From an uncultured Planctomycetaceae bacterium (GTDB lineage: Bacteria; Planctomycetota; Phycisphaerae; SM23-33), in assembly GCA_964531695.1 (NCBI GenBank), contig CAZHEH010000004.1, forward strand, positions 68,232 to 132,231: a DNA stretch of 64,000 nt, in the 5' to 3' direction. The stretch's first letter is position 1. Every line of letters starts with the position of its first letter. A program made the translations under genes and the position numbers. The notes beneath the pieces are model-generated. The model was not told the DNA's origin and made no database searches. It saw only the letters and a program-made list of their open reading frames with translations. This document shows, one piece after another, positions 1 through 64,000 of this stretch.

Positions 1-1
1 C

Positions 2-796
2 CTCGAGCAGCCGGTGCGGGTCGCCCTCGATCACGGCCCGGTCCATGAACGCGCCGGGGTCGCCCTCGTCGGCGTTGCAGATCAAGTACTTGCGGTCGCT
101 CGGGGCGTCCGCGGCGAACTGCCATTTCCTACCGGTCGGGAAACCGCCGCCGCCCCGCCCGCGCAGGCCGCTTTCCGTCACGGCCGCCCGCACCTCCTCG
201 GGTGTCATCTCGCGCAGGGCGTGGGCCAGCGCGCCGTAGCCGTCCGAGGCGACGTACTCCTCGATGCGGGCCGGGTCTATCCGACCGCAGTTGGACAGCA
301 CCCACCGCGTCTGCCGCGCGAAGAACGCGTGCTCGTCCAGCCACGGCACGCCGTCCCACGGCCGTCGGCCTTCCGCGCCGCGGTACTGGCCGAGGGCCTT
401 GTCCGCCGGGGCCTGTCCCGCCAGGACGGCGTCCATGAGTTCGGCGACCTCGCCCGCCGTTACCTCGCGGAACGAGATGCGCGGCCGGTCAGGCAGTTGG
501 ACATCCACGATCGGCTCGGCCGCACAGAGGCCGACACAGCCGACCTCGACGACCTCGGCGTCCACCTGGGCCGATTCCAGGTAGGCCTGGAGCGCCTCGA
601 GCGTCTTGCCGGCGCCGGCGCCTAGGCCGCAAGTACCCGTTCCGACGAACACGGCCGGGCGCGTAAGCCGCTCGCGCCGCCAGTCGGCCAGCGTTTCCTC
701 CGGGCGATTCGTCGGGGTCGCGCCGTCGCGGAGGTACGCCACAAGCTCTTGGGGGGGCGGGGCGAGCGCGGTTTGTGTGTCAGTCAGCGTTGTCAT
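2..796 (-). CDS. nuoF: NuoF/HydB-family flavin-FeS subunit (bifurcating hydrogenase beta/NADH dehydrogenase-like), runs off the left edge
   Basis: Not in the ORF track; translated manually from ATG at 796. N-terminal thioredoxin-like 2Fe-2S motifs (VGTGTCGLGAG, GCVGLCAAEP), then SGLRGRGGGGFPTG and ICNADEGDPGAFMDR. Confidence 0.9.
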   Translation of the reverse strand, partial: MTTLTDTQTALAPPPQELVAYLRDGATPTNRPEETLADWRRERLTRPAVFVGTGTCGLGAGAGKTLEALQAYLESAQVDAEVVEVGCVGLCAAEPIVDVQLPDRPRISFREVTAGEVAELMDAVLAGQAPADKALGQYRGAEGRRPWDGVPWLDEHAFFARQTRWVLSNCGRIDPARIEEYVASDGYGALAHALREMTPEEVRAAVTESGLRGRGGGGFPTGRKWQFAADAPSDRKYLICNADEGDPGAFMDRAVIEGDPHRLLE

Positions 797-1277
797 GGGT
801 CTTGGTCTCTCCCGCATCGGCGCGTCGCCGGTAGCTGTCGAGGATGGCCTTGAGCCCGTCGGGCGTGACCTTGGCGTGGAACTCGCCGTCGATCGCGACG
901 ACCGGCGCCAGGCCGCACGCCCCGATGCACGCGACGACCTCCAGCGTGAACACGCCGTCACGGGTCGTCTGCCCCGGCTCGACTCCAAGCTCCTCCTGGA
1001 GCACGTCCAGCACCTTCGCCGAGCCCTTCACGTGGCAGGCCGTGCCGCGGCAGACCTGGATCGTGAAACGTCCCGGCGCGTCGAACCGGAACTGGTTGTA
1101 GAAGGTCGCCACGCCGTAGATCTTGCTCGCCGGCAGGCGAAGCCGCTGACCCACCTCCTGCACGACCTCCTTCGAGAGGTAACCGTCCGCCTGCTGAATC
1201 TCCTGGAGGATGGGAATCAGCGCATCCCGCCCGGCGTTGGGGTACTTGTCCAGAATGCTCTTGGTCTGTGCGGTCAC
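780..1277 (-). CDS. nuoE: NuoE/HydC-family 2Fe-2S subunit
   Basis: LIPILQEIQ, YGVATFY, CRGTAC and CIGACGLAP motifs; overlaps rex and nuoF. Confidence 0.93.
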   Translation of the reverse strand: MTAQTKSILDKYPNAGRDALIPILQEIQQADGYLSKEVVQEVGQRLRLPASKIYGVATFYNQFRFDAPGRFTIQVCRGTACHVKGSAKVLDVLQEELGVEPGQTTRDGVFTLEVVACIGACGLAPVVAIDGEFHAKVTPDGLKAILDSYRRRADAGETKTHDNAD

Positions 1278-1912
1278 GTTACTGCGTCCTCGTTGATCTC
1301 GCCCTGCCGGGCGAAGTACGCCGCCTTTTCAAGGGCCGTGGCCATGTCGATGTCTTCCACGTGTACGCCGTCCGCCACCCGCAACGAGACCGGCGCGAAG
1401 TTCAGCAGGCCGCGTACACCCGCCCGCACCAGCGCATCGGCCACTTCCTGGGCCTGATCGGCGGGCACCGCCACGATGCCCACGTCGATGCCCTCGGCAA
1501 GCGCCACCTTGCTCAGCTCGTCCATCCCGTACACACGGCAGCCCTGAAGCACCCGGCCGGTCAGGCGCGGGTCGCGGTCGAACGCCGCGGCAATCCTCAG
1601 CTTCGGCCGCCGCCCCCGGAAATACGCCAGCAAGGCCGTGCCGAGGTTGCCGACGCCCACCAAAGCCACCGTCTGCCCGCCGCTCGGGTCCAGGAATCGC
1701 TCGACGCTCTCCAGAAGCTCCACCACCACATAGCCATGCTGCGGGCTGCCGCTGTATCCGATCACCATCAGATCCCGGCGGACCTGCGCGGCCGTGGCAC
1801 CGCTCCGCCGGGCCAGCTCGTGCGAGAACACGGCCTCGACGCCGTCGCGAGCCAATTCGCGAAGCACGCGGCCGTACACGCTCAGACGCTGGATTGTGCG
1901 GGGAGATACCAT
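1274..1912 (-). CDS. rex: Redox-sensing transcriptional repressor Rex
   Basis: TIQRLSVYGR, QVRRDL, GVGNLG Rossmann motif and NFAP; start trimmed to the ATG at 1912. Confidence 0.96.
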   Translation of the reverse strand: MVSPRTIQRLSVYGRVLRELARDGVEAVFSHELARRSGATAAQVRRDLMVIGYSGSPQHGYVVVELLESVERFLDPSGGQTVALVGVGNLGTALLAYFRGRRPKLRIAAAFDRDPRLTGRVLQGCRVYGMDELSKVALAEGIDVGIVAVPADQAQEVADALVRAGVRGLLNFAPVSLRVADGVHVEDIDMATALEKAAYFARQGEINEDAVT

Positions 1913-1953
1913 GCTTCTGTCGGCTTGCCTTACTGTCCGTTCATTGCGTAACA

Positions 1954-1971
1954 CTGTTACATCTTTCACAG
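1954..1971 (-). promoter_or_regulatory. Rex operator (ROP)
   Basis: Minus strand reads CTGTGAA-AGAT-GTAACAG versus the Rex consensus TTGTGAA-N4-TTCACAA; lies just downstream of the rex -10 box. Confidence 0.75.
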
Positions 1972-1973
1972 TC

Positions 1974-2002
1974 ATTCTAGTAAACCATCGCCAATGCGTC
2001 AA
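1974..2002 (-). promoter_or_regulatory. sigma70 promoter of the rex-nuoE-nuoF operon
   Basis: TTGACG-N17-TAGAAT on the minus strand. Confidence 0.8.
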
Positions 2003-2167
2003 TCCCCCTGGGGCAGAAAACTCGAATTCTCCGTTACGCGGGGAACGCCGGCCGGAACCGCCGTCCGATGGCCTACAATGCGTTATACCCAGCGAATTGA
2101 CCCCAAGACCGAAGTTCGGTAGGTGTGTTGCACGTAGGTCCGAACTGAGTATTCGAGAGGAATCCAG

Positions 2168-3037
2168 ATGTCGGCCGCCCCACCTGCCGTTCTCGTCTGT
2201 CGTTGCACGCAATGCGCCCACGTGCCCGATGAGGTTCCCGCGCAAGTCCTGGAAGACCTATGGCACGCGGGCATCGCCTGCTACGCCGTGGATGACCTGT
2301 GCCGCCTGGCCGCCCGGAAGGACCCGATGCTGGCCGGCTTGGCCGCCGAGACGGACCTCACGGTCGTCGCGTGCCAACCACGGGCCGTACGTTGGCTCTT
2401 TCACGCGGCCGAGGCCGACGGGCTCAACGGCGGCCCGCACGTTCTCAACATGCGGCAGGCCGGCGCGGCGGAGATCGTGAAGCAACTCGTCCCTGGCGGC
2501 ACCCCCGCAAGCCGGCGTGCGGCGCGGCCGTCGCCCAGGCCCGAGCCCGATTCGGATTCGGACGGGTGGATGCCCTGGTTCCCCGTCATCGACTACGACC
2601 GCTGCACCGGATGCCGGCAGTGCCTGGGCTTCTGCCTTTTTGGCGTATACGCAGTCGAGGACGGCCGCGTCGTCGTTGCCCATCCGGACAAATGTAAGAC
2701 CTACTGCCCCGCCTGCGCGCGCGTGTGCCCGAATGGGGCCATCCTGTTCCCGAAGCATGAATCCGAGGCCATCAACGGCGGCGAGAACGGCGACGCCGGC
2801 GAACCCGTGCAGGTCGATCTGTCGAAGCTTGCCGGGGGGAACCTGCACGATACCCTCCGGCGACGCAGCCGGGCCGTCCGAAACGGGCAGGAGCCGCAGC
2901 AAGCGGACGAGCCCTGCGCCTGCTCGCGCTTGCGGGAGCTGCAAGAACAGCTCGGCATCCCGGACGACGTGATCCGGCGGATCGAGCGCGAGTCGAAGGG
3001 CGGCTCGCCTCCCCGCGCCGACGGGGGCGGCACTTGA
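2168..3037 (+). CDS. Ferredoxin-like protein (2x 4Fe-4S) with a Cys-containing N-terminal domain
   Basis: CTGCRQCLGFC and CKTYCPACARVCP motifs; extra Cys in VCRC, DDLC, VACQPRAV and CAC. Confidence 0.8.
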   Translation: MSAAPPAVLVCRCTQCAHVPDEVPAQVLEDLWHAGIACYAVDDLCRLAARKDPMLAGLAAETDLTVVACQPRAVRWLFHAAEADGLNGGPHVLNMRQAGAAEIVKQLVPGGTPASRRAARPSPRPEPDSDSDGWMPWFPVIDYDRCTGCRQCLGFCLFGVYAVEDGRVVVAHPDKCKTYCPACARVCPNGAILFPKHESEAINGGENGDAGEPVQVDLSKLAGGNLHDTLRRRSRAVRNGQEPQQADEPCACSRLRELQEQLGIPDDVIRRIERESKGGSPPRADGGGT

Positions 3038-4614
3038 TCGGTCCCGCCGCCCCACTTCGCCCGGCCGTGGTGCTCGTGGCCGACCCGACCCTCAGCGCGG
3101 ATTACAGTGTGCTGTTCGAGGGCATATTCGCCACAATGCAGACTTCCGAGGTGCCCTCCTGGCTGATGCGGCGTTTGATGTGTCGCCCGGCAGCCCGTGA
3201 CGCGCGCGGGCGGGCGCGGGTCGCCCCACTGGGCCTGCGGCGGATGGAAGCGTGTCTGCTCGCCCGGACGGGCCTCCGGCCCGAGGACATCGCCGTCGCC
3301 ACGCCCCAATGGGTCGACTCACTGCTCGGCCCGTGGACCCGCCTTGTCGCGGTCTCGAGCAGCGATCCGCTCGGGCGGGGCATGAGCAACTCGACGACCG
3401 TTCACTTCTGCCGCGGCGAGCTGTACACGCAGCTCTGGACCGACCGGCTCATGCGGCGAATTCGACGGTCCAAGGACGAGCACGGCTTCCGCGTGGTCGC
3501 GGGCGGGGGCGGCGCGTGGCAGTACGCCCAGGACGCCGAGGCGACCGAGCGGCACGGGGTCGACACGGTATTCGAGGGCTACTTCGAGCGGCAAGGCCCG
3601 GACCTGTTCCAACGTCTGGGGGCCGGCGGGCCCGCCCCGCCGCACGTGCGCGAGGACGGCGCCGCCCTGCCGGTCGAGCCGATCCGCGGGCCGAGCACGA
3701 TGGGCATGGTCGAGCTGTCCCGCGGCTGCGGCAAGGGATGCCGCTTCTGCATCGCCGGGCGGACCGCCATGGAGCACGTTCCGATCGACACGATCCTGGC
3801 CGACGTGGAACGAAACGTCGCGGCCGGGCTCTCGTGCGCCGTCAGCAGCAGCGAGGACTTCTTCCGCTACGGCGGCCGGGGGCCGCACGTGGACTACGAT
3901 GCCCTGCATGGCCTTCTCGTCCGTCTGGGCGAGATCGAAGGGCTGCGGCTGCTGCAGATCGACCACGGCAATGTATCCTCGATCGCCCAGCTCGACGTGC
4001 CGCAGCTCCGCGAACTCCGCCGCCTGCTGGCCCGAGGAGGCGCGTCGGAGTATCCGTGGGTCAACATCGGTGTCGAGAGCGCGAACGGAGCTCTCGTGGC
4101 CGCGAATGGGCCGGGCAAAGTCGCCCCCTTCCGCCCGGACGCCTGGGAAGGTCTCGTCCGGGACGTGGCGGCCCGGCTGCACGAGGCCGGCTTCTTCCCG
4201 GTCTTCAGCATCGTGCTGGGCCTTCCCGGAGAGGCCCCGGACGACGTCGCCCGGACCCGCCGGCTCGTCGAGGAGCTGAAACGCCGCCCCGCGGCCGTGT
4301 TCCCGGTGTTCCATCAACCGGTGCAACCCGATGCCGGAGATGCGCTTACGCCCGCCAACCTGCGCCCGGACCAGCTCGAGCTGTTCACCGCCTGCTACGA
4401 GGCGAACTTCCGCTGGGTGCCCCGGCTGTATTGGGATAATCAGCGTGCGGCCGGCGTTCGGTGGACGCGCCGCGCCCTGTTGCAGCTACTCGGGCGCGGC
4501 GAGGTGCGGCTGTGGAGGCGGCGCTTCCGTCGGATGCGGCGGCGCATCCGCCCCGGCTCGGGCGCCGGCGCGGCCGTGTTGGACTCCGCGGCCGGACAGG
4601 TCGAAGGAGCATAG
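3034..4614 (+). CDS. Radical SAM enzyme, class B-like; N-terminus resembles the archaeal Grs (GDGT ring synthase) family
   Basis: CxxxCxxC motif (CGKGCRFC); ~230-aa N-terminal domain containing APLGLRRMEA, DPLG and VVAGGGG; TTG start overlaps the upstream stop. Confidence 0.85.
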   Translation: MIGPAAPLRPAVVLVADPTLSADYSVLFEGIFATMQTSEVPSWLMRRLMCRPAARDARGRARVAPLGLRRMEACLLARTGLRPEDIAVATPQWVDSLLGPWTRLVAVSSSDPLGRGMSNSTTVHFCRGELYTQLWTDRLMRRIRRSKDEHGFRVVAGGGGAWQYAQDAEATERHGVDTVFEGYFERQGPDLFQRLGAGGPAPPHVREDGAALPVEPIRGPSTMGMVELSRGCGKGCRFCIAGRTAMEHVPIDTILADVERNVAAGLSCAVSSSEDFFRYGGRGPHVDYDALHGLLVRLGEIEGLRLLQIDHGNVSSIAQLDVPQLRELRRLLARGGASEYPWVNIGVESANGALVAANGPGKVAPFRPDAWEGLVRDVAARLHEAGFFPVFSIVLGLPGEAPDDVARTRRLVEELKRRPAAVFPVFHQPVQPDAGDALTPANLRPDQLELFTACYEANFRWVPRLYWDNQRAAGVRWTRRALLQLLGRGEVRLWRRRFRRMRRRIRPGSGAGAAVLDSAAGQVEGA

Positions 4615-4618
4615 CCGA

Positions 4619-6253
4619 ATGAACTCAAGCGAACGTGCCGACAAGGCGACCGTCCGGCGGCGGGTGAACCGCCCCGTCCAGCCGGGCATACCGGCCGCGA
4701 AGGCCGAGCGGGACCGGCTGCGGAGGGACATCCGCGCGTTCGTGGAGCGCGAAAGGGTCTCCCCGCCGTTGAGCGTGCCCGAACTCCAGGCCCTCGCCGC
4801 TCGCGCCGTGGACGCGCTCGGCACGGACGCCGCCTACCGCGACTTCGCTGCAATCCTCATCCACAACGCAGCGTGGCGCGAGACCGTCGCGGGCATCCCC
4901 TACGACCGCCGGCTGTTGCTGGTGCCGCAATGCCTCCGGGACGCCGAGCGCTGCCCGGGCGAGATCGACGAGTACGGCCTGCTGTGCCGGCGCTGCGGGC
5001 GGTGCGTGCTGGACGAGTTGCACGAGGAGGCCGAGGCGCTCGGATACGCGGTGATGGTCGCCGAGGGCTCAGCCGTGGTCATGTCGCTGGTTGAGTCCGG
5101 CCGGATTCAGGCGGTCGTCGGCGTAAGCTGCCTGAGCGTTCTGGAGCAGGTCTACCCGTACATGGAGGCGGGTGCGGTGCCGGGGCTGGCGATTCCTCTG
5201 CTGCAGGACGGCTGCCGCGACACGGCCGTGGACGTGGACTGGCTGCTCGAGGAGATTCACCGGTCCAGCGAGCACCCGTTCACCCGACTGGCCCTCGACG
5301 ACCTGCGGGAGCGCGTCGACGGCTGGTTCGCCCAAGAAGACCTGTACGACCTGCTGGGTCGGCCCGCCGGCGAGGCCGAGCGGCTCGGCCGGGACTGGCT
5401 GGCGCTGGCGGGCAAGCGCTGGCGCCCGTTCCTGGCGGCCACGGCCTACCAGGCCCTCTGCGACGAGCCGGACGCCCCCCTGCCGGCTGACGTTCGTCGG
5501 GCGGCCGTGGCGGTCGAGTGCTTCCACAAGGCGAGCTTGATCCACGACGACATCGAGGACGACGAGCGCGAACGCTACGGAGCGCCGACGATGCACGTCG
5601 CCCGCGGCGTGCCCGTGGCCCTGAATGTCGGGGACTTCCTACTCGGTGAGGGCTACCGCCTGCTGGCCGAGTGCGACGGGCCGGCCCCCGCGATGCTCCG
5701 GGCGGCCGCCCAAGGCCACCGCGAACTTTCGCTCGGACAGGGCGCGGAGCTGACCTGGCGCGGCGAGAGCCGTGAGCTGTCGCTGGAGGAGGTGCTGGAC
5801 ATCTTCCGCCGAAAGACGGCGCCGGCCTTCGAGGTCGCTCTACGCGTCGGGGCGGCGTGTGCCGGAGCCCCGGCCGAGCTGGACCGACCGATTTCGCGAT
5901 ACTGCGAGGCGCTCGGCATCGCCTACCAGATTCGCGACGACCTGCGGGACTTCGACGGGCACGACGGCGACCTGGCGGCCGGCCGGCCTTCGGTCGTGCG
6001 GGCACTGGCGCGGGCCAAGCTCCGCGGACCCGTGACGCCCGACGCGGCGAAGCGCTGCGGCGCGGTGGACGAGGCGTGGGCGCTGCTGGAGAGCCACAAG
6101 GACCGAGCGGTCCACTCGCTGGCGGAGATCGACAGCGTTGCGCTCAAGTGCCTGCTGCGCCGCATCCTCGGCAAGATCTTCTGCGATGTCGAGATCATGC
6201 CCTGCTGCAACGACGCGCCCCCGGACGACCCCGGCGCGTTCGAGCCGCGATGA
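4619..6253 (+). CDS. DUF116-like Cys-rich domain fused to a trans-polyprenyl diphosphate synthase
   Basis: LLVPQCLR, CRRCGRC and GVSC (DUF116-like); FARM HDDIEDD, KT motif and SARM YQIRDDLRD; RBS GAAGGAG before the ATG at 4619. Confidence 0.85.
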   Translation: MNSSERADKATVRRRVNRPVQPGIPAAKAERDRLRRDIRAFVERERVSPPLSVPELQALAARAVDALGTDAAYRDFAAILIHNAAWRETVAGIPYDRRLLLVPQCLRDAERCPGEIDEYGLLCRRCGRCVLDELHEEAEALGYAVMVAEGSAVVMSLVESGRIQAVVGVSCLSVLEQVYPYMEAGAVPGLAIPLLQDGCRDTAVDVDWLLEEIHRSSEHPFTRLALDDLRERVDGWFAQEDLYDLLGRPAGEAERLGRDWLALAGKRWRPFLAATAYQALCDEPDAPLPADVRRAAVAVECFHKASLIHDDIEDDERERYGAPTMHVARGVPVALNVGDFLLGEGYRLLAECDGPAPAMLRAAAQGHRELSLGQGAELTWRGESRELSLEEVLDIFRRKTAPAFEVALRVGAACAGAPAELDRPISRYCEALGIAYQIRDDLRDFDGHDGDLAAGRPSVVRALARAKLRGPVTPDAAKRCGAVDEAWALLESHKDRAVHSLAEIDSVALKCLLRRILGKIFCDVEIMPCCNDAPPDDPGAFEPR

Positions 6254-7146
6254 CCCTCCGCGAAGAGATGACTGTCACGGCCCGCCGCGGGGCTGCCGCC
6301 CTCGGCCCGGCGGCGGCCGACGCCGCCGCGTTCGTCGCCTCGCGACGCGGCCCGAACGGCGGCTGGACCGGCCGCTCCGGGGAGGACGACCTGTACTACG
6401 GCGTCTTCGCCACGGCCGCGCTGGCCGCGCTGGGGCAAGACGCGTGCGACCCCGAGCTGCGCGCATGGCTGGCGGCCGCGCCGGAGCCCGACGCCCTGGA
6501 CCTGGTCCACCTGAGTTCGCTGATCCGCTGCCGGGCGACGGCCTGCCCGGAGCAACTGGACGAGACCTTCCGCACGGCCGCACTGGCGCGACTCGGGGCG
6601 TTTCGCAGCGCCGACGGCGGCTACGCGCTCGTTCCGGCCGGACGATCCGGCAGCGCATACGGCGCGTTCCTGGCGCTCGGGGCGCTCCAGGACCTGGGCG
6701 CTGCAGCGGACGACCCCGACGCCACGGCCGGGGCTCTGGCCGCGCTTCGCCCGTCCACCGGCGGCTACTGCAACGAGACGGCGGTCCCCGCGCCGTCCGC
6801 GCCGGCGACCGCCGCGGCCGTGGCCGTCCTGCACCAGCTCGGCCGGCCGACGGATGACGCGGCCCTGAGGTGGCTGCGCGAGGCGTGCTACCGCGGCGGC
6901 GGCTTCACGGTCGTGCCCGCACTGCCCGTGCCGGACCTGCTCTCCACAGCGGTGACCGTGCACGCCCTGGCCACCTGCGGCTTTCCCCTCGGCGACATCG
7001 CGGGCGAGGTACGCGAGTTCGTAATGGCCCGTCGCACCCCAGCCGGCGGCTTCTGCGCGTCGGCCGCCGACACCGAGCCGGACGTCGAGTACACGTTCTA
7101 CGGGCTGATGGCGATGGGACACGTCGCCGCGGAGGGGGACGGATGA
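6250..7146 (+). CDS. Prenyltransferase/squalene-oxidase-repeat (alpha/alpha barrel) protein
   Basis: Repeated QW-like motifs (GPNGGW, SADGGY, STGGY, GGGF, TPAGGF) and DVEYTFYGL; ATGA overlaps at both ends. Confidence 0.75.
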   Translation: MTLREEMTVTARRGAAALGPAAADAAAFVASRRGPNGGWTGRSGEDDLYYGVFATAALAALGQDACDPELRAWLAAAPEPDALDLVHLSSLIRCRATACPEQLDETFRTAALARLGAFRSADGGYALVPAGRSGSAYGAFLALGALQDLGAAADDPDATAGALAALRPSTGGYCNETAVPAPSAPATAAAVAVLHQLGRPTDDAALRWLREACYRGGGFTVVPALPVPDLLSTAVTVHALATCGFPLGDIAGEVREFVMARRTPAGGFCASAADTEPDVEYTFYGLMAMGHVAAEGDG

Positions 7147-8939
7147 GCGCCGCCCCGGCCGGACTCGACGAAACGCTCGACCGCGCCCGCGCGCACCTGT
7201 TGGCCGCCCGCAACGCGGACGGCCATTGGCGCGGACGGCTGAGCAGCAGCGCCCTGGCCACAGCCACGGCCGTGGGGGCCTGGGCCCTCGCGGATCGATC
7301 CGAACGGCAGGACCGCATCGCCCGCGCCCTCGACTGGCTGGCAGCCGACCAGAACGCCGACGGCGGCTGGGGCGACACGCCCGACAGCGGCAGCAACATC
7401 GCTACCACGTTGCTGGCCTGGTCCGCCCATGCGCTGGCCGGGCAGGATGGCGGCGACTGGGAACCGACGCTGGCAGCCGCCCGGAGCTGGCTGGCCCGGC
7501 AGGCGGGCTCGCTGGAGCCGGACCGGCTCGTGGCCGCCGTACACGAACGCTACGGCAACGACCGCACCTTCTCCGCTCCGATCCTTACGATGGGCGCGCT
7601 GGCCGGGCGGCTCGGCGGCGGGCGCGACGCCTGGCATACCGTCGCGCCGTTGCCCTTCGAGTTGGGAGCCCTGCCGCACCGCGCTCTGCGGTGGCTGCGG
7701 CTGCCGGTGGTGAGCTACGCCCTGCCGGCGATGATCGCCATCGGCCTCGCGCGGCAACACCATCGCCCGTCGGCCAACCCGTTGCGGCGGCTCAGCGCGC
7801 GGATGGCGCGCCGGGCGACGCTCCAGCGCCTGACGGCGATCCAGCCGGAAAGCGGCGGCTACCTCGAGGCCCCGCCGCTGACGGCATTCGTGGCGATGGC
7901 ACTGGCCTCCACCGGACGCACGGACCACCCGGCCGTGCGGCGGGGGTTGGCCTTCCTCGACGCGCTCCAGCGCGACGACGGCTCCCTGCCGATCGACACG
8001 GACCTGGCCACATGGCTGACGACGCAGGCCATCGAGGCGCTCGCCGGCGTCGGGCCCGCCCTTGCCGACACGGACGCGGTGCGAGTCCGCGCCTGGCTGC
8101 TCGCCCAACAGCACCGGCGGCCGCACGTCTACACCGGCGCGGCGCCCGGCGGCTGGGCTTGGACGGACCGAGCCGGCGGCGTGCCGGATGCCGACGACAC
8201 GGCCGGTGCGCTGGTCGCGCTGCGTGCGCTGCCCGGCGACCGGCCGCGAGAGGCCGCGTCACACGGCATCCGGTGGCTGATGGACCTGCAGAACCGCGAC
8301 GGCGGGATCCCAACCTTCTGCCGCGGCTGGGGCCGCCTGCCGTTCGACCGGAGCTGTGCGGACCTCACGGCCCACGCCCTCCGCGCCTGGCGGGCCTGGC
8401 GAGCCGAGTTGCCGGAGCTGCACGGCCGGATCGAACATGCATCCCGGCGGGCGCTGGCGTACCTGCAAGGCGCCCAGCGGGCCGACGGCGCGTGGCTGCC
8501 ATTGTGGTTCGGCAACGAGGCCTCACTCGATCAAGCAAACCCCACCTACGGCACGGCCCGCGTGCTGGCCGCCTTGGCCGAGTATGGCAACGCCCCCGGC
8601 GTCCCCGAGATGGTCGCCGGCGGCGCCGCCTGGCTCTGCTCCACCCAAGGCCCGGACGGCGGCTGGGGCGGGGACGCCGACTGTCCGCCGAGCGTCGAGG
8701 AGACGGCCCTGGCCGTCGACGCGATGACACGAACGGCTCGGGCCGACGCCGAAGACGGCGCGCACCGCCGGGCCGCCCAGCGCGGCGCCGCCTGGCTCAT
8801 CGAGCGGACGGACGCCGGGCGAAGCTTCCCGGCCGCACCAATCGGGCTCTACTTCGCCGAGTTGTGGTACGCCGAGCGGCTGTACCCCGTCATATTCACC
8901 GTCTCGGCCTTATCCCGCCTTCGTGTGAGGCGGCCTTGA
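7143..8939 (+). CDS. Squalene-hopene cyclase-like class II terpene cyclase
   Basis: Intact DXDD motif (PDADDT); QW repeats QNADGGW, QRDDGS, QNRDGG, QRADGAW and QGPDGGW; IGLYFA near the C-terminus. Confidence 0.88.
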   Translation: MSAAPAGLDETLDRARAHLLAARNADGHWRGRLSSSALATATAVGAWALADRSERQDRIARALDWLAADQNADGGWGDTPDSGSNIATTLLAWSAHALAGQDGGDWEPTLAAARSWLARQAGSLEPDRLVAAVHERYGNDRTFSAPILTMGALAGRLGGGRDAWHTVAPLPFELGALPHRALRWLRLPVVSYALPAMIAIGLARQHHRPSANPLRRLSARMARRATLQRLTAIQPESGGYLEAPPLTAFVAMALASTGRTDHPAVRRGLAFLDALQRDDGSLPIDTDLATWLTTQAIEALAGVGPALADTDAVRVRAWLLAQQHRRPHVYTGAAPGGWAWTDRAGGVPDADDTAGALVALRALPGDRPREAASHGIRWLMDLQNRDGGIPTFCRGWGRLPFDRSCADLTAHALRAWRAWRAELPELHGRIEHASRRALAYLQGAQRADGAWLPLWFGNEASLDQANPTYGTARVLAALAEYGNAPGVPEMVAGGAAWLCSTQGPDGGWGGDADCPPSVEETALAVDAMTRTARADAEDGAHRRAAQRGAAWLIERTDAGRSFPAAPIGLYFAELWYAERLYPVIFTVSALSRLRVRRP

Positions 8940-9182
8940 CTCGACCGGGGCGAACCGCGAAGCGCGAGCGGCTCGGGGCGAGGAACGGCGCTCTTACCGT
9001 CCGCCCGGCATGCCGTTTCCCAGGACGGCCGGACACGACGGCCACCGCCCGGCTCACAACGGATTCGGAAACACTGGAAGCCGGGAGGGCGGCTTGACGA
9101 TAGAGACACGCCGGAAACACCGAACCGTTGAGCCGCACGGCCGTACCGTACGTCACGGGCCGGGTCGCAAGCAGCCGTTCGA

Positions 9183-9211
9183 TTGACAAGGCCCCTTCTG
9201 AAACCTATATT
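9183..9211 (+). promoter_or_regulatory. sigma70 promoter upstream of dksA
   Basis: TTGACA-N17-TATATT. Confidence 0.8.
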
Positions 9212-9296
9212 TCACTGTTTCGCACCCGTCGCGGGTCCGCGGAGGCAAGACGCGTCCCCGAGCGGCTTAAGTCAATAGAAAACAAAGGGACAAGAC

Positions 9297-9968
9297 GTGG
9301 CGAAGGCGAAGTCAACCTCAGGGAGCTCCGGCAAGTCCGGCCGCTCCGCCCCCAAGAAGGCCTCCTCGGCCAAAAAGGCCGCGAAGAAGTCCACTGCGAA
9401 GAAGTCCACCGCGAAGAAGTCCACCCGTAAGAGCTCCGCCGCGAAGAAGACCACCGTTCAGAAGAGCTCAAAGGCCAAAACGACCGGTAAAAAGTCCAAT
9501 AAGGCCGGATCCAGCAAGGCAAAATCCACGAAGAAGCGCGTCACCAAGCCCCGGGCCGCCGAGGCCTCACCGCTGACCAAGACGCAACTCCGGGAGCTTC
9601 GCGACCTGCTGCTGGGGAAGCGGCGTTCGCTGGTCGGCGACATGACGGGAATCCAAGACTCGAACGGCGGCTGGCAGGACGGCAACGCGGGCAGCATGCC
9701 GACGCACCCGGCCGACATCGGCACGGACAACTACGAGCACGAGTTCACGCTCGGACTGCTCGAAAGCGAGCGGGCCTTGCTTGCGGAGATCGACGAGGCC
9801 CTGGAGCGCATGGAAAACGGCACCTACGGCGTCTGCCAGGGCACCGGCCAGCCGATCGGCTACCCTCGCCTTCGCGCCCGTCCTTGGGCGAAGTACTGCA
9901 TCGACTACGCCCGGAAGATCGAGAAAGGGCTGGTTCGCCCCGGCGAGCCCGGGCCGGAAGCCGGCTAA
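9297..9968 (+). CDS. dksA: DksA/TraR-family regulator with a Lys/Ala/Ser-rich N-terminal tail
   Basis: HPADIGTD coiled-coil tip, IDEALERMENGTYGVC and RLRARPWAKYC. Confidence 0.85.
   Translation: MAKAKSTSGSSGKSGRSAPKKASSAKKAAKKSTAKKSTAKKSTRKSSAAKKTTVQKSSKAKTTGKKSNKAGSSKAKSTKKRVTKPRAAEASPLTKTQLRELRDLLLGKRRSLVGDMTGIQDSNGGWQDGNAGSMPTHPADIGTDNYEHEFTLGLLESERALLAEIDEALERMENGTYGVCQGTGQPIGYPRLRARPWAKYCIDYARKIEKGLVRPGEPGPEAG
9381..9425 (+). repeat. Three tandem 15-bp repeats (GCGAAGAAGTCCACY) encoding AKKST
   Basis: Read directly from the sequence. Confidence 0.9.
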
Positions 9969-9988
9969 GCACGGAGGCGCGCCCACTG

Positions 9989-10660
9989 GTGGGCTCAGAA
10001 CCGCAGTCACCCGAAGACGGCACATGCGCCGCGCGGCACGCCGACGCTCCGGCCTGGAGACGGCTGGTACCGTGGCTCGTCTTCCTGTTCCTCACCGTAG
10101 TCGGCACGTCCGCCGACCTGTGGACCAAGCATGCCGCCTTCTCCTCGCTCCTCGGCCGCCCGGAATCGGTTCGGCGAATCCGCTTCGCGCGATCCTCACT
10201 CGGGCCGGACGCCTCCGCCGCCCAGGTCCTGCGGCACGCCGGCATACGGGAGCCCGTCGGCGCCGGGGTCGAGTGGACGCTCCAGACGAATCCTGGCGTG
10301 GTGTTCGGCCTGCGGCTGCCCCGCTGGCTGGTCGGCGTGGCGACGGGCGCGGCCATCCTTCTGGTCGGATGGTTCTTCGTCTGCTCGTCCGCGACGGCGC
10401 GGGTTCTGCACGCCGCGCTGGGCTGCGTGCTGGCCGGGGCGCTGGGCAACCTCTACGATCGCCTGATCGCGACGGTTGATCTGCCCGCCGGCGGCGGGAC
10501 CATCCGACGCCAGGTGCGTGACTTCATCAACTGCGACGCCCTCGGCTGGCCGTGGGTGTACAACATCGCCGACGCCCTGCTGGTAATCGGCCTGGGGCTG
10601 CTGCTGATCCACTTCTACCTCGAGGGCCGGCGCGAGCGGAAGGCGAAGCAGGCGGTATAA
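9989..10660 (+). CDS. lspA: Lipoprotein signal peptidase II
   Basis: ADLWTK, NPGVVFG, GALGNLYDRL, VRDFI and YNIAD; the start (GTG at 9989, after GGAGG) is uncertain. Confidence 0.88.
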   Translation: MGSEPQSPEDGTCAARHADAPAWRRLVPWLVFLFLTVVGTSADLWTKHAAFSSLLGRPESVRRIRFARSSLGPDASAAQVLRHAGIREPVGAGVEWTLQTNPGVVFGLRLPRWLVGVATGAAILLVGWFFVCSSATARVLHAALGCVLAGALGNLYDRLIATVDLPAGGGTIRRQVRDFINCDALGWPWVYNIADALLVIGLGLLLIHFYLEGRRERKAKQAV

Positions 10661-10661
10661 T
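10656..10661 (+). promoter_or_regulatory. -10 box of a probable leaderless transcript
   Basis: TATAAT ends 6 nt before the ATG at 10668. Confidence 0.55.
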
Positions 10662-10667
10662 CCCGCC

Positions 10668-11786
10668 ATGTCGTCCCGCGAGAATCTCGCCCGACTCGCC
10701 GCCCGATTCCAGGCCGAATGGCGGCTCATCCTGGCCGCCGGTGAGGTCCTCTGGCTCGTTGCGGCCGCGGCCGTCGAAATGCTCCTCCTGCGGCGGGTCA
10801 CGAGCCCTTCCGGCGGGCCTCTGCAGTACGCCGCGCTGTCGGCCGCCGTTCTGGCCGGCGGGTACCTGGCGGCACGCATCACGATGTCCGCGTTCTACCG
10901 GCGGTCCGCGATGCGCCTGCCGACGGCCGAACGGGCCAAACTGCCCCGCGCTGGCGACCTGATGGATGACTTCGACGACCGCCGGGTGACCCGCGCCGCC
11001 ATGATCCTCGCGGCCGTGCTGCTGTGCCACGCCTTCTTCTCCGGGCCCGCATGGATGGCAACCGCCGTGATGCTCGTCGGCGTGCTGACCGCGCTGGAGT
11101 ACAGCGTAGACCGAGACGGCCGCGAACTGCCCGCCCGGCCCGTCGCGGAGGAGGAACTCGCCACCGATCCCAAGCTTGCCGCGGTGGCGCGGCTCGCCCG
11201 CGAACAGGGCCGCGAAGACGTGGAACTCATGCTGCACGACGAGCCCATGCCGGGCACCCCTGCCGTGATTCTACCCGGCGGCGGGCCGCCGCGGATCTGG
11301 CTGAGCGCGGCCGCCGTCGACGATCTGTCGCCGGACGAGCTTCGTGCCGCCGCCGCACATGAACTGGCCCACTTGGAGGGCGGGCACCCGCGGCGGCGTC
11401 TGCTGGCAACGGCCGGCTCGCGTCTGGTGTCCGTGGCGGCGCTGTGCGGGCTGCTGTGGCTCACGCGCCCTCCGGGCCGCGCCGCGGCCACGGCCGCGCT
11501 TCTGCCGACCGCCGCCCTGGCGTGGTACCTGCTTCGAGCAGCAGGGACGACCGCCGAGAAGGCGCATCGCCGCGCCCAGGAGCGGCAGGCCCACCGGCGG
11601 GCCGTCGAGATGACCGGCGACGCAGCCGGCTACCTGGGCCTGATGGCCAAGCTCTCGCCCGGCCCCGTAACGCCCCCCGACCTCGCGGCCCGGCTGCTCT
11701 CGGACGCCCCGGACCGCGCGCAGGTCGAGCGGTCCGTCCGGACCGCCCCATCCGCGGCGAACTCCCGGACCAAGAGGCGAAGTTGA
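10668..11786 (+). CDS. Membrane M48-like zinc metalloprotease-family protein
   Basis: Several hydrophobic segments and LSPDELRAAAAHELAH (HExxH). Confidence 0.65.
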   Translation: MSSRENLARLAARFQAEWRLILAAGEVLWLVAAAAVEMLLLRRVTSPSGGPLQYAALSAAVLAGGYLAARITMSAFYRRSAMRLPTAERAKLPRAGDLMDDFDDRRVTRAAMILAAVLLCHAFFSGPAWMATAVMLVGVLTALEYSVDRDGRELPARPVAEEELATDPKLAAVARLAREQGREDVELMLHDEPMPGTPAVILPGGGPPRIWLSAAAVDDLSPDELRAAAAHELAHLEGGHPRRRLLATAGSRLVSVAALCGLLWLTRPPGRAAATAALLPTAALAWYLLRAAGTTAEKAHRRAQERQAHRRAVEMTGDAAGYLGLMAKLSPGPVTPPDLAARLLSDAPDRAQVERSVRTAPSAANSRTKRRS

Positions 11787-11819
11787 TACCGCCCGCCCGC
11801 GCTGGGTATGCTCGTTCCC

Positions 11820-12839
11820 GTGAGCATCCGCGTCCTGGAACACACGCCGGAGGAGCTGCGCTCGGCCGTCGAAGCCGCCGGGCAGCCCGGCTACCGCGCC
11901 AAGCAACTTGCCGACTGGGTCTATGACAAGGCCGTGACGGACCCGTCGGCGATGAGCAACGTGCCGGCAGCGCTGGCCCATGAGGCGCGGGTACTGACCT
12001 CCCGCATCGCGGCTCGCGCCGATTCCCGCGACGGCACGGTCAAGTTATTGCTGGAGCTGCACGACGGCGAGCGGATCGAGTGCGTGCTGATCCCCACGCG
12101 GGACCGTGCGACCGCATGCATCTCGACTCAGGTCGGCTGCGCCTTCCGCTGCACCTTCTGCGCCACGGGCCAAGGTGGATTCCTGCGCGACCTGACCGGC
12201 GGCGAAATCCTCGAGCAGCTCCTGCACCTCCGCCAGGCGGCCGGCCGGCAGATCACGAACGTCGTGTTCATGGGCATGGGGGAGCCGCTGGCCAACTACG
12301 ACGCGACGGTGCGGGCCCTGCGGGCGATCGTCGACCCGGAGCGATTCGGCATCTCCGCGCGGTCCGTCACCGTTTCCACGGTCGGGCTGCCGGACGGGAT
12401 TCGCCGCTTGGCGACCGAGGACGTTCCCGTGACGCTGGCGCTGTCACTCCATGCGCCGAACGACGCACTGCGGCGAAAGCTGATGCCCCACGCGGCGGAG
12501 GAGCCCCTGGCCGAGATCGTATCCGCAGCGCGGGACTTCTACGCCAGCCGGAAGCGCGAGGTCACGCTGGAGTATCTGCTGCTGGCCGGCGTAAACGACT
12601 CAGCGGTTTGCGCGGATTCGCTTGCCCGGTTGGCCCACCGGCTGCGTTGCAACGTCAACGTCATCCGGTACAATCCCGTCGCCGGGCTGCCGTACGCCCG
12701 CCCCGACGGGAACGCGGCCCGCGCCTTCGTCCGGCGGCTGCGCCGGGGCGGCGTGAACGCTCACCTGCGCCGCAGCCGGGGCCGGGACGCCGAGGCCGCC
12801 TGCGGACAGCTCCGGCAGCGCGCATCCCGCACGCCGTAG
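11820..12839 (+). CDS. rlmN: Dual-specificity RNA methyltransferase RlmN
   Basis: CISTQVGCAFRCTFC, VFMGMGEP and AACGQL; GTG at 11820 lies 7 nt after TATGCT (the track starts the ORF at 11808). Confidence 0.93.
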   Translation: MSIRVLEHTPEELRSAVEAAGQPGYRAKQLADWVYDKAVTDPSAMSNVPAALAHEARVLTSRIAARADSRDGTVKLLLELHDGERIECVLIPTRDRATACISTQVGCAFRCTFCATGQGGFLRDLTGGEILEQLLHLRQAAGRQITNVVFMGMGEPLANYDATVRALRAIVDPERFGISARSVTVSTVGLPDGIRRLATEDVPVTLALSLHAPNDALRRKLMPHAAEEPLAEIVSAARDFYASRKREVTLEYLLLAGVNDSAVCADSLARLAHRLRCNVNVIRYNPVAGLPYARPDGNAARAFVRRLRRGGVNAHLRRSRGRDAEAACGQLRQRASRTP

Positions 12840-12934
12840 CCACGAGACCAGCCATCGCCAGGACCACCAGCCAATCCAAGCGGGGCAAGCGAACGAAGCG
12901 GTCGCCGGAGGAATGGGCCCAGCGCGACTACGAC

Positions 12935-13498
12935 GTGCGGCTCATGCTCCGCGTCCGCGAGGGCGACGACGACGCGTTCGACGAGCTGGTCGAGCGCAAC
13001 ACCCGGAAGGTCCACGCCCTGATCTACCACTTCCTGGGGAATTCGGACTTGGCGGACGACCTGTGCCAGGAGGTGTTCCTGCGGATCTACCGCACGGCCG
13101 AGCGATATGTGCCGGCCGCCAAGTTCAGCACCTGGCTGTATCGCATCGTGGCCAACCTTGTGTTCAATGTGATGCGCTCGCGCAAGCGGCGGCAGATGTG
13201 GCAGTTCGGGCAGATCGGCGACGAGGACGACGACGGGCCCGCCCGCAGCTTGCCCGATGAGCGAGCGGAGAACCCCTACGATACGATCGACGGCGAGGAG
13301 CTGCGGCAGCACGTCGCCACGGCCGTGGCCAAACTGCCCGAGAACCAACGGGTCGCTCTGGTGTTGCATCAATATGAGCACAAGAGTTATGACGAGATCG
13401 CCGAAGTCCTTGACTGCTCGCTCATGGCCGTCAAGAGCTTGCTGAGCCGGGCTCGGCAGGGGCTGCGGGAATCGCTCGACCGATACATGAAGCCATGA
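12935..13498 (+). CDS. ECF sigma factor
   Basis: AFDELV, DLCQEVFL, KFSTWLYRI and EIAEVL..SLMAVKSLLSRAR; start uncertain. Confidence 0.88.
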   Translation: MRLMLRVREGDDDAFDELVERNTRKVHALIYHFLGNSDLADDLCQEVFLRIYRTAERYVPAAKFSTWLYRIVANLVFNVMRSRKRRQMWQFGQIGDEDDDGPARSLPDERAENPYDTIDGEELRQHVATAVAKLPENQRVALVLHQYEHKSYDEIAEVLDCSLMAVKSLLSRARQGLRESLDRYMKP

Positions 13499-13693
13499 GG
13501 GCGAGCGGCCGAAAAAACGTCAAATGGCGCGACACCCCCACGGGCGCCGGGGTTACAGGGATGGAAGCGCATAGATCACGTTCTCTCGACAAGCCATGTC
13601 TTGCGGGAGAGGCCGAGGGCTCCTACGCCGGGATCGGCTCTGCCCGACCGGACACAGCGCGACTGCCGAGGGAAAGCGCATACGAAACCACTT

Positions 13694-14281
13694 ATGAAAT
13701 CTGCACTTAGCCAGCATGATTGGGACGACCTGTCCGCTTGGCTCGACGGCGAGTTGCCGCCCGAGCAGGCGGCGCGGGTCGCCCGCGCTGTGGCGGCGGA
13801 CCCCGCGTGGTCCACCGCCGCGGACGAGTTGCGGGCCTTGGACTCCCTGCTGGTCGCGCACGCGGCGCCGGAACCGGCGGCGGACCTGCCGGCTCGCATC
13901 CGGGCCGCGGCCCGCAATGAGACGCGGGCGAAGCGTCCGGCTCCGGTGCTGCGGCTCGTCCGGTGGCTGGCCCCCGCGGCGGCAGCGGCGGCCGTCCTCA
14001 TCGCGGCCGTGGCGATTCTGTCGCCCGACGGCGGCAAGGACCCTCGCCCCGCCCTGTCGTCATCCGGCGGGCGGGATGCGGGCAACGGCGGCCGGGCCGA
14101 CGCGGCCAAGGTCGAGACGACCGCGGAGGTCCTGGACTCCGCCACGGAGGCGGAGGCCGAGCAACTGGCCGAGATCGTCGCGATGGAACGCCTGGACATG
14201 TTCCGGGACTACGATATCGTTAAGAACTACGACACCCTCGCCGCCATCGAGCAGTTGGAGCATGACGGCGGCGGAATGTGA
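13694..14281 (+). CDS. Membrane-anchored anti-sigma factor
   Basis: LSAWLDGEL anti-sigma motif and a single TM segment, downstream of the ECF sigma. Confidence 0.7.
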   Translation: MKSALSQHDWDDLSAWLDGELPPEQAARVARAVAADPAWSTAADELRALDSLLVAHAAPEPAADLPARIRAAARNETRAKRPAPVLRLVRWLAPAAAAAAVLIAAVAILSPDGGKDPRPALSSSGGRDAGNGGRADAAKVETTAEVLDSATEAEAEQLAEIVAMERLDMFRDYDIVKNYDTLAAIEQLEHDGGGM

Positions 14282-14976
14282 ATGATGGAACGATGAAGCG
14301 TTGGACTGTGATCATCCTGGCCGTGTGCGTCCTGGCCGGCGTGGCGGCCGCCGACGGCGAAGCCGACTTTCACGCCCGAAGGCGCGGGCACCCCGGCGAC
14401 GTGGCCAGCCAGCTCCGGCTGAAGCTCAAGCTGCTGCGCACGATCGGCAGCGAGCGGGTAATGGTTTCTCTCTCGCACGCCCGCGAGAGCTGGGAGGGCC
14501 TCACGCCCGATCAGCGGGAGCGCTATCGCGACCAGGCCATGGCCTTCCTGCGAGAGAACCCCGAGCGCCAGGCCGAACTGCTGGACCACTACGACAAGCT
14601 CATCGCCATGACGCCCCGCCAGCGGTCGAAGTACCGCTATCGGGCCGCGTGGCTGAAGGCCGTCGTGGACTGGCTCGAGGACAACGACCCGGACCGCGTC
14701 AAGGCGCTGAAGGAGATGGCGCCGGCCGACCGGGCGCGGGAGTTCATCTCGCTGCGGGACCGACTCGCGAAAGAGGGCAAGATCACGCTGCCGGCGAAGC
14801 CATCGACACGGCCGGCCGCTGAGGACGCCCCCACCACGCGCCCGGCCGACGCCGAGCCGACCGACGCGGAAGGGCCGGAACCCCCGGCCGAGGACGTGAC
14901 CGAGGAAGCCGCCGAGGTCGAGGCCATGGACGTCGAGGCACCCGAACCGGGCGACGGCGATTCGGACGGCTCCTGA
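14278..14976 (+). CDS. Exported DUF3106-like helical protein with an acidic tail
   Basis: Signal peptide and WEGLTPDQRERY/MTPRQRSKY/MAPADRAR repeats; third gene of the ECF cassette. Confidence 0.55.
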   Translation: MNDGTMKRWTVIILAVCVLAGVAAADGEADFHARRRGHPGDVASQLRLKLKLLRTIGSERVMVSLSHARESWEGLTPDQRERYRDQAMAFLRENPERQAELLDHYDKLIAMTPRQRSKYRYRAAWLKAVVDWLEDNDPDRVKALKEMAPADRAREFISLRDRLAKEGKITLPAKPSTRPAAEDAPTTRPADAEPTDAEGPEPPAEDVTEEAAEVEAMDVEAPEPGDGDSDGS

Positions 14977-15096
14977 GCCGTTCCGCCCCCGCGTGCACCG
15001 CAAGCGGCCCCGTCGCGGGCCGGGGGACGCAATCCGCCGAGAAGATTTACTGGACATATCCGCCGCCTGCCGATATAGATGACAGGTGAGATCACT

Positions 15097-15156
15097 ATGA
15101 AGATCCGTCGCGACAGCTTGGGCCTGGCTCTTCTGCTCGGTCTTCTGCTGCGCTGA
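15097..15156 (+). CDS. leuL: leu leader peptide MKIRRDSLGLALLLGLLLR
   Basis: 19 aa containing 8 Leu, immediately upstream of a terminator and leuA. Confidence 0.85.
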   Translation: MKIRRDSLGLALLLGLLLR

Positions 15157-15185
15157 CGGATCGCGGACCCAGACCGGACAGCACC

Positions 15186-15222
15186 GGGCCCCGCGATCCA
15201 AACAGGTCGCGGGGCTCTTTTT
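15186..15222 (+). terminator. Attenuator terminator of leuA
   Basis: 13-bp stem 15186-15198/15205-15217 followed by TTTTT; 15158-15166 (GGATCGCGG) can pair with 15191-15199 as an antiterminator. Confidence 0.85.
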
Positions 15223-15272
15223 GATGGGGCCTGAGGCGAAGGCCCACGCCCGCAACACCGGGAGTCGAAGCC

Positions 15273-16970
15273 ATGACACCGCAAACGACAGACGCTCCGA
15301 AGTACGCCATGCCCGGCGCGATCGAGCTGCCGGACCGCCGATGGCCGTCCCGCACGCTCACGCGCAGCCCGCAGTGGTGCTCCGTCGACCTGCGCGACGG
15401 CAACCAGGCGCTGCCGAACCCGCTCGGGCCGGACGACAAGCTCGCGTACTTCGATCTCCTGCAACGGATCGGCTTCCGGCACATCGAGGTGTCGTTCCCC
15501 TCGGCCAGCCGGGACGACTTCGCCTTCACCCGCCGCCTGGTTGACGAGGACCGGGTGGGCGAAGACGTGTTCCTGATGGTCCTGACCCAATGCCGCGAGC
15601 AGCTCATCGAGCGGACGCTCGAGTCGGTCGCGGGCGCGCCTCGGGCGATCATCCACGCCTACTGCGCCGCCTCCGAGCTGCACCGCCGGCAGGTCTTCGA
15701 CACCTCGCGCGAGGAACTCCTGGCGATGGTCGATCGCAGCTTCCGGCAGATTCGCGCGGGAGCCGACGCCATGGCCCCCGCCGACGTCCGTGTGGAATTC
15801 TCGCCGGAGGAGTTCACCGACACGGACCCCGAGTTCTCGCTCGAGCTGTGCGAGACGGCCTTCGCCGCGTGGGGCAAGGCCACGCCCGAGCGACCGATGA
15901 TCCTGAACCTGCCGGCCACAGTCGAGCGCCGCCCACCGAATCAGTACGCGGACATGATCGAGTGGTTCTGCCGTCGTTTCAGCCGGCGAGACTGCGTGAC
16001 GATCTCCGTCCACGCGCACAACGACCAGGGCATGGCCGTGGCCGCCACGGAGCTGACCCTGCTGGCCGGGGCGGACCGCGTCGAGGGCGCCCTGTTCGGC
16101 CACGGGGAGCGGACGGGCAACGTGGACCTCGTCACGCTCGCGAACAACCTGTACGCCCGCGGCATCGAGACGGGGCTGGACTTCTCGAACCTGCCGGCGA
16201 TCGCCGCGGAGATCGAGCGGCTGACCGGCATGCCCGTCGCGCCGAGGCAGCCGTACGCCGGCGAGTACGTCTTCTGCGCGTTCTCCGGCTCGCACCAGGA
16301 CGCCATCCGCAAGGGAATGAACCGCTTGGGCGAGGCCCCCGGCAAGTTCGGCATGCGTTGGAAGGTGCCGTACCTGCACGTGGACCCGACCGACCTCGGA
16401 CGGAAGTACGAGGGGTTGATCCGCATCAACTCGCAGTCCGGCAAGGGCGGGGCCTCGTGGGTGCTGGAGCGCGACTTCAACCTCGAACCACCCCGCGCCA
16501 TGCAGCCGGAGATCGGCCGCGCCGTGCAGAGGTACTCCGACGAGGTCGGCCGCGAGATCACCAGCACCGAGGTCTACAAGGTGTTCGAGGAGGAGTTCGT
16601 GACGCCGGCCGGGCCGATCAAGCTGCTGGGCTACTGGCCCCGCCCGGATTACGTGGACCCGACGCACATCCATGGCGAGGTCCGCATCCGCCTCAACGGC
16701 GAGGAGAAGCGGCTGAGCGGCGACGGGAACGGCCCGATCTCGGCCTTCGTGCAAGCGATGCACGAGCTGGGCGCGGAACCGTTCAGCATCGACGACTACC
16801 ATGAGCAGGCGATCGGCCGCGGCGCCGACGCTCGGGCGGTCGCCTACGTGCCGCTTCGATTCGACTCGGGCGAGACGCTCTTCGGCGTCGGCATGGACAC
16901 GAACATCGACCAGGCGGCCGTGCGGGCCATCGTGGCGGGGCTGAACCGCAAGGTTCTGCAGGACGGCTGA
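15273..16970 (+). CDS. leuA: 2-isopropylmalate synthase
   Basis: WCSVDLRDGNQAL, HAHND and AFSGSHQDAI, plus the C-terminal regulatory domain (GNGPI). Confidence 0.96.
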   Translation: MTPQTTDAPKYAMPGAIELPDRRWPSRTLTRSPQWCSVDLRDGNQALPNPLGPDDKLAYFDLLQRIGFRHIEVSFPSASRDDFAFTRRLVDEDRVGEDVFLMVLTQCREQLIERTLESVAGAPRAIIHAYCAASELHRRQVFDTSREELLAMVDRSFRQIRAGADAMAPADVRVEFSPEEFTDTDPEFSLELCETAFAAWGKATPERPMILNLPATVERRPPNQYADMIEWFCRRFSRRDCVTISVHAHNDQGMAVAATELTLLAGADRVEGALFGHGERTGNVDLVTLANNLYARGIETGLDFSNLPAIAAEIERLTGMPVAPRQPYAGEYVFCAFSGSHQDAIRKGMNRLGEAPGKFGMRWKVPYLHVDPTDLGRKYEGLIRINSQSGKGGASWVLERDFNLEPPRAMQPEIGRAVQRYSDEVGREITSTEVYKVFEEEFVTPAGPIKLLGYWPRPDYVDPTHIHGEVRIRLNGEEKRLSGDGNGPISAFVQAMHELGAEPFSIDDYHEQAIGRGADARAVAYVPLRFDSGETLFGVGMDTNIDQAAVRAIVAGLNRKVLQDG

Positions 16971-16987
16971 GCCGCGCCGGGCCGGGC

Positions 16988-17016
16988 TTGCGTCCCGCGG
17001 CGCGGGCCGGTAGAGT
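16988..17016 (+). promoter_or_regulatory. sigma70 promoter of glyA-thiE
   Basis: TTGCGT-N17-TAGAGT. Confidence 0.65.
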
Positions 17017-17079
17017 ACCGGCTCGCCTTTACGCCGGGGAGGCGGCTATGCGCACCCGGCCGGCAGACGACAGGAGACG

Positions 17080-18348
17080 ATGTCCATGACGATCACGCGC
17101 CTTCAGGCCGTCGACCCCGAGATCGCACAGTGCGTCCAGGGCGAGATCGAACGGCAGTCGACCACGCTCGAGATGATCGCCTCGGAAAACCATGTGTCCC
17201 GAGCGGTGCTCGAGGCCATGGGCTCGATCCTCACCGACAAGTACGCCGAGGGCTACCCCGGCAAGCGGTACTACTGCGGCAACGAGAACGTGGACCGCAG
17301 CGAGACGATCTGCATCGAGCGGGCCAAGCAGCTCTTCGGGGCGGAGCACGCCAACGTCCAGCCGCATTCCGGCACGACGGCGAACCTCGCCGTGTATCTC
17401 GCCGCGCTGGAGCCGGGCGGGAAGATCATGGGCATGGATCTCGCCCACGGCGGACACCTGTCGCACGGCATGCGTCTCAACGCCTCCGGGCGGAACTACG
17501 ACTGCTCCAGCTACGGAGTCCGAGAGGACGACGAGACGATCGACATGGACGCCGTCCGCAAGCGTGTCGCCGAGGTCAAGCCCGACCTGCTGATCTGCGG
17601 GGCGTCGGCGTATCCCCGCGTGATCGACTTCCGGGCCTTCGCCGAGATCGCACACGAGGCGGGGGCGTTGCTGCTGGCGGACATTGCCCACATCGCCGGG
17701 CTCGTGGCCGCGGGCGTACATCCCTCGCCCCTGCCGCACGCCGACTTCGTAACGACGACGAACCACAAGACGCTCCGCGGCCCGCGCGGCGGCATCGTGC
17801 TGTGCAAGCAGGAGTGGGCCAAGAAGATCGACACGGCCGTGTTCCCGGGCCTCCAGGGCGGCCCGCTGGAGCACGTGATCGCGGCCAAGGCCGTCGCCTT
17901 CCAGGAGGCGATGCGTCCGGAGTTCAAGGAGTACGCGCAGGCGGTCGTCGACAACGCCAAGACCGTGGCCCGCGAACTGCAAGACCGCGGCTGGCGGCTC
18001 GTCTCCGGCGGCACGGACAACCACCTGCTGCTGATCGACCTGCGGAGCCGCCTGCCCGAAACGACCGGCCACGACGCGGCCGAGTGGCTGGCCCGCGCCG
18101 GCATCATCGCCAACAAGAACATGATCCCGTTCGATCCCCGCCCGCCGATGAAGACCTCGGGCATCCGCCTGGGCACCCCCGCGCTGACGTCGCGCGGGCT
18201 GGCCATGACGGAGATGAAGGTGGTGGCCGGGCTCATCGACCAGGTGCTCAAGTCGGAAGGCGACGCCACGACGATCGAGAAGGTCCGCGGCGAGGTCCGG
18301 CAGCTCTGCGAGCGCTTCCCCCTGCCGGCCGACGGCGACATGGCCTGA
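17080..18348 (+). CDS. glyA: Serine hydroxymethyltransferase
   Basis: [15 protein letters not shown] and [14 protein letters not shown]. Confidence 0.98.
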
Positions 18349-18364
18349 GTCCACGGAGCGACCG

Positions 18365-19399
18365 ATGCGCGAGGTCTATCGAATCCTGGACGCGAACTTC
18401 AACCGGGCCCGCGAGGCGCTGCGGGTCGCGGAGGACTGCGGGCGCTTCGCGATGAACGACCCGGCCGTCACTGCGATGGCCAAGCACATGCGGAGCGACC
18501 TCAAGGAAGTCCTCTCGCAGATGCCGCAGGATGAGATGATCACCTGCCGGGACACGCCGGGGGACATCGGCACGGAGATCACGAGCCCCACGGAGCCGAC
18601 GCGGACCGACCTTGCTGACGTCGTGCGGGCGGCCTGCAAGCGGCTGAGCGAGTCGCTGCGGACGATCGAGGAGTACGGAAAGTTCGTGGCTCCGGACAAG
18701 GTCCTGGTCATCGAGCGAATGCGCTACGAGGCGTACACGCTGGAGCAACGGTTGACCTCCCGGCTGCTGGTGGCGAACCGCTTCCGCGACGTGCGGCTCT
18801 ATGTGCTCGTCACGGAAACCGGCTGCCACGGCAGCGTGCGGGAGTTCGCCCGCGGCGCGATCACCGGCGGGGCCAACGCCCTCCAACTCCGCGAGAAGGA
18901 CCTGCCGGACGGCATGATGCTGGCCATCGCGGCCGAGTTGCGCGAGCTGACGGACGAGATGGGCCGGCTTCTGATCATCAACGACCGCGCCGACATCGCG
19001 GCCATCGTCAACGCCGACGGCGTGCACCTCGGCCAGCACGACCTGCCCATCGCCGAGGCGCGGCGGCTGCTGCGCCCGGGCGCGATCGTCGGTCGAAGCA
19101 CGCACTCCCTGGCCGAGGCCAAGGCCGCCGTCACCGAAGGCGCGGACTACCTCGGCGTCGGGCCCATGTTCGCCACGGAGACGAAAGACGCCGGCGCGCC
19201 CCAAGGCCCCGAGCTGTTCCGGCAGGTCGCCGAGGCGATCCAGGACGTTCCGCTTGTGGCCATCGGGGGAATCAACGCCGACAATGTCGGCCGGCTCGTC
19301 GAGGCCGGCTGCTCGTCCGTGGCGGTGTCCTCGGCCATCTGTAAGGCGGAGGACCCGAAGGCCGCCGCCCGTGCCATCCGCGAGCAACTGCCGGACTGA
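18365..19399 (+). CDS. thiE: Thiamine-phosphate synthase with an N-terminal ThiD2-type helical domain
   Basis: ILDANFNRAREALRVAED; QLREK, IINDR, GVHLGQ and GRSTH. Confidence 0.92.
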   Translation: MREVYRILDANFNRAREALRVAEDCGRFAMNDPAVTAMAKHMRSDLKEVLSQMPQDEMITCRDTPGDIGTEITSPTEPTRTDLADVVRAACKRLSESLRTIEEYGKFVAPDKVLVIERMRYEAYTLEQRLTSRLLVANRFRDVRLYVLVTETGCHGSVREFARGAITGGANALQLREKDLPDGMMLAIAAELRELTDEMGRLLIINDRADIAAIVNADGVHLGQHDLPIAEARRLLRPGAIVGRSTHSLAEAKAAVTEGADYLGVGPMFATETKDAGAPQGPELFRQVAEAIQDVPLVAIGGINADNVGRLVEAGCSSVAVSSAICKAEDPKAAARAIREQLPD

Positions 19400-19518
19400 C
19401 CGACCTTTCGGGCAGCGTCGCGACGGGCCGGGGACGTGCTTGGGCGCGCGGAGGACGCAAGGGCGTTCAAGCCGCCCGTGCCCCCCCGCAGGTCACCGCG
19501 TGCCCGCGCCGATGTCCC

Positions 19519-22500
19519 CTACCGGCCGGCCACCGCATCCGGCTTGGGCGTGATCGTCATCAGGCCGCTGCCCGAGATCGCCTCGATGAAAGGCGTGTAC
19601 ATCGCCTCGGCCGAGCTGGGCAGCACGCGGAACGTGCCGGGCTGCTCGCACACGAGCGTGTAGGTCAGCTCTCGCTCGCCCTTGGGCACCCAGCTCGCGA
19701 AGAACGCCACCTTCGTGTCCCGCAGCTCCATGTTGGCGTACATGCCGTCGCCGTACGCCGAGCCGCTGACCAACCGGAACGGCTCGCAGCCGGAGGGCTT
19801 GGGATCCTCGAACACGACGTATTCCAGGTTCTCGTCCGCCTCGATGGTCAGCTTGACCTCCACCCGCTGGCCCGTCGTGATTTCCGCGCCGAACTCCAGC
19901 GGCTCCCGGTTGTAGCGCAGATCCGGGAACTTCTCGGTCACGACCTTGCCGTTCTTCCACACCTGCCGCGTGTTCTCGAACTCCTCGGGCACGAGGCGGA
20001 AGTACTCGCGCGTGACGGCGATCCGGTGCCCGGCCGGCTCGATGACCTCCGCCTTGTCGAAGTACCGCAGGTGCCCGCCCCAGTACAGGTTGCCCTTGCC
20101 GGAACGGCGGATCTCGACGGTGTGCTCTCCGGGCGGCAAGGCCCCGGCCGGGATGACCGCGCGGCTCGGGAAGGTGAACAGGTTGTCCTTTCGGACGCGA
20201 ACCTCGTGCACCTTGCGCCCGTCGACGAGCACGGTGTACGTCTGGTCGCAGTCCAGCTCGCCTGCCTTGCGGGCGTAGCGGGCCAGGGCGTAGACCGCCA
20301 TGGCCGTGCCCTTCGTGTTGTGCCAGTACACGCCGCGGCGGTTCTGCACGAGCCAGTTGGCCGCCATCGGCACGTGCTCGTGGTCGGGGTCCACCGTCAG
20401 CATCGCCTGGAGCACCCAGGCGGTCGTCTCCGTCGCGCCCTGGTACCAGTACCACCAGCCGCCGGTGTCGCCCCAATGGGCGACGCCCTGGGCCTCGTCG
20501 ACCGTCACGGTGTTCTGGAAGTTCTCGACGATCGTCCGGGCCTCGCCATTGCGCTCGGCCGAGTGCAGGGCCAGGGCCAAGTACGCCCGGCCGTAGTCGG
20601 TCATGCGGTCACGCGCCTTGAACAGCCGGTCCAACTCGGCCGTGAGCTTCTCGTTCTTCGCCCAGGCATTGCCACGGGCCCGCCCGATCACGTAGTGCAT
20701 GAATGCCCGCGTGTTGTCGTTGTAGGTGTGCCGCCACCACCAGTTGGGCCGCTCGCCCGCCTCCAGCGGCGGCCGTGCGGCCCGCTCGACGAGCCAGTCG
20801 GCGGCCCGGTTGATCATGCCATCCGCCACGTGGACATCCACTTGCTGGGCCTCGACCAGTCCGAACGTGACGTAGGCCGTCATGTACGGGTCGCTCGAGC
20901 CGTGCCGCCACCAGCCCCAGCCGCCGTCGCCGTGCTGGAAGCCCTTCAGCCGGTTCAGCCCGTCGGCGATCATCTTCTCGACCTCGCGCTCGGAGTAGAC
21001 CGGGTTGCGGCCCATCCGCTTGCGGATGAAGGCGTAGCGGGCCTTGAGCTTGGGGTCGGCCGCGCTGCGGTCCTCGACCATCTCGCGGATGTCGTCCAGG
21101 TCCACGCCCGCGGCGTCCAGCGTCTGCCGAACGACGACGGTCGGGAGGAAGCGGCTCATCGTCTGCTCCGTGCACCCGTACGGGTAGCGGGCGAGGTACG
21201 GCAGCGCGTCCATCGCCACGGCCGCCAGGGACGGCTTCAGCGTAACGGTCAGCGACTGCGAGCCCTCGCCGATCGCCTCCGGCACGGTGATGTTGAAGCG
21301 GACGTTGTCGTCGCCGGCGCCGGTCATCGCGCCGCTCCGGCCGATGAGCTTGGATGCGCCCCAGGGGACGATGGGCTTGGTCCGCTCGTACGCGTCGCTC
21401 TCGCGGGCGCCCAGCGCGCGGGCCGTGAGCTTAACGTCGCCCGGCCGGGCCGCGGTAGTCTTGAAGTCCACGCGAACCTCCCCACCGGCCGCGACCGTCA
21501 CGTCGAGGGGCTGGCCGGAGTCGTAGTCCCGCCACTCGCCCTCGACCTTCGCCTGCCGCAGCGTCAGCTCGCCGCCCAGTCCCTCGCTCTTGAGGTCCAG
21601 GCGGAGCTGCTGGGGCTCGTCGTAGTAGTTGTGGGCGATGAGCGTGACGTAGCTGTGGTCGCCCTCGGTGAAGAACCGTCCGCTCTCCAGCCGGACGATA
21701 ACCCGCTTGGTGGTGATCACGTCCGTCCGCGTCTGTCCGACGCGGGTGTCCTTGTCCACCGCAATGGCGTGCAAGGCGAACGTCGTGAGCTGGTCGGGCA
21801 TGGTGACGGGAACCTCGGCCATGCCGTCGGCGTCCGTCTCTACCGCGCCGGCCCACAGGACCGTGTCCCGGAACTCCTTGCGGACCATGGGCTCGACAAG
21901 CCCGCTGCCCTCGTCATCCATACTTCTACCCTTGGCCATGGGGCGGCCAGCCGGGGCTGGCGCTGCCGCGTCGGCCTCCTTTATCGCCTCGCGCATCTGG
22001 CGCATCGCGACCCCATCAACAAGGCGGGGGACCGGACCGCGAAAGCCGGTCCCCCGCCCCCCCGGCCAGCCCGCCAGGCGTGCCGGACCGTAGTAGCTGT
22101 CCATCGTGGAGACACGCGTGTGCCGCACGAAGCCGTAGAACGACTTCTCGATCTGCTCGCGGAACTCCGGCTGGATGTAGTAGACGCTCGAGTCGACCAT
22201 CATCAGGGCGACCTGCCCGACGACGGGCTTACCCGTGCGGCGGTCGGTCAGCTTGACCTGAACGGGGGCCTCCTCCCGCGGCTGGTACTTCGCATCCTCG
22301 CCTCCGCCCTTGGAGCCCTTGCCGACCTGGACCTCCACGTCCAGGAACCGGTGCGTCGGCGGCACGACGATCTGCTTGGCGTCCCGGTAGACCTTCTCGT
22401 CGCGCAGCATCGTCGCGGTCAGCGTGAAGTTCGGGCACAGCGACTTGTCCACGTCGATCTCGACGAGCTTGGAGTTCTTCTCCACGTGCACGACGCGATG

Positions 22501-25317
22501 GAACAGCAGGTCGTCCGCCTCGCCGGTCAGCAATACGCGGCTGTTCTCCCGGCTGGTGTTGACGAGGACCCGCATCGTCTCGCCGATCTCGTACTGGTCG
22601 GACGCAGGAACGATCCGGAGCAGGTTGTAGGCGTAGTTCGCCTCGGCGCCGGTCTTGCTGGCGACCCACAGTTCGCACGTGCCCTCGACCGGCTTGGGAT
22701 CCGCGCCCAGTTCGCCCTCGGGCCGAATCTCCCGGAGCGTCACACGGAAGCGACCGGTCATGTCCGGGGTGAAGCGGAACCGCGCCCGCCCGTTCTCGTC
22801 GACCTGGACGTCGCCCTCGTGGACCTTCTCCGCCAGCCGCTCCTCCCAGATGACCTTCTGGTTCCCGGCCTCGTCTTCTTCCACCTGCCGAATCCGCTCG
22901 ATCCGGCGGACCTCGGCCCGGAAGCCCGCCATCACCGGCTGGCCGGAGGGGTTCTCTGCGCGGACCTTGACCTCGACGCTGTCGCCCGGCCCATACACAT
23001 GCCGCGCCGGCTCGCAGTAGACGAAGAACGGTGCGTGCGTCACCTTCACCGAGCCCGTCGAGCGGATCACGCGGCGGGACGCGTCGGTCACCTCGGCCTG
23101 CACGGCGAACTGGAGATCCAGCTTCTCGTGGCCCTCGATCGGCTCGGCCTCGACCGTCACGAACGCCTCGCCCTCATCGTTCATCTGGGCCGTGCCGCGG
23201 GCGACCAGCTCGTCGAAGCGCGGACCCCACCCGTGGTGGCGGTACCGGCTGCCGCTGAGTTCAGCCCAGTACCAATGCCACGGGCGGGGCCAGTAGTAGT
23301 TGTGGTTATAGCTCTGCTTGCGGACGGTGAAGCTGACCTCGCCGCCGGAGACCGGCTGTCCGTAGTAGTAGTCGGCCGAGATCTTGATGCGGACCTCGTC
23401 GCCCACGCGGTAGTCCGGCCGGTCGGGCTCGACGGACACCTTGAACTCCGGCTTCTTGTACTCCTCGACGCGGAAGCGGTTGCCCGGCATGTACCAGTGG
23501 TGAACGTCGTGCCCCTGGACGTTGAGCTGGATGCGGTACACGCCCAGCGGCGGCTGCTCGCCGATGGCAAGCGAGCCGGTCAGGGCACCGTACTCGTCCG
23601 TGACGTGCTCCTTGGAGTAGATTGTCTCGCCCTTCGGGTTGATGACCTTGACCCGTACCTTTTTGCCGGCGACGTTGTGGTACACGCCGTCCTGCATGTG
23701 ACGGATGACCTGCTTGAAGTGCACCGTCTGGCCCGGTCGGTACACCGGCCGTGCCGTGAAGCCGTAGACTTTGTACGGCTCGCGCCAGCCCCACCAGTGC
23801 CAGTGGTAGCCCCCGTGGCCAGTGATCGCCTGGTGCTTGCCGTCGCGGACGGCCGCGATCCAGTTGCACGACGGCACACGGGGCAGCTCGAGCTCGGCCA
23901 GTCCGGCGTCGTTCGTCTTCCCCGAGGCGAGGCGGCCCTTATCGCCGCGGTCGCGCACGACGGTCACGGCCGCGGCGCCGGCCGGCTCGCCCGTGTCGGC
24001 GTCGGCGACGAACAGCAGCGCCTGATCCGCGTCCATCTTGGCCACGGCCGCGAGCTTGGACACGACGACGAGGCACGTCGCCTTCTCGCTCTTGCCGTCA
24101 GGGTTGGCGCCCTCGGCCGTGATGAGCCAGGCACCGGGCCCTTCAACCGGCGGGCGGATGGGAACCGTTGTCTGCTTCTCGCGGTCGGGCGCGTTCTGAT
24201 GCCACTGGTGCTTGCCCTCATCGGGGGTATCGAAGGTCCACGTATGCTCCGGCTCGCCCGCCGCCGGTGTCATCTCCCGCACGGCCCTGTGCGGGTCCTT
24301 GACGCGCTTCAGCGCCTCGGGCAAATCGATCGGTCGGGCCGTCAGGCGGAGCCGATCGATGTTCCGCACCTGCCAGCGGACGGCGAGCTCGTCGTCCGGC
24401 AGGAAGGCGCCCTTGACCGCCAAGGTAACCTGGGGGCGCTTGATGGCCTCGATCTCATCCTTCGCGCGCCCGATCCATTCCTTCGCCTTGGGGAAGCTCT
24501 CGCGGACCTTCTCGAAGGCGGCGATCGCCTCCGTGTACCGTCCGAAGTTGCGGCAAACATGCCCGACGGCGAACTGCGAGGCGGCCGCCTGCTCGAGCTT
24601 GGGGAAATCCTCGGCGCAGCGGCGGAACAGCTCGATGCCCTTCGAGGCCGCCTCCCAGTCGCCCAGCTCGCTCACTCGCTGCCCGGCCGTGTAAAGCGCT
24701 TGCGCCCGCGTGAGGTCCTTGGCGCCGTCCAGCTCGGCAACATGCTCGTAGATCTCCGCGGCCTTGAGCACGTGATGCCGCCTGCGCTGCTGCCAGTGCC
24801 ACGGCTCGCCGGCTTCCTTCTGCTGGGCGGGCTGGGGCAGCCAGTAGCTGTGGAGCAGCATCTCGGCCGCCTTCAGGTACGCCTGGGCCGCCTCTTGGTC
24901 GGAATCCGCCTTCTCCAGGACTTCCCCCGCCGCCTTGTAGTGCTCGAAGGCCTTGTCCCGGGGGCCGCGGCGTTCCTGGCACCAGGCCAGCGCCAGCAGG
25001 AACTCGGCGTCCTCGGCCAACTCCGGGTGGTCTTCCATCAGGGTGGCGGCGAACTCGCGCCCGTCCTTGTCCGGCAGGCGGCACGTGCTCATCGCCTTGA
25101 GCCGCTTGGCGGCGAAGAGCGTGTCCTCGTCCGGGTCGGAGGCGATGACCTCTTCGGCCAGCTTCATGGCGTCCCGGTAGTTGTGCCGCTCGTAGGCCTT
25201 CTCGGCTTCGCTTAGCGTACCGTCGGCGACGGCGACGCCCACCAGGATGAACGCGGCGAGCAGGCACAGGGCCAAGCCGTAGCCCGGCCGTCCGTGGGTC
25301 GAGTGGGTGCGGGACAT
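19519..25317 (-). CDS. Alpha-2-macroglobulin family protein with an N-terminal TPR region
   Basis: 1932 aa with a signal peptide; MG motifs (YRPGQTV, FRVEEYKKPEF, VRKEFRDT, PDQLTTF) and the thioester motif YPYGCTEQ. Confidence 0.93.
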   Translation of the reverse strand: MSRTHSTHGRPGYGLALCLLAAFILVGVAVADGTLSEAEKAYERHNYRDAMKLAEEVIASDPDEDTLFAAKRLKAMSTCRLPDKDGREFAATLMEDHPELAEDAEFLLALAWCQERRGPRDKAFEHYKAAGEVLEKADSDQEAAQAYLKAAEMLLHSYWLPQPAQQKEAGEPWHWQQRRRHHVLKAAEIYEHVAELDGAKDLTRAQALYTAGQRVSELGDWEAASKGIELFRRCAEDFPKLEQAAASQFAVGHVCRNFGRYTEAIAAFEKVRESFPKAKEWIGRAKDEIEAIKRPQVTLAVKGAFLPDDELAVRWQVRNIDRLRLTARPIDLPEALKRVKDPHRAVREMTPAAGEPEHTWTFDTPDEGKHQWHQNAPDREKQTTVPIRPPVEGPGAWLITAEGANPDGKSEKATCLVVVSKLAAVAKMDADQALLFVADADTGEPAGAAAVTVVRDRGDKGRLASGKTNDAGLAELELPRVPSCNWIAAVRDGKHQAITGHGGYHWHWWGWREPYKVYGFTARPVYRPGQTVHFKQVIRHMQDGVYHNVAGKKVRVKVINPKGETIYSKEHVTDEYGALTGSLAIGEQPPLGVYRIQLNVQGHDVHHWYMPGNRFRVEEYKKPEFKVSVEPDRPDYRVGDEVRIKISADYYYGQPVSGGEVSFTVRKQSYNHNYYWPRPWHWYWAELSGSRYRHHGWGPRFDELVARGTAQMNDEGEAFVTVEAEPIEGHEKLDLQFAVQAEVTDASRRVIRSTGSVKVTHAPFFVYCEPARHVYGPGDSVEVKVRAENPSGQPVMAGFRAEVRRIERIRQVEEDEAGNQKVIWEERLAEKVHEGDVQVDENGRARFRFTPDMTGRFRVTLREIRPEGELGADPKPVEGTCELWVASKTGAEANYAYNLLRIVPASDQYEIGETMRVLVNTSRENSRVLLTGEADDLLFHRVVHVEKNSKLVEIDVDKSLCPNFTLTATMLRDEKVYRDAKQIVVPPTHRFLDVEVQVGKGSKGGGEDAKYQPREEAPVQVKLTDRRTGKPVVGQVALMMVDSSVYYIQPEFREQIEKSFYGFVRHTRVSTMDSYYGPARLAGWPGGRGTGFRGPVPRLVDGVAMRQMREAIKEADAAAPAPAGRPMAKGRSMDDEGSGLVEPMVRKEFRDTVLWAGAVETDADGMAEVPVTMPDQLTTFALHAIAVDKDTRVGQTRTDVITTKRVIVRLESGRFFTEGDHSYVTLIAHNYYDEPQQLRLDLKSEGLGGELTLRQAKVEGEWRDYDSGQPLDVTVAAGGEVRVDFKTTAARPGDVKLTARALGARESDAYERTKPIVPWGASKLIGRSGAMTGAGDDNVRFNITVPEAIGEGSQSLTVTLKPSLAAVAMDALPYLARYPYGCTEQTMSRFLPTVVVRQTLDAAGVDLDDIREMVEDRSAADPKLKARYAFIRKRMGRNPVYSEREVEKMIADGLNRLKGFQHGDGGWGWWRHGSSDPYMTAYVTFGLVEAQQVDVHVADGMINRAADWLVERAARPPLEAGERPNWWWRHTYNDNTRAFMHYVIGRARGNAWAKNEKLTAELDRLFKARDRMTDYGRAYLALALHSAERNGEARTIVENFQNTVTVDEAQGVAHWGDTGGWWYWYQGATETTAWVLQAMLTVDPDHEHVPMAANWLVQNRRGVYWHNTKGTAMAVYALARYARKAGELDCDQTYTVLVDGRKVHEVRVRKDNLFTFPSRAVIPAGALPPGEHTVEIRRSGKGNLYWGGHLRYFDKAEVIEPAGHRIAVTREYFRLVPEEFENTRQVWKNGKVVTEKFPDLRYNREPLEFGAEITTGQRVEVKLTIEADENLEYVVFEDPKPSGCEPFRLVSGSAYGDGMYANMELRDTKVAFFASWVPKGERELTYTLVCEQPGTFRVLPSSAEAMYTPFIEAISGSGLMTITPKPDAVAGR

Positions 25318-25407
25318 CGGCGTTCCTTTCCTCGGGCCGGGGCATGTGCCGACCCGATCTCGTACGGGGAGTTGGACGCCATCAGGCGCTGAAAGTTCCC
25401 GCCTTCA

Positions 25408-25564
25408 GCGTAGCAGCCGTTGGCGTAAGAGACAACGTGCCCCTGAATAGAAGTGGGCGGCCCACGTGCCGCGGCGCGCGGGGGGGGACGCACCACAGTC
25501 GTCGCGGGCCGCCCATGTAATACCGCGTATCCGGGTCAGGCCGGTCGTGTCGTCGGTTGTTTGC
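25408..25564 (+). ncRNA. Candidate 6S-like structured RNA
   Basis: Long rod: 25408-19/25554-64, CCTGA 25442-46/TCAGG 25536-40, an asymmetric bubble, and TGGGCGGCCC 25454-63/GGGCCGCCCA 25506-15. G-U pairs favour the + strand. Confidence 0.45.
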
Positions 25565-25596
25565 AGCAGTCTCCCGCTGCGGGGACAACGGTCTCT

Positions 25597-26004
25597 CTAG
25601 TCACCCCTCCGTTGTTGATGGAAGTACTCATTACGGTCCGTGCCGCATTTCGGGCAGACTTCGCGATATTGCTCCTCCTCCGGCGACGGTGCCTCATACC
25701 TTCTGTGCCGCCTGTGTAGCTTGGTCTGCTCCGACACATACCAGTGCTTGCACTTCGGGCACTGGGTCATAGCCCAGCCCGCCTTCTCGCCGCAATTCGG
25801 GCACTCCAGGGCTTCCATGCCCTCCACCTCCGCGGCGACCTCTTTCGGCGACAACTCCCATTCATGCCCACACGCGTCACAGTGATACCTTCTCAGGCCC
25901 TCACTGCCCGTTTTCGCTCCGTCTCCGCCAAACACGCTGACGGCGGTGATGACGAGGGCGGCGACAATGATGAGGCCGAGCACACCGATCATGAGGAATT
26001 CCAT
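25597..26004 (-). CDS. Membrane-anchored double zinc-ribbon protein
   Basis: N-terminal TM helix and four CxxC motifs (CDAC, CPNC, CPKC, CPKC); start trimmed to MEFLM. Confidence 0.7.
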   Translation of the reverse strand: MEFLMIGVLGLIIVAALVITAVSVFGGDGAKTGSEGLRRYHCDACGHEWELSPKEVAAEVEGMEALECPNCGEKAGWAMTQCPKCKHWYVSEQTKLHRRHRRYEAPSPEEEQYREVCPKCGTDRNEYFHQQRRGD

Positions 26005-26236
26005 CTTGCGGTCGCCCGTACTGCCGCTCAACCCTAGGTTCAGAGGGCAGGCACCGCGACGATACCATGGCTTTGACATGCCTAAGCTCCTACAGCATCT
26101 GGATGTCGATTTGGCCGGGGGCGATCCTGCACGGCTCAATCCGAGGCCGACACAACCGCCCATCGTACAGACATGATCGTACCGCAATGCCCCCGTGGGG
26201 GGCAATGGGAAACTCCAGACGCGATCCTCCCATGGG

Positions 26237-28699
<2,463 letters not shown>

Positions 28700-28727
28700 C
28701 GCGTGCAATGCCCCCCTTCAGGGGTTG

Positions 28728-29180
28728 CTAACGCTGCCTCCGGGGGATGCGGATGCAGAGGTAGCCGCCGCGATAGGTCGCTTCGACCCCGTCAATGTCC
28801 ACATCGGGCGGCAGTTCGAGGGCCCGCATGAAGGGCCCGTGGTCGATTTCCATCAGGTGCAGGCAGGTGATATCGGAGGAAGACGCCGACTGCGGAGCGC
28901 GGCGCTCGCCGCCGACGATGAGCGTGCCGGCCGTGCGCCCGCGTCGATGGCTTCGGGCGGGCTCGATCCGCAGATCGATCTCCTCGGCCGACATGCCCGC
29001 CAGTTCGAGGATCAGGCAGTAATGGTCCTCGTACTCGCAGAAGTTCGCGGGCGGGTTCCAGCCACGCGCCGGCCGATACTCCTGGTAGCCGTGCGAAACG
29101 GACCTTTCGGCCCGAGGCCCGAAGCGAGCGCCGGAGCGCATCGGATCTCTGCGTGCCGCGAGCCGGGTAACATGTGCCAT
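28728..29180 (-). CDS. Hsp20/alpha-crystallin small heat shock protein
   Basis: ELAGMSAEEIDL, EIDHGPFMRALELP and ATYRGGYL; RBS before the ATG at 29180. Confidence 0.85.
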   Translation of the reverse strand: MAHVTRLAARRDPMRSGARFGPRAERSVSHGYQEYRPARGWNPPANFCEYEDHYCLILELAGMSAEEIDLRIEPARSHRRGRTAGTLIVGGERRAPQSASSSDITCLHLMEIDHGPFMRALELPPDVDIDGVEATYRGGYLCIRIPRRQR

Positions 29181-29314
29181 GCGAACGTCCTTTCCCACAG
29201 GTGAACTCACGCACTCCACCCGCCTATTATAGCGCGCCGGGGTCGAGATCATAAGCGGCGGCACAGCGCCCTTTCGCGCCGCGCCGCCGCTCGGGGGCTA
29301 GCCCGGTCCCCTCG

Positions 29315-30877
29315 TCACTCCTCGACGGGCGTGATGAACACGAATCGAGTAGCCCCCGTGGCGTCCCGGACGCGGAGCCGTATGCCGCCCTTCGCCTCAG
29401 CCGTGATGCGGCGAAATTCGGCCGGCGAGCCGACGTCCTTGCCGTCCACGTCCGTGATGACCATGCCGGGCACCAGGCCCTGATCGGCGGCATCCGAGCC
29501 CTCCTCGACTTCCGTGATCACCACGCCGTCGATCGGCTCATCGTAGCCGTACCGCTCGGCCATCTCCTCCGACAGCGACGCGACCCGCAACCCGTATTCC
29601 TCGGCCGACGCGGTGGAGGGTGTCCCCGGCTCTCCGAACGCGGCCGCCATGTCCTCCGGCTGCTTCCCGACGGCGACCCCGACGGTCCGCTTGCGCCCTT
29701 CGCGGTACAGAATGAAGTCCGTCTTCTCGCCGGGGCGGATTCGGGCCACCGCGTTGCGCAGCTCGTTCACGTTGGCGACATCCTCCTCGCCGATGCGAAC
29801 GATGAAGTCTCCGACCTTGATTCCCGCCCGCTCGGCAGGGCTGTCCTCGGCAACTTGGGCGACCAGCGCCCCGCTCGTGCCGGGCAGGTCGAAACTCTCG
29901 GCCAGCTTCTCATCCACGTTCTGGATCCGCACGCCGAGATAGCCGCGGGTGACCTCGCCCTCCTCGACGAGCTGGACCATGATGTCCCGCGTCATGTTCG
30001 ACGGAATCGCGAAGCCGATGCCCTCGAAGCCGCCGCTGGCCGTGACGATCGAGTTGTTGATGCCGATGACCTCGCCGTGCATGTTCACCAGCGGGCCGCC
30101 GGAGTTGCCGCGGTTGATCGACGCGTCCGTCTGAAGGTAGTTCTGGTACATTTCCGTGTTGCTCGTGCGCCGGCCCTTGGCGGAGATGATGCCCGCGGTG
30201 ACCGTCTGCGGGAAGCCGCGTGGGGCGCCGATGGCGATGACCCAGTCGCCGACCTCCGTGGCGTCGCTGTCGCCCAGCGGCGCGGCGACGAGCCGGTCCG
30301 GATCGATCTTCACGATCGCAACGTCGGTCAGCGGGTCGCGGCGGACCCACTCCGCCTCGAACGTGCGCTTGTCGGCCAGGACGATCTCGACCTCGCTGGC
30401 ATCCCGCACGACGTGGTCGTTCGTGATGACATAACCGTTCTCGGCGTCCACGATGACCCCGCTGCCCAGCCCGTGCTGCTCGAAGAACGGGCTGCGCCGG
30501 CGCTCCTCGAATCGGCGCCGCATCTCCGGCGGCAGGTCCTCGAAGAACCGCCGGTAGAACTCGTCCATGTCGCCGCCGCGGCCGGGAAGCTGGGTGGGCG
30601 GACCCACGCGGACCTTCTTGGTCACACGAACCTCCACGACCGCCGGCTTGACCGCCTTGGCCACCGTGCGGAAGAGCTTCGAAAGCTCATCGTGCCGCGG
30701 CATCTCCTCGAGCTGCGCGCGGGCTTCCTCCGCTTCCTTGACGGCCGCCGCGGTCTCCTCGTCGTCCGCCCGGGCCACCTGCATGCTTCCCACGAGCCAC
30801 GGGGCGGACGCCGCCGCGCCCATGATGATCGCTGCAATGAGCAACAACGGTTTCCATCTCGAAATCCTGTCATGCAT
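29315..30877 (-). CDS. degP: HtrA/DegP serine protease with two PDZ domains
   Basis: TNDHVV, TDVAIV and INRGNSGGPL; N-terminal hydrophobic segment. Confidence 0.93.
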   Translation of the reverse strand: MHDRISRWKPLLLIAAIIMGAAASAPWLVGSMQVARADDEETAAAVKEAEEARAQLEEMPRHDELSKLFRTVAKAVKPAVVEVRVTKKVRVGPPTQLPGRGGDMDEFYRRFFEDLPPEMRRRFEERRRSPFFEQHGLGSGVIVDAENGYVITNDHVVRDASEVEIVLADKRTFEAEWVRRDPLTDVAIVKIDPDRLVAAPLGDSDATEVGDWVIAIGAPRGFPQTVTAGIISAKGRRTSNTEMYQNYLQTDASINRGNSGGPLVNMHGEVIGINNSIVTASGGFEGIGFAIPSNMTRDIMVQLVEEGEVTRGYLGVRIQNVDEKLAESFDLPGTSGALVAQVAEDSPAERAGIKVGDFIVRIGEEDVANVNELRNAVARIRPGEKTDFILYREGRKRTVGVAVGKQPEDMAAAFGEPGTPSTASAEEYGLRVASLSEEMAERYGYDEPIDGVVITEVEEGSDAADQGLVPGMVITDVDGKDVGSPAEFRRITAEAKGGIRLRVRDATGATRFVFITPVEE

Positions 30878-31030
30878 CTCTTGGACCCTTTCCTCTGTGC
30901 ATGCTCTCGCCGGCCTTCCGTTCCGTTGCGAGCGTTGATCCGCTCCATCGACCGGCGCGCGAATTATATCCGATTCCCCTACTCTCTCCTTGTGTGTACG
31001 CACGGGCCCCCGGCACGGTTCCCGCCGGGC

Positions 31031-31957
31031 CTATCCGGCCACGACGCCCGCGCGGCGCAGTGTTTGCAGTACGAAACGGTCGAACGGCAGGTCCGTGGGC
31101 GCCGAGACGTACGTCGCCCCGCGTGTCTTGCAGGCCTGCTCGCAGCCCGACACGAACGTCGCGAAGCGTTCCTGCAGCGCGGCCCGGAGTGCGTCGTTCA
31201 CGTCCAGCTCCAGCCGGCGCCCGGTCTCGGCGTCGCGCACGGACACCGGCCCGGAGGTCAGCGGCTCAACGTCCTCCGGGGCATGCACGTGGATGACCGT
31301 CACCTCGAAGCCGCCCGCCCGCAGGCAGGACAGCGCCTCGGGCAGCTCCTCGGCCGCGTCCAGCAGGTCGCTGACAAGCAGAAGCATGCCGCCCCGTCGC
31401 ATTCGAGGGGTACCCGCGCGAGCCAGACGCGTGGCCGCCGACAACAGCTTCGTGCGCCCGGCCGGCCGCAGCGCCGCCAGGAACTCCAGTATCTCCAGAA
31501 CCTGCAACCGGTTGCGACCGGATCGCAGCGACCCGCCCAGCCGGTCGGCAAAGGGCTGCACGACGACGCGCTCCAGCGCCCCCATCGCCACGTACGCCAG
31601 CGCGGCCGTCACTTGCCGCGCGTAGTCGAACTTGGCGGATCGCGCCGCCGCACCGGGCAGAGCCGGAGCCATCGATCCCGATGCGTCGAGCAGGATCACC
31701 ACGTCGCGCTCGCGATGCTCATGGAACATCCGCAGCAGGAGCTTTTCCATGCGCGCGAAGTAGGACCAGTCGATGAAGCGGATGTCGTCGCCCGGGGCGT
31801 AGTCCCGATGGTCGGCGAACTCCAGCCCGTCGCCGAGCCCGCGCGAGCGACGCACGCCGGCCGCCCCCTGCGCGGCCAGCCGCTTGGCCAGCAGGTGCAG
31901 CCGCTCCAAGCGGGCCAGGAAGCCCTCATCGACGAAGTCGTAGCGGCGTGCGCTCAT
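31031..31957 (-). CDS. DUF58 (vWA-like, MoxR-associated) protein
   Basis: LEFADHRDYAPGDDIRFIDW, ILLDASGSM and VSDLLD. Confidence 0.88.
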   Translation of the reverse strand: MSARRYDFVDEGFLARLERLHLLAKRLAAQGAAGVRRSRGLGDGLEFADHRDYAPGDDIRFIDWSYFARMEKLLLRMFHEHRERDVVILLDASGSMAPALPGAAARSAKFDYARQVTAALAYVAMGALERVVVQPFADRLGGSLRSGRNRLQVLEILEFLAALRPAGRTKLLSAATRLARAGTPRMRRGGMLLLVSDLLDAAEELPEALSCLRAGGFEVTVIHVHAPEDVEPLTSGPVSVRDAETGRRLELDVNDALRAALQERFATFVSGCEQACKTRGATYVSAPTDLPFDRFVLQTLRRAGVVAG

Positions 31958-32001
31958 CGGCACTTCATGGTCCACGGCCAGTGGCGTTGACGCAAGCCCG
32001 C

Positions 32002-32718
32002 TCAACCCCCGCCGACGAGCCGGCGCTCGCGCGACAGCAGGGCGGCGCGCAGTTCGGCGGGGCCCGCCGCGTTCATGACGGCGGCTCGGGCGTCGGCGCT
32101 GTCTACCATGCGGGCCAGGCGGGCCAGGACGTGAAGCTGGGTCCGTTCCTCCTTGCAGCAGACGAGGAAGAACAGCCGCGTCAGGGAGCCGTCCGGCGCC
32201 CCGAACGGGATGCCCGCTCCGGTCAGCCCGGCGACGACGAAGCTCTCGGCCACGTCGTACGGAAGCGGTCCGGGCGGATGGGGCAGCGCGACGCCCGGCG
32301 CCACGGCCGTCGAGCAGAGGTCCTCCCGCCCGCGGACGTCCTCCAGAACGTCCTCCGGGGCGTACACGCGCTCGCACTCGACCGCCAAGTCCACCAGCCG
32401 CCGCAAAGCCGCATCTCGCGTGCGGGCGTCGAGCGGCGCCGCCAGGCCACCCTCGGGAATCAGCGGCAAGACAACCAGGCCCTCCGCGTCCATGCCGTGA
32501 TGGGCCCGAACGCCCCGCTCGATCCGCTCCAGGCGGTCCGCGTCCAGCTCGTGGATTTGCTCCTCGACCCAGCGGTCGATTTCGGCCTTGGTGAACAGGA
32601 ATCGCCCACCGACCTTGCGGCAGGGCAGCCGGTCGCGCGACGCCAGCTTCTGCACCTCGCGCAAGTCGAGGTGGAGGTAGGCCGCCACCTGCTGATCGCT
32701 CAACTGCTCGTAGGGCAT
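32002..32718 (-). CDS. Excisionase-type HTH fused to a PTS EIIA domain
   Basis: QVAAYLHL..LPCRKVGGRFLF; REDLCSTAVAPGVALPH; HVLARLAR. Confidence 0.85.
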   Translation of the reverse strand: MPYEQLSDQQVAAYLHLDLREVQKLASRDRLPCRKVGGRFLFTKAEIDRWVEEQIHELDADRLERIERGVRAHHGMDAEGLVVLPLIPEGGLAAPLDARTRDAALRRLVDLAVECERVYAPEDVLEDVRGREDLCSTAVAPGVALPHPPGPLPYDVAESFVVAGLTGAGIPFGAPDGSLTRLFFLVCCKEERTQLHVLARLARMVDSADARAAVMNAAGPAELRAALLSRERRLVGGG

Positions 32719-32802
32719 CGTGGGCTCCCGTGGCGGCGGATATGCTACGCCGGCCCCGCCCCGCCTACAAGCCCCACCCGGCTCCCACGCCGTTTCCGCC
32801 CG

Positions 32803-32831
32803 TTGACTTTGGGCCCGTCCTGATCTAGACT
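32803..32831 (+). promoter_or_regulatory. sigma70 promoter
   Basis: TTGACT-N17-TAGACT. Confidence 0.75.
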
Positions 32832-32902
32832 TAGGTGTATGGCCTGACCGGACTCGTGCCGCCCGGATCGTATGGCGCCACGTCCACGGAAGGAGCATCT
32901 CT

Positions 32903-33940
32903 ATGGCGAATGACGCGAAGACCTCGCAGTGGATCGGCGGATGGGGGGGGGCCGCGCTCATCGCGTCCCTCGTCGTCGCGGGATTGGCGATCTTGGCATG
33001 CGTGCTCTTGGCCGTCATAGCCGGCGTCAACGGCGTCTGGAGCACGATGGCCGCGTACGTCGTGCTCCTCGCGGCCTTGGTGGCCGCGGGACTATGGTGC
33101 GTGGTCCTGCACCGGGTGCTGGGCGTGATCGTCCGCAACGAGGAAGGCGTGCAGGCCACGGCCCAGCGGCTCAGCCGCGTGGAATCTCTTCTGGAGAGCC
33201 AGATCGGCTCGCTCCGAAAGCTGGTCGAGTTGGAAAGCTTGTCCGACCGGGCCAAGAGCTTGGTCTTCCGCGAGGCGGAGACACAGGCGCTGCGCGAAGC
33301 GATCCACCACGAGGTGATGCAGCAGAACTACGATGGAGCCGCCAAGATCATCGACGCCGCCGAGCGGCAGCTTGGCTACGGCCCCGAGGCCGAGAAGCTC
33401 CGCGGGGAGTTGACCCAGTCCCAGCAGCGTTCGCTCGGGGAGAGAATCGACGCGGCCGTGGCACGCATCGACGACCTGGTGGCCGGCCAGGATTGGCCCG
33501 CCGCCTACCGGCAGGCCCAACGGCTGATGGGGCTGTTCCCGGACGACGAGAAGGTCCAAGGCCTGCCCGAACGCATCACCACGGCCCGCAACGAGTACAA
33601 GCGAGGACTGCTCACCGACTACGCCGAGGCCGTGCGCCGCAATGACGTTGACCGCGGCATCGAACTGCTCCATCGGCTCGACGCCTACTTGACGCCCCAG
33701 GAGGCGGCCGCGCTGGAGGAATCCGCCCGCGGCGTGTTCAAGGAGAAGCTCCACACGCTGGGCGTGCAGTTCTCGATCCTGGTGTCGGATCATCGCTGGT
33801 CGGACGCGCTGACCACGGGCGAGCAGATCATCCGGGAGTTCCCCAATTCCCGCATGGCCCAGGAGGTTCGCGAGAAGCTGGACCTCCTCCGCAGCTACGC
33901 CGCCCAGGGCGCTCCGGGCTCCGGCGCTCGCACCGGCTGA
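32903..33940 (+). CDS. Hypothetical membrane protein (two TM helices and a large helical domain)
   Basis: Coding-like ORF with two hydrophobic segments, downstream of a promoter and RBS (AAGGAG). Confidence 0.75.
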   Translation: MANDAKTSQWIGGWGGAALIASLVVAGLAILACVLLAVIAGVNGVWSTMAAYVVLLAALVAAGLWCVVLHRVLGVIVRNEEGVQATAQRLSRVESLLESQIGSLRKLVELESLSDRAKSLVFREAETQALREAIHHEVMQQNYDGAAKIIDAAERQLGYGPEAEKLRGELTQSQQRSLGERIDAAVARIDDLVAGQDWPAAYRQAQRLMGLFPDDEKVQGLPERITTARNEYKRGLLTDYAEAVRRNDVDRGIELLHRLDAYLTPQEAAALEESARGVFKEKLHTLGVQFSILVSDHRWSDALTTGEQIIREFPNSRMAQEVREKLDLLRSYAAQGAPGSGARTG

Positions 33941-34041
33941 TTTCCGGACGGATTCCGCCCCCCGGACGCGCCCCCGCGCAAGGTGAATACTAGATTCAGT
34001 GTAGAGTCACCGCGCGGGACCGCGCGGGAGGAGGAACGTGC

Positions 34042-34395
34042 TTGGACGTGCGCTCCGTTTGCGTCACCAGCGACTGCGGGATCGCCGCCCGCCTGCCCCA
34101 ACGGGCGGCCGCGGATCCGTCGGCGTCCCGGGAGCAGGATCCGCACGCGGGTCCGGTGACGTCCGCGGCGCAGCAGGCCGAGTCGGTCGGTAGCACAATC
34201 GACTCCTTGCTGGCCTCCGTTGTGGAGGCGAGTCGCGCCCAGGGCCGCCCGAGCGCCCACTCCTCCGACGCCGAGGCGGACAGCGCCGCCGATGTCCGCC
34301 GTTCGGCCGACGAACTCAGCCGCCTGATCACCGCACTGGCCGAGAGGTACGAACAGGCCAAGCAGGAGGGCATCGGGCTGGACTGGGTGGCCTGA
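34042..34395 (+). CDS. Hypothetical protein
   Basis: TTG start after GGAGGAGG; helical acidic C-terminus. Confidence 0.5.
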   Translation: MDVRSVCVTSDCGIAARLPQRAAADPSASREQDPHAGPVTSAAQQAESVGSTIDSLLASVVEASRAQGRPSAHSSDAEADSAADVRRSADELSRLITALAERYEQAKQEGIGLDWVA

Positions 34396-34544
34396 GGGGC
34401 CTGCGGTCCCCGCGGCAAGGCCGCTCCCGACAGGACGCACCGGCCGGGAGCGGCTTGACTATGCGCTCATCGCGGCCCCGACGCGGCCGGCGTTCGGCGT
34501 GACCGGGCTTGATTTTGCTCGCCATATCGCCATTCTCTACATGC

Positions 34545-36104
34545 ATGCCCGAAACCTACTACGTCACGACGCCGATCTACTACGTCAACGACTCCCCGCA
34601 CATCGGCCACGCCTACACGACGATCGCGGCCGACGTGCTGGCCCGCTACTGGCGCGCGGCCGGGCGAGACGTGCGGTTCCAGACCGGCACGGACGAGCAC
34701 GGCATCAAGATCGTCAAGGCCGCGGGCGAAAAGGGCGTGACGCCACAGGAACTGGCCGACGACGTGGTCGTCCATTTCCAGCAGCTTTGGGACGACCTGG
34801 AGATCAGCCACGACACGTTCATCCGCACCTCGGAGCCGCGCCACGAGCAGCGCGTGCAATCCCTCGTGCGGCGGCTGCTCGAGGCGGACGAGATCTACCT
34901 CGGCGAGTACGAGGGCTGGTACGACGAGGGGCAGGAGGAATTCGTCACCGAGTCCACCGCCCGAGACAACGACTACAAGAGCCCGATCAGCGGCAAGCCG
35001 CTCACCCGGTACTCCGAGCCGAGCTACTTCTTCCGACTGACGAAGTGGGTCGAGCCGCTCATCGCGTACATCGAGCAGAGCCCCGGCTTCATCCAGCCGG
35101 TCGCCCGCCGAAACGAGGTGGTCAGCAAGCTCCGCATGGGCATCGAGGACCTGAGCATCTCCCGCGAGCGGGCCAAGCTGGGCAACTGGGGCGTGCTGAT
35201 GCCCAACGACGAGACGCACTCCGTCTACGTCTGGATCGACGCATTGAGCAACTACTACACCGGCTGCGGCCTGCCGGAGATCGGCGACGAGCACGACGGC
35301 GGCGCCGCCCGCTACTGGCCCGCCGACGTGCATCTGATCGGCAAGGACATCCTGTGGTTCCATGCCGTCTACTGGCCCTGCATGCTGATGGCCCTGGACA
35401 TCCCCCTGCCCCGGTGCATCTTCGCCCACGGCTGGTGGACCAGCGAGGGCCGCAAGATGTCCAAGAGCTTGGGCAACTTCATCTCGCGCCAGGTCATCGC
35501 CGAGCTGTGCGAGGAGTACAGCGTCGACGTGTTCCGCTATTACCTGCTGCGGGCCGTGACGTTCGGCCTCGACGGAGACTTCTCGCACGACGACCTGCGG
35601 GAGCGGTACAACGGCGAGCTAGCCAACGGGCTCGGCAACCTGCTCAGCCGAACGGTCAACATGATCTCGCGCTACTGCGAGGCGTCCGTGCCCGCGCCCG
35701 AGGCGGACGTCGCCGAGGCGCAGGAGGTCCGCCAGGCGGCCGAGGCGTTGACCTCCGGCGGCCCCGAGGCCATGGCCGCATGCCAGTTCCATCTGTATCT
35801 TGAGAAAATGCAAGGCCTAGTGGCGGCCACCAACCGCTTCATCGACGTGACCAAGCCCTTCCAACTCGCCAAGGACGAAACTCAGCGGGAGCGGCTGGCG
35901 ACGATCCTCTACACGTGCGCCGAGGCCGTGCGGATCGCCCTGTTGCACCTTCGCCCGTTCATGCCCGCCACGGCCGGTCGCGGCCTGGCGCAGCTCGGGC
36001 TTCAAGTGCCGGACGCTCCGCTGGCCGAGGCCGCCGCTTGGGGCGCACTGTCACCCGGAACGACCGTCAACAAGGGCGAAGGCCTCTTCCCACGGAAGCA
36101 GTGA
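34545..36104 (+). CDS. metG: Methionine--tRNA ligase (short form)
   Basis: TTPIYYVN, HIGH and KMSKS; start trimmed to MPETYY. Confidence 0.96.
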   Translation: MPETYYVTTPIYYVNDSPHIGHAYTTIAADVLARYWRAAGRDVRFQTGTDEHGIKIVKAAGEKGVTPQELADDVVVHFQQLWDDLEISHDTFIRTSEPRHEQRVQSLVRRLLEADEIYLGEYEGWYDEGQEEFVTESTARDNDYKSPISGKPLTRYSEPSYFFRLTKWVEPLIAYIEQSPGFIQPVARRNEVVSKLRMGIEDLSISRERAKLGNWGVLMPNDETHSVYVWIDALSNYYTGCGLPEIGDEHDGGAARYWPADVHLIGKDILWFHAVYWPCMLMALDIPLPRCIFAHGWWTSEGRKMSKSLGNFISRQVIAELCEEYSVDVFRYYLLRAVTFGLDGDFSHDDLRERYNGELANGLGNLLSRTVNMISRYCEASVPAPEADVAEAQEVRQAAEALTSGGPEAMAACQFHLYLEKMQGLVAATNRFIDVTKPFQLAKDETQRERLATILYTCAEAVRIALLHLRPFMPATAGRGLAQLGLQVPDAPLAEAAAWGALSPGTTVNKGEGLFPRKQ

Positions 36105-36496
36105 TGGTGGACGAGCCCGAGAAGTCAATGGAGCAGGTCATCCGCGAGGACGGCCGCTATCCGCCCGAGGCGTTCGGGTTCCTCCACGAGGGGCTGAGCC
36201 GCGCGGTGGGCGAGGTCTACGGCGAGTCCCCCCCGCCGGGCCAGCACCACGTGAGCGGCAGCCAGCTTTGCGAGTCGCTGCGGCGACTTGCGATCGACAA
36301 GTGGGGCATGCTGGCTCGGGCGGTGCTCGCGCGTTGGAATATCCGCAGAACCATCGACTTCGGACAGATGGTCTACCTGCTCGTCGACAACGGGTTCATG
36401 CGGAAGACGAACGAGGACAGCATCGAGGACTTCCGGGACGTGTACGACTTCGCCGACGCGTTCGAGTTGGGGGAGGACTTCGACCTACGCGAATGA
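36104..36496 (+). CDS. Minf_1886-like PVC-restricted protein
   Basis: DGRYPPEAFGFL, HHVSGSQLC, WNIRRTIDFGQMVY and DFRDVYDF. Confidence 0.8.
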   Translation: MVDEPEKSMEQVIREDGRYPPEAFGFLHEGLSRAVGEVYGESPPPGQHHVSGSQLCESLRRLAIDKWGMLARAVLARWNIRRTIDFGQMVYLLVDNGFMRKTNEDSIEDFRDVYDFADAFELGEDFDLRE

Positions 36497-36702
36497 GCCG
36501 CAAGCCCCGCGACAGCAAGAGCCCGGCCTCCCGCTCAGACGGGAAGCCGGCCCCCGAGACGCCGGAGCCGCCGATCAACCGCATCGACGGGGTGCCGGAC
36601 GTCTCCGCGCGCCGCCCATGGTGGAAATACGCGATCGTGGCCGGGATCTTCCTGGTCTGGGCAGGGTTCCTCCTGTACTGTGGGCTGGCCGCGAACGTCT
36701 GA
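36493..36702 (+). CDS. Small membrane protein (69 aa)
   Basis: ATGA overlap with the upstream gene; C-terminal TM helix. Confidence 0.65.
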   Translation: MSRKPRDSKSPASRSDGKPAPETPEPPINRIDGVPDVSARRPWWKYAIVAGIFLVWAGFLLYCGLAANV

Positions 36703-36744
36703 GCGCTGTCGCGCCCCCAGGGAGGAGACGACAAGGAACACGGC

Positions 36745-37722
36745 ATGATACCGTTCACCTCACGCCGAGCTGCTCTGTTGACTGGCCTGCTCGTATGCGC
36801 CGTGCTCGGGGCAGCCGGTTGTCAGCCCGCGGACGACTCGCTCGCCGAAGGCGGCGGCGAGGTCATCCAGGCGCCGGCCGACAGCATCAGCATCTACCAA
36901 CTCGCCGGGCGGCTGGCCATGAAGGTCATCCGCGCGTCGCACTGCTCGGGCACGCTGAGCGACGGCGAGCACACGGTGGTCGTGTTTGCCGACCCGAACG
37001 GTCAGGTCCACCTGGACGGGCGGGCCATCGGGCCGGACGGCGGAATTGCCGAGGTCCGCGGCATGCTGTTCGTGTCCGACGCCCACGCGGCGCCGCTGCT
37101 CCGGGCGGTGCGGCTTGCCCGCGCGGCGGCGCGGCCCCGACCTCAGCCCGAGCGGCCCGAGCCCCGGCGTCGGCCCGCCGCCAAGGGCTGCATCGTGATC
37201 GACCCCGGCCACGGCGGGAAGGACCCCGGCTGCACGAGCGTCTACGGGTTGCCCGAGAAGGCGGTGAACCTGCCCGTCTCGCTCCGAGTGTCCAAGCTGC
37301 TCCGCGACCGCGGCTACAAGGTCATCTTGACCCGGAGCGACGATACGTTCATCGAACTGAATGAGCGGGCGGCGATCGCCAACCGCAACGGGGCCGACCT
37401 GTTCCTCAGCATCCACGCCGATTGGGCCGAGAACGCCGGCGCACGCGGGTCCACCCTCTATGTCGCCCGCGCCGCCACGGGCGACTCGCTTTCACTCGCG
37501 GCCGCGTGCGAGTCCCGTCTCGGCGGGGTCTGCTCCCACAGCCGGGGCACGAGACGGGCCGATTTCCGTGTGTTGGTCCGCACGAGCTGCCCGGCCGCCC
37601 TCATCGAGCTGGGCTTCATGTCCAACCACGTCGAGGCCCGCAAACTGGCCGACGCCGCCTACCAGGATCGCCTGGCGGACGCCGTCGCCGCCGCGGCGGA
37701 GGATTTCCTCTCCTCCCGCTGA
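36745..37722 (+). CDS. N-acetylmuramoyl-L-alanine amidase (Amidase_3), probable lipoprotein
   Basis: IVIDPGHGGKDPG, EK, FLSIHAD and ALIELGF; lipobox-like GAAGC. Confidence 0.9.
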   Translation: MIPFTSRRAALLTGLLVCAVLGAAGCQPADDSLAEGGGEVIQAPADSISIYQLAGRLAMKVIRASHCSGTLSDGEHTVVVFADPNGQVHLDGRAIGPDGGIAEVRGMLFVSDAHAAPLLRAVRLARAAARPRPQPERPEPRRRPAAKGCIVIDPGHGGKDPGCTSVYGLPEKAVNLPVSLRVSKLLRDRGYKVILTRSDDTFIELNERAAIANRNGADLFLSIHADWAENAGARGSTLYVARAATGDSLSLAAACESRLGGVCSHSRGTRRADFRVLVRTSCPAALIELGFMSNHVEARKLADAAYQDRLADAVAAAAEDFLSSR

Positions 37723-37826
37723 ACGGCCGCAAGTCCATGCTTTCCGCGACTTTCCCTCGCCGCCTGTTCAAGGCCCGGCTTTGCCCCTCCGATATCCGTA
37801 TCGTACCTTCCGGCGCGGAGGAAGCG

Positions 37827-38021
37827 ATGCCACACACCTACCGAATACGATACCGGCACGGCGCGGGTCAGGCGGAGGATGAGACGGTCGTGGAGGCCAA
37901 CAGCCCCGTTGAGGCCATGGTGAAGTTCCGCCACACTCGCAACGGCCGGCCGCGCGACGCCTGGCCGGCGGACGACGTGCTCAGCGTCTGCCCCGACGGC
38001 TGCGGCGAACCGGCCTGGTGA
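37827..38021 (+). CDS. Small hypothetical protein (64 aa)
   Basis: GGAGG RBS followed by ATG; occupies an otherwise empty gap. Confidence 0.55.
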   Translation: MPHTYRIRYRHGAGQAEDETVVEANSPVEAMVKFRHTRNGRPRDAWPADDVLSVCPDGCGEPAW

Positions 38022-38089
38022 CCTCTCCGCCTGGGAGCGATGCGACGCGCCCGCGGCACCGGCGGACGTGGCCGATTGCCTCAGGCGGG

Positions 38090-38440
38090 CTACCCCTCGA
38101 TCTTCGTCACGCGGACCTGGACGTACTTCTGACGATGCCCCGTCTTCGTCCGTGAGGACTTACGGCGGCGCCACTTGTGGCTGTGAACCTTCGGGCCCTT
38201 GTGCTCGGCGTCGACGATCTGTGCCGTCACGCTCGCGCCCTCCACCAGCGGGGTCCCGACCTTGACGGCGCTCTTGTCGCCCTCATCGCCGTCTCGCTCC
38301 GGCGTGCCCGGGCTGATCAGCAGCACGCGCTCGAACCGCAGCTCGGTCTGCCCCTCGTCCAAGTCGCGCAAATCCACGTTCAGCACATCGCCCTCGGCCA
38401 CGCGGAACTGCTGGCCACTATCTTCGATCACTGCGTACAC
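38090..38440 (-). CDS. rplU: 50S ribosomal protein L21
   Basis: MYAVIEDSGQQFRV, VGTPLVEGA and GHRQKY. Confidence 0.95.
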   Translation of the reverse strand: MYAVIEDSGQQFRVAEGDVLNVDLRDLDEGQTELRFERVLLISPGTPERDGDEGDKSAVKVGTPLVEGASVTAQIVDAEHKGPKVHSHKWRRRKSSRTKTGHRQKYVQVRVTKIEG

Positions 38441-38473
38441 GGTGGTGTCTCCTGTGCTCAGGCAAAGAGCAAG

Positions 38474-38503
38474 ATTCTAGCCGCCCCCGCGGCTTGGCGT
38501 CAA
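38474..38503 (-). promoter_or_regulatory. sigma70 promoter of rplU
   Basis: TTGACG-N18-TAGAAT on the minus strand. Confidence 0.65.
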
Positions 38504-38580
38504 CGGCTTTCGCGGCGCCCTGGGCTTGGCGTCTTGCGGCGCCAAGGCCGGTACGGCGGCGCTTCACCAATTGCACTCGG

Positions 38581-38609
38581 TGGACAGCGGTCCGGTCCGC
38601 CTCTACAAT
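38581..38609 (+). promoter_or_regulatory. sigma70 promoter
   Basis: TGGACA-N17-TACAAT. Confidence 0.65.
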
Positions 38610-38659
38610 GCCGGGCCGCTCGGCCGCGGCCGGGCGCGAGCCGAAAGGATCCTCTACCC

Positions 38660-39799
38660 ATGGCCGAGAGCACATACGCACAGGACGCCGCATTCCTCCA
38701 GCAGCACACCCAGGTCGCCGAGCTGACGCAGGGCGACGCCCGCGTGGCCGTGGCTCCGGGCTATCAGGGGCGCGTGATGACCTCGTCCTTGGCCGGTGAA
38801 GACGGGGCGAGTTTCGGCTGGCTGAACCGCGAGTTCATCGAGGGCGGCGAGACGGGCACGGCCTTCGACAACTACGGCGGCGAGGACCGCTTCTGGCTCG
38901 GGCCCGAGGCGGGCCAGTTCGGCCTGTGGTTCGAGCCGGGCGAGCCGTTCAACCTGGACCACTGGAAGACCCCGCCCGGCTTCAACGAGGGCGCGTTCGA
39001 GGTGGACACGCTCAGTGCCGGCTCGGTCGCGATGAGCCGCCGGTTCCGCGTCACCAACGCCAGCGGAACGGAGTTCGCTTGCTCCGTGTGGCGGACGATC
39101 AACCTCATCGGCCCGAGCGACGCGGCCGGGCTTCTTGGCATCGACATGCCGAAGGGCGTCCGGATGGTCGGCTTCGAGTCCGAGAATCAGCTCGGCAACG
39201 CGGGAGACGAGCCCTGGACACGTGACGGCGGCCTGTTGAGCGTGTGGATCCTCGGACAGTTCAAGCCGCTGCCGCACGGACAGGTGATCGCCCCATTCGT
39301 CGTGGGCGACGCCGCAACGCTCGGGCCGAAGGTCACCACCAATTACTTCGGCGAAATCCCGCCCGAACGCTGCCGTGTCGGTGAGTGGTACGTCCTGTTC
39401 TCCTGCGACGGGCAATACCGCAGCAAGATCGGCGTCTCGCCGATGCGGGCCAAGGACGTAATCGGCAGCTACGACCCCGACGCCGAGGTCCTGACAATCG
39501 TGCAGTTCAACCTGCCGGTCGACTCGGGCAACATGCCGTACGTCAACAGCTTGTGGGAGCGGCAGGAAGAGCCGTTCGCCGGGGATGCGGTCAACAGCTA
39601 CAACGACGGCCCGCCGTCGCCCGGCGCGACCCCCCTGGGGCCCTTCTACGAGATCGAGACCTCCAGCCCCGCGGCCGAGCTGGACCCGGGAGAGACCCTT
39701 TCACACGAACACCGGACCTTCCATTTCGCCGGCGACCAAGACGGGCTGGAGACCATCGCGCGGTCCGTGCTCGGGATCGACCTGGACAAGATCGCATAG
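38660..39799 (+). CDS. DUF6786-like protein (probable galactose-mutarotase-like fold)
   Basis: YQGRVMTS, GGEDRFWLGPEAGQF, DAVNSYNDGP and FYEIETSSPAA; family recalled from memory. Confidence 0.7.
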   Translation: MAESTYAQDAAFLQQHTQVAELTQGDARVAVAPGYQGRVMTSSLAGEDGASFGWLNREFIEGGETGTAFDNYGGEDRFWLGPEAGQFGLWFEPGEPFNLDHWKTPPGFNEGAFEVDTLSAGSVAMSRRFRVTNASGTEFACSVWRTINLIGPSDAAGLLGIDMPKGVRMVGFESENQLGNAGDEPWTRDGGLLSVWILGQFKPLPHGQVIAPFVVGDAATLGPKVTTNYFGEIPPERCRVGEWYVLFSCDGQYRSKIGVSPMRAKDVIGSYDPDAEVLTIVQFNLPVDSGNMPYVNSLWERQEEPFAGDAVNSYNDGPPSPGATPLGPFYEIETSSPAAELDPGETLSHEHRTFHFAGDQDGLETIARSVLGIDLDKIA

Positions 39800-39818
39800 G
39801 TCAGGCCCGCGACCGAAG

Positions 39819-39847
39819 TTGTGACCGGCGCTCGCGGCGACTATACT
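39819..39847 (+). promoter_or_regulatory. sigma70 promoter
   Basis: TTGTGA-N17-TATACT. Confidence 0.6.
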
Positions 39848-39977
39848 TCCGTGACCCGCCGATTGAGGCGTATCGGGCGCTCCATCGGCGGGATCGGGTA
39901 CACGTTCGCAGAAACCAGGGCCGCTTCGGCCCGAGAACGCTGCGCCGTCCGGAGCGGTAAGATAAGAGGAGAATGCC

Positions 39978-40484
39978 ATGAGTGATTCGGTTCTGTCCCG
40001 TATCGGTCGAGCGGCCAAGATGGCCACGGTGGGCGCAATCCGAACGGCCGGGGATGTCGGCGAGGCCGTGGTCGAGTCCACCCGCGACGTGGTCTGCACC
40101 GCGCTGGATGGCGTGACCGACGTGACGACGGCCGCGTTCAAGAGCGTCGCCGAGATCGTCAAGGGCGCCGTCCACGCGGCGGCGGATGTGGGTTCCGACA
40201 TCGGCAAGACGACGCAAAAGGCCGTGCGCGGCGCCGTAAAGGGCGCGCACGAGACCGGCGCGGACGTCGGCAAGGCGGCCGTGGCCGCGGTGCGCGGCAG
40301 TATCGAGGCCGTGCAGGAAGTCGGAGGCGATACGACCAAGGCCCTGCAAAACGCCGTGACGGGCGCCCTTGACGCCGCCGGCGAGATCAGCGAGAAGACG
40401 GCCGAGGAGGTCGCCGACGCGCTCTCCTCGTCCGTGCAGGGGGCCAAGGAAGTCGTGCAATCCACATACAAGAAGAAGGAGTAG
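39978..40484 (+). CDS. 22-residue amphipathic repeat protein
   Basis: Six full 22-aa repeats of the form xGA(V/I/L)...(D/E)VG...AV; RBS GAGGAG. Confidence 0.75.
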   Translation: MSDSVLSRIGRAAKMATVGAIRTAGDVGEAVVESTRDVVCTALDGVTDVTTAAFKSVAEIVKGAVHAAADVGSDIGKTTQKAVRGAVKGAHETGADVGKAAVAAVRGSIEAVQEVGGDTTKALQNAVTGALDAAGEISEKTAEEVADALSSSVQGAKEVVQSTYKKKE

Positions 40485-40550
40485 GTCGCCCCGGGCGCGG
40501 CGCAGCGTTCCCGGACGCCGCCGCGGAAAGCGACCTGATCCGTCCGCGCG

Positions 40551-41954
40551 ATGCTCGAACGACTGGCGACCCGCGTGCAGCGGTTCCTGACGGCCCCGGC
40601 GGATGAGTTGAGCCGCTGCATGCGTCTGCTGCGCGGCCAGCTCCGCGTGTACATCCTCTCCGTTCGGCGTCTTCGCGAGATGAACGCGATGACGATGGCC
40701 TCGGCGTTGGCCTTCCGAACGATCTTCGCCCTCGTGCCGACGCTCGTGCTGGCGTACGTGGTGCTGAGCCCGTTGAGCGGGGCCGACACCGAGCAGCAGA
40801 TTCGTTCCCTGCTGAACCAGGCAGGGCTCGGGGAGTTGCGTGTCCGCCGGGCGGCCGACGGGCCCGACCAACAACCGCCACCCGACACGCGCCCGGATGG
40901 AAAGGACACCCAACGCGCCGAGCGCCGAAGACGCCCCCGGGACCTGGCCGAGGGCCTCGGGCGGCTCGTGGCGGGGGTCGAGAGGAAGCTGACGCTCGGC
41001 GCCATCGGGCCCATCGGCGGCCTGGTGCTGATCTACTCGGCCGTGGCGCTGCTGACGGCCGTGGAACGGTCGCTGAACCGCGTCTTCGACGCTCCCAGGA
41101 CGCGCCCCTTCCTCCACCGCGCGCTGCTCTACTGGTCCGCCGTGACACTCGTGCCGGTGGTGTTTCTCTCCGCCCGGTATGCCACCGGCCTGGCCGTGGA
41201 CTTCGTCTCCCAGGCGCCCCACTTCGGCTGGCTGCTGGGCGGTCTGGCGCGGGTGCCGCAGTGGGCCCTCGGCGTGCTGCTGCTCGCCGGGGTGTACACC
41301 GCCCTTCCCAATGCCCGGGTGGGCTTCCGCAACGCCGCCGGCGGCGCGCTGGTAGCGGTGGCGTGCTGGGTCATTGGCCAGTGGGCGTTCGGGCTGTTCG
41401 TGGTGCATGCCGGCACGCGAAGCATCTACGGAGCGGTGGCGCTGTTGCCGCTGTTCCTGATCTGGCTCTATCTGCTCTGGATGATCTTCCTGTTCGGAGC
41501 AGTGCTGACCTACGCCGCCGGCAGCGCACGGACCTTCGCCCTCCATGGGCGGAAGGACGAGCCCGGCGCCGAGGCGTGGGACCTCGTGGCGGCCGCGGCG
41601 GTGATTGGATGCGCATACGAATCCGGCTCCGGCCCCGTTTCCAAGCAGCGGCTGGCGGTCGCCCTGGGTCTGCCCGAGCACGGCGTCTCGCCGCTGATAC
41701 GAACGCTGGAGCGTCTGGGGGTCATCTGTCCGGCCGTGCGCAACACCGAGGCCGGCTTCGTACCGGCACGCCCCCCAAGCCGCATCAAGCTGGCCGATTT
41801 GTTCGGCGCCGCCGGCCCCGCCGTTGAGCCGGGCGCATCCCGCTGGCCGGGCAGGACGGCCCGCCTGGTGGACGCCGCGCGGGCGCGAACGGCCGCGGCC
41901 ATGGACGAGTTGAGCTTGGCGGACGTGATCGCCAATGACGGCCCCGAGACATAG
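40551..41954 (+). CDS. YihY/BrkB-family membrane protein with a C-terminal Rrf2-like HTH
   Basis: ASALAFRTIFALVP, VERSLNRVF, YGAVALLPLFLIWLYLLW and PPSRIKLADL. Confidence 0.85.
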   Translation: MLERLATRVQRFLTAPADELSRCMRLLRGQLRVYILSVRRLREMNAMTMASALAFRTIFALVPTLVLAYVVLSPLSGADTEQQIRSLLNQAGLGELRVRRAADGPDQQPPPDTRPDGKDTQRAERRRRPRDLAEGLGRLVAGVERKLTLGAIGPIGGLVLIYSAVALLTAVERSLNRVFDAPRTRPFLHRALLYWSAVTLVPVVFLSARYATGLAVDFVSQAPHFGWLLGGLARVPQWALGVLLLAGVYTALPNARVGFRNAAGGALVAVACWVIGQWAFGLFVVHAGTRSIYGAVALLPLFLIWLYLLWMIFLFGAVLTYAAGSARTFALHGRKDEPGAEAWDLVAAAAVIGCAYESGSGPVSKQRLAVALGLPEHGVSPLIRTLERLGVICPAVRNTEAGFVPARPPSRIKLADLFGAAGPAVEPGASRWPGRTARLVDAARARTAAAMDELSLADVIANDGPET

Positions 41955-41963
41955 GAGCAAGGC

Positions 41964-43028
41964 ATGACCCGCTGGCTCAAGCTTCCGTACGTCAAGCGCG
42001 GGCAGCCGCCCGGGACGCCGGTCTACGTCGGCGCGCCGAAGGTCGGCCCCGTTCGCGTCACCGTGATCGACTACGGCCCGGATCGTTGCGAACAGCGAGA
42101 GATCGGCGAGCCGACCGAGTGCTTCGGCTACCGGGACACCGAGACCGTCACTTGGATCAACGTCGACGGCGTCCACGACGCCGCGCTGGTGCAGGCGCTG
42201 GGGGAGCACTTCGGCCTCCACCCCCTCGTGCAGGAGGACATCCTCAACACGGAGCAGCGCCCCAAGGCCGAGGACTTCGGCGACCGCCTCTGCGTGTTCG
42301 TCAAGATGCTCCAGTGGAACGAGGGCGCCGACGAAATCGAGCCCGAGAGCGTGAGCTTGGTGCTGGGGCCTCGGTTCGTGATCTCCTTCCAGGAGCGGGC
42401 GGGCGACGTCTTCGAGACGGTGCGGGACCGGATCCGAGAGAACAAGGGCCGCATCCGGCGGATGGGGGCCGGGTACCTGGCCTACTCGCTGCTCGACGCC
42501 ATCGCCGACGGCTACTTCGTCGCCCTGGAGCGGCGTGCCGAGAGCATCGAGCAGATCGAGGACGATCTCGTCGGCCGCGTCGACCCGGCCCTGCTGGGGC
42601 GGATACACCGGTTGCGCCGCGAGGGGCTGATGGTGCGCCGGGCCGTTTGGCCGGCGCGAGAACTGGTCAGCGTGCTGGAGCGGAGCGAATCGCCACTGAT
42701 CTCCACCGAGGTCCAGCCGTACCTGCGCGACCTGTACGACCACACGGTGCAGGTGATCGACACGGCCGAGACTTTCCGCGAGATGCTCTCCGGGATGCTC
42801 GATACGTACCTGTCCAGCCAGTCGAACCGGATGAACGAGGTGATGAAGGTCCTGACGATCATCGCCACGATCTTCATCCCGCTGACCTTCATTGCGGGCA
42901 TCTACGGCATGAACTTCCAGCACATGCCGGAGCTGCACCGGTCTTGGGCTTACCCGGCCGTGCTGCTGGTCATGCTCTGCGTCGGGCTGGTCATGCTGGC
43001 GTGGTTCCGCCGCAAGCGCTGGCTGTAG
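41964..43028 (+). CDS. corA: Magnesium/cobalt transporter CorA
   Basis: WINVDG, QRPKAED, MKVLTII and GIYGMNF. Confidence 0.96.
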   Translation: MTRWLKLPYVKRGQPPGTPVYVGAPKVGPVRVTVIDYGPDRCEQREIGEPTECFGYRDTETVTWINVDGVHDAALVQALGEHFGLHPLVQEDILNTEQRPKAEDFGDRLCVFVKMLQWNEGADEIEPESVSLVLGPRFVISFQERAGDVFETVRDRIRENKGRIRRMGAGYLAYSLLDAIADGYFVALERRAESIEQIEDDLVGRVDPALLGRIHRLRREGLMVRRAVWPARELVSVLERSESPLISTEVQPYLRDLYDHTVQVIDTAETFREMLSGMLDTYLSSQSNRMNEVMKVLTIIATIFIPLTFIAGIYGMNFQHMPELHRSWAYPAVLLVMLCVGLVMLAWFRRKRWL

Positions 43029-43705
43029 CGCCCCGTGAGCACAATCCGCCCGAGAGCCAGCGCCGCCGCCAGGCCGGGCCAGACCAGCGCCGCCCAGGCC
43101 GGACGGGGGAAGACGCCGCCGGACTGCCGGGCCACCTGCCACGCGAACGTCGCCGGCGCGAGCCGGCCGATCGCCCGCCCGGCCGTGGGAGTCGCGAACT
43201 CCAGCGCGATGTAGTGAACCGCGGGCAGGGCCAGCCCGGCGGCCACGGGCAGCAGCAGGAGAAGCCACCGCCACTCCCGCAACTCGGCCAGCAGCCCGCC
43301 AACGGCCAGCGGGACGGTCCACACACACAGCACGTAGACGACAACTCGCAGCACGTCCGGCGCGGTGGCGTTCGAGACGTGGGCGGCCGGAACGTACAGC
43401 GGAAGCGTCACCAGCAGCAGACCGAGCATCTCCACGCCCGAGCGACGCCAGTAGTGCTCCGCTCGCCCGCGTGCAGCCCGTTGCAGCGCCGCCACGGGCC
43501 AAGCCAACAGCCCGAAAAGCACCTGCGCGGCCGCGAGGATCGACAAGGCCGGCAGGACCGGCTCGATTCGGCCGGTGATCGGCACGTAGAACCAGCGAGG
43601 GTACAGACCGGCCATGAATGCCAGCAGGCACGCCGCCAGATAGAGCAACCCGAGCGGCTGCCACAGGGCAGACAGCACCGTCCGCCTTGTCGAGTACTGG
43701 ATCAT
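42950..43705 (-). CDS. Hypothetical multi-pass membrane protein directly downstream of ftsQ
   Basis: About 6-7 hydrophobic segments; starts 5 nt after the ftsQ stop; overlaps the corA 3' end by 79 nt. Confidence 0.7.
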   Translation of the reverse strand: MIQYSTRRTVLSALWQPLGLLYLAACLLAFMAGLYPRWFYVPITGRIEPVLPALSILAAAQVLFGLLAWPVAALQRAARGRAEHYWRRSGVEMLGLLLVTLPLYVPAAHVSNATAPDVLRVVVYVLCVWTVPLAVGGLLAELREWRWLLLLLPVAAGLALPAVHYIALEFATPTAGRAIGRLAPATFAWQVARQSGGVFPRPAWAALVWPGLAAALALGRIVLTGRYSQRLRRNHASMTSPTQSMTSSTAG

Positions 43706-43710
43706 GTCGC

Positions 43711-44823
43711 TCAGCGAGGTCGCGAGCCGTGCGAGCGAGACAGCCGGTCATCGCGGCGCATCCGGGCACGCAACGCGGCATGGCGCCGCCGGTCATCCGG
43801 CCCGTAGCGCTTCACCACCGTCTGGTCGTGCCGCGTCAGGTCCACCTGCGCGTGAAACCCGGCGAGCCGTCCCCCGTGGCGGGCGGCATACGCGTCCAAT
43901 TTGGCCAGCTTGCACTCGGTCGGCACGACCCAATCCCCGTCCGGGTGCGGGAAGCGTCCGAAGACGATCTCCGTCCGTCGGCCCCAGTCGTCCACCGCCA
44001 CCATGCGAATCTGCGGCGCCGCTCGGGTCGCCCGCCAGCCGATGTTCCGGACGTCGACTTCCACGATCTGCGCGGCGTACGGCCGCTTCCACAGGAGCTT
44101 CACGAGCCGCAGCCCCGCCTCGACGTCGTCTCCGGGCCAGGGCTCGCCCGGCGCGGGCGACTCGGCCTCCACGCCGCGGATGAAAACGTAGTGAACCCGC
44201 ACCACCCGAGCGCCGGCGGGCAGCTCCGCGCGATCCATGAAATACGCCTCCCGAGTGCCGCCGCCGGACCGCGGCACCGAGGCCCGCCACCGCGGCACAT
44301 CGTCCGGCAGGCGGTGGGCGTCGTGCGAGACATACTGCCAGGATCGGCCGTCCGGGGTCAGCACCCTTGCGGCCGGGGAGCGGTAGATTGCGTCGATCTC
44401 CGCCACGCCCCGCGCCGGATCATCCGTGCGAAGCTTGCGGATGCCCCGCACCTCACGGACCCATGGATTCGCGTTTGCGCGGCGGTGGATCTGGCGCGTC
44501 AGCTCGGGGTCGCGAAGATCGCCTTCGTGCGGCAGAACGTCCGAGCGGATGTCGCGTGCCAGCGAGGCGGGCATCCAGCCCGGCGTGTCGCACAGCCGCG
44601 CCGATACGGACACGTGCCCCCGGCCGGGATGGTGCTGGACGTAGCCGTGCGCGGCCCACAGCCCCGCGACGAGCCCGGCCAGCGGCGCCATCGTCGCGAG
44701 AATGCGCAAGGCGATGCCGCCGATCAGAGCGCGCCGCTCCGCGACGGCCTCTCCGGCCTTGTGCAACCATGCGACGGGGCCGGAGCCGTCGCCGGCGGAA
44801 TCTGTCTGCTGCGCGCGGGCCAT
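43711..44823 (-). CDS. ftsQ: Divergent FtsQ/DivIB-like cell division protein
   Basis: Single TM followed by NPWVREVRGIRK and IDAIYRSPAA (POTRA-like); located after ddl. Confidence 0.65.
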   Translation of the reverse strand: MARAQQTDSAGDGSGPVAWLHKAGEAVAERRALIGGIALRILATMAPLAGLVAGLWAAHGYVQHHPGRGHVSVSARLCDTPGWMPASLARDIRSDVLPHEGDLRDPELTRQIHRRANANPWVREVRGIRKLRTDDPARGVAEIDAIYRSPAARVLTPDGRSWQYVSHDAHRLPDDVPRWRASVPRSGGGTREAYFMDRAELPAGARVVRVHYVFIRGVEAESPAPGEPWPGDDVEAGLRLVKLLWKRPYAAQIVEVDVRNIGWRATRAAPQIRMVAVDDWGRRTEIVFGRFPHPDGDWVVPTECKLAKLDAYAARHGGRLAGFHAQVDLTRHDQTVVKRYGPDDRRRHAALRARMRRDDRLSRSHGSRPR

Positions 44824-44852
44824 CTGGGCGCCTCCGTGCTTCCCAATATCCC

Positions 44853-45833
44853 TTATCGGCTCGACGCCCGCGAATGCGCCAGTGTCACAAGCCGCCCGGC
44901 CAGCGATTCGAAGCTGATGCCGACCCGCCCGGCCGCCATCGGTAGCAGCGAGTGGCTGGTGAAGCCCGGGATCGTGTTGACCTCCAGCACCTGCGCCTCG
45001 CCCGCCTCATCCAGGATAAAGTCGACCCGCGACATGTCCCGGCAACCGAGGGCATGGTGCGCCGCCATTGCGGCCTCGCGGAGCCGCTCGCAGATCGGCT
45101 CATCGAGCCCGTGGTCGAACTCGTACCGGGTGCCCGCATCGTCGGCGTACTTCGCGCGGTAGTCATAGAAGTCCCCGGCCGGAACAACCTCCAGCACCGG
45201 CAGCGGCTCCTCGCCGAGGATGCCCACGGTCAGTTCCCGACCGGCTGCGTACCGCTCAATCATGGCCCGGCCGTACCCGTCGAGCAGCAGGTCCAAGGCC
45301 GTGTCGCGTTCGGACTCGCTCCGGGCGATGGTGATGTCCACGCTGGAGCCGCCGTCAACCGGCTTGCAGACGACCGGCAGCGGCAACTCGGCCAGCCACC
45401 CGCGAACCTGCGCCGGTGCGTGATATTGCTCCACGATGATCCAATCCGGCGTGGTCAGGCCCGCCCGGCGGAACCGCTGCTTGGCGGCGGCCTTGTCCAG
45501 GGCGAGCCGGCTGGCCTCCGGCCCGGAGCCCGTGTAGGCCAAGCCGCGCGCTTCACAGAGCTGCTGCACGTCGCCCGATTCGCCGAAGCTTCCGTGGAGG
45601 GCGATGAAAGCCACGTCGAGCCCCGCGCGATCCAGCGCGGACGTGTCCCGCGGCGAGATGTCAGCGCGCTGCACCTTGTGACCGCAGCGCTCCAGCGCCT
45701 CGGCGATGGCCGTGCCGCTCATCAGCGAGACCTCTCGCTCGGTAGAGGGTCCGCCCATCAGGACGGTGATATCAAGGGGCGCGCCGAAGGGAGCCGCGGC
45801 GTCGCCTTCCATGGCGGCGGAGGGCTTGCTCAT
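44853..45833 (-). CDS. ddl: D-alanine--D-alanine ligase
   Basis: GGPSTEREVSL, LHGSFGESG, YDYRAKY and LEVNTIPG. Confidence 0.96.
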   Translation of the reverse strand: MSKPSAAMEGDAAAPFGAPLDITVLMGGPSTEREVSLMSGTAIAEALERCGHKVQRADISPRDTSALDRAGLDVAFIALHGSFGESGDVQQLCEARGLAYTGSGPEASRLALDKAAAKQRFRRAGLTTPDWIIVEQYHAPAQVRGWLAELPLPVVCKPVDGGSSVDITIARSESERDTALDLLLDGYGRAMIERYAAGRELTVGILGEEPLPVLEVVPAGDFYDYRAKYADDAGTRYEFDHGLDEPICERLREAAMAAHHALGCRDMSRVDFILDEAGEAQVLEVNTIPGFTSHSLLPMAAGRVGISFESLAGRLVTLAHSRASSR

Positions 45834-45834
45834 G

Positions 45835-46713
45835 TCACCAGACCTCGATTTCCAGCTCCAAGTAGACCTCGGCCGTCTTGTAGACCTCCTCGCGGATCGT
45901 GTTGATGAGCTTGAGAACGTCGGAGGCCTTCGTGCCGGCGTCGGCGAGTATGAAGTTGGCGTGCTTGTCGGACACGTGGGCGCCGCCGACGCGCCGGCCC
46001 TTGAGCCCGGCTCGGTCGATCAGCGCACCGGCCGAGATGCCGCGCGGGTTCTTGAAAACACACCCGGCGTTGCGGCTGCCCAGCGGCTGGGTGTTCTTCT
46101 TATAGATCCATATCTGCTTGACCTGCCGGAGGATTCGGTGCGGATCGTCCTCCGTCAGCCGGAAGTCCACACCCAGGATATACCGGGCGGTGATGTTCGT
46201 CGATCGGTACGCGAAGGCCAACTCCGGGCGGTGCCGCGTGAACAGCTCGCCGCCGGCGGTCATGACCTCGACCGACTCGACGACGTTGCCGATGTCGCCG
46301 AACGAGCCGCCCGCGTTCATCCGGACGCAGCCGCCGACCGTGCCCGGAATGCCCGTGAGGCACTCCAGCCCGCCGAGTCCTTCCCGCACGCAGTGCAGCA
46401 CGAGCTTGCCCATGTCCGCGCCGGCGGCGGCATGCAGGCCGCTCTCCGTACGGCGGTACTCCGTGAAGTGTCCCTGCCGCAGGTGCACCACCGCGCCGCT
46501 GAAGCCGGCGTCGTCGACCAGCAGGTTCGCCCCGGCGCCGAGGACGCGCGTCGGAATCTCGTTCTCGTTGCACCGACGGACGACCTCGCTCAATTCCTCG
46601 ACGCTCCGGGGAGTGACGAAGTACTTGGCCGGTCCGCCGATGCCGAGCCACGTGTACGGCCCGATCGACTCATCCTGCCTGACGATCTCTTCCAAGCCCG
46701 CGAACAAGCTCAT
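45835..46713 (-). CDS. murB: UDP-N-acetylenolpyruvoylglucosamine reductase
   Basis: GAGANLL, GIPGTVGG..MNAG and NAGCVFKNP. Confidence 0.96.
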   Translation of the reverse strand: MSLFAGLEEIVRQDESIGPYTWLGIGGPAKYFVTPRSVEELSEVVRRCNENEIPTRVLGAGANLLVDDAGFSGAVVHLRQGHFTEYRRTESGLHAAAGADMGKLVLHCVREGLGGLECLTGIPGTVGGCVRMNAGGSFGDIGNVVESVEVMTAGGELFTRHRPELAFAYRSTNITARYILGVDFRLTEDDPHRILRQVKQIWIYKKNTQPLGSRNAGCVFKNPRGISAGALIDRAGLKGRRVGGAHVSDKHANFILADAGTKASDVLKLINTIREEVYKTAEVYLELEIEVW

Positions 46714-48118
46714 CTGCGATTTCCCAAACGTTGCCCGCCCCCATCGTCACCACCAGATCACCCTCGCCCAGTTGACCGCGCAGCCGCTCAAGAATCTGCC
46801 GGAAAGTCCCGGCGTACTCGGCCTCTCCGCCGTGGAGGCGGATCTGCGCGACCAGGTCCTGCGAGGAAATATACTCCTTCTCCCGCGCGCTGTCCCGGAC
46901 GAAGTAGATGTCCGGCACGAACACCGCGTCCGCGGCCGTGAAGCTGCGGGCGAAATCCTTCAGCAAGAACCGTGTGCGACTGTGCTGGTGCGGCTGGAAG
47001 ACGCACAGCAGCCGCCTCGGCTCGTAGCGTTCCCGCAGGGCCCGCAAGGTCACCTCGATCTCGGTCGGATGGTGGGCGTAGTCGTCCACGACCGTCACGC
47101 CCCGGCCCCGGCCCTTGAGCGTCATCCGCCGATGCGCGCCGCGGAAGCCGCCCAGGTGGCGGCAGATGTCCTCCGGCGTTAGCCCGGCGTGATGCAGCAA
47201 AGCGGCTGCCGACAAGCAGTTGTACACATTGTGGCGGCCGGGCAACGACGGCGTGACTCGCCCGAAGCGCCGCCCGCCGAAGCGGACCTCAAAGCCGTAG
47301 CGGCCCTGCCGCGGCCGAAGCTCAGCCGCCTGCCAGTGGCAGTCATCCGCCAGGCCGAAGGTCTCGACCGTGCAGCGGGCCGCCTCGGCCGCCCGCCGCG
47401 CCTCGCGGGACTCCCCGTTGACCACCAGAACGCCCTCGGGGGCCACCTGCGCCGCAAACGCGTGGAAGGCCTCCACGATCGCGTCGAGGTCCGCGTAGCA
47501 GTCCAGGTGGTCCTCTTCGAGGTTCAGGATAGTCGCAAGGTGCGGGCGCAGGTTCAGGAAGCTGCGGTCGAACTCGCACGCCTCGGCCACGAAGTGACGC
47601 CCGCCGCCCACGCCGCTCGGGCCGCCGAGCTGCTCGACCGTCGCGCCGATGATGTAGCTGGGCTCCGCCCCGGCCGCGTGCAGCGAGTGGGCGACCATCG
47701 CCGCCGTGGTGCTCTTGCCGTGCGTGCCGGCAACGGCGATGCCCACGTGATGGTCCATCAGCCGCCCGAGCATCTCGCTGTACTTCACCAGCTCCAGCCC
47801 GCGCTGCCGGGCGGCGACTCGTTCCGGATTCTGCTCGTGGATGGCGGCCGAGTGGACAACGATCTCGCAGTCCTCGGGGATGTTCTCGCCCCGCTGCCCC
47901 ACGGCGACGGCCGCGCCGCGCTCGGCGAGCCGCCCCAGCGCCGCGCTATCCGCACGGTCCGACCCGGAAACGACCGCGCCACGCTCCAGCAGCATCTGCG
48001 CCAGGGCGCGCATGCCCGAGCCGCCGATGCCGATCATGTGAATCCGTCGCCCTGAGAAGGTTTCTTCGCTTGCGAGCCGGGCGGAGGTGTCTTCGCGGGG
48101 CGCCATCTCTCGGGGCAT
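46670..48118 (-). CDS. murC: UDP-N-acetylmuramate--L-alanine ligase
   Basis: IGIGGSGM, AGTHGKSTT, DDYAHHPTEI and FQPHQHSRT; AGGAG RBS before 48118. Confidence 0.95.
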   Translation of the reverse strand: MPREMAPREDTSARLASEETFSGRRIHMIGIGGSGMRALAQMLLERGAVVSGSDRADSAALGRLAERGAAVAVGQRGENIPEDCEIVVHSAAIHEQNPERVAARQRGLELVKYSEMLGRLMDHHVGIAVAGTHGKSTTAAMVAHSLHAAGAEPSYIIGATVEQLGGPSGVGGGRHFVAEACEFDRSFLNLRPHLATILNLEEDHLDCYADLDAIVEAFHAFAAQVAPEGVLVVNGESREARRAAEAARCTVETFGLADDCHWQAAELRPRQGRYGFEVRFGGRRFGRVTPSLPGRHNVYNCLSAAALLHHAGLTPEDICRHLGGFRGAHRRMTLKGRGRGVTVVDDYAHHPTEIEVTLRALRERYEPRRLLCVFQPHQHSRTRFLLKDFARSFTAADAVFVPDIYFVRDSAREKEYISSQDLVAQIRLHGGEAEYAGTFRQILERLRGQLGEGDLVVTMGAGNVWEIADELVRGLGRDRQAG

Positions 48119-48199
48119 CGTACTGCTCCTGGGGTGCGGAGTCAAAGCGGGCGCAGTGAGACCCTCCGGCCTCCTTGCCCTTCCTTCTATCGCCCTGCC

Positions 48200-49315
48200 T
48201 CAGGCGATTCCTTTAGAACCGGCAAGCCAGCCCGCCACGTCCGCCGCGGCCTCGGCCGGCCCCGCGCCGCCCGCCGCCTCTCGCATACGGCTGACCGCGG
48301 CGTCGTCATCCAGCAGCGGGAGGACGACCTTTCGGAGTCGCTCGGCGTTTACGCGTGCGTCAATGGCGTCCTCGCACAGAACGGCCGCCCCGGCCGCCAC
48401 GAGCTCGGCCGCATTGTGGCGCTGCTGCTGATCTCGATGGTACGGATATGGCATGATGACGGCCGGCGTGCCGTTCGCCGACAGCTCCGCCACGGTCACC
48501 GCCCCGCCGCGGCAGAGCACCAGGTCGGCCGCCGCGTAGCCAAGGTCCATCCGCCGGCAATAGTCTATCAGCCGGACCGCGGAGCCGGGATAGCCGCCCG
48601 GCAGCCCGGCACGCTCCGGACCGGCCACATGCAGCACCTGCCAGCGATCCGACCGCCGGGCCAACTCGTCGCCCAGCGCTGCCACGGCCGCGTTGACCGT
48701 CGCCGCCCCGCTGCTGCCTCCGAACACCACCAGCGTCCGCCGCCCGGCATCCAGCCCGAAGTGGTGCATCGCCTCGTCGCGGGTACCCGTTGCGATCTCG
48801 CGACGCACCGGGCAGCCCACCACTTGCACCCGTTGCCGAACCGGTCCGGGCAGGTACTCCGCCACTGACTCGAATTGGGCGAAGAGCACTTGCGCGTGCC
48901 GAGCGAGATAGCGGTTCGCCTTGCCGGGGACGGCGTCCGGGTTGAGCAACCCGCGGCGGATGCCCCGCCGGGCGGCCTCGCGCACGACCGGCCCGGCCGC
49001 GAAGCCGCCGAGCCCCAGCACGGCCGACGGCTTGAGGTCGCCGAGCATCTGGCGGGCCAGCCGCCGCGATGCGCTCCACGCCCGCAAGAAAGCGGGTACG
49101 TCGCCGGGGCGGCGCGGCAGCGGCCGCACCGGCTGCTCGACAGTCGCCACGTCCGGGATCGGCCCGAGAATCCGCCGGTCGAGGGGGCGATCCGAGCAGG
49201 CGAAGACGATCTTGGCCTGTGGCTCCCGCCGGCGCAGCTCCTCGGCCACGGCCAGGCCGGGGTACAGGTGCCCGCCCGTGCCACCGCCGGCGAGGATGTA
49301 GAGCTTGCCCGTCAT
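48200..49315 (-). CDS. murG: MurG glycosyltransferase
   Basis: GGGTGGHLYP, GGSSGA and CRGGAVTVAE. Confidence 0.95.
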   Translation of the reverse strand: MTGKLYILAGGGTGGHLYPGLAVAEELRRREPQAKIVFACSDRPLDRRILGPIPDVATVEQPVRPLPRRPGDVPAFLRAWSASRRLARQMLGDLKPSAVLGLGGFAAGPVVREAARRGIRRGLLNPDAVPGKANRYLARHAQVLFAQFESVAEYLPGPVRQRVQVVGCPVRREIATGTRDEAMHHFGLDAGRRTLVVFGGSSGAATVNAAVAALGDELARRSDRWQVLHVAGPERAGLPGGYPGSAVRLIDYCRRMDLGYAAADLVLCRGGAVTVAELSANGTPAVIMPYPYHRDQQQRHNAAELVAAGAAVLCEDAIDARVNAERLRKVVLPLLDDDAAVSRMREAAGGAGPAEAAADVAGWLAGSKGIA

Positions 49316-49355
49316 CGCTTGAAGCTTACCGCTCGTGGCACCGAACCGCGACCGC

Positions 49356-50570
49356 TCAGGTCGTCGGGCACGCCAGTTCCTCCGGCGAATCGTCGGCGCG
49401 CGCCGGCGAGCGCTGCTTGGCCGGGTCGGGCGCCTCGTGCGGGCCGTGAGCCGTCACCGAGACCATCAGCCCGACCGCCGCCGCCATGATGACCAGGGCC
49501 GTGCCTCCGGCCGAGATGAACGGGAAGCTCATGCCCGTCGGCGGCAGGATGACCAGGCCCACTGCGATGTGCAGAAGCGCCTGGGACGCAATGACGAACC
49601 CCAGCGCCCCCGCTAGGATTCGGCCCATCGGATCCTGCGACCGCACGGCCGCCCGGCGGGCGGAGATGATCCACAGCCCCACCACGCCGAACAGCAGCAT
49701 GGCCCCCAGGAAGCCCCATTCCTCGCAAAAGACCGAGAAGATGAAGTCCGTCGACCGTTCGGGCAGGAAGAACTTCTGCATGCCCTCGCCGAGTCCCTTG
49801 CCGGTCCAGCCGCCTTCGAGAATGCCCGTCAGCGACTGCCGCGGCTGGTACGACGTGGCGTTGGCGGTCGACCACGGATCGAACATCGCGGCGATGCGGT
49901 TCCAGCGGTACGGCACCCGCACCACCAGCGCGTAGAAGCCGACCGCGCCCGCACCGGCCAGGGCAAAGAGGTAATACAGCGGGACGCCTGCCAGCAGCAT
50001 CGTCACGCCCGCGGCCGCGACGATCACGGCGGCCGTGCCGAAATCCTCCGTCACGATCGGCGTCAACGCGGCTCCAATGGCCAGCAGACCCACGAAGAAC
50101 GTCTTGGGCGACTTCGGGTCCGCGCCCGGTCGGCCGAACCATGCCGCCAGGAACACGATCAGCGCCAGTTTGATGACCTCGGACGGCTGGAAGCCGATGG
50201 CGTACTGCTCCGGGCCGACCTGCACCCATCGCCGGTAGCCGCCGACGGCCTTACCGAGCGGCGTGAACACGAGGAATCCGCACGCGACGGCCGCGGCCAG
50301 CAGCGCAAGCGCGGCTATCGGCGTGCGCTGCCCCCAGAGCAGCTTGCGGTAATCCAGCCGCCAGGCGACGAGCATCACCAGCAGCGCCAGCCCGGCGAAG
50401 AGCGTGTGGCGAATCTCCCTGCGGGCATACCACGGGGGCAGGTCGTCAGTCGACACGACGGCGCTGTGGACCAACACGACGCCGAGGGCCAGCAGAGCCA
50501 GTGTCGCCAGCATCAGCGCCTGACCGGTTCCGTTGTGTCGGAGCGGCAGCGTGCGTTCGGGTTCGGGCAT
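49356..50570 (-). CDS. ftsW: SEDS protein FtsW
   Basis: GFQPSEVIK, FLPERSTDFIF, PTGMSFPFISAGG. Confidence 0.9.
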   Translation of the reverse strand: MPEPERTLPLRHNGTGQALMLATLALLALGVVLVHSAVVSTDDLPPWYARREIRHTLFAGLALLVMLVAWRLDYRKLLWGQRTPIAALALLAAAVACGFLVFTPLGKAVGGYRRWVQVGPEQYAIGFQPSEVIKLALIVFLAAWFGRPGADPKSPKTFFVGLLAIGAALTPIVTEDFGTAAVIVAAAGVTMLLAGVPLYYLFALAGAGAVGFYALVVRVPYRWNRIAAMFDPWSTANATSYQPRQSLTGILEGGWTGKGLGEGMQKFFLPERSTDFIFSVFCEEWGFLGAMLLFGVVGLWIISARRAAVRSQDPMGRILAGALGFVIASQALLHIAVGLVILPPTGMSFPFISAGGTALVIMAAAVGLMVSVTAHGPHEAPDPAKQRSPARADDSPEELACPTT

Positions 50571-50618
50571 CCTTGCCTCGCGATCCACTTTGACCGTGCG
50601 GCCACGTATGTGTCTTCG

Positions 50619-51716
50619 TCACCTCAGCTTCAGCGTCGCCAGCGCCAGCGCCGCGCAGATCATCCCCAGCAGCCAGAAGCGGACGACGACCTTCGTCTCC
50701 GCCCATCCGCCGAGGTGGAAATGATGGTGCACCGGCGCGCAGCGGAACAGCCGCTTGCCCTCCATGCCGCCGGGCCCCTTGGTCAGCTTGAAGTAGCCGA
50801 TCTGCAGCAGCACGCTCACCGCCTCCATCACGAACACGCCGCCGGCGATCAGCAGCAGCAGTTCCTGGCGCGTCACCAGCGCGATGTAGGCGACGATGCC
50901 CCCCAGTGGCAGCGAGCCCGTGTCGCCCATGAACACGTGCGCGGGCGGGGCGTTGTACCACAGGAAGCCCAGCGACGAGCCGAGCAGCGCGGCGCAGATG
51001 ACGGCCATCTCGCGGGCCTCGGGCCCGACCAGCGGCATGTGCGTCGCCGCGGCCCAGTCGGCCGTGCCGACCGTCCAGGTCAGCATCATCAGCACGCCCG
51101 CGACGATGGCCACGCAGCCGGAGGCCAGCCCGTCCATGCCGTCGGTCAGGTTCACCGCGTTGGTCGAGCCGACCAGCGTCAACACCATGATGATGACGTA
51201 GGCGAACATCGGCAGGTAGATGTGACCCCGCCAGAACGGGAAGTAGAGCTGCTTGGCCGGCTCGAGGTACTGTCCGTACGAGCGGGTGAACACGGCCAGC
51301 AATACGGCCAGTCCGATCTGGAAGACCAGCTTCTCCCACATCTTCAGCCCGTCGCGCGAACCCGTGCCGGCGGAGTACCGGAGCTTGAGCCAGTCGTCCA
51401 CCGCCCCGAGGCCGCCAAGCCAGATCAGCGCGACCATGCTCATGCGAATGTAGCCGTTGCCGAGGTCGCCGAAGATCAGCGTCGCGGCGAAGATCGCGAT
51501 GACGATCAGGATGCCGCCCATCGTCGGCGTGTTGGACTTGTAGCGGCTGAGCCGGTTGAGGTCCGCGTGATCGAACTCCGGGCGGTCGCCCAGCTTGCGC
51601 TTGACCAAGAAGCGGATCATCCGCGGGCCGAGGATCAGCACGATCAGGAAACTCGCCACCGCCGAGCCGGAGGCCCGCAGAAGTAGACTCTCTCCGCCCA
51701 GCAAGCTGTGAATCAC
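50619..51716 (-). CDS. mraY: Phospho-MurNAc-pentapeptide transferase
   Basis: TPTMGG, NAVNLTDGMDGLA, FMGDTGSL and APVHHHF. Confidence 0.97.
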   Translation of the reverse strand: MIHSLLGGESLLLRASGSAVASFLIVLILGPRMIRFLVKRKLGDRPEFDHADLNRLSRYKSNTPTMGGILIVIAIFAATLIFGDLGNGYIRMSMVALIWLGGLGAVDDWLKLRYSAGTGSRDGLKMWEKLVFQIGLAVLLAVFTRSYGQYLEPAKQLYFPFWRGHIYLPMFAYVIIMVLTLVGSTNAVNLTDGMDGLASGCVAIVAGVLMMLTWTVGTADWAAATHMPLVGPEAREMAVICAALLGSSLGFLWYNAPPAHVFMGDTGSLPLGGIVAYIALVTRQELLLLIAGGVFVMEAVSVLLQIGYFKLTKGPGGMEGKRLFRCAPVHHHFHLGGWAETKVVVRFWLLGMICAALALATLKLR

Positions 51717-53161
51717 CGCGTCCCGTCCTTGGCCGGATCCGGTCCGGCCGGCTTCTCATCCTTCGCCCGCGCGTCGCAGACGGCCTGCACCACGCGCTCC
51801 ATCGCCATGCCGCGCGAGCCCTTGACCAACACCGCGTCCCCCTGCCGCAGGCGCGCGGGCAGTTCGCGCGCCAGCGCCGTCACCTCGTCGATGCATTCGG
51901 CGGCCGCGCCGGCATCCTTCGCCCCCTCCGCGATATATCGACCCAGCGCGCCGACGCCGATGAGCAAATCGACGCCCCGGCCGGCCGCCTCGCGACCCGC
52001 CTGGCGGTGCAGTTCCTTGGCGCGGTCGCCCAGCTCCAGCATGTCGCCCAGCACGGCGATCCGGCGCGACGCGGGCGTCTCGGCCAAGACCTCAAGCGCC
52101 GCCGCTACGCTGGCCGGGTTGGCGTTGTACGCGTCGTTGATGATCGCAACGCCCTCATGGGACATGCTCTGAAGCCGCATCGGCACGCCCGGGAAGTCCG
52201 CCAGCGCCGCGGCCGCCGCATCCTGGGTGAGCCCGAATCGCTGCACGGCGGCGATCGCCGCCAGCGCGTTCAGGGCGTTGTGCTCGCCGGGAACCGGCAG
52301 GTCGGCCCACAGGCGGTCGTTGATCTGGATCCGCTGCCCGTTCGGGCTGGGCTCGCGGCCCGTCAGGCGGAGGTCCACGTGCTCGGAGCGGCCGAACCGG
52401 ACCAGCCGCCGCCCCGTTCCGTTCGTCGCCGGATCCAGCGCCAGCCCCGCGGCCCGGCGCAACGGCTCGGCGTCGCCCAGCAGGATACCCATGCCGCCGG
52501 GCACCAGGCAGCTCAGCAGCGATGCCTTCTCGACGGCGACGCGGTCTACGTTGCCCAGCTTCTCCGTGTGTGCGGCCGCGACGGAGGTGACCACCGCCAC
52601 GTGCGGACGGATGAGCGAGCCCAGCGCCGCGATTTCCCCCGGGGCGCTCGTGCCGACCTCGCAGATCACATAGTCGTCGCCCGGCTCGACGCTCAGCAGC
52701 GTCATCGGCACGCCGATGTCGTTGTTGAAGCTCTTCGGCGAGCAGCGGCCGGCGAGATGCTTGCCCAAGACGTGGTCGATCATCCGCTTGACGGTCGTCT
52801 TGCCGTTTGAGCCGGTCACCGCCACCACCGTGGCCGACGTCATCTCCCGGTAGTACGAGGCCAGTTCCCCCAGCGCCCGGCGGGTGTCCGGCACAACCAG
52901 CAGCCCCATCGGGCCCTCTTCGGGCAGTGAAGCGAGTTGGTCCGCGTCCCGAGCCACGACGGCCGCGACGCAGCCCGCCTCCTCCGCTCGGGCGAGGTAG
53001 TCGTGCCCGTCGAAACGCTCGCCGCGCAGCGCGAAGTACACCTCGCCCCCAGTCGCGGTGCGCGTGTCCGTGCTCACGTCGCGAACGGAGCCCTCGCTCG
53101 GCGGGCGCAGCCACCGACCCCGGAGCGCCTCGCGGATTTCCTCGGCCGTAAGCGGCTTCAC
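51713..53161 (-). CDS. murF: MurF ligase
   Basis: TGSNGKTT, SFNNDIGVP, DAYNANPAS and VLGDMLELG; GTG start overlaps the murE stop. Confidence 0.94.
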   Translation of the reverse strand: MKPLTAEEIREALRGRWLRPPSEGSVRDVSTDTRTATGGEVYFALRGERFDGHDYLARAEEAGCVAAVVARDADQLASLPEEGPMGLLVVPDTRRALGELASYYREMTSATVVAVTGSNGKTTVKRMIDHVLGKHLAGRCSPKSFNNDIGVPMTLLSVEPGDDYVICEVGTSAPGEIAALGSLIRPHVAVVTSVAAAHTEKLGNVDRVAVEKASLLSCLVPGGMGILLGDAEPLRRAAGLALDPATNGTGRRLVRFGRSEHVDLRLTGREPSPNGQRIQINDRLWADLPVPGEHNALNALAAIAAVQRFGLTQDAAAAALADFPGVPMRLQSMSHEGVAIINDAYNANPASVAAALEVLAETPASRRIAVLGDMLELGDRAKELHRQAGREAAGRGVDLLIGVGALGRYIAEGAKDAGAAAECIDEVTALARELPARLRQGDAVLVKGSRGMAMERVVQAVCDARAKDEKPAGPDPAKDGTR

Positions 53162-54627
53162 GGAAGCACCCCCGCGCTGCGCAGCGCCGCGGCGGCGACT
53201 TCCATGTCGTCGAAATGTACGCGCCGAGAGCCGATCTGCTGGTACGTCTCGTGGCCCTTGCCGGCGATGAGGATGACGTCGCCGGCTTCCGCCTCCGCAA
53301 CGGCACGCCCGATGGCCGTGCGACGGTCCGGCTCGACGGTGGCGCGAGACCGGCCGGATTCGGTCAGCCCGGCCACGATTTCCTCGATGATCGCCTGTGG
53401 ATCTTCGCTGCGGGGGTTGTCCGAGGTGATCCACAGTCGGTCGGCCATGTCTTGGGCGATGCGGGCCATGCGCGGCCGCTTGGCGCGGTCGCGGTCGCCC
53501 CCGCACCCGAACACGAGGATCAGCCGGCGATGCTCGATGGGCTGCAAGGCGGCTAGAACGTTTTGCAGGGCGTCATCCGTGTGGGCGTAGTCGACGAACA
53601 CCTGGAACGGCGCCTCCGCCGCCACCCGGGCCAGCCGGCCCGGCACGGCCGCCACGCCGGACAGCGCCTCGGCGATCTCCGGCAACCCCACGCCGAGCCC
53701 GCGGCATGCGGCCGCCGCGGCCAGGCAGTTCAGCACGTTGTGCCGGCCGATCAGGGGCGTCGCCACGCCGACCTCGGATTCCCCGTCCCGCAGCAGGAGT
53801 CGCGAGCCGGTGGCATCGATCTCGTCGATTCGGGCCCACACGTCGGCCGCCGAACTCAGCCCGAACCAGCACACCCGAGCGCTCGTCGCTGCCGCCATCG
53901 TCTCGCCGGCGGGGTCGTCCCGATTGATCACGGCCACGGCGCTCGCCGGCAGGTCCTCGAACAGCCGCCGCTTGGCGGCCGCGTAGGCGTCCATCGTGCC
54001 GTGGTAGTCCAGGTGATCGCCCGAGAGGTTGGTGAACACGCCCGCGGCAAAGGCCACCCCGGCCGTGCGGCGCTGGTCGAGCGCGTGCGAGGACGTTTCC
54101 ATCACGAGGTGCGTCCGCCCCGCTTCGACCATCTCCGCCGTCAGCTCCGCGAGCTCAACGGGGCCCGGTGTGGTATTGGTCGCGGGGGCGGCCTGTCCGC
54201 CCGTCTCGTACGCGATGGTGCCCAGCAGCCCCGGCAGGTGCCCCGCGTGGGCGAGCACAGCCCGAATCAGATGGGCGACGGTCGTCTTGCCGTTCGTGCC
54301 GGTCACCGCGACGCAGGTCAGCTTGCGCGCCGGCCAGCCGCGGACGGCCTGGGCCAGCGGCCCGGCCGCCTGCCGGGTGTCGGCCACGCTCGCGAACGGC
54401 ACGCCCTCGGGAACGCCCGCCGCGTCCTCGCACACGATACAAGCAACACCGGCCTCCACGGCTTGGGGGATGAAGGCATGGCCGTCCCGCACCGGACCGC
54501 GCACGGCCACGAAGCACGTGCCCGGCGCGCAACGGCGCGAGTCGGTGTGCACGTCGGTCACGTCGGCGTCATGCCCACGGCGGCGGCATGCGACGCCCGC
54601 TTCTGTCAGCAGTTCGGAGAACCTCAT
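53158..54627 (-). CDS. murE: MurE ligase (meso-DAP-type DNPR motif)
   Basis: TGTNGKTT, DYAHT, DNPRSE and AGKGHETYQ. Confidence 0.96.
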   Translation of the reverse strand: MRFSELLTEAGVACRRRGHDADVTDVHTDSRRCAPGTCFVAVRGPVRDGHAFIPQAVEAGVACIVCEDAAGVPEGVPFASVADTRQAAGPLAQAVRGWPARKLTCVAVTGTNGKTTVAHLIRAVLAHAGHLPGLLGTIAYETGGQAAPATNTTPGPVELAELTAEMVEAGRTHLVMETSSHALDQRRTAGVAFAAGVFTNLSGDHLDYHGTMDAYAAAKRRLFEDLPASAVAVINRDDPAGETMAAATSARVCWFGLSSAADVWARIDEIDATGSRLLLRDGESEVGVATPLIGRHNVLNCLAAAAACRGLGVGLPEIAEALSGVAAVPGRLARVAAEAPFQVFVDYAHTDDALQNVLAALQPIEHRRLILVFGCGGDRDRAKRPRMARIAQDMADRLWITSDNPRSEDPQAIIEEIVAGLTESGRSRATVEPDRRTAIGRAVAEAEAGDVILIAGKGHETYQQIGSRRVHFDDMEVAAAALRSAGVLP

Positions 54628-54709
54628 CGTCCATGTCGGCGCCCGCCCGCAGGCGCAGTATAGCGTATCGCACGCGCCGGGATGCAGTCACCGCAATCCG
54701 GCCGCCACG

Positions 54710-56485
54710 CTAGCGATGGGCCACGGCGCTCGGGCCCCGCCGGGACGGACGCGGGCAGAGCGTCCGGTCGCCGGGCACCTCCAGGTAGGTCAGCGACCGT
54801 TCCAGCACGTCACGAACGTACGGCGCCGCCACCTTCGATCCGTAGTAGCCCTTGTCCGGATCGGGCCAGTAAACGCTGATGACGCACAGCAGTCGCGGCC
54901 GGTCGACCGGCGCCGCCCCGACGAAGCTGGCGGTGTAGGCCCCATCCACGTATCCGCCGGGGCCCGGAATCTGGGCCGTGCCGGTCTTGCCCATGCTGGT
55001 CCACCGCGACATGCGGCAGCTTTTGCCGGTACCGCGCTCGACGACCTGGCCCAGCACGCGGCGGGTCTGGGCCGAGGTCCGCTCGCTGAGGACTCGCGCG
55101 ACGACCTCGCGTTGCCCGGCACGGACGATCTCGCCGTCCGGACCGCGGATGTGGTCCACGAGGCGCGGGCGGAGCAGCTCGCCGCCGTTGATGAGCGCCG
55201 CGTACGCCATCGCGAGCTGAAGCGACGTGACGGACATCTCCTGGCCGAACGGGATGCGCGGCGTGCTGTAGCCGTTCCACTTCTCCAGGTCGCGGAGGAT
55301 GCCCGCGTCCTCGCCCGGCAGCTCGATGCCGGTCTGCCGCCCGAGCCCGAAGCGCGACGCCACCGCGTACAGCCGCGAGTTTCCCAACAGCAGGCCGATC
55401 TTGGCCATGCCGATGTTGCTGGAGTAGACGACGATGTCCTCCACGCTCAGGTGGTCGTACCGCTTGCCGTGGTCCCGGATCGTCCCGCCGCGGGGCACCC
55501 GGAAGACGCCCTGTTCGCAGTAGATCTCGCTGCCGTAGCGGACAAGCCCGGCCTGCACCGCGGCGGCGGCGAATACCGGCTTCATCACGCTGCCCGGCTC
55601 GAACGGCATGCTGATCGCCCGGTTCACCGCCCGCGGCAGGTCCTCGGCGCGGAAACGGCCCGGATCGAAGCTTGGCGCCGAGCACATCGCCAGGATCTTG
55701 CCGGTCGACGGATCGACGACGACGCCGGCCGCCCAGGTCTTACCCGGCAGGCCGTAGGTGGCGACGCTCTCATGCACCGCCTCCTCCAGATACCGCTGGA
55801 TCTCCGTGTCCAGGCACAGATACACGCTGCTGCCGTCGCGCGGCAGGGTGCATTGGTCCCCGAGCGGGTACACCGGCCTTCGGCGTGAATCGGCCAGCAC
55901 GACCCGGCGCCCGTCCTCGTGCCGCAGGTAGGGCTCCATGGCCAGCTCCAGCCCGCCGCCGCCCCTTCCGTCGCGCCGACGGAAGCCCAGTACAGTCGCG
56001 GCCAGCGGGCCGTTGGGGTAGTAGCGACGCCACTCCTCGGTGATGCCCACGGCCCGCAGGTCGAGCCCCTCGACGGCCTCCCGCTCGGGCTCGCCGATTT
56101 CGCGCTTCAGCCACACGAAACGCTTGTCCCGCCGTGCGAGCAGGTCGTCCATCACCTCTCGCGGCGCCCGACCCAGCGCGCGGGCCACGCCCAGCGCCGC
56201 GGCGGGCAGTTCCCCGTCGGGGATGATGGCGGGATCGGCGAAACAGCTCGGCACTCGCTCGCTGCCGGCCATCACGACGTACGAGCCGCGGGTGCGAGCG
56301 AAAATGTGCCCCGGCCGCGCCGGCATGTGGAAGACTCGCCGCTGCTGGCGGCGCGCCAACTCCGCGGCTCGCGGTCGCTCATCCCGCATCAGCAAGCTCA
56401 GTCGGGCCACCATCAGCCCCAGCGCGACGAGCAATAGCCCGAAGACCAGATTGTATCGCCAGGTGCCCGGCGGCCTCTTGCTCAT
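54710..56485 (-). CDS. ftsI: Class B penicillin-binding protein FtsI
   Basis: SxxK (PGSVMK), SxN (SSN) and KTG; N-terminal TM. Confidence 0.92.
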   Translation of the reverse strand: MSKRPPGTWRYNLVFGLLLVALGLMVARLSLLMRDERPRAAELARRQQRRVFHMPARPGHIFARTRGSYVVMAGSERVPSCFADPAIIPDGELPAAALGVARALGRAPREVMDDLLARRDKRFVWLKREIGEPEREAVEGLDLRAVGITEEWRRYYPNGPLAATVLGFRRRDGRGGGGLELAMEPYLRHEDGRRVVLADSRRRPVYPLGDQCTLPRDGSSVYLCLDTEIQRYLEEAVHESVATYGLPGKTWAAGVVVDPSTGKILAMCSAPSFDPGRFRAEDLPRAVNRAISMPFEPGSVMKPVFAAAAVQAGLVRYGSEIYCEQGVFRVPRGGTIRDHGKRYDHLSVEDIVVYSSNIGMAKIGLLLGNSRLYAVASRFGLGRQTGIELPGEDAGILRDLEKWNGYSTPRIPFGQEMSVTSLQLAMAYAALINGGELLRPRLVDHIRGPDGEIVRAGQREVVARVLSERTSAQTRRVLGQVVERGTGKSCRMSRWTSMGKTGTAQIPGPGGYVDGAYTASFVGAAPVDRPRLLCVISVYWPDPDKGYYGSKVAAPYVRDVLERSLTYLEVPGDRTLCPRPSRRGPSAVAHR

Positions 56486-56766
56486 CGTGCCCTCGCGCCT
56501 CCCTCCTCCGGCCGGCAGACGACCTGATACTGAGCGTCGCCCCGCGGCACCCATTCGACGCCCATCGCCCAGGCCCGGCGGCGCACCTCCTCGACGGCGA
56601 CCTGACGCCGAATCCGCGCCTCGTACCGCCAGATTTCCGGGCGGATCGCCCGGCGGCGCATTTCCAGCCGTTGGAACTCCTGCCGATAGCGCAGCTCCTG
56701 CCGCCGCAGGCCCACGAGGGCCACCGCGATGCCCGTCAACGCCAGGATGACAACGGCGATTCGCAT
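56482..56766 (-). CDS. FtsL-like protein
   Basis: TM followed by a coiled coil, immediately upstream of ftsI. Confidence 0.55.
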   Translation of the reverse strand: MRIAVVILALTGIAVALVGLRRQELRYRQEFQRLEMRRRAIRPEIWRYEARIRRQVAVEEVRRRAWAMGVEWVPRGDAQYQVVCRPEEGGARAR

Positions 56767-56947
56767 GATTGGCTACACTTCGGCCGATTCCCTTTCACCG
56801 GCAAGGACGCCCACTTCGCCCGGCCCGTTGCCGGAGACCCGCCCGAATGGACGCCTGGAGACGGCTCCAAGCGGTTCGGGCTCTTCGGACTTCAGGCAGT
56901 AGGGGCTGCCCGCCGCCCTGTCCTGCTCCTCTGTGGTTGTTGCGTCC

Positions 56948-57745
56948 TCAGTGACGAATCCGTCCGTCAGGAATTCGCAGCTTCATGCCCGGCGATACGA
57001 CGTCCGGGTCGGAGATCACATCCTGATTGGCCTCGTAGAGCCGTCGCACGGCCGAGCGGCTGCCGTCGTTCATCTGCTCCCGTGCGATCCGGGTCAGCGT
57101 ATCGCCCGACCGGACGGTGTACGTCCGCGGCTGCGGACGGGAGCGGCCCGACAGGTCCATCGTGCTGCCACCCGGCGAGTCGCGCCGCGGTGCGGTGCCG
57201 GTGGCGCGGGTTGCCGGTCGAGGGGCCGGCTCGCCGCCGGGGATCACCAACACCTGGCCCACGCGCAGGACGTTCGGGTCCGGCACGACGTCCGCGTTCG
57301 CCTCATGCAGCCGGCGTACCGCGGCCCTGCTGTCGTCGCCCATCTTGGTGCGGGCAATGCTCGTGAGCGTATCGCCCGGACCGACGGTGTAGGTTTGCCG
57401 CTCCCGAATTCGGGCGCGCCGCGTGTGTGCGACCGGCCGCGAGCGCTCCGGCCGTGCTCGCGCCGGCGTTGCCCGTTCTCGGCTCGGCCGCTCGGTCGCG
57501 GCCGGCCGCGTTTCACGCTCCCGGCGCGTCGCCGCCAGAGGCCTCGGCTCCTCCCGGTGTGCCCGGCGGGCGAGGGATTCCGGCCCTCCGCCGTTATCCG
57601 CGGGCTTGTCCGCTTGGGCCTGCGGATCGGACGCCTGGCTCGCCTGAGGCGGGCCGCCGGAACGCATCAACTCCGTCAGCACCAGCCCAAACATGATGAT
57701 GAACGCCAGTCCTACCAGCAGTCCGATCCGCGCTTGCCTCGTCAT
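56948..57745 (-). CDS. Membrane-anchored tandem LysM protein
   Basis: N-terminal TM; two YTV..GDTLT.IA...N.D....P..L..G..L.IP LysM repeats. Confidence 0.9.
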   Translation of the reverse strand: MTRQARIGLLVGLAFIIMFGLVLTELMRSGGPPQASQASDPQAQADKPADNGGGPESLARRAHREEPRPLAATRRERETRPAATERPSRERATPARARPERSRPVAHTRRARIRERQTYTVGPGDTLTSIARTKMGDDSRAAVRRLHEANADVVPDPNVLRVGQVLVIPGGEPAPRPATRATGTAPRRDSPGGSTMDLSGRSRPQPRTYTVRSGDTLTRIAREQMNDGSRSAVRRLYEANQDVISDPDVVSPGMKLRIPDGRIRH

Positions 57746-57808
57746 GGCCGTTCTCCGTCCGTGTCTTCGGTCCCGCCGGCCCCCCCGTGGCCGGCAGGAC
57801 GCTGTCAG

Positions 57809-58714
57809 TCATCCGATCCATCGGATTCCGCGAAGCTTGGCCGAGCGGCTCCGCGGGTTCCGCCGCGATTCCGCCTCACTGGCCGTTATCGGCTTTCGGG
57901 TCAGCACTTCCGCACGCTGTTCGGCCGCCCAAGCCCGGAAGGCCCGCTTGACCGGCCGATCCTCGAGCGAGTGGAAGCCGATGACCGCCGCCCGTGCGCC
58001 CGTCGCCAGCACGTCCGGCAGGGCCGCCAGCAGCCGTTCCAGCGAGCCCAGCTCGTCATTCACGGCGATCCGCAGCGCCTGGAACGTCCGGGTCGCCGGA
58101 TGCACGCCCCTGCGACGCCGTCGCACGGGCGCCGGCAACGCCCCGACCACGATCTCCGCGAGCATGCCGGTCCGCTCGACCCGCCGGCCGCGGCGGGCGT
58201 GAACGATCGCCCGTGCGATCCGCCGGCTGTACCGCTCTTGGCCGTAACGGTAGATCAGATCGGCCAGGTCCGTCTCGCGGAGCTCGTTGACGAGGTCGGC
58301 GGCAGTCCGGCCCCGGCCCGTGTCCATCCGCATATCCAGCGGGCCGTCGGCGGCGAAGCTGAAGCCGCGCCCCGGGTCATCGAGCTGCGTGCTGGCCACA
58401 CCCAGGTCCGCCAGCAGAACGTCGGCCGCGTTCGCCTCCGCCTGTTCCAGCACCTGGGCGACATCGGCAAAGTCGGCATGGAACAGGCGGACGCGTGGGG
58501 CGAAGGGCGCCAACCGTTGCTTGGCTCGGGCGAGGTTCGCCTCGTCCCGGTCGATGCCGATCAGCCGAAGGTCGGGTCCGCCGCGCGACAGAAGGTCCGC
58601 GGCGTGCCCGCCGAGGCCGACCGTGCAGTCGACGATCCGCTCCCCGGCCGCAGGCGAGAGCAACTCCGCCACTTCGTCCCGCAGCACAGGGGTATGGCCA
58701 GCGAAGCGGTCCAT
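57809..58714 (-). CDS. rsmH: 16S rRNA m4C1402 methyltransferase RsmH
   Basis: HTPVL, DCTVGLGGH, PLDMRM, HPATRTFQALRIAVN and SRSAKLR. Confidence 0.97.
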   Translation of the reverse strand: MDRFAGHTPVLRDEVAELLSPAAGERIVDCTVGLGGHAADLLSRGGPDLRLIGIDRDEANLARAKQRLAPFAPRVRLFHADFADVAQVLEQAEANAADVLLADLGVASTQLDDPGRGFSFAADGPLDMRMDTGRGRTAADLVNELRETDLADLIYRYGQERYSRRIARAIVHARRGRRVERTGMLAEIVVGALPAPVRRRRRGVHPATRTFQALRIAVNDELGSLERLLAALPDVLATGARAAVIGFHSLEDRPVKRAFRAWAAEQRAEVLTRKPITASEAESRRNPRSRSAKLRGIRWIG

Positions 58715-58731
58715 CGCCGCGCTGGCCAGCA

Positions 58732-58974
58732 CTACACGAGGGCGGGCTGGCGATCCATCGCCGCCTTCGCGTAGTCCGAAAGGTCAAGCCCGGTGTACCC
58801 GCCTCCCAGCGCCTGAACGCGGGCCAGTCTCGTCGCCAGTTCTCGCAGGCGCTGCCGGTGCCTGTTTTCCAAGTTCTCAGGCGTGCCGAGCCGGCGCCGC
58901 AGTTCCGCAAGAGACGCGCTTTGGCTTCCGTGCCGCGGTCGCGTCCCGGCCTTGGGCGACTGGGAGGCAGGCAT
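58732..58974 (-). CDS. Small hypothetical protein (80 aa) between mraZ and rsmH
   Basis: AAGGA RBS before the ATG at 58974; predicted helical and basic. Confidence 0.5.
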   Translation of the reverse strand: MPASQSPKAGTRPRHGSQSASLAELRRRLGTPENLENRHRQRLRELATRLARVQALGGGYTGLDLSDYAKAAMDRQPALV

Positions 58975-59039
58975 GGTCGAATCCTTTCGCACCGGGGTAT
59001 CGTTCGTTCCGCCGGTCGGCCGGTCTACCGCCGACGGTA

Positions 59040-59507
59040 CTATGCCGAGTTGTCTTGTGAGGCGAGCCGCTCCGCCGCGTCGTAGAGCATCTCGCCGTAT
59101 GTCGGCAGCTCCTCGTCGAGCCGCTTGTCCCACTGATCCGCCGGCCAGATCTCGATGTGGTCGTTCATGCCGACCAGCATGACCCGATCCGACAACGACG
59201 CCCGGCTCACCGACCGCTCCGGAAGCACGATCCGCCCCTGCGAGTCCGGCTTCACCAGCCGGGCCATCGCGAACAGCAGATCGATCTTCCGCTGCTCGCG
59301 GCTCGGCAAGGGCGAGCGACGCATCGAAGCCACCAGCCGGCGGTAGTACGCGTCCGGATACAGCCACAAGTGACGATCCGGGCCCAGGATCAGGATGAAG
59401 CTCTCGCCGTCCTCCGACGGGGCGATGGACTCGCGAAGCATCGAGCTGATCGCAAGCCGCCGCTTGCTGTCGATCGTCTGCTCGAATTCTCCGACAAAGA
59501 ACGCCAT
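59040..59507 (-). CDS. mraZ: Division/cell wall regulator MraZ
   Basis: GEFEQTIDSKRRL, DSQGRIVLP and GMNDHIEIW. Confidence 0.95.
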   Translation of the reverse strand: MAFFVGEFEQTIDSKRRLAISSMLRESIAPSEDGESFILILGPDRHLWLYPDAYYRRLVASMRRSPLPSREQRKIDLLFAMARLVKPDSQGRIVLPERSVSRASLSDRVMLVGMNDHIEIWPADQWDKRLDEELPTYGEMLYDAAERLASQDNSA

Positions 59508-59545
59508 CAGTTGGTCTCGCCCGCCACCACATGGGATTGGCAGGG

Positions 59546-59575
59546 AATCTAGTCCACTATCAGGGACAGCCGCAA
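59546..59575 (-). promoter_or_regulatory. Putative dcw (mraZ) promoter
   Basis: TTGCGG-N18-TAGATT on the minus strand. Confidence 0.45.
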
Positions 59576-59839
59576 GAAAAAAACTGGAACTTCGACACTT
59601 TTCTTCAGATGGGAGCTGACCTTACAGACAGCAAACTGCCCAGCATGTGGGCCGCGAGGCCGAGCGGGCCCCGATATCTGGCCTTGGCGGCGGGTCGAGA
59701 TTTTCTTCCGGCCGCCCGTCCGGGCTGCGGCCGGCGGACCGGCCGCGATGGCGCGATCCATCGACATCGCGCCGTTTTCCTACCTTCGGCCAAACGAACG
59801 GCTGCTGATAAGAGAAACCGCGGCAGAAGGCGCCGACGC

Positions 59840-61309
59840 CTACTGGAATTCCCTCGGATGGCGCCGCTTGAGGTCGCGGATGGCGTACTCCCGGCCGGTT
59901 CTCTTGAGGTACTCGCAGTAGCTCGCCAACTGCCCGCGGGCATGGAACGGCCCGCCCTCGGAGAGTACCGTCCAAATCGGATCGGTCGCATAACCATCGA
60001 GCTGCGTAGCCATCATGTGGTCGTGCCATTCCGTCAGCTTGTGGGCCGCCTCGTGGCACACCTCCGGCCGCTCGGCCGCCAAGTCGTGCTGCTCGTGCGG
60101 GTCCTGCTCCACATTGAAGAGCATCTCGCGGGGCCACAGGTGGAACCCGTCGTGGTACGTGCGGATGTACATCCACGGGCCGAAGCGCACGCCGCGCTGG
60201 CACACATGGCAGCCCTGTCCCACGACGAGGTAGTCGCGCCCGCAGTCCTCGCCGCGAAGGACAGCGGAAGCGTAACTCTGCCCGTCCCAGCTCGGGGCCG
60301 GGGCGATCCCCCACAGGTCGCACAGCGTCGGGCCGAGGTCCAGGTTGTAGTGCAGGCCGTTGTCGACGTGCCCGGCCATGCCGCCGGGCCAGCGTACGAT
60401 CATCGGAATGCGGCACGTGACGTAGTCGGCCGTCGCGTGCTCGGCGTAGATGCCAAGCTCGCCGTGGTTCTCGCCGTGGTCGGCCGTGACGATGACGGCC
60501 AGATCGTCCATCACCCCTTGCTTCTCCAAGGCCGCCAGCAGCCGCCCGATGTGCTGGTCCATGTACGCGATGCCGCAGTCATACCCGTCGATGAGCTTCC
60601 GCAGCGCGTTCATGTCGGGCACTTCGCCGGGCTGACGGGGATGTTCCGGGCTGGTCCGGTTGTCGTACATGCTGACTTCGCGGGCACAGTGCGGGCCCAC
60701 GAGCTTCTGGTGGCTCTCGAGCACTTCCTCGCTAAGCCATTCCGGCAGCGGCTCATCCGCGAACGGATTGCCAAACTCTTCCGGCGCCCGGTACGGTGTG
60801 TGGGGATCCCAGTAGTTCACGTGGAGGAACCAGTCGTCCTTGGCGGCGTTCCGCTCGATCCAGTCCAGCGCGACCGGCGTGACCTCCTCGGCCGACTCCC
60901 CGCCACACTTGCCCGTGTTGTGGACCTCGCAGAATCCGGCGTTGAAGGTCCAAGCGCCGTGCCGCTCGGCAAAAGGGCTGATGGAACACGTATGGAGCCC
61001 GCGCTCCCACTTCATCACGCCCCACAGTCCCTCCGTGGTCAAGCGGTCGTGGAAGCTGCGGTCCGGACCCTCGATCCGCATGTCCGCGGCCGTGCCGCCG
61101 TGGCCGATCACGCCCGTATGGATGCCGAACCGCCCGCTCATCAGGGCCGTGCGCGAAGGCAGGCACGGGGCGTCCGAGCAGTAGTACTGATTGAACCGAA
61201 CGCCCTCGGAAGCGATGCGGTCGATGTTCGGCGAGGTGTTGCGGTGATATCCGTAGCAGCCCAGATGGTCCGCACGGAGCGTATCCAGGTCCAGCAGCAA
61301 AATCCTCAT
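59840..61309 (-). CDS. Formylglycine-dependent sulfatase-family protein (cytoplasmic)
   Basis: LDLDTLRADH, CLPSR (CxPxR), DPHTPY and TADHGE; no signal peptide. Confidence 0.9.
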   Translation of the reverse strand: MRILLLDLDTLRADHLGCYGYHRNTSPNIDRIASEGVRFNQYYCSDAPCLPSRTALMSGRFGIHTGVIGHGGTAADMRIEGPDRSFHDRLTTEGLWGVMKWERGLHTCSISPFAERHGAWTFNAGFCEVHNTGKCGGESAEEVTPVALDWIERNAAKDDWFLHVNYWDPHTPYRAPEEFGNPFADEPLPEWLSEEVLESHQKLVGPHCAREVSMYDNRTSPEHPRQPGEVPDMNALRKLIDGYDCGIAYMDQHIGRLLAALEKQGVMDDLAVIVTADHGENHGELGIYAEHATADYVTCRIPMIVRWPGGMAGHVDNGLHYNLDLGPTLCDLWGIAPAPSWDGQSYASAVLRGEDCGRDYLVVGQGCHVCQRGVRFGPWMYIRTYHDGFHLWPREMLFNVEQDPHEQHDLAAERPEVCHEAAHKLTEWHDHMMATQLDGYATDPIWTVLSEGGPFHARGQLASYCEYLKRTGREYAIRDLKRRHPREFQ

Positions 61310-62529
61310 TCGATGCGCTCCATTGACAAGCTCGGCCTCCGGGGCGAGAAGCGGAACGCCACGCGACGCCGGCGGCGACGTCGACGCCGGGCCGCACGAT
61401 CCAGCCGCACGCGCAGCACCTCGCCGGCAACCTCCAGGTACAGCGATTCGTGCGCCGCGACGCCGTCCGCCAGCGACGGGCGGGCACGGACCCGCTCGCG
61501 CCCGGCCTGCCCCAGACGGCGCCGCCGGGCTTCGTCCGCCCCCAGTGCCTCCACGGCCTCGGCGAGGCCCACCACATCCCGCGGCTCGACCAAACCGCCC
61601 GTCTCATCGTCGCGAACCAGCTCCATCGCGCCGGCGACCCGCGTGGCGATCACCGGCAGACCCGCCGCCATCGCCTCGGCCAGCTCCAGCGGCCAACTCT
61701 CCCAACGACTCGGCACGATCGCCATGTCGGCCGCGGCCAACACGCCGCGCAGGTCGCGCTGAAAGCCGACCCACCGGCAGTGCCGGCCACCCTCCCCATG
61801 GTCGATGAACGTCTCGACCATCGGCCGCTCGGGTCCGTCGCCCGCGATCACCAGCGCGTGCGGGTTGCCCCGCGCCGCCAGGTGCGACATCGCCGCCAGC
61901 AGAATATCGATGCCCTTGCGCTTATGCAACCGCCCGACGTAGATCGACAGCGGCGTGTCGTCCGGCACCCCCCACTCGGCCCGCAACCGATCGCGCTGCG
62001 ACATGTCGGGCTCGAAAGCGCTCGGCGCGAGCCCCGGCGACACGGACGCGTAGCGCCACGCGGGCAGGCCGCTGTGCCGGCTGTGCTCGTCCCGTACGCG
62101 CCGAGACGGACAGATCAGCCGGTCGCAACGCACGCCCATCACCCGCGCGAAGCCGAACTGCCAGGGGGCAAGCCGCCCGCCCCCCGCCTGGGCCGTGTGC
62201 ACCACGTGCGGCACGGCCGCGAAGCTCGCCGCCAGCCGCCCGGCTATGTCTGCGGCCAAGCCATGCGTGTGCAGCAGGTCCACCCTCGGTCGGCGGAACA
62301 GCGCCGCCAGCGCCGGCAGCTTCAGCGCCCATGGCGCCCGTCCGCCACTGAGGACGGTCACCGGGATGTCCGCCTCCCGCAGCCAGTCCGCCACCTCGCC
62401 CCCGGCCAGCGCCGCCACGCGGACATCGAACCGGTCCCGGTCCAGCCGCCGGGCCAGCTCGTACATACTCCGCTCCGCCCCGCCCGGGGCGAGATCGGTC
62501 ACAAGATGACAGACTCGTAATCGCCTCAT
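61306..62529 (-). CDS. GT4 glycosyltransferase
   Basis: LAPGGAERS, YVGRLHKRKG and PSRWESWPLELAEAMAAG. Confidence 0.9.
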   Translation of the reverse strand: MRRLRVCHLVTDLAPGGAERSMYELARRLDRDRFDVRVAALAGGEVADWLREADIPVTVLSGGRAPWALKLPALAALFRRPRVDLLHTHGLAADIAGRLAASFAAVPHVVHTAQAGGGRLAPWQFGFARVMGVRCDRLICPSRRVRDEHSRHSGLPAWRYASVSPGLAPSAFEPDMSQRDRLRAEWGVPDDTPLSIYVGRLHKRKGIDILLAAMSHLAARGNPHALVIAGDGPERPMVETFIDHGEGGRHCRWVGFQRDLRGVLAAADMAIVPSRWESWPLELAEAMAAGLPVIATRVAGAMELVRDDETGGLVEPRDVVGLAEAVEALGADEARRRRLGQAGRERVRARPSLADGVAAHESLYLEVAGEVLRVRLDRAARRRRRRRRRVAFRFSPRRPSLSMERIE

Positions 62530-62589
62530 CGAATCACTCTTGACGGCATCTATCATAGGCCGCTCGGCCGCCAAGGCAAGATCGGTCGG

Positions 62590-62735
62590 AGAACCCGAAT
62601 TGCAGAAGTCCGAATGACAAATCAAGCCCAAAGCCGGGAACGGCATACACGTTTTGCCAGCCCGCTTCGCGACGCGGGCCGCGATCTTCGGGCTTCGGGT
62701 CTTGGGCCGGGTTCGTCATTCGGGCTTCGGATTTT
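62590..62735. repeat. Imperfect inverted-repeat element with CTTCGGG heptamers
   Basis: AAGTCCGAATGACAAA (62606) versus TTCGTCATTCGGGCTT (62712); tandem CTTCGGG at 62686-62699. Confidence 0.6.
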
Positions 62736-62791
62736 CCGCCCTCGGCCGACAAGAATTCTCCGGCCGGCCCTTGCAGTGCCCGGTAGAATAT

Positions 62792-62806
62792 GTTAGGTGT
62801 GTGTTC
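62792..62806 (+). promoter_or_regulatory. Candidate SOS (LexA-like) box GTTA-N7-GTTC
   Basis: Direct repeat just downstream of TAGAAT (62784-89) and upstream of the dinB cassette. Confidence 0.3.
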
Positions 62807-62896
62807 GCATGCCCGGTTTGCCGGAGATCGGGCCGCTTCGTGGGACTTTTCGAGGGTCGCACCGTCTTCGGGGGGCGGGACGGCCTCGGGCGCTAC

Positions 62897-63163
62897 ATGA
62901 TGAACATCGAACGGATCGACGAGCCCATTCGCGTGCTGGCGACCTTCTCGAACGGGCAGGCCCGGCCGGTGCGGTTCCGCTGGGGGCGGCGGACCTATCC
63001 CATACAGGAGATCAACGGGAGATGGACGGACCGGGGAGAGGGCGACTCGGCCGGGGTAGCCCCCCGCCTGTGCTACAGCGTCCAGTCCGGCGACGAGACG
63101 TACTACCTCCACTTCGACACGCACGACGTGCAGTGGTGGCTGGAACAGGTCATTACCCAGTAG
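62897..63163 (+). CDS. DUF6504-like small beta-rich protein
   Basis: PVRFRWGRRTYPI..I.GRW and YYLHFD...QWWL; directly upstream of dinB; family recalled from memory. Confidence 0.7.
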   Translation: MMNIERIDEPIRVLATFSNGQARPVRFRWGRRTYPIQEINGRWTDRGEGDSAGVAPRLCYSVQSGDETYYLHFDTHDVQWWLEQVITQ

Positions 63164-63172
63164 AGCCGGGCT

Positions 63173-64000
63173 ATGAACGTGGAACGGGACAAACTCGTGC
63201 TTCACGCGGACGTGGATGCGTTCTTCGCCTCCGTGGAGCAGTTGCTCATCCCCGCACTCCGTGGCCGGCCGGTCATCGTCGGCAGCGGCTGTATCGCCTC
63301 GTGCTCCTACGGGGCGCGGGAATTCGGCCTCCGCGCCGGCATGTCGCTACGGGAGGCCAAGCGGCTCTGCCCCGAGGCGGTCATCCTCGCCGGGGATTAC
63401 CAGATCTACCGCTGCTTCGCCGAGCACACGTGGCGAATCTGCCGCCGCTACATCTGCGGGCTGGAGACGTACCTCGACGAGGCCTACGGCGACGCGACCG
63501 GCATGGAGCGAATCTACGGCGCCCCGCTCGAACTCGGCCGGAAGCTTCAGCGCGACGTCCGCGAGGAGGTCGGCCTGCCCGTCTCGGTCGGACTCGGCCC
63601 GAACCGCATGATCGCCAAGATCGCCTCGAAGTCCGCCAAGCCCGGCGGCGTGGCGTGGATCGCACCCGAGCAGGCCGCCGATGCCGTGGCCGACCTGCCC
63701 ATCCGCGATCTGCCCGGCGTGGGCTCGAAGACGGCCGCGCGCATGGACGAGATGAACATCCACACCGCCGGCGACCTCCGCGCCCTGCCGCGGGAAATGC
63801 TGCGGGCCCTGTTCGGCCGGCGGGGCGAGGTACTCCACGAGCGCTGCCGCGGTCGCGATCCGGAAGGCGCCACAAGCGCTCAAACCGGACCCCGCCGCCC
63901 GCGGACCATCTCCCGCGAAACGACCTTCCACGAGCCCACCTGCGACCGCAAGTGGATTCGCGGCATGCTGTTCTACCTCACCGAGCGCGGTATGCGGGCC
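63173..64000 (+). CDS. dinB: DNA polymerase IV (Y family), runs off the right edge
   Basis: Not in the ORF track; translated manually: LHADVDAFFASVE, IASCSYGAR, YLDEAY, AKIASKSAKP and LPGVG. Confidence 0.92.
   Translation, partial: MNVERDKLVLHADVDAFFASVEQLLIPALRGRPVIVGSGCIASCSYGAREFGLRAGMSLREAKRLCPEAVILAGDYQIYRCFAEHTWRICRRYICGLETYLDEAYGDATGMERIYGAPLELGRKLQRDVREEVGLPVSVGLGPNRMIAKIASKSAKPGGVAWIAPEQAADAVADLPIRDLPGVGSKTAARMDEMNIHTAGDLRALPREMLRALFGRRGEVLHERCRGRDPEGATSAQTGPRRPRTISRETTFHEPTCDRKWIRGMLFYLTERGMRA

Follow-up and report, generated by a model that had tools for sequence, protein, structure and literature searches.

Five same-strand open reading frames, g1 to g5, span positions 2168–8939 of the window, the 64,000-nt stretch of DNA analysed here, and most likely direct the synthesis of a ring-bearing isoprenoid that is not a hopanoid. 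The reading we prefer, with a probability of about 0.55, is that they form one operon encoding a self-contained, O2-independent route from a non-squalene precursor to a cyclised polyprenoid. The genes and the region preceding them, with functions as predicted from sequence, are:

Intergenic region, 1913–2167, no strand: divergent, between rex (− strand) and g1, with lower G+C
g1, 2168–3037, + strand, 289 aa: Fe-S protein
g2, 3034–4614, + strand, 526 aa: radical SAM enzyme; its TTG start lies within TTGA, overlapping the g1 stop
g3, 4619–6253, + strand, 544 aa: DUF116 Fe-S domain fused to a trans-prenyl diphosphate synthase
g4, 6250–7146, + strand, 298 aa: single alpha/alpha-toroid; ATGA junction with g3
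g5, 7143–8939, + strand, 598 aa: two-barrel class II terpenoid cyclase of the 'SHC-like' type; ATGA junction with g4

The junctions from g1 to g5 are, in order, TTGA, a 4-nt gap, ATGA and ATGA; g3 starts 4 nt after the TAG of g2, with GAAGGAG 8 nt upstream. The five tightly joined genes described in the initial annotation were reproduced to the base, and Pfam/NCBIfam searches returned the domain content it had named (ferredoxin-like, radical SAM, DUF116-polyprenyl synthase, barrel and SHC-like cyclase). Positions 1913–2167 presumably hold the operon promoter. No sigma-70 consensus match was found there on the + strand, nor any sigma-70-like promoter match on the + strand inside the g1–g5 unit; the next such match (11/12 positions) lies at 9183–9211, ahead of a downstream dksA-like gene. 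The best homologues carry the names Phycisphaerae or Planctomycetota. The window opens inside a Rex/NuoE/NuoF-like operon, which in a 97%-identical relative runs on into an [FeFe]-hydrogenase, making an anaerobic host plausible.

The cyclase g5 contains both SQHop_cyclase domains (Pfam; N, 69 bits; C, 131 bits), a catalytic DADDTA at nt 8187–8204, and H411 and Y469, which align with the His-Tyr partners of squalene-hopene cyclase (SHC). SHC is also its top PDB match (A. acidocaldarius enzyme, E = 4e-27, PDADDTA over PDVDDTA), and DxDDT, H411, Y469 and many Trp residues are invariant across 20–42 g5 homologues. These features, and the name squalene-hopene cyclase given to the homologues by JGI, would suit an ordinary hopanoid locus, in which g5 cyclises squalene supplied from elsewhere in the genome. 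We consider such a locus highly improbable: g5 reaches 112 bits with the hopene_cyclase model (cut-off 431) and 141 bits with squalene_cyclas (cut-off 323), a head-to-tail synthase of its own always accompanies it, NCBI names its homologues only 'prenyltransferase/squalene oxidase repeat-containing protein', and published phylogenies set the 'SHC-like' clade apart from SHC (PMC7306690; PMC12324236). No squalene synthase, HpnCDE, HpnH, HpnP or HpnR-type protein was found in the operon or in the rest of the 64-kb window, in agreement with the absence of hopanoid-pathway genes noted before. Judged by its sequence, g5 is a class II protonation-type two-barrel cyclase and not a canonical hopene cyclase.

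By its length, taxon range and conserved residues g5 fits the 'SHC-like' clade. It matches the length class of 550–700 aa, with nothing in conflict (PMC7306690; PMC12324236), shares a range covering the PVC and FCB groups and Acidobacteriota, and, like the clade, retains class II catalytic residues in a context that points away from a squalene precursor. Planctomycetes 'SHC-like' cyclases were reported to keep the catalytic residues, with a genomic context suggesting a non-squalene precursor (Santana-Molina et al. 2020, PMC7306690; McShea et al. 2025 preprint, PMC12324236), and the function of the clade was undetermined in both papers. Its reported sister group consists of cyclases that act on regular polyprenyl chains without dimerisation, and the gamma barrel of the clade is reported to match a triterpenoid-type and not a diterpenoid-type profile.

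In g3, a DUF116 domain (115 bits, approximately nt 4811–5254) with seven invariant Cys, including CxxCxxC, precedes a polyprenyl_synt domain (138 bits; Pfam/NCBIfam). The latter has a FARM, DDIED, at nt 5546–5560 and a SARM, DDLRD, at nt 5936–5950, both of which, like the GKRWRP and KT motifs, show no variation among 14 homologues drawn from several phyla; it is predicted to be an intact head-to-tail prenyl diphosphate synthase. Positions −4/−5 ahead of the FARM are small (S, A), and the FARM has no insertion. PDB relatives of the synthase are mixed, ranging from C15 to C50 enzymes, and the sequence gives no chain-length reading. A conserved change after the FARM, from RRG to RYG, could alter the chemistry of the synthase.

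The FARM context, HKASLIHDDIED in the alignment, presumably resembles that of type-III GGPP synthases, and JGI calls the g3 homologues GGPP synthase. Taken with the DxDD of g5 and with its weaker PDB matches, a Streptomyces class II cyclase (6vpt) and what we take to be drimenyl diphosphate synthase (7xq4/7xr7), this would agree with a labdane-type diterpenoid secondary-metabolite cluster, where a GGPP synthase would supply a class II cyclase forming a bicyclic diphosphate, with tailoring left to the other genes. Such a cluster is decidedly unlikely: the match of g5 (~600 aa) to SHC (4e-27) is much closer than its matches to bacterial diterpene or drimenyl cyclases (1e-5 to 2e-8), the gene set has no class I terpene synthase and no P450, its synteny over at least 10 phyla is housekeeping-like and not patchy as in a secondary-metabolite cluster, and the literature groups the clade with triterpenoid and polyprenyl cyclases.

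The small barrel g4, which had been described as a prenyltransferase barrel, does match Prenyltrans (Pfam), exactly at the cut-off of 26.5, but is better seen as a catalytically degenerate paralogue of the catalytic barrel of g5. Its motif PDLLSTA (nt 6931–6951) stands in place of PDADDTA and aligns onto the g5 catalytic motif (hhalign, probability 88%), indicating that the acid motif has been lost. The best PDB profile matches of g4 are beta subunits of protein prenyltransferases (RabGGTase beta, 9e-11; FTase beta, 6e-9), with which it shares an alpha/alpha toroid of ~300 aa and GGF...D..Y repeats, and in many lineages the cluster is accompanied by a cysteine desulfurase, a CobW-type GTPase (a metallochaperone) and a GcvH-like protein whose lipoyl-lysine motif (EGFKA) is conserved. 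Both observations favour a scheme in which g4 moves the prenyl chain onto a protein or carrier thiol, where it is cyclised in place to give a modified protein or cofactor, candidate acceptors being the Cys-rich domain of g1 or, in other lineages, the GcvH-like lipoyl protein. We judge it very improbable, since g4 lacks both an alpha subunit partner and a zinc-ligand triad in the canonical position, its best alignment is with the catalytic barrel of the cyclase, and the GcvH, CobW and desulfurase genes are absent from the window's own version of the cluster. No invariant Cys or His was found at the zinc-site-equivalent positions of g4, the only near-invariant residues, D84, H87 and C94, being located away from them.

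Both g1 and the DUF116 half of g3 are predicted Fe-S proteins. An N-terminal Cys4 domain of g1 (C11, C13, C45, C69) matches no known family, and its counterpart in other phyla is a separate gene of ~116–136 aa; in g1 this domain is followed by a ferredoxin domain of the 2x[4Fe-4S] kind (C146/149/152/156 and C176/180/183/187), then by an acidic/basic tail. CxxCxxCxxxC and CxxxCxxCxxxC are both found, and Pfam/NCBIfam place a 4Fe-4S dicluster region at residues 137–192 with sub-threshold scores.

The radical SAM enzyme g2 (Radical_SAM, 36.2 bits against a cut-off of 29.5; Pfam/NCBIfam) has the CX3CX2C motif CGKGCRFC at nt 3727–3750, outside which C454 is the only invariant Cys. Its AF2 model (pLDDT 89) contains an N-terminal B12-binding-like Rossmann domain, and the best Foldseek matches of the model are MgmA, AprD4, MiaB/RimO, TsrM and CysS (E = 5e-15 to 1e-9, TM 0.5–0.6, identity 10–18%). 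The modelled protein thus has the architecture of cobalamin-type (class B) radical SAM enzymes and their relatives, with cobalamin use only putative; Pfam gave no match to a B12-binding domain in g2. In AprD4 the same fold can be without cobalamin. No family-level HMM matched g2 above threshold. It lies outside the HpnH, HpnP and HpnR families, is not GDGT-MAS/Tes-like and, having no N-terminal three-Cys auxiliary cluster, is not a methylthiotransferase. Its family adjoins g3 in every locus inspected, in Sedimentisphaerales (L003), Omnitrophica, Acidobacteriota and Brocadiia, and in the 97%-identical relative (L085) as well. Two families with no detectable similarity to each other fill the radical SAM slot in different lineages, one of 526 aa and B12-domain-like, the other of ~400 aa and SPASM/NirJ-like, and at 15 of 53 loci no radical SAM gene was found in the examined flanks. 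Because the module is swappable and sometimes absent, its apparent place is in tailoring or an accessory step and not in the core chemistry, and the role of g2 may differ among lineages or be dispensable.

Co-occurrence of the five genes in other genomes, set beforehand as a test, was seen across phyla. The DUF116-polyprenyl synthase fusion is present in at least 591 species genomes, usually flanked, in the same order, by the ferredoxin-like gene, a radical SAM gene, the small barrel and the SHC-like cyclase, and the set is kept in at least 10 bacterial phyla (Verrucomicrobiota, Acidobacteriota, Bacteroidota, Armatimonadota, Chloroflexota and others). Where enough flank was available, 44 of 57 loci had g4 and 36 of 57 had g5, while 42 of 53 had the ferredoxin-like gene and 38 of 53 some radical SAM gene. 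In certain Verrucomicrobiota g3 occurs by itself, or with g4 but no g5 nearby, which counts against the preferred reading. Recurrence of the same genes in the same order in unrelated phyla places the arrangement far beyond chance. Adjacency by accident, with the genes functionally unrelated, has next to no probability: apart from the Verrucomicrobiota that have g3 alone, nothing speaks for it, against order and orientation kept in at least 10 phyla, overlapping starts and stops, and correlated divergence of g3 and g5 (r = 0.78, 44 loci). The synteny data effectively refute it. Of the 'anaerobic planctomycete' pathway proposed initially, the anaerobic host remains plausible, but the pathway is not special to anaerobic planctomycetes. 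Cultured carriers include Pirellula staleyi and Gemmata obscuriglobus, the latter listed in the literature among organisms with a cyclase of the 'SHC-like' clade; to our knowledge, neither has a reputation for unusual cyclic isoprenoids, a point against the proposed product. In a Bipolaricaulota isolate an unfused DUF116 gene lies alongside ispH, shc, hpnH and a polyprenyl synthetase, which forms an independent connection between DUF116 and isoprenoids.

The most constant pair is g1 and the DUF116-synthase fusion, with the radical SAM gene variable or absent, and the covalent union of Fe-S domain and synthase is invariant among g3 homologues. This argues for an Fe-S module at the core of the chemistry: the DUF116 cluster, fed by g1, would reduce the allylic diphosphate in an IspH-like manner to a free polyene hydrocarbon or a reductive 1-1' dimer (squalene-like or C40), which g5 would then cyclise. 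Squalene synthase or HpnCDE would in that case be replaced without NADPH, FAD or O2. A class I synthase or phosphatase to strip the diphosphate is missing, the window holds no squalene synthase, some hopanoid-producing anaerobes have been published as lacking every known squalene synthase, and the triterpenoid-type gamma barrel reported for the 'SHC-like' clade points the same way. We nevertheless think it unlikely, as it is purely inferential, comparative genomics proposed only generic electron transfer for DUF116, the sister cyclases act on non-dimerised chains, and the DUF116 structure model, of moderate quality (pLDDT 68), gave no significant structural match and none that was IspH- or IspG-like.

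Full-text literature searches found no characterised pathway with the five-gene set, as had been supposed. SHC/hpn hopanoid clusters share with g5 the two-barrel cyclase, DxDDTA, the His/Tyr partners and O2-independent cyclisation, and hopanoid pathways also include radical SAM enzymes. Compared with hpn clusters (HpnCDE or Sqs, HpnF, HpnH, HpnG, HpnP, HpnR), the operon has its own head-to-tail synthase and no squalene-forming enzymes, its Fe-S proteins have no counterpart there, and g5 stays below the hopene-cyclase threshold. The Bacillus sporulenol pathway (HepS/HepT, YtpB, SqhC) uses an SHC-family cyclase on a regular polyprenyl chain from a dedicated synthase, as proposed here, but its class-I-like YtpB removes the diphosphate, it has no Fe-S or radical SAM component, and its gene set and taxa differ. 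The actinomycete epoxy-polyprenyl cyclases Lon15, AtoE, Bra4 and PlaT2, from the reported sister clade, take regular head-to-tail polyprenyl substrates, yet depend on an O2-requiring epoxidase, and most act on meroterpenoids; the present operon has no epoxidase and retains the full DxDD acid.

The self-contained route to a cyclic isoprenoid is supported by co-occurrence across phyla, by the literature searches, which turned up no characterised counterpart, and by the missing hopanoid genes. In this route g3 would form an all-trans prenyl diphosphate of C20 or longer, and g5, probably complexed with g4 as a lipid-binding partner, would protonate a double bond and cyclise the chain. Together g1 and the DUF116 domain would form a dedicated electron path of low potential, anchored to the synthase, for reduction of the radical SAM cluster; this path may act on the allylic diphosphate too. 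The chain or ring system would be tailored by g2 through radical chemistry, most likely C-methylation or other C-H functionalisation, and the probable product is a lipid associated with the membrane. In L087, L090 and L025 a GT4 glycosyltransferase and an ABC/FtsX exporter are encoded downstream of g5, and in lineages with such additions the product appears to be glycosylated and exported.

The description of the pathway as undescribed holds for the gene set, which is uncharacterised, but not for all its parts: papers of 2020 and 2025 had already drawn attention to the cyclase clade and its non-squalene context, and the DUF116-synthase fusion was noted in 2015. We conclude that the operon appears to represent a real and widespread class II polyprenoid pathway equipped with its own Fe-S/radical module, which the literature has anticipated in part. 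What is new is the anatomy of the conserved operon, with its DUF116-synthase fusion, Fe-S protein and degenerate barrel paralogue, its two alternative radical SAM families, and its optional GcvH/CobW/desulfurase and GT4/ABC modules.

The locus is at 2168–8939, where five plus-strand open reading frames follow one another with no space left between them.

Genes of the isoprenoid locus
2168–3037, + strand: g1, Fe-S protein with a ferredoxin-type dicluster segment
3034–4614, + strand: g2, radical SAM enzyme; TTG start within a TTGA junction; radical SAM core with CGKGCRFC
4619–6253, + strand: g3, DUF116 and polyprenyl_synt domains; begins 4 bases past the g2 TAG, with GAAGGAG upstream
6250–7146, + strand: g4, small barrel protein, a Prenyltrans-type toroid; ATGA junction
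7143–8939, + strand: g5, SHC-like cyclase with N and C SQHop_cyclase domains; ATGA junction

The initial annotation had read these genes as an isoprenoid operon. Its junctions (TTGA, a 4-nt gap, ATGA and ATGA) and the five same-strand frames were confirmed from the window sequence, its domain calls were confirmed by Pfam and NCBIfam, and domains, motifs and cross-phylum synteny support the reading in its essentials. Genes for rex and NuoE/NuoF-like proteins are found on the opposite strand upstream of g1; 3′ of g5 come a DksA/TraR zinc-finger gene, an M48 peptidase, an RlmN-like gene and an ECF sigma factor. Since the rex/nuo genes run the other way upstream and the dksA-like gene has its own promoter-like site (9183–9211) downstream, g1–g5 constitute a bounded unit within an ordinary chromosome segment, which farther along carries LeuA, SHMT, Lon, MetRS and a dcw cluster. 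The window is G+C-rich, with values of about 0.65–0.76 around the operon. No intrinsic terminator was found after g5, where the local fold is no better than that of shuffled sequences, and no clear transmembrane helix was seen in any of the five encoded proteins.

Closest named homologues come from Phycisphaerae and Planctomycetota. On the minus strand, window positions 2–1912 encode rex, a NuoE-like 2Fe-2S protein and a NuoF-like protein, transcribed away from g1. In L085, the locus of a relative whose g3 is 97% identical, this rex-nuoE-nuoF run (1–5295) continues into an [FeFe]-hydrogenase large subunit and a hydrogenase-like sensor histidine kinase, so that it looks like a Rex-headed bifurcating-hydrogenase operon. 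This arrangement supports an anaerobic, fermentative lifestyle; an anaerobic host had been proposed from the sequence. Control of g1–g5 by Rex was considered and rejected: an 18-bp Rex box has no match at up to 3 mismatches, and in L085 rex heads the divergent hydrogenase operon; for these reasons we leave rex out of the system. A weak, imperfect inverted repeat resembling a Rex box (TGTTAC-N4-TTCACA, 1954–1969), spotted by eye and beyond the reach of the 3-mismatch search, is situated just downstream of the -10 hexamer of a minus-strand promoter-like site (2002–1974), at about the position where transcription of rex would begin.

Several other features of the window were recorded. The DksA/TraR-type zinc-finger protein (9297–9968, + strand) has a Lys/Ser/Ala-rich, histone-H1-like N-terminal tail of about 95 residues with KKSTAKKST repeats, and this tail accounts for the AT skew of 0.34 and the lower G+C of the 9–10 kb region. 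A minus-strand frame of about 1,960 codons (19519–25404, start approximate) encodes a bacterial alpha-2-macroglobulin with MG2, bait region, TED and MG10. The dcw cluster (about 43700–58800, - strand), with MraW, a PBP transpeptidase and Mur ligases, means that peptidoglycan synthesis genes are kept in this planctomycete-like genome. A DUF6786 protein and several frames that are confidently coding (high GC3) but without a Pfam match occupy 38156–39799, 32807–33940 and 42950–45006.

The g3 fusion has thousands of homologues at 50–60% identity. A scan with one genome per species found it encoded in at least 591 species, the best match among the scanned representatives being 54% identical. Carriers belong to Planctomycetota, Verrucomicrobiota, Acidobacteriota (Vicinamibacterales), Bacteroidota (including rumen Bacteroidales), Lentisphaerota, Chloroflexota, Gemmatimonadota, Myxococcota, Desulfobacterota and Armatimonadota. 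Where the flanking DNA sufficed, g4 is found 3′ of g3 in 44 of 57 loci and g5 downstream in 36 of 57; out of 53 loci, 42 have a ferredoxin-like gene ahead of g3 and 38 have a radical SAM gene, none being found in the examined flanks of the other 15. Across 44 loci, the identity of g3 to its window counterpart correlates with that of g5 (r = 0.78), and L085 retains the same five genes with the same neighbours. The conserved flanks, the joint divergence and the identical gene set of the near relative refute the possibility that these genes fail to co-occur in other genomes.

By profile score and motifs, the synthase half of g3 qualifies as a trans-isoprenyl diphosphate synthase: it matches PF00348 with 137.6 bits (cut-off 27), and its first and second Asp-rich motifs (FARM, DDIED; SARM, DDLRD), GKRWRP and KT are invariant across phyla. 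Small residues at positions -4 and -5 before the FARM, together with a FARM that has no insertion, argue for a product of at least C20. The nearest solved synthases did not serve to fix the chain length, as FPP, GGPP, octaprenyl, nonaprenyl and decaprenyl synthases (C15–C50) score alike. At residues 319–321 (window 5573–5581), the near-universal RRG that follows the FARM is replaced by RYG, which is invariant in the whole g3 family and may reflect changed substrate handling.

The DUF116 half (PF01976, 115.3 bits against a cut-off of 25) does not have the N-terminal transmembrane helices of archaeal DUF116 proteins. Seven of its cysteines are invariant (C105, C112, C123, C126, C129, C171 and C199, including a CxxCxxC). 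Its AF2 model has an alpha/beta fold of moderate confidence (pLDDT 68); Foldseek returned nothing below E = 1e-3, and no fold was assigned from the faint flavodoxin/CheY/B12-domain-like likeness. This likeness agrees with a comparative-genomics note of 2015, which mentioned the Pirellula staleyi fusion and, using HHpred, predicted DUF116 to be a flavodoxin-like Fe-S domain for electron transfer. In a Bipolaricaulota isolate, an unfused DUF116 gene adjoins ispH, shc, hpnH and a polyprenyl synthetase gene, a neighbourhood that ties DUF116 independently to isoprenoid genes.

In g1, a four-cysteine N-terminal domain is followed by two complete [4Fe-4S] motifs. The same type of domain exists as a separate gene of about 116–136 aa in many phyla, and a Pfam search gave it no match even at E = 5. 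The radical SAM superfamily membership of g2 is indicated by PF04055 (36.2 bits, cut-off 29.5) and by the CGKGCRFC (CX3CX2C) motif, invariant in 37 sequences. Its family is well conserved (55–66% identity) and bears the NCBI name 'B12-binding domain-containing radical SAM protein'; the Pfam search gave no PF02310 match for a cobalamin domain, and the match to TIGR04013 is weak (55 bits, cut-off 251). The structural model (pLDDT 89) resembles MgmA, AprD4, MiaB/RimO, TsrM and CysS in Foldseek (TM 0.5–0.6), that is, cobalamin-type enzymes (MgmA, TsrM, CysS) as well as AprD4, which works without cobalamin. Apart from the SAM-cluster triad C232, C236 and C239, only C454 is invariant, so g2 has no auxiliary-cluster cysteines and is not a methylthiotransferase; TIGR00089 scores 28.6 bits against a cut-off of 251. 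Nor was a tetraether-synthase-like C–C coupling enzyme retained as a candidate: GDGT-MAS is absent from the 50 best structural matches, and NCBIfam gave no match to HpnH, HpnP, HpnR or GDGT-MAS/Tes.

The cyclase g5 (598 aa) matches both PF13249 and PF13243 and aligns with the squalene-hopene cyclase (SHC) of A. acidocaldarius at E = 4e-27. Its PDADDTA falls over the PDVDDTA of 1gsz, and the TAH and YGT segments, which hold the His/Tyr partners, are matched by H411 and Y469; DxDDTA, the His and the Tyr do not vary within the family, nor do many of the aromatic residues. An ordinary hopanoid locus was weighed as a minor rival reading. The retained DxDDTA, His and Tyr would suit it, but g5 scores below both NCBIfam cut-offs (TIGR01507 hopene_cyclase, 112.2 bits against a curated 431; the broader squalene_cyclas model, 141.5 against 322.7) and is very unlikely to be a squalene-hopene cyclase. 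The absence of squalene supply (Sqs, HpnCDE) and of hpn tailoring genes, noted at the outset, was borne out for the operon, its flanks and the rest of the 64-kb window. A labdane-type diterpenoid cluster, likewise a minor rival, would share the class II chemistry; it would call for a bacterial class II diterpene cyclase of about 500 aa, a type that g5 does not fit, being longer and nearer to SHC than to 6vpt or 7xq4, and Pfam found no class I synthase in the operon.

What g5 fits is the 'SHC-like' branch, by its length, domain detection, taxon range and motifs: it shares the 550–700 aa length and the two barrels recognised by triterpenoid-type Pfam models, and g5-bearing loci share the PVC/FCB/Acidobacteriota range (Planctomycetota, Verrucomicrobiota, Bacteroidota, Acidobacteriota and more). 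Santana-Molina et al. 2020 (PMC7306690), who defined these cyclases, reported that those of Planctomycetes keep the catalytic residues and have a genomic context that suggests a non-squalene precursor. McShea et al. (preprint, August 2025 version; PMC12324236) placed the clade in the PVC and FCB groups, Spirochaetota and Acidobacteriota, noted that even tractable species have yielded neither a function nor a structure for it, and called for characterisation.

The single toroid of g4 matches PF00432 (Prenyltrans) at the cut-off, and among solved structures its profile finds prenyltransferase beta subunits best (RabGGTase beta, 9e-11). The initial description as a prenyltransferase barrel is right as to the toroid type, but the better match is the catalytic barrel of g5: in a profile–profile alignment (probability 88%) the invariant PDLLSTA of g4 sits exactly on PDADDTA of g5. 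We therefore read g4, from this alignment, as a paralogue of the g5 barrel that lacks the acid. A protein or carrier prenylation system, the third minor rival, could draw on the likeness to beta subunits; g4 does not fit such a subunit well, having no invariant Cys or His for the zinc Asp/Cys/His triad, and no inspected locus has an alpha-subunit-like partner.

The gene set varies among lineages. The slot between the ferredoxin-like gene and g3 holds one of two alternative radical SAM types. A 526-aa B12-domain type is found in the window and in Sedimentisphaerales, Phycisphaerae, Brocadiia, Omnitrophica, Desulfobacterales, Anaerolineales and some Acidobacteriota; other loci have a SPASM/NirJ/AhbD-like protein of about 400 aa, unrelated to g2. 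The two were rejected as orthologues, as they have no BLASTP similarity and belong to different NCBIfam families. Many Verrucomicrobiota, Acidobacteriota, Armatimonadota and Myxococcota and some Planctomycetota have extra upstream genes, absent from the window copy, for a GcvH-like protein, in which the lipoyl-lysine motif EGFKA is conserved, a CobW-type GTPase and a NifS/IscS/DndA-like cysteine desulfurase. The loci concerned (L001, L002, L009–L011, L016, L020, L023–L027, L039, L042, L049–L058, L063–L067 and L089) also have a small Cys4 protein, their desulfurase is on either flank, and their carriers appear to be mostly aerobic lineages. This add-on may be a module for Fe-S maintenance, sulfur relay or dithiol chemistry. 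A strict division into two architectures, 'type A' and 'type B', was abandoned: the add-on and radical SAM modules mix, since L089, from Acidobacteriota, pairs GcvH/CobW/desulfurase with the 526-aa-type enzyme. In some Verrucomicrobiota (L014, L044) the g3 fusion stands alone among unrelated genes, and in two further Verrucomicrobiota loci a conserved 154-aa frame of no known family takes the place of the cyclase 3′ of g4 (L016, 12613–13077; L021, 5243–5707). In three loci two genes come after g5, one for a conserved, uncharacterised protein of about 380 aa and one for a GT4 glycosyltransferase.

Regions with the ~380-aa protein and the GT4 glycosyltransferase
L087: 5509–10414
L090: 13042–15599
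L025: 7454–9324

ABC and FtsX exporter genes come next in L087, and in L090 an ABC ATPase gene that is truncated by the locus edge. These neighbours hint that some lineages glycosylate and export the product.

Domain identities and motifs are read directly from the five genes, and the following scheme is our proposal for how they act together. A regular all-trans prenyl diphosphate of at least C20 would be made by g3 and cyclised through protonation by g5, with g4 probably serving as its non-catalytic, lipid-binding partner in a complex. Cyclisation would need no oxygen, given the intact DxDD acid and the lack of an epoxidase. We infer that g1 and the DUF116 domain form a dedicated low-potential electron path attached to the synthase, and that it feeds g2 as a radical tailoring enzyme, most plausibly a C-methylase or another catalyst of C–H functionalisation. 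The product would be a membrane or envelope lipid, a choice favoured by the glycosyltransferase and exporter genes that extend the operon in some lineages.

In the main rival explanation, the key step on the allylic diphosphate would fall to the Fe-S module itself. Three points favour it: the core that stays constant consists of the ferredoxin and DUF116-synthase genes, one radical SAM gene can take the place of another, and no other operon member would be able to remove diphosphate. Some hopanoid-producing anaerobes lack every known squalene synthase (Santana-Molina et al., PMC7306690), which makes Fe-S coupling worth testing. In its specific form, g1 and DUF116 would carry out an IspH-like diphosphate removal or a reductive 1-1′ coupling to a polyene, independently of O2, NADPH and FAD, and g5 would turn the polyene into tricyclohexaprenol-type polycyclic polyprenoids; we consider this unlikely, at roughly one chance in eight. 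If true, such a route would add a third way to triterpenoid-type precursors, and orphan polycyclic terpane biomarkers such as the tricyclic terpanes would have a biological source; on tricyclic terpane biosynthesis the literature yielded geochemical papers only.

Returning to the proposed cyclase pathway, full-text search found no characterisation of the gene set, and no function for it is given in reviews of lipid-modifying radical SAM enzymes (2026) and of Planctomycetota (2025) or in a hopanoid survey (2026). The claim of an undescribed pathway holds to this extent, but the 'SHC-like' clade and the DUF116 fusion had been partly flagged before. We conclude that g1–g5 are a real, widespread and uncharacterised class II terpenoid pathway, not a categorically new kind of system.

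Class II cyclised isoprenoids such as hopanoids and sterols shape membranes, and their fossils serve as biomarkers. Two recent phylogenies (PMC7306690, PMC12324236) present the 'SHC-like' cyclases as the main uncharacterised branch, whose substrate is needed to settle the evolution of triterpenoid cyclisation. The locus ties this clade, in at least 591 species, to a chain synthase of its own, to an Fe-S electron module and to a radical SAM enzyme, and turns the open question of substrate and product into a defined five-gene construct for expression and a set of cultured carriers, among them Gemmata obscuriglobus and Pirellula staleyi (locus around Psta_0175). If our reading is true, DUF116 would gain its first function, and g3 would be the first case of a prenyl synthase fused to an Fe-S domain. 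Should the product be a new polycyclic lipid made without oxygen, it would add to the lipid classes of bacteria that abound in soil, freshwater, sediment and the gut, and orphan terpanes might have a source in it.

Follow-up and report, generated by a model that had tools for sequence, protein, structure and literature searches.

A Grs-superfamily radical SAM enzyme encoded among isoprenoid genes in a conserved bacterial operon

Described relatives of the enzyme and of its partner genes

The Grs superfamily consists of archaeal radical SAM enzymes that have a B12-binding-like N-terminal domain and act on inert isoprenoid lipid tails; it contains enzymes that make rings (GrsA and GrsB), that methylate (Gmm, Cgm, and Pgm), and that desaturate (Ted) (bioRxiv 10.1101/2025.10.20.683597). 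The literature groups Gmm, Cgm, Pgm, and Ted with the Grs proteins as homologous B12-binding radical SAM enzymes that modify lipid tails, and they show that this scaffold supports several chemistries. Since homologues within the superfamily perform three chemistries, the reaction of a member cannot be read from its sequence. Models of GrsA contain a C-terminal α-helix or two elongated C-terminal helices, proposed to act as membrane anchor or in substrate binding (PMC11186832; PMC13459092). Grs genes serve to assign the environmental sources of ring-bearing tetraethers, which are the basis of palaeotemperature and pH proxies.

Grs homologues have also been reported from bacteria (Solibacter usitatus, hot-spring Acidobacteriae MAGs, and Black Sea Planctomycetota and Cloacimonadota MAGs); they were described as nested among archaeal sequences, which was read as horizontal transfer (PMC10087280; bioRxiv 10.1101/2022.08.15.504015; PMC11868695). 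At present they are read as candidate branched-GDGT ring synthases. They very probably belong to the same family as the enzyme described here: their phyla are the same, and their identity to GrsA (at least 27%) is similar. These reports propose branched-GDGT rings and, in the text available, leave the gene neighborhood undescribed, whereas the neighborhood reported here points to an isoprenoid substrate.

Planctomycete SHC-like cyclases keep the catalytic residues, and their precursor was concluded from genomic context to be probably not squalene (Santana-Molina et al., PMC7306690). The SHC-like orphan clade has PVC and Acidobacteriota hosts, a length of 550–700 aa, and conserved catalytic residues, and is sister to the head-to-tail polyprenyl cyclases (Santana-Molina et al. 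2020; PMC12324236). DUF116 is a Cys-rich domain for which a flavodoxin-like fold has been proposed, and its fusion to a polyprenyl synthase was noted earlier in Pirellula staleyi Psta_0175 (PMC5898192). HpnP, HpnR, and HpnH follow the same logic as the system presented here, in that a class II cyclase makes a product on which a radical SAM enzyme encoded alongside then acts; judged by the NCBIfam matches at E ≤ 0.01, they lack specific sequence similarity to the enzyme described here. Both groups, the bacterial homologues of Grs and the SHC-like cyclases of planctomycetes, were already known, and their physical linkage is not stated in the published texts to the extent that these were available. 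In the literature searched, no report was found that links DUF116 or the SHC-like clade to a radical SAM enzyme.

The radical SAM gene and its relation to archaeal GrsA

The open reading frame of the radical SAM enzyme (Table 1) is a genuine gene, and a chance reading frame was rejected because of its GC3 (0.82; the GC content of the window, that is, the whole 64-kb stretch of DNA analyzed, is 69%), its score against the Pfam Radical_SAM model, and its more than 900 homologues, the best 120 of which are 53–66% identical. It starts with a TTG codon that overlaps the TGA stop codon of the upstream gene for a ferredoxin-like protein. All the motif strings quoted in the original prediction were found in the encoded protein: VLVAD (aa 13–17), SADY (aa 21–24), VPSWLM (aa 40–45), DARGRARVAPLGLRRMEACL (aa 56–75), DPLG (aa 111–114), and CGKGCRFC (aa 232–239), the N-terminal ones corresponding to invariant or near-invariant columns of the bacterial family. 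The protein belongs to the radical SAM superfamily, as shown by its CX3CX2C motif and a PF04055 score of 36.2 bits (cut-off 29.5). This motif is invariant in 30/30 members of the family; its three cysteines and C454 are the only invariant ones, and no auxiliary-cluster cysteine motif was found in these members.

Table 1. Features of the operon and of the radical SAM enzyme in the window.
Feature	Position	Strand	Length or residues	Details
Ferredoxin-like protein	2168–3037	+	289 aa	First operon gene; Pfam Fer4 at aa 138–192
Grs-superfamily radical SAM enzyme	3034–4614	+	526 aa	Pfam, homologues, AF2, profile alignment, NJ tree
N-terminal Rossmann-like ("B12-binding-like") domain	3064–3651	+	aa 11–206	AF2, Foldseek, alignment to GrsA orthogroup
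CX3CX2C radical SAM cluster motif CGKGCRFC	3727–3750	+	aa 232–239	C232, C236, C239
Two long C-terminal helices	4366–4548	+	aa 445–472, 477–505	Rich in aromatic residues and Arg; AF2
DUF116::trans-polyprenyl diphosphate synthase	4619–6253	+	544 aa	Pfam DUF116 3.5e-33, polyprenyl_synt 7.8e-40
Small α/α-toroid protein	6250–7146	+	298 aa	Prenyltransferase/squalene-oxidase repeats; Pfam Prenyltrans 26.5 bits
SHC-like class II terpene cyclase	7143–8939	+	598 aa	Pfam SQHop_cyclase_C 8.8e-38, SQHop_cyclase_N 1.7e-18

The AF2 model (mean pLDDT 89) predicted a Rossmann-like domain, with strands and helices alternating across aa 12–206, a partial TIM barrel, and two long C-terminal helices; together with the absence of an auxiliary cluster, this is the architecture of the Grs superfamily. 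The N-terminal domain, which carries the motifs VVLVAD.TLS, FEGIFATMQT, GRA..APLGLRR.E, SSSDPLG, and GGGGAWQ, was in register with the GrsA orthogroup in a profile alignment. The C-terminal helices are predicted to form a membrane- or lipid-binding element. The best Foldseek matches of the model were MgmA (PDB 9ccb), AprD4, MiaB/RimO, TsrM, CysS, and TokK, which likewise have a Rossmann-like domain followed by a radical SAM barrel (E 6e-14 to 4e-9) but differ in their C-terminal domains, with TM-scores of about 0.5 and 8–18% identity. In Foldseek, the fold is like that of class B (cobalamin-dependent) enzymes, and the Pfam B12-binding model (PF02310) gave no match in the bacterial members, the isolated N-terminal domain included. 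In archaeal relatives, its matches (P0477, E 0.0028; P0381, E 2.3e-6) were below the cut-off of 32.1 bits.

The original prediction had proposed a likeness to the GrsA/GrsB family, and blastp and profile–profile comparison upheld it by revealing full-length homology to the GrsA orthogroup. In hhalign, the bacterial family aligned with this orthogroup over residues 11–465 (446 columns, probability 100%, E 1.4e-51, 27% identity), and in blastp aa 12–461 of the enzyme aligned with P0477, a GrsA orthologue from Desulfurococcus, with 27.6% identity over 463 aa and 172 bits; matches of about 170 bits correspond to an E of about 5e-45 in a search of 1.84 billion proteins. Through P0477 and the orthogroup profile, the enzyme falls within the thresholds used in the field for a Grs homologue (E ≤ 1e-40, at least 20% identity, high coverage). 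P0477 is taken as a GrsA orthologue because it matches authentic Sulfolobus acidocaldarius GrsA with 62% identity over 58 aa (E 3e-28), the authentic sequence consisting of residues 1–63 only, as listed in the ATOM lines of the AlphaFold coordinates accompanying PMC11186832. The N-terminal motif, which had been proposed as a sign of the Grs family, was not significant when compared alone with these 63 residues (BLAST E 0.9), and the homology therefore rests on the full-length and profile comparisons.

Compared with GrsA (Saci_1585) and GrsB (Saci_0240) of S. acidocaldarius, the enzyme is 27–28% identical to the GrsA orthogroup at about 88% coverage. It shares with GrsA the same unusual insertion in the Rossmann-like domain, the radical SAM cluster as sole cluster, and the long C-terminal helices of the published models, and the GrsA motifs VVL..DR, F.G..AT, VP..W, D..GR...AP.G.R..E..L, GG..AWQ, SRGC..GC.FC, and SED...YG are in register. 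It differs in its bacterial-specific motifs (e.g., SSSDPLG.GMSNTTT) and in its host, a bacterium without an evident GDGT pathway. Its gene is also part of an operon. By contrast, both archaeal relatives whose surroundings were inspected (from Bathyarchaeota and Odinarchaeia) are stand-alone genes amid housekeeping genes, a context that is uninformative.

The bacterial–archaeal link that had been suspected is real: the named distant relatives in cluster look-ups were archaeal in 11 of 11 cases, as was every named match of the archaeal profile search. No characterized protein was found among the named relatives in the homologue searches and cluster look-ups. The highest-scoring archaeal relatives came from Bathyarchaeota, Odinarchaeia, Methanothrix, and Archaeoglobales. 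A profile scan with the GrsA-orthogroup alignment gave Desulfurococcales-like sequences for all of its best 80 loci, S. acidocaldarius not being among them. In a neighbor-joining tree with bootstrap, which covered the bacterial family, its archaeal relatives, and the GrsA orthogroup, the bacterial proteins (from Planctomycetota, Acidobacteriota, Omnitrophota, Sumerlaeota, and other phyla) were monophyletic (100/100) and separated by many archaeal clades from the GrsA orthogroup (87/100). Assignment as a GrsA orthologue was rejected on this basis. Judged by these sequences, the enzyme is a member of a separate bacterial clade and an orthologue neither of GrsA nor, it appears, of GrsB. The nesting of this clade among uncharacterized archaeal clades would fit an ancient transfer from archaea to bacteria; beyond P0128 and P0141, its archaeal sister clade is not resolved by the tree (next node 3/100).

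No HpnP/HpnR-type matches were found, and the similarity to Grs is significant. The scores against NCBIfam and Pfam models, the pattern of cysteines, and searches of PDB by sequence and by fold led to the rejection of HpnP/HpnR/HpnH/HpnJ, Tes, and Gms: none of them appeared among the NCBIfam matches at E ≤ 0.01 (their models being presumed to be in NCBIfam) or among the PDB sequence or fold matches. The best NCBIfam match, TIGR04013 (MJ_1487 family), was likewise rejected (55.4 bits; cut-off 251). Likeness to HpnP/R, Tes, Gms, and MiaB/RimO appears to be limited to the shared radical SAM core.

The five-gene operon and its conservation

The terpene cluster in which the original prediction had placed the enzyme was confirmed, since the genes for the DUF116::polyprenyl synthase, the small toroid, and the SHC-like cyclase lie directly downstream (Table 1). 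Start and stop codons overlap along the operon, and the radical SAM gene is translationally coupled. Within the operon, no terminator-like site was found and, on the coding strand, no promoter-like site; upstream of it no strict-consensus Rex operator was detected, only a degenerate box beside the rex promoter.

The ferredoxin-like protein is likely the electron donor. Its 2x[4Fe-4S] dicluster core (Cys 146/149/152/156 and 176/180/183/187), with the pattern WFPVIDYDRC...CxxCxxCxxxC...CxxxCPxCxxxCP, is invariant in 7/7 operon copies. The fusion protein contains the FARM (DDIED, aa 310, nt 5546–5560) and SARM (DDLRD, aa 440) of trans-isoprenyl diphosphate synthases; the former is kept in all six operon copies with a synthase domain and the latter in five of them, the remaining one (L092) having NDLSD. 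The residues at −5 and −4 before the FARM are Ala and Ser, and the length of the polyprenyl chain can be guessed from these two positions only. The small toroid protein lacks DxDD and may work together with the cyclase. It is kept in L001, L003, L090, L091, and L088, with DGG, SDLYY, and D.EYT.Y invariant; its single-sequence AF2 model (pLDDT 42) was set aside. The last gene codes for a class II cyclase of the βγ-didomain kind, whose sequence VPDADDTA (DADD, nt 8187–8198) holds the general-acid motif DxDD, invariant in 5/5 operon copies; the best PDB sequence match of the cyclase is the SHC of A. acidocaldarius (3.8e-27). A canonical hopene cyclase was rejected by its NCBIfam score (112 bits; cut-off 431). 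The cyclase fits the published description of the SHC-like orphan clade, of which it is a candidate member.

The operon was found, whole or partial, in all six other loci examined (L001, L003, L088, L090, L091, and L092). Its genomic context differs between occurrences, which include MAGs of Phycisphaerae, Acidobacteriota, and Omnitrophica as well as other contigs. The complete order (ferredoxin-like protein, Grs-like radical SAM enzyme, DUF116::polyprenyl synthase, toroid of about 300 aa, SHC-like cyclase) was present in three of them. The DUF116::polyprenyl synthase fusion is kept in L001, L003, L090, L091, and L092, and in L088 the ferredoxin module is fused to DUF116. In the sister lineage P0141, the neighbors of the radical SAM gene are a small toroid, an SHC-like gene, a GGR-like flavoprotein, and a gene in which Fer4 and DUF116 are fused (Fer4::DUF116), which ties the modules to each other in the manner of a Rosetta-stone protein. 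L092 has no small toroid, and the Omnitrophica locus has no SHC-like gene, so that the cyclase may be non-obligatory. A CobW-family GTPase gene adjoins the operon in L003, L090, and L088. In all seven loci, the radical SAM gene was accompanied by isoprenoid-module genes, i.e., a polyprenyl synthase and/or cyclase-type toroid proteins.

Candidate reactions and their meaning

Because the neighbors of the radical SAM gene are isoprenoid-module genes in seven loci, an isoprenoid substrate is proposed, and it is likely that the enzyme modifies the operon's own isoprenoid. The best explanation as a whole, to which we give slightly less than an even chance, is that it is a Grs-superfamily enzyme carrying out a radical modification of the operon's polyprenoid by Grs-type ring closure. 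Taken by itself, the assignment of the reaction as ring or C–C closure, rather than methylation or desaturation, is tentative; Grs-type intramolecular ring closure is the single most likely outcome and methylation is a close rival. In the proposed mechanism, the synthase would make a head-to-tail polyprenyl chain, roughly C20 or longer, and the SHC-like cyclase would cyclize it by protonation. The radical SAM enzyme would dock at the membrane by its basic, aromatic C-terminal helices, and its cluster, reduced by the ferredoxin and DUF116 modules, would cleave SAM to give a 5'-deoxyadenosyl radical. This radical would take a hydrogen atom from the isoprenoid, leading to a new C–C bond; on an unsaturated chain, one hydrogen abstraction would suffice, after which the radical would add to a neighboring double bond. 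The Grs substrates known so far are biphytanyl chains that are saturated and bound to glycerol. Such chains are not obviously made by the operon, since GGGPS/DGGGPS, Tes, and a reductase were all absent from the 64-kb window, and this mismatch counts against the Grs-like reading.

It is possible, if rather unlikely, that the enzyme is a cobalamin-dependent C-methylase (Gmm/Cgm/Pgm- or HpnP/HpnR-like) acting on the operon's polyprenoid or its cyclized product. Three of the six characterized superfamily relatives methylate (bioRxiv 10.1101/2025.10.20.683597), no other chemistry is as common in radical SAM enzymes that carry such an N-terminal domain, and the closest fold matches include the methylases MgmA, TsrM, CysS, and TokK; however, MiaB/RimO and AprD4, the latter devoid of methylase activity, match the fold equally well. 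The B12-binding Pfam signal is not seen in the bacterial clade, and the curated methylase families of NCBIfam gave nothing above noise. The CobW-family gene adjoining the operon in three loci would fit a methylase, but proteins of this family serve zinc and iron enzymes too.

A ring synthase of bacterial branched GDGTs, whose substrate would be methyl-branched alkyl chains and not isoprenoids, is improbable. This role has been proposed for the homologues mentioned above, one of which was reported from the branched-GDGT producer S. usitatus, and the family studied here has Acidobacteriota members; yet all seven loci, that of the Acidobacteriota MAG included, carry isoprenoid-module genes and not Tes, Mss, or ether-lipid genes. 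Even less probable is an oxygen-independent, Ted-like isoprenoid desaturase, which might, for example, supply the class II cyclase with the double bond to be protonated. Ted is of the same superfamily, its reported range (Bathyarchaeota, ANME and methanogens, Thermoplasmatota, Asgard) is similar to that of the top archaeal relatives, and the GGR-like flavoprotein of the sister lineage would be in line with such a role. However, a desaturase would have no evident task, polyprenyl diphosphates being unsaturated already, and the AttH-like hydratase that pairs with Ted was not found near the operon. The least probable reading is a MiaB/RimO/YgiQ-like enzyme whose target would be RNA, protein, or a cofactor and whose place among terpene genes would be due to chance: many family members are labeled YgiQ by JGI, and weak sequence matches to RimO and MiaB occur (profile E 1e-6), but the Grs orthogroup is by far the better match and the gene order is kept across phyla. 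Identity with MiaB/RimO was rejected, as TIGR00089 scored 28.6 bits, far under its cut-off of 251, the N-terminal cysteine triad of the auxiliary cluster is not conserved, and there was no Pfam TRAM-domain match.

The tie to isoprenoid-module genes gives a hypothesis that is testable in cultivable Planctomycetes, and it joins two open questions, the role of the bacterial Grs homologues and the product of the SHC-like cyclases, in one five-gene system. It also points to the recruitment of an archaeal lipid-modifying enzyme into a bacterial terpenoid pathway. The bacterial homologues of Grs probably act on a polyprenoid, and not on branched tetraethers. The operon might even specify a new class of bacterial polyprenoid membrane lipid, in which a head-to-tail chain cyclized by the SHC-like cyclase would then be ring-closed or cross-linked by an archaeal-derived enzyme, although we hold this to be doubtful. 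If true, metagenomic "Grs homologues" would mark an unrecognized biomarker source in anoxic settings and not bacterial tetraether cyclization, and both DUF116 and the SHC-like clade, long an orphan, would gain a function.

The radical SAM gene and its operon

Five translationally coupled genes make up the operon, and the radical SAM (rSAM) gene is the second of them. The terpene cluster that the original prediction had placed around it was recovered, since a polyprenyl synthase, a toroid protein and an SHC-like class II cyclase are encoded in the same operon. Comparison with homologues, together with the positions of start codons, placed the true starts of the toroid and cyclase genes at 6250 and 7143, where each ATG overlaps the preceding stop; the mechanical ORF calls at 5857-7146 (429 aa) and 6870-8939 (689 aa), which overlap heavily, were rejected. 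Inside the operon, neither a coding-strand promoter-like site nor a terminator-like site was found. The window has a GC content of 67-75% and a codon bias typical of a high-GC bacterium. Flanking genes are housekeeping ones (rex, dksA-like, M48 peptidase, rlmN, leuA, glyA and thiE), with lon, htrA and the dcw (division/cell-wall) cluster farther out; the latter shows a peptidoglycan-making, FtsW-bearing member of a PVC-like lineage. No strict Rex box was found in the operon upstream region, and the degenerate box near the rex promoter probably reflects rex autoregulation.

Features of the window with their coordinates and strand
Feature	Coordinates	Strand	Remarks
NuoF-like FMN-domain ORF	2-1027	-	with rex, divergent to the operon
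Rex redox-sensing repressor gene	1274-2245	-	divergent to the operon
Degenerate Rex-type box, TGTTACATCTTTCACA	~1953-1968 (1950-2005 region)		just downstream of the promoter-like site 2002-1974
Promoter-like site	2002-1974	-	
Ferredoxin-like protein	2168-3037		invariant 2x[4Fe-4S] core
Radical SAM enzyme	3034-4614	+	526 aa; start codon TTG, overlapping the upstream gene's TGA
DUF116 fused to trans-polyprenyl diphosphate synthase	4619-6253		DDIED and DDLRD intact; small residues at -5 and -4
α/α-toroid protein	6250-7146		298 aa; prenyltransferase repeats, without DxDD
SHC-like class II cyclase	7143-8939		598 aa; VPDADDTA invariant in 5 copies
Promoter-like site	9183-9211		3' of the operon
Second radical SAM gene	11808-12839	+	ordinary RlmN-type rRNA/tRNA methyltransferase
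Bacterial alpha-2-macroglobulin	19519-25404	-	1961 aa; MG2, bait-region, TED and bMG10 domains
547-aa protein	38156-39799	+	DUF6786 match almost end to end, E 1.7e-138
dcw cluster	43711-56794	-	Ddl, MurB, MurC, MurG, FtsW, MraY, MurF-like ligase

In the rSAM product, Pfam scores a radical SAM domain above its threshold. When 5.8 billion protein clusters were searched, over 900 relatives were retrieved; the top 120 (53-66% identity, about 505-560 aa) originate from MAGs of Phycisphaerae, other Planctomycetota, Brocadiia, Acidobacteriota, Omnitrophica and Sumerlaeota. All the strings on which the original prediction was based were located in the protein (aa 13-17, 21-24, 40-45, 56-75, 111-114 and 232-239), and those at the N-terminus occupy invariant or near-invariant columns of a 30-sequence alignment; this pattern is confirmed and did not arise by chance. 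The only invariant cysteines in that alignment are the CX3CX2C triad and C454.

Using NCBIfam, identity with TIGR04013 (55 bits vs. a cut-off of 251) and with MiaB/RimO (29 bits vs. a cut-off of 251) was rejected, and hopanoid radical SAM enzymes and tetraether synthase gave no match. Sequence searches of the PDB returned only RimO, TM_1862, MgmA and MiaB, all weak. An AlphaFold model built from the family alignment was confident (pLDDT 89); in it, a Rossmann-like N-domain (aa 12-206) precedes a partial TIM barrel, and two long helices form the C-terminus. Its Foldseek neighbours were MgmA, AprD4, MtaB/RimO/MiaB, TsrM, CysS and TokK, at a TM of about 0.5. These neighbours belong to the broad class that has a B12-binding-like N-domain and point to no narrower group.

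Relationship to GrsA and position in the Grs superfamily

The original prediction had proposed a resemblance to GrsA/GrsB, the archaeal GDGT ring synthases. When 1.84 billion representative proteins were scanned with HMMER in filter-only mode (E ≤ 1e-3), only 518 related clusters were found. The clade of the rSAM protein itself showed 37-56% identity, and beyond it lay about 100 full-length clusters with 25-34% identity (E 1e-69 to 1e-28), and among those looked up, all 11 that bear an organism name are of archaeal origin (Bathyarchaeia, Methanothrix soehngenii, Thermoplasmata, Desulfurococcaceae, Thermoprotei, Nezhaarchaeales and a Euryarchaeota MAG). When archaeal members were used for a profile search, further named matches came from Odinarchaeia, Thorarchaeota, Archaeoglobales, Nitrosocaldus, Ignisphaera and Desulfurococcus amylolyticus.

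As GrsA reference, residues 1-63 of the Sulfolobus acidocaldarius protein were taken from the ATOM records of an AlphaFold model (Supplementary Dataset 3, PMC11186832), the identity of which was confirmed by the file description. This fragment matched the N-terminus of P0477, from D. amylolyticus (62% over 58 aa, E 3e-28), and about 120 orthologues from Desulfurococcales, Sulfolobales and Pyrodictium (65-78%); because of these matches, the alignment containing them (A3) represents the GrsA orthogroup. The rSAM protein is 27.6% identical to P0477 (aa 12-461, 172 bits), and the bacterial family profile matched the GrsA-orthogroup profile over 446 columns from residue 11 (probability 100%, E 1.4e-51), so the predicted resemblance holds along the full length. 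These values lie within the thresholds used in the field for a Grs homologue (E ≤ 1e-40, at least 20% identity) and equal those published for Acidobacteriae homologues (at least 27% identity to GrsA; bioRxiv 10.1101/2022.08.15.504015). The N-terminal motifs fall in register in the profile comparison and alone would not prove homology; the authentic 63-residue GrsA fragment alone gave no significant match to the rSAM protein (E 0.9). Grouping with HpnP/HpnR without Grs similarity, the outcome contrary to the prediction, was not observed.

A neighbour-joining tree was constructed from 70 representatives (467 columns, 100 bootstraps), with the GrsA orthogroup as the only comparator from the characterised enzymes of the superfamily. 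The bacterial sequences formed a single clade (100/100) which, together with its nearest sequences P0128 (83) and P0141 (99), was set among archaeal clades, and the GrsA orthogroup (87) was a different, rather distant clade. It follows that the rSAM protein belongs to the Grs superfamily without being a GrsA orthologue. Its best-scoring archaeal relatives are uncharacterised; one is from Bathyarchaeota (33%, 241 bits) and the other from Odinarchaeia (31%, 228 bits), and both are stand-alone genes.

The operon in other genomes

The same gene order with unrelated flanks was found in a Phycisphaerae MAG, a 4.6-Mb ENA contig and an Acidobacteriota MAG. The locus of an Omnitrophica MAG is without the large cyclase, and in that of a 44%-identical member (L092) the cyclase lies ahead of the synthase and the small toroid is absent; the DUF116 domain of this locus (11335-12978) is without the CxxCGxxC segment kept in other copies. 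In two related genomes (L003, 7224-9160; L090, 4986-7118) a GcvH-like protein, a CobW-family GTPase and an ORF of about 117 aa, a set absent from the window, are encoded directly 5' of the operon ferredoxin gene.

In the sister lineage represented by P0141, the rSAM gene lies a few genes away from those for an SHC-like protein, a geranylgeranyl-reductase-like FAD flavoprotein, a Fer4::DUF116 fusion without synthase and a small toroid. Its locus (L088, 1-9485) also encodes ThiS and a PALP enzyme (a sulfur-carrier pair), CobW and an aquaporin, after which the rSAM gene follows. Since DUF116 is fused to the synthase in one lineage and to ferredoxin in the other, these modules are functionally linked. 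DUF116-polyprenyl synthase fusions have been described in the cultivable Pirellula staleyi (Psta_0175), and an electron-transfer role was proposed for DUF116 (Makarova et al., PMC5898192).

Proposed reaction and significance

Superfamily membership, a single cluster motif, a predicted fold and a conserved operon whose partners are catalytically intact are established for the rSAM protein. Regarding its function, the synthase would supply a head-to-tail polyprenyl chain to be cyclised by the SHC-like enzyme. The rSAM enzyme would dock to the membrane via C-terminal helices rich in Arg and aromatic residues, receive electrons by way of the ferredoxin and DUF116 modules, and take hydrogen from the isoprenoid to generate a new C-C bond. 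The operon's own isoprenoid is probably its substrate. Mutually homologous enzymes of the superfamily catalyse cyclisation (GrsB), methylation (Gmm, Cgm and Pgm) and desaturation (Ted) (PMC13459092; bioRxiv 10.1101/2025.10.20.683597). We have a weak, tentative preference for ring or C-C closure of the Grs type, in which the radical formed by a single hydrogen abstraction from an unsaturated chain would add to a neighbouring double bond, with no need for the second, radical-storing step that has been considered for Grs (PMC13459092). Methylation is a somewhat more doubtful option, against which stands a B12-domain signal even lower in the bacterial clade than in the archaeal ones, and desaturation seems quite improbable. 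Cyclisation of branched GDGTs was proposed in PMC10087280, bioRxiv 10.1101/2022.08.15.504015 and PMC11868695, and tested in none of them; we consider it very unlikely for this enzyme, because in 7 of 7 loci examined the gene keeps company with genes of the isoprenoid module, which encode a polyprenyl synthase and/or cyclase-type toroid proteins.

Bacterial Grs homologues are already known from Solibacter usitatus (PMC10087280), from Acidobacteriae hot-spring MAGs, where they were read as transferred from Archaea (bioRxiv 10.1101/2022.08.15.504015), and from the Black Sea, in 94 of 684 MAGs of Planctomycetota, most notably Phycisphaerae (PMC11868695), and this lowers the surprise of the present one. 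Both the observation and the Grs-family interpretation of the original prediction stand, and the protein is a member of a bacterial, operon-embedded clade of the superfamily. Regarding the cyclase, earlier work describes planctomycete "SHC-like" enzymes with their catalytic residues kept and a genomic context suggesting a non-squalene precursor (Santana-Molina et al., PMC7306690), as well as a function-unassigned "SHC-like" clade in PVC, FCB, Spirochaetota and Acidobacteriota, sister to head-to-tail epoxy-polyprenyl cyclases (2025 preprint, PMC12324236). Our literature search found no text joining a Grs homologue with an SHC-like cyclase, a connection that the supplement of Santana-Molina et al. 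may contain. The added value of this finding lies in the linkage of a Grs-like rSAM enzyme to an orphan SHC-like cyclase, a DUF116-synthase fusion and a ferredoxin, which gives the functional hypothesis a new direction and opens it to direct testing.
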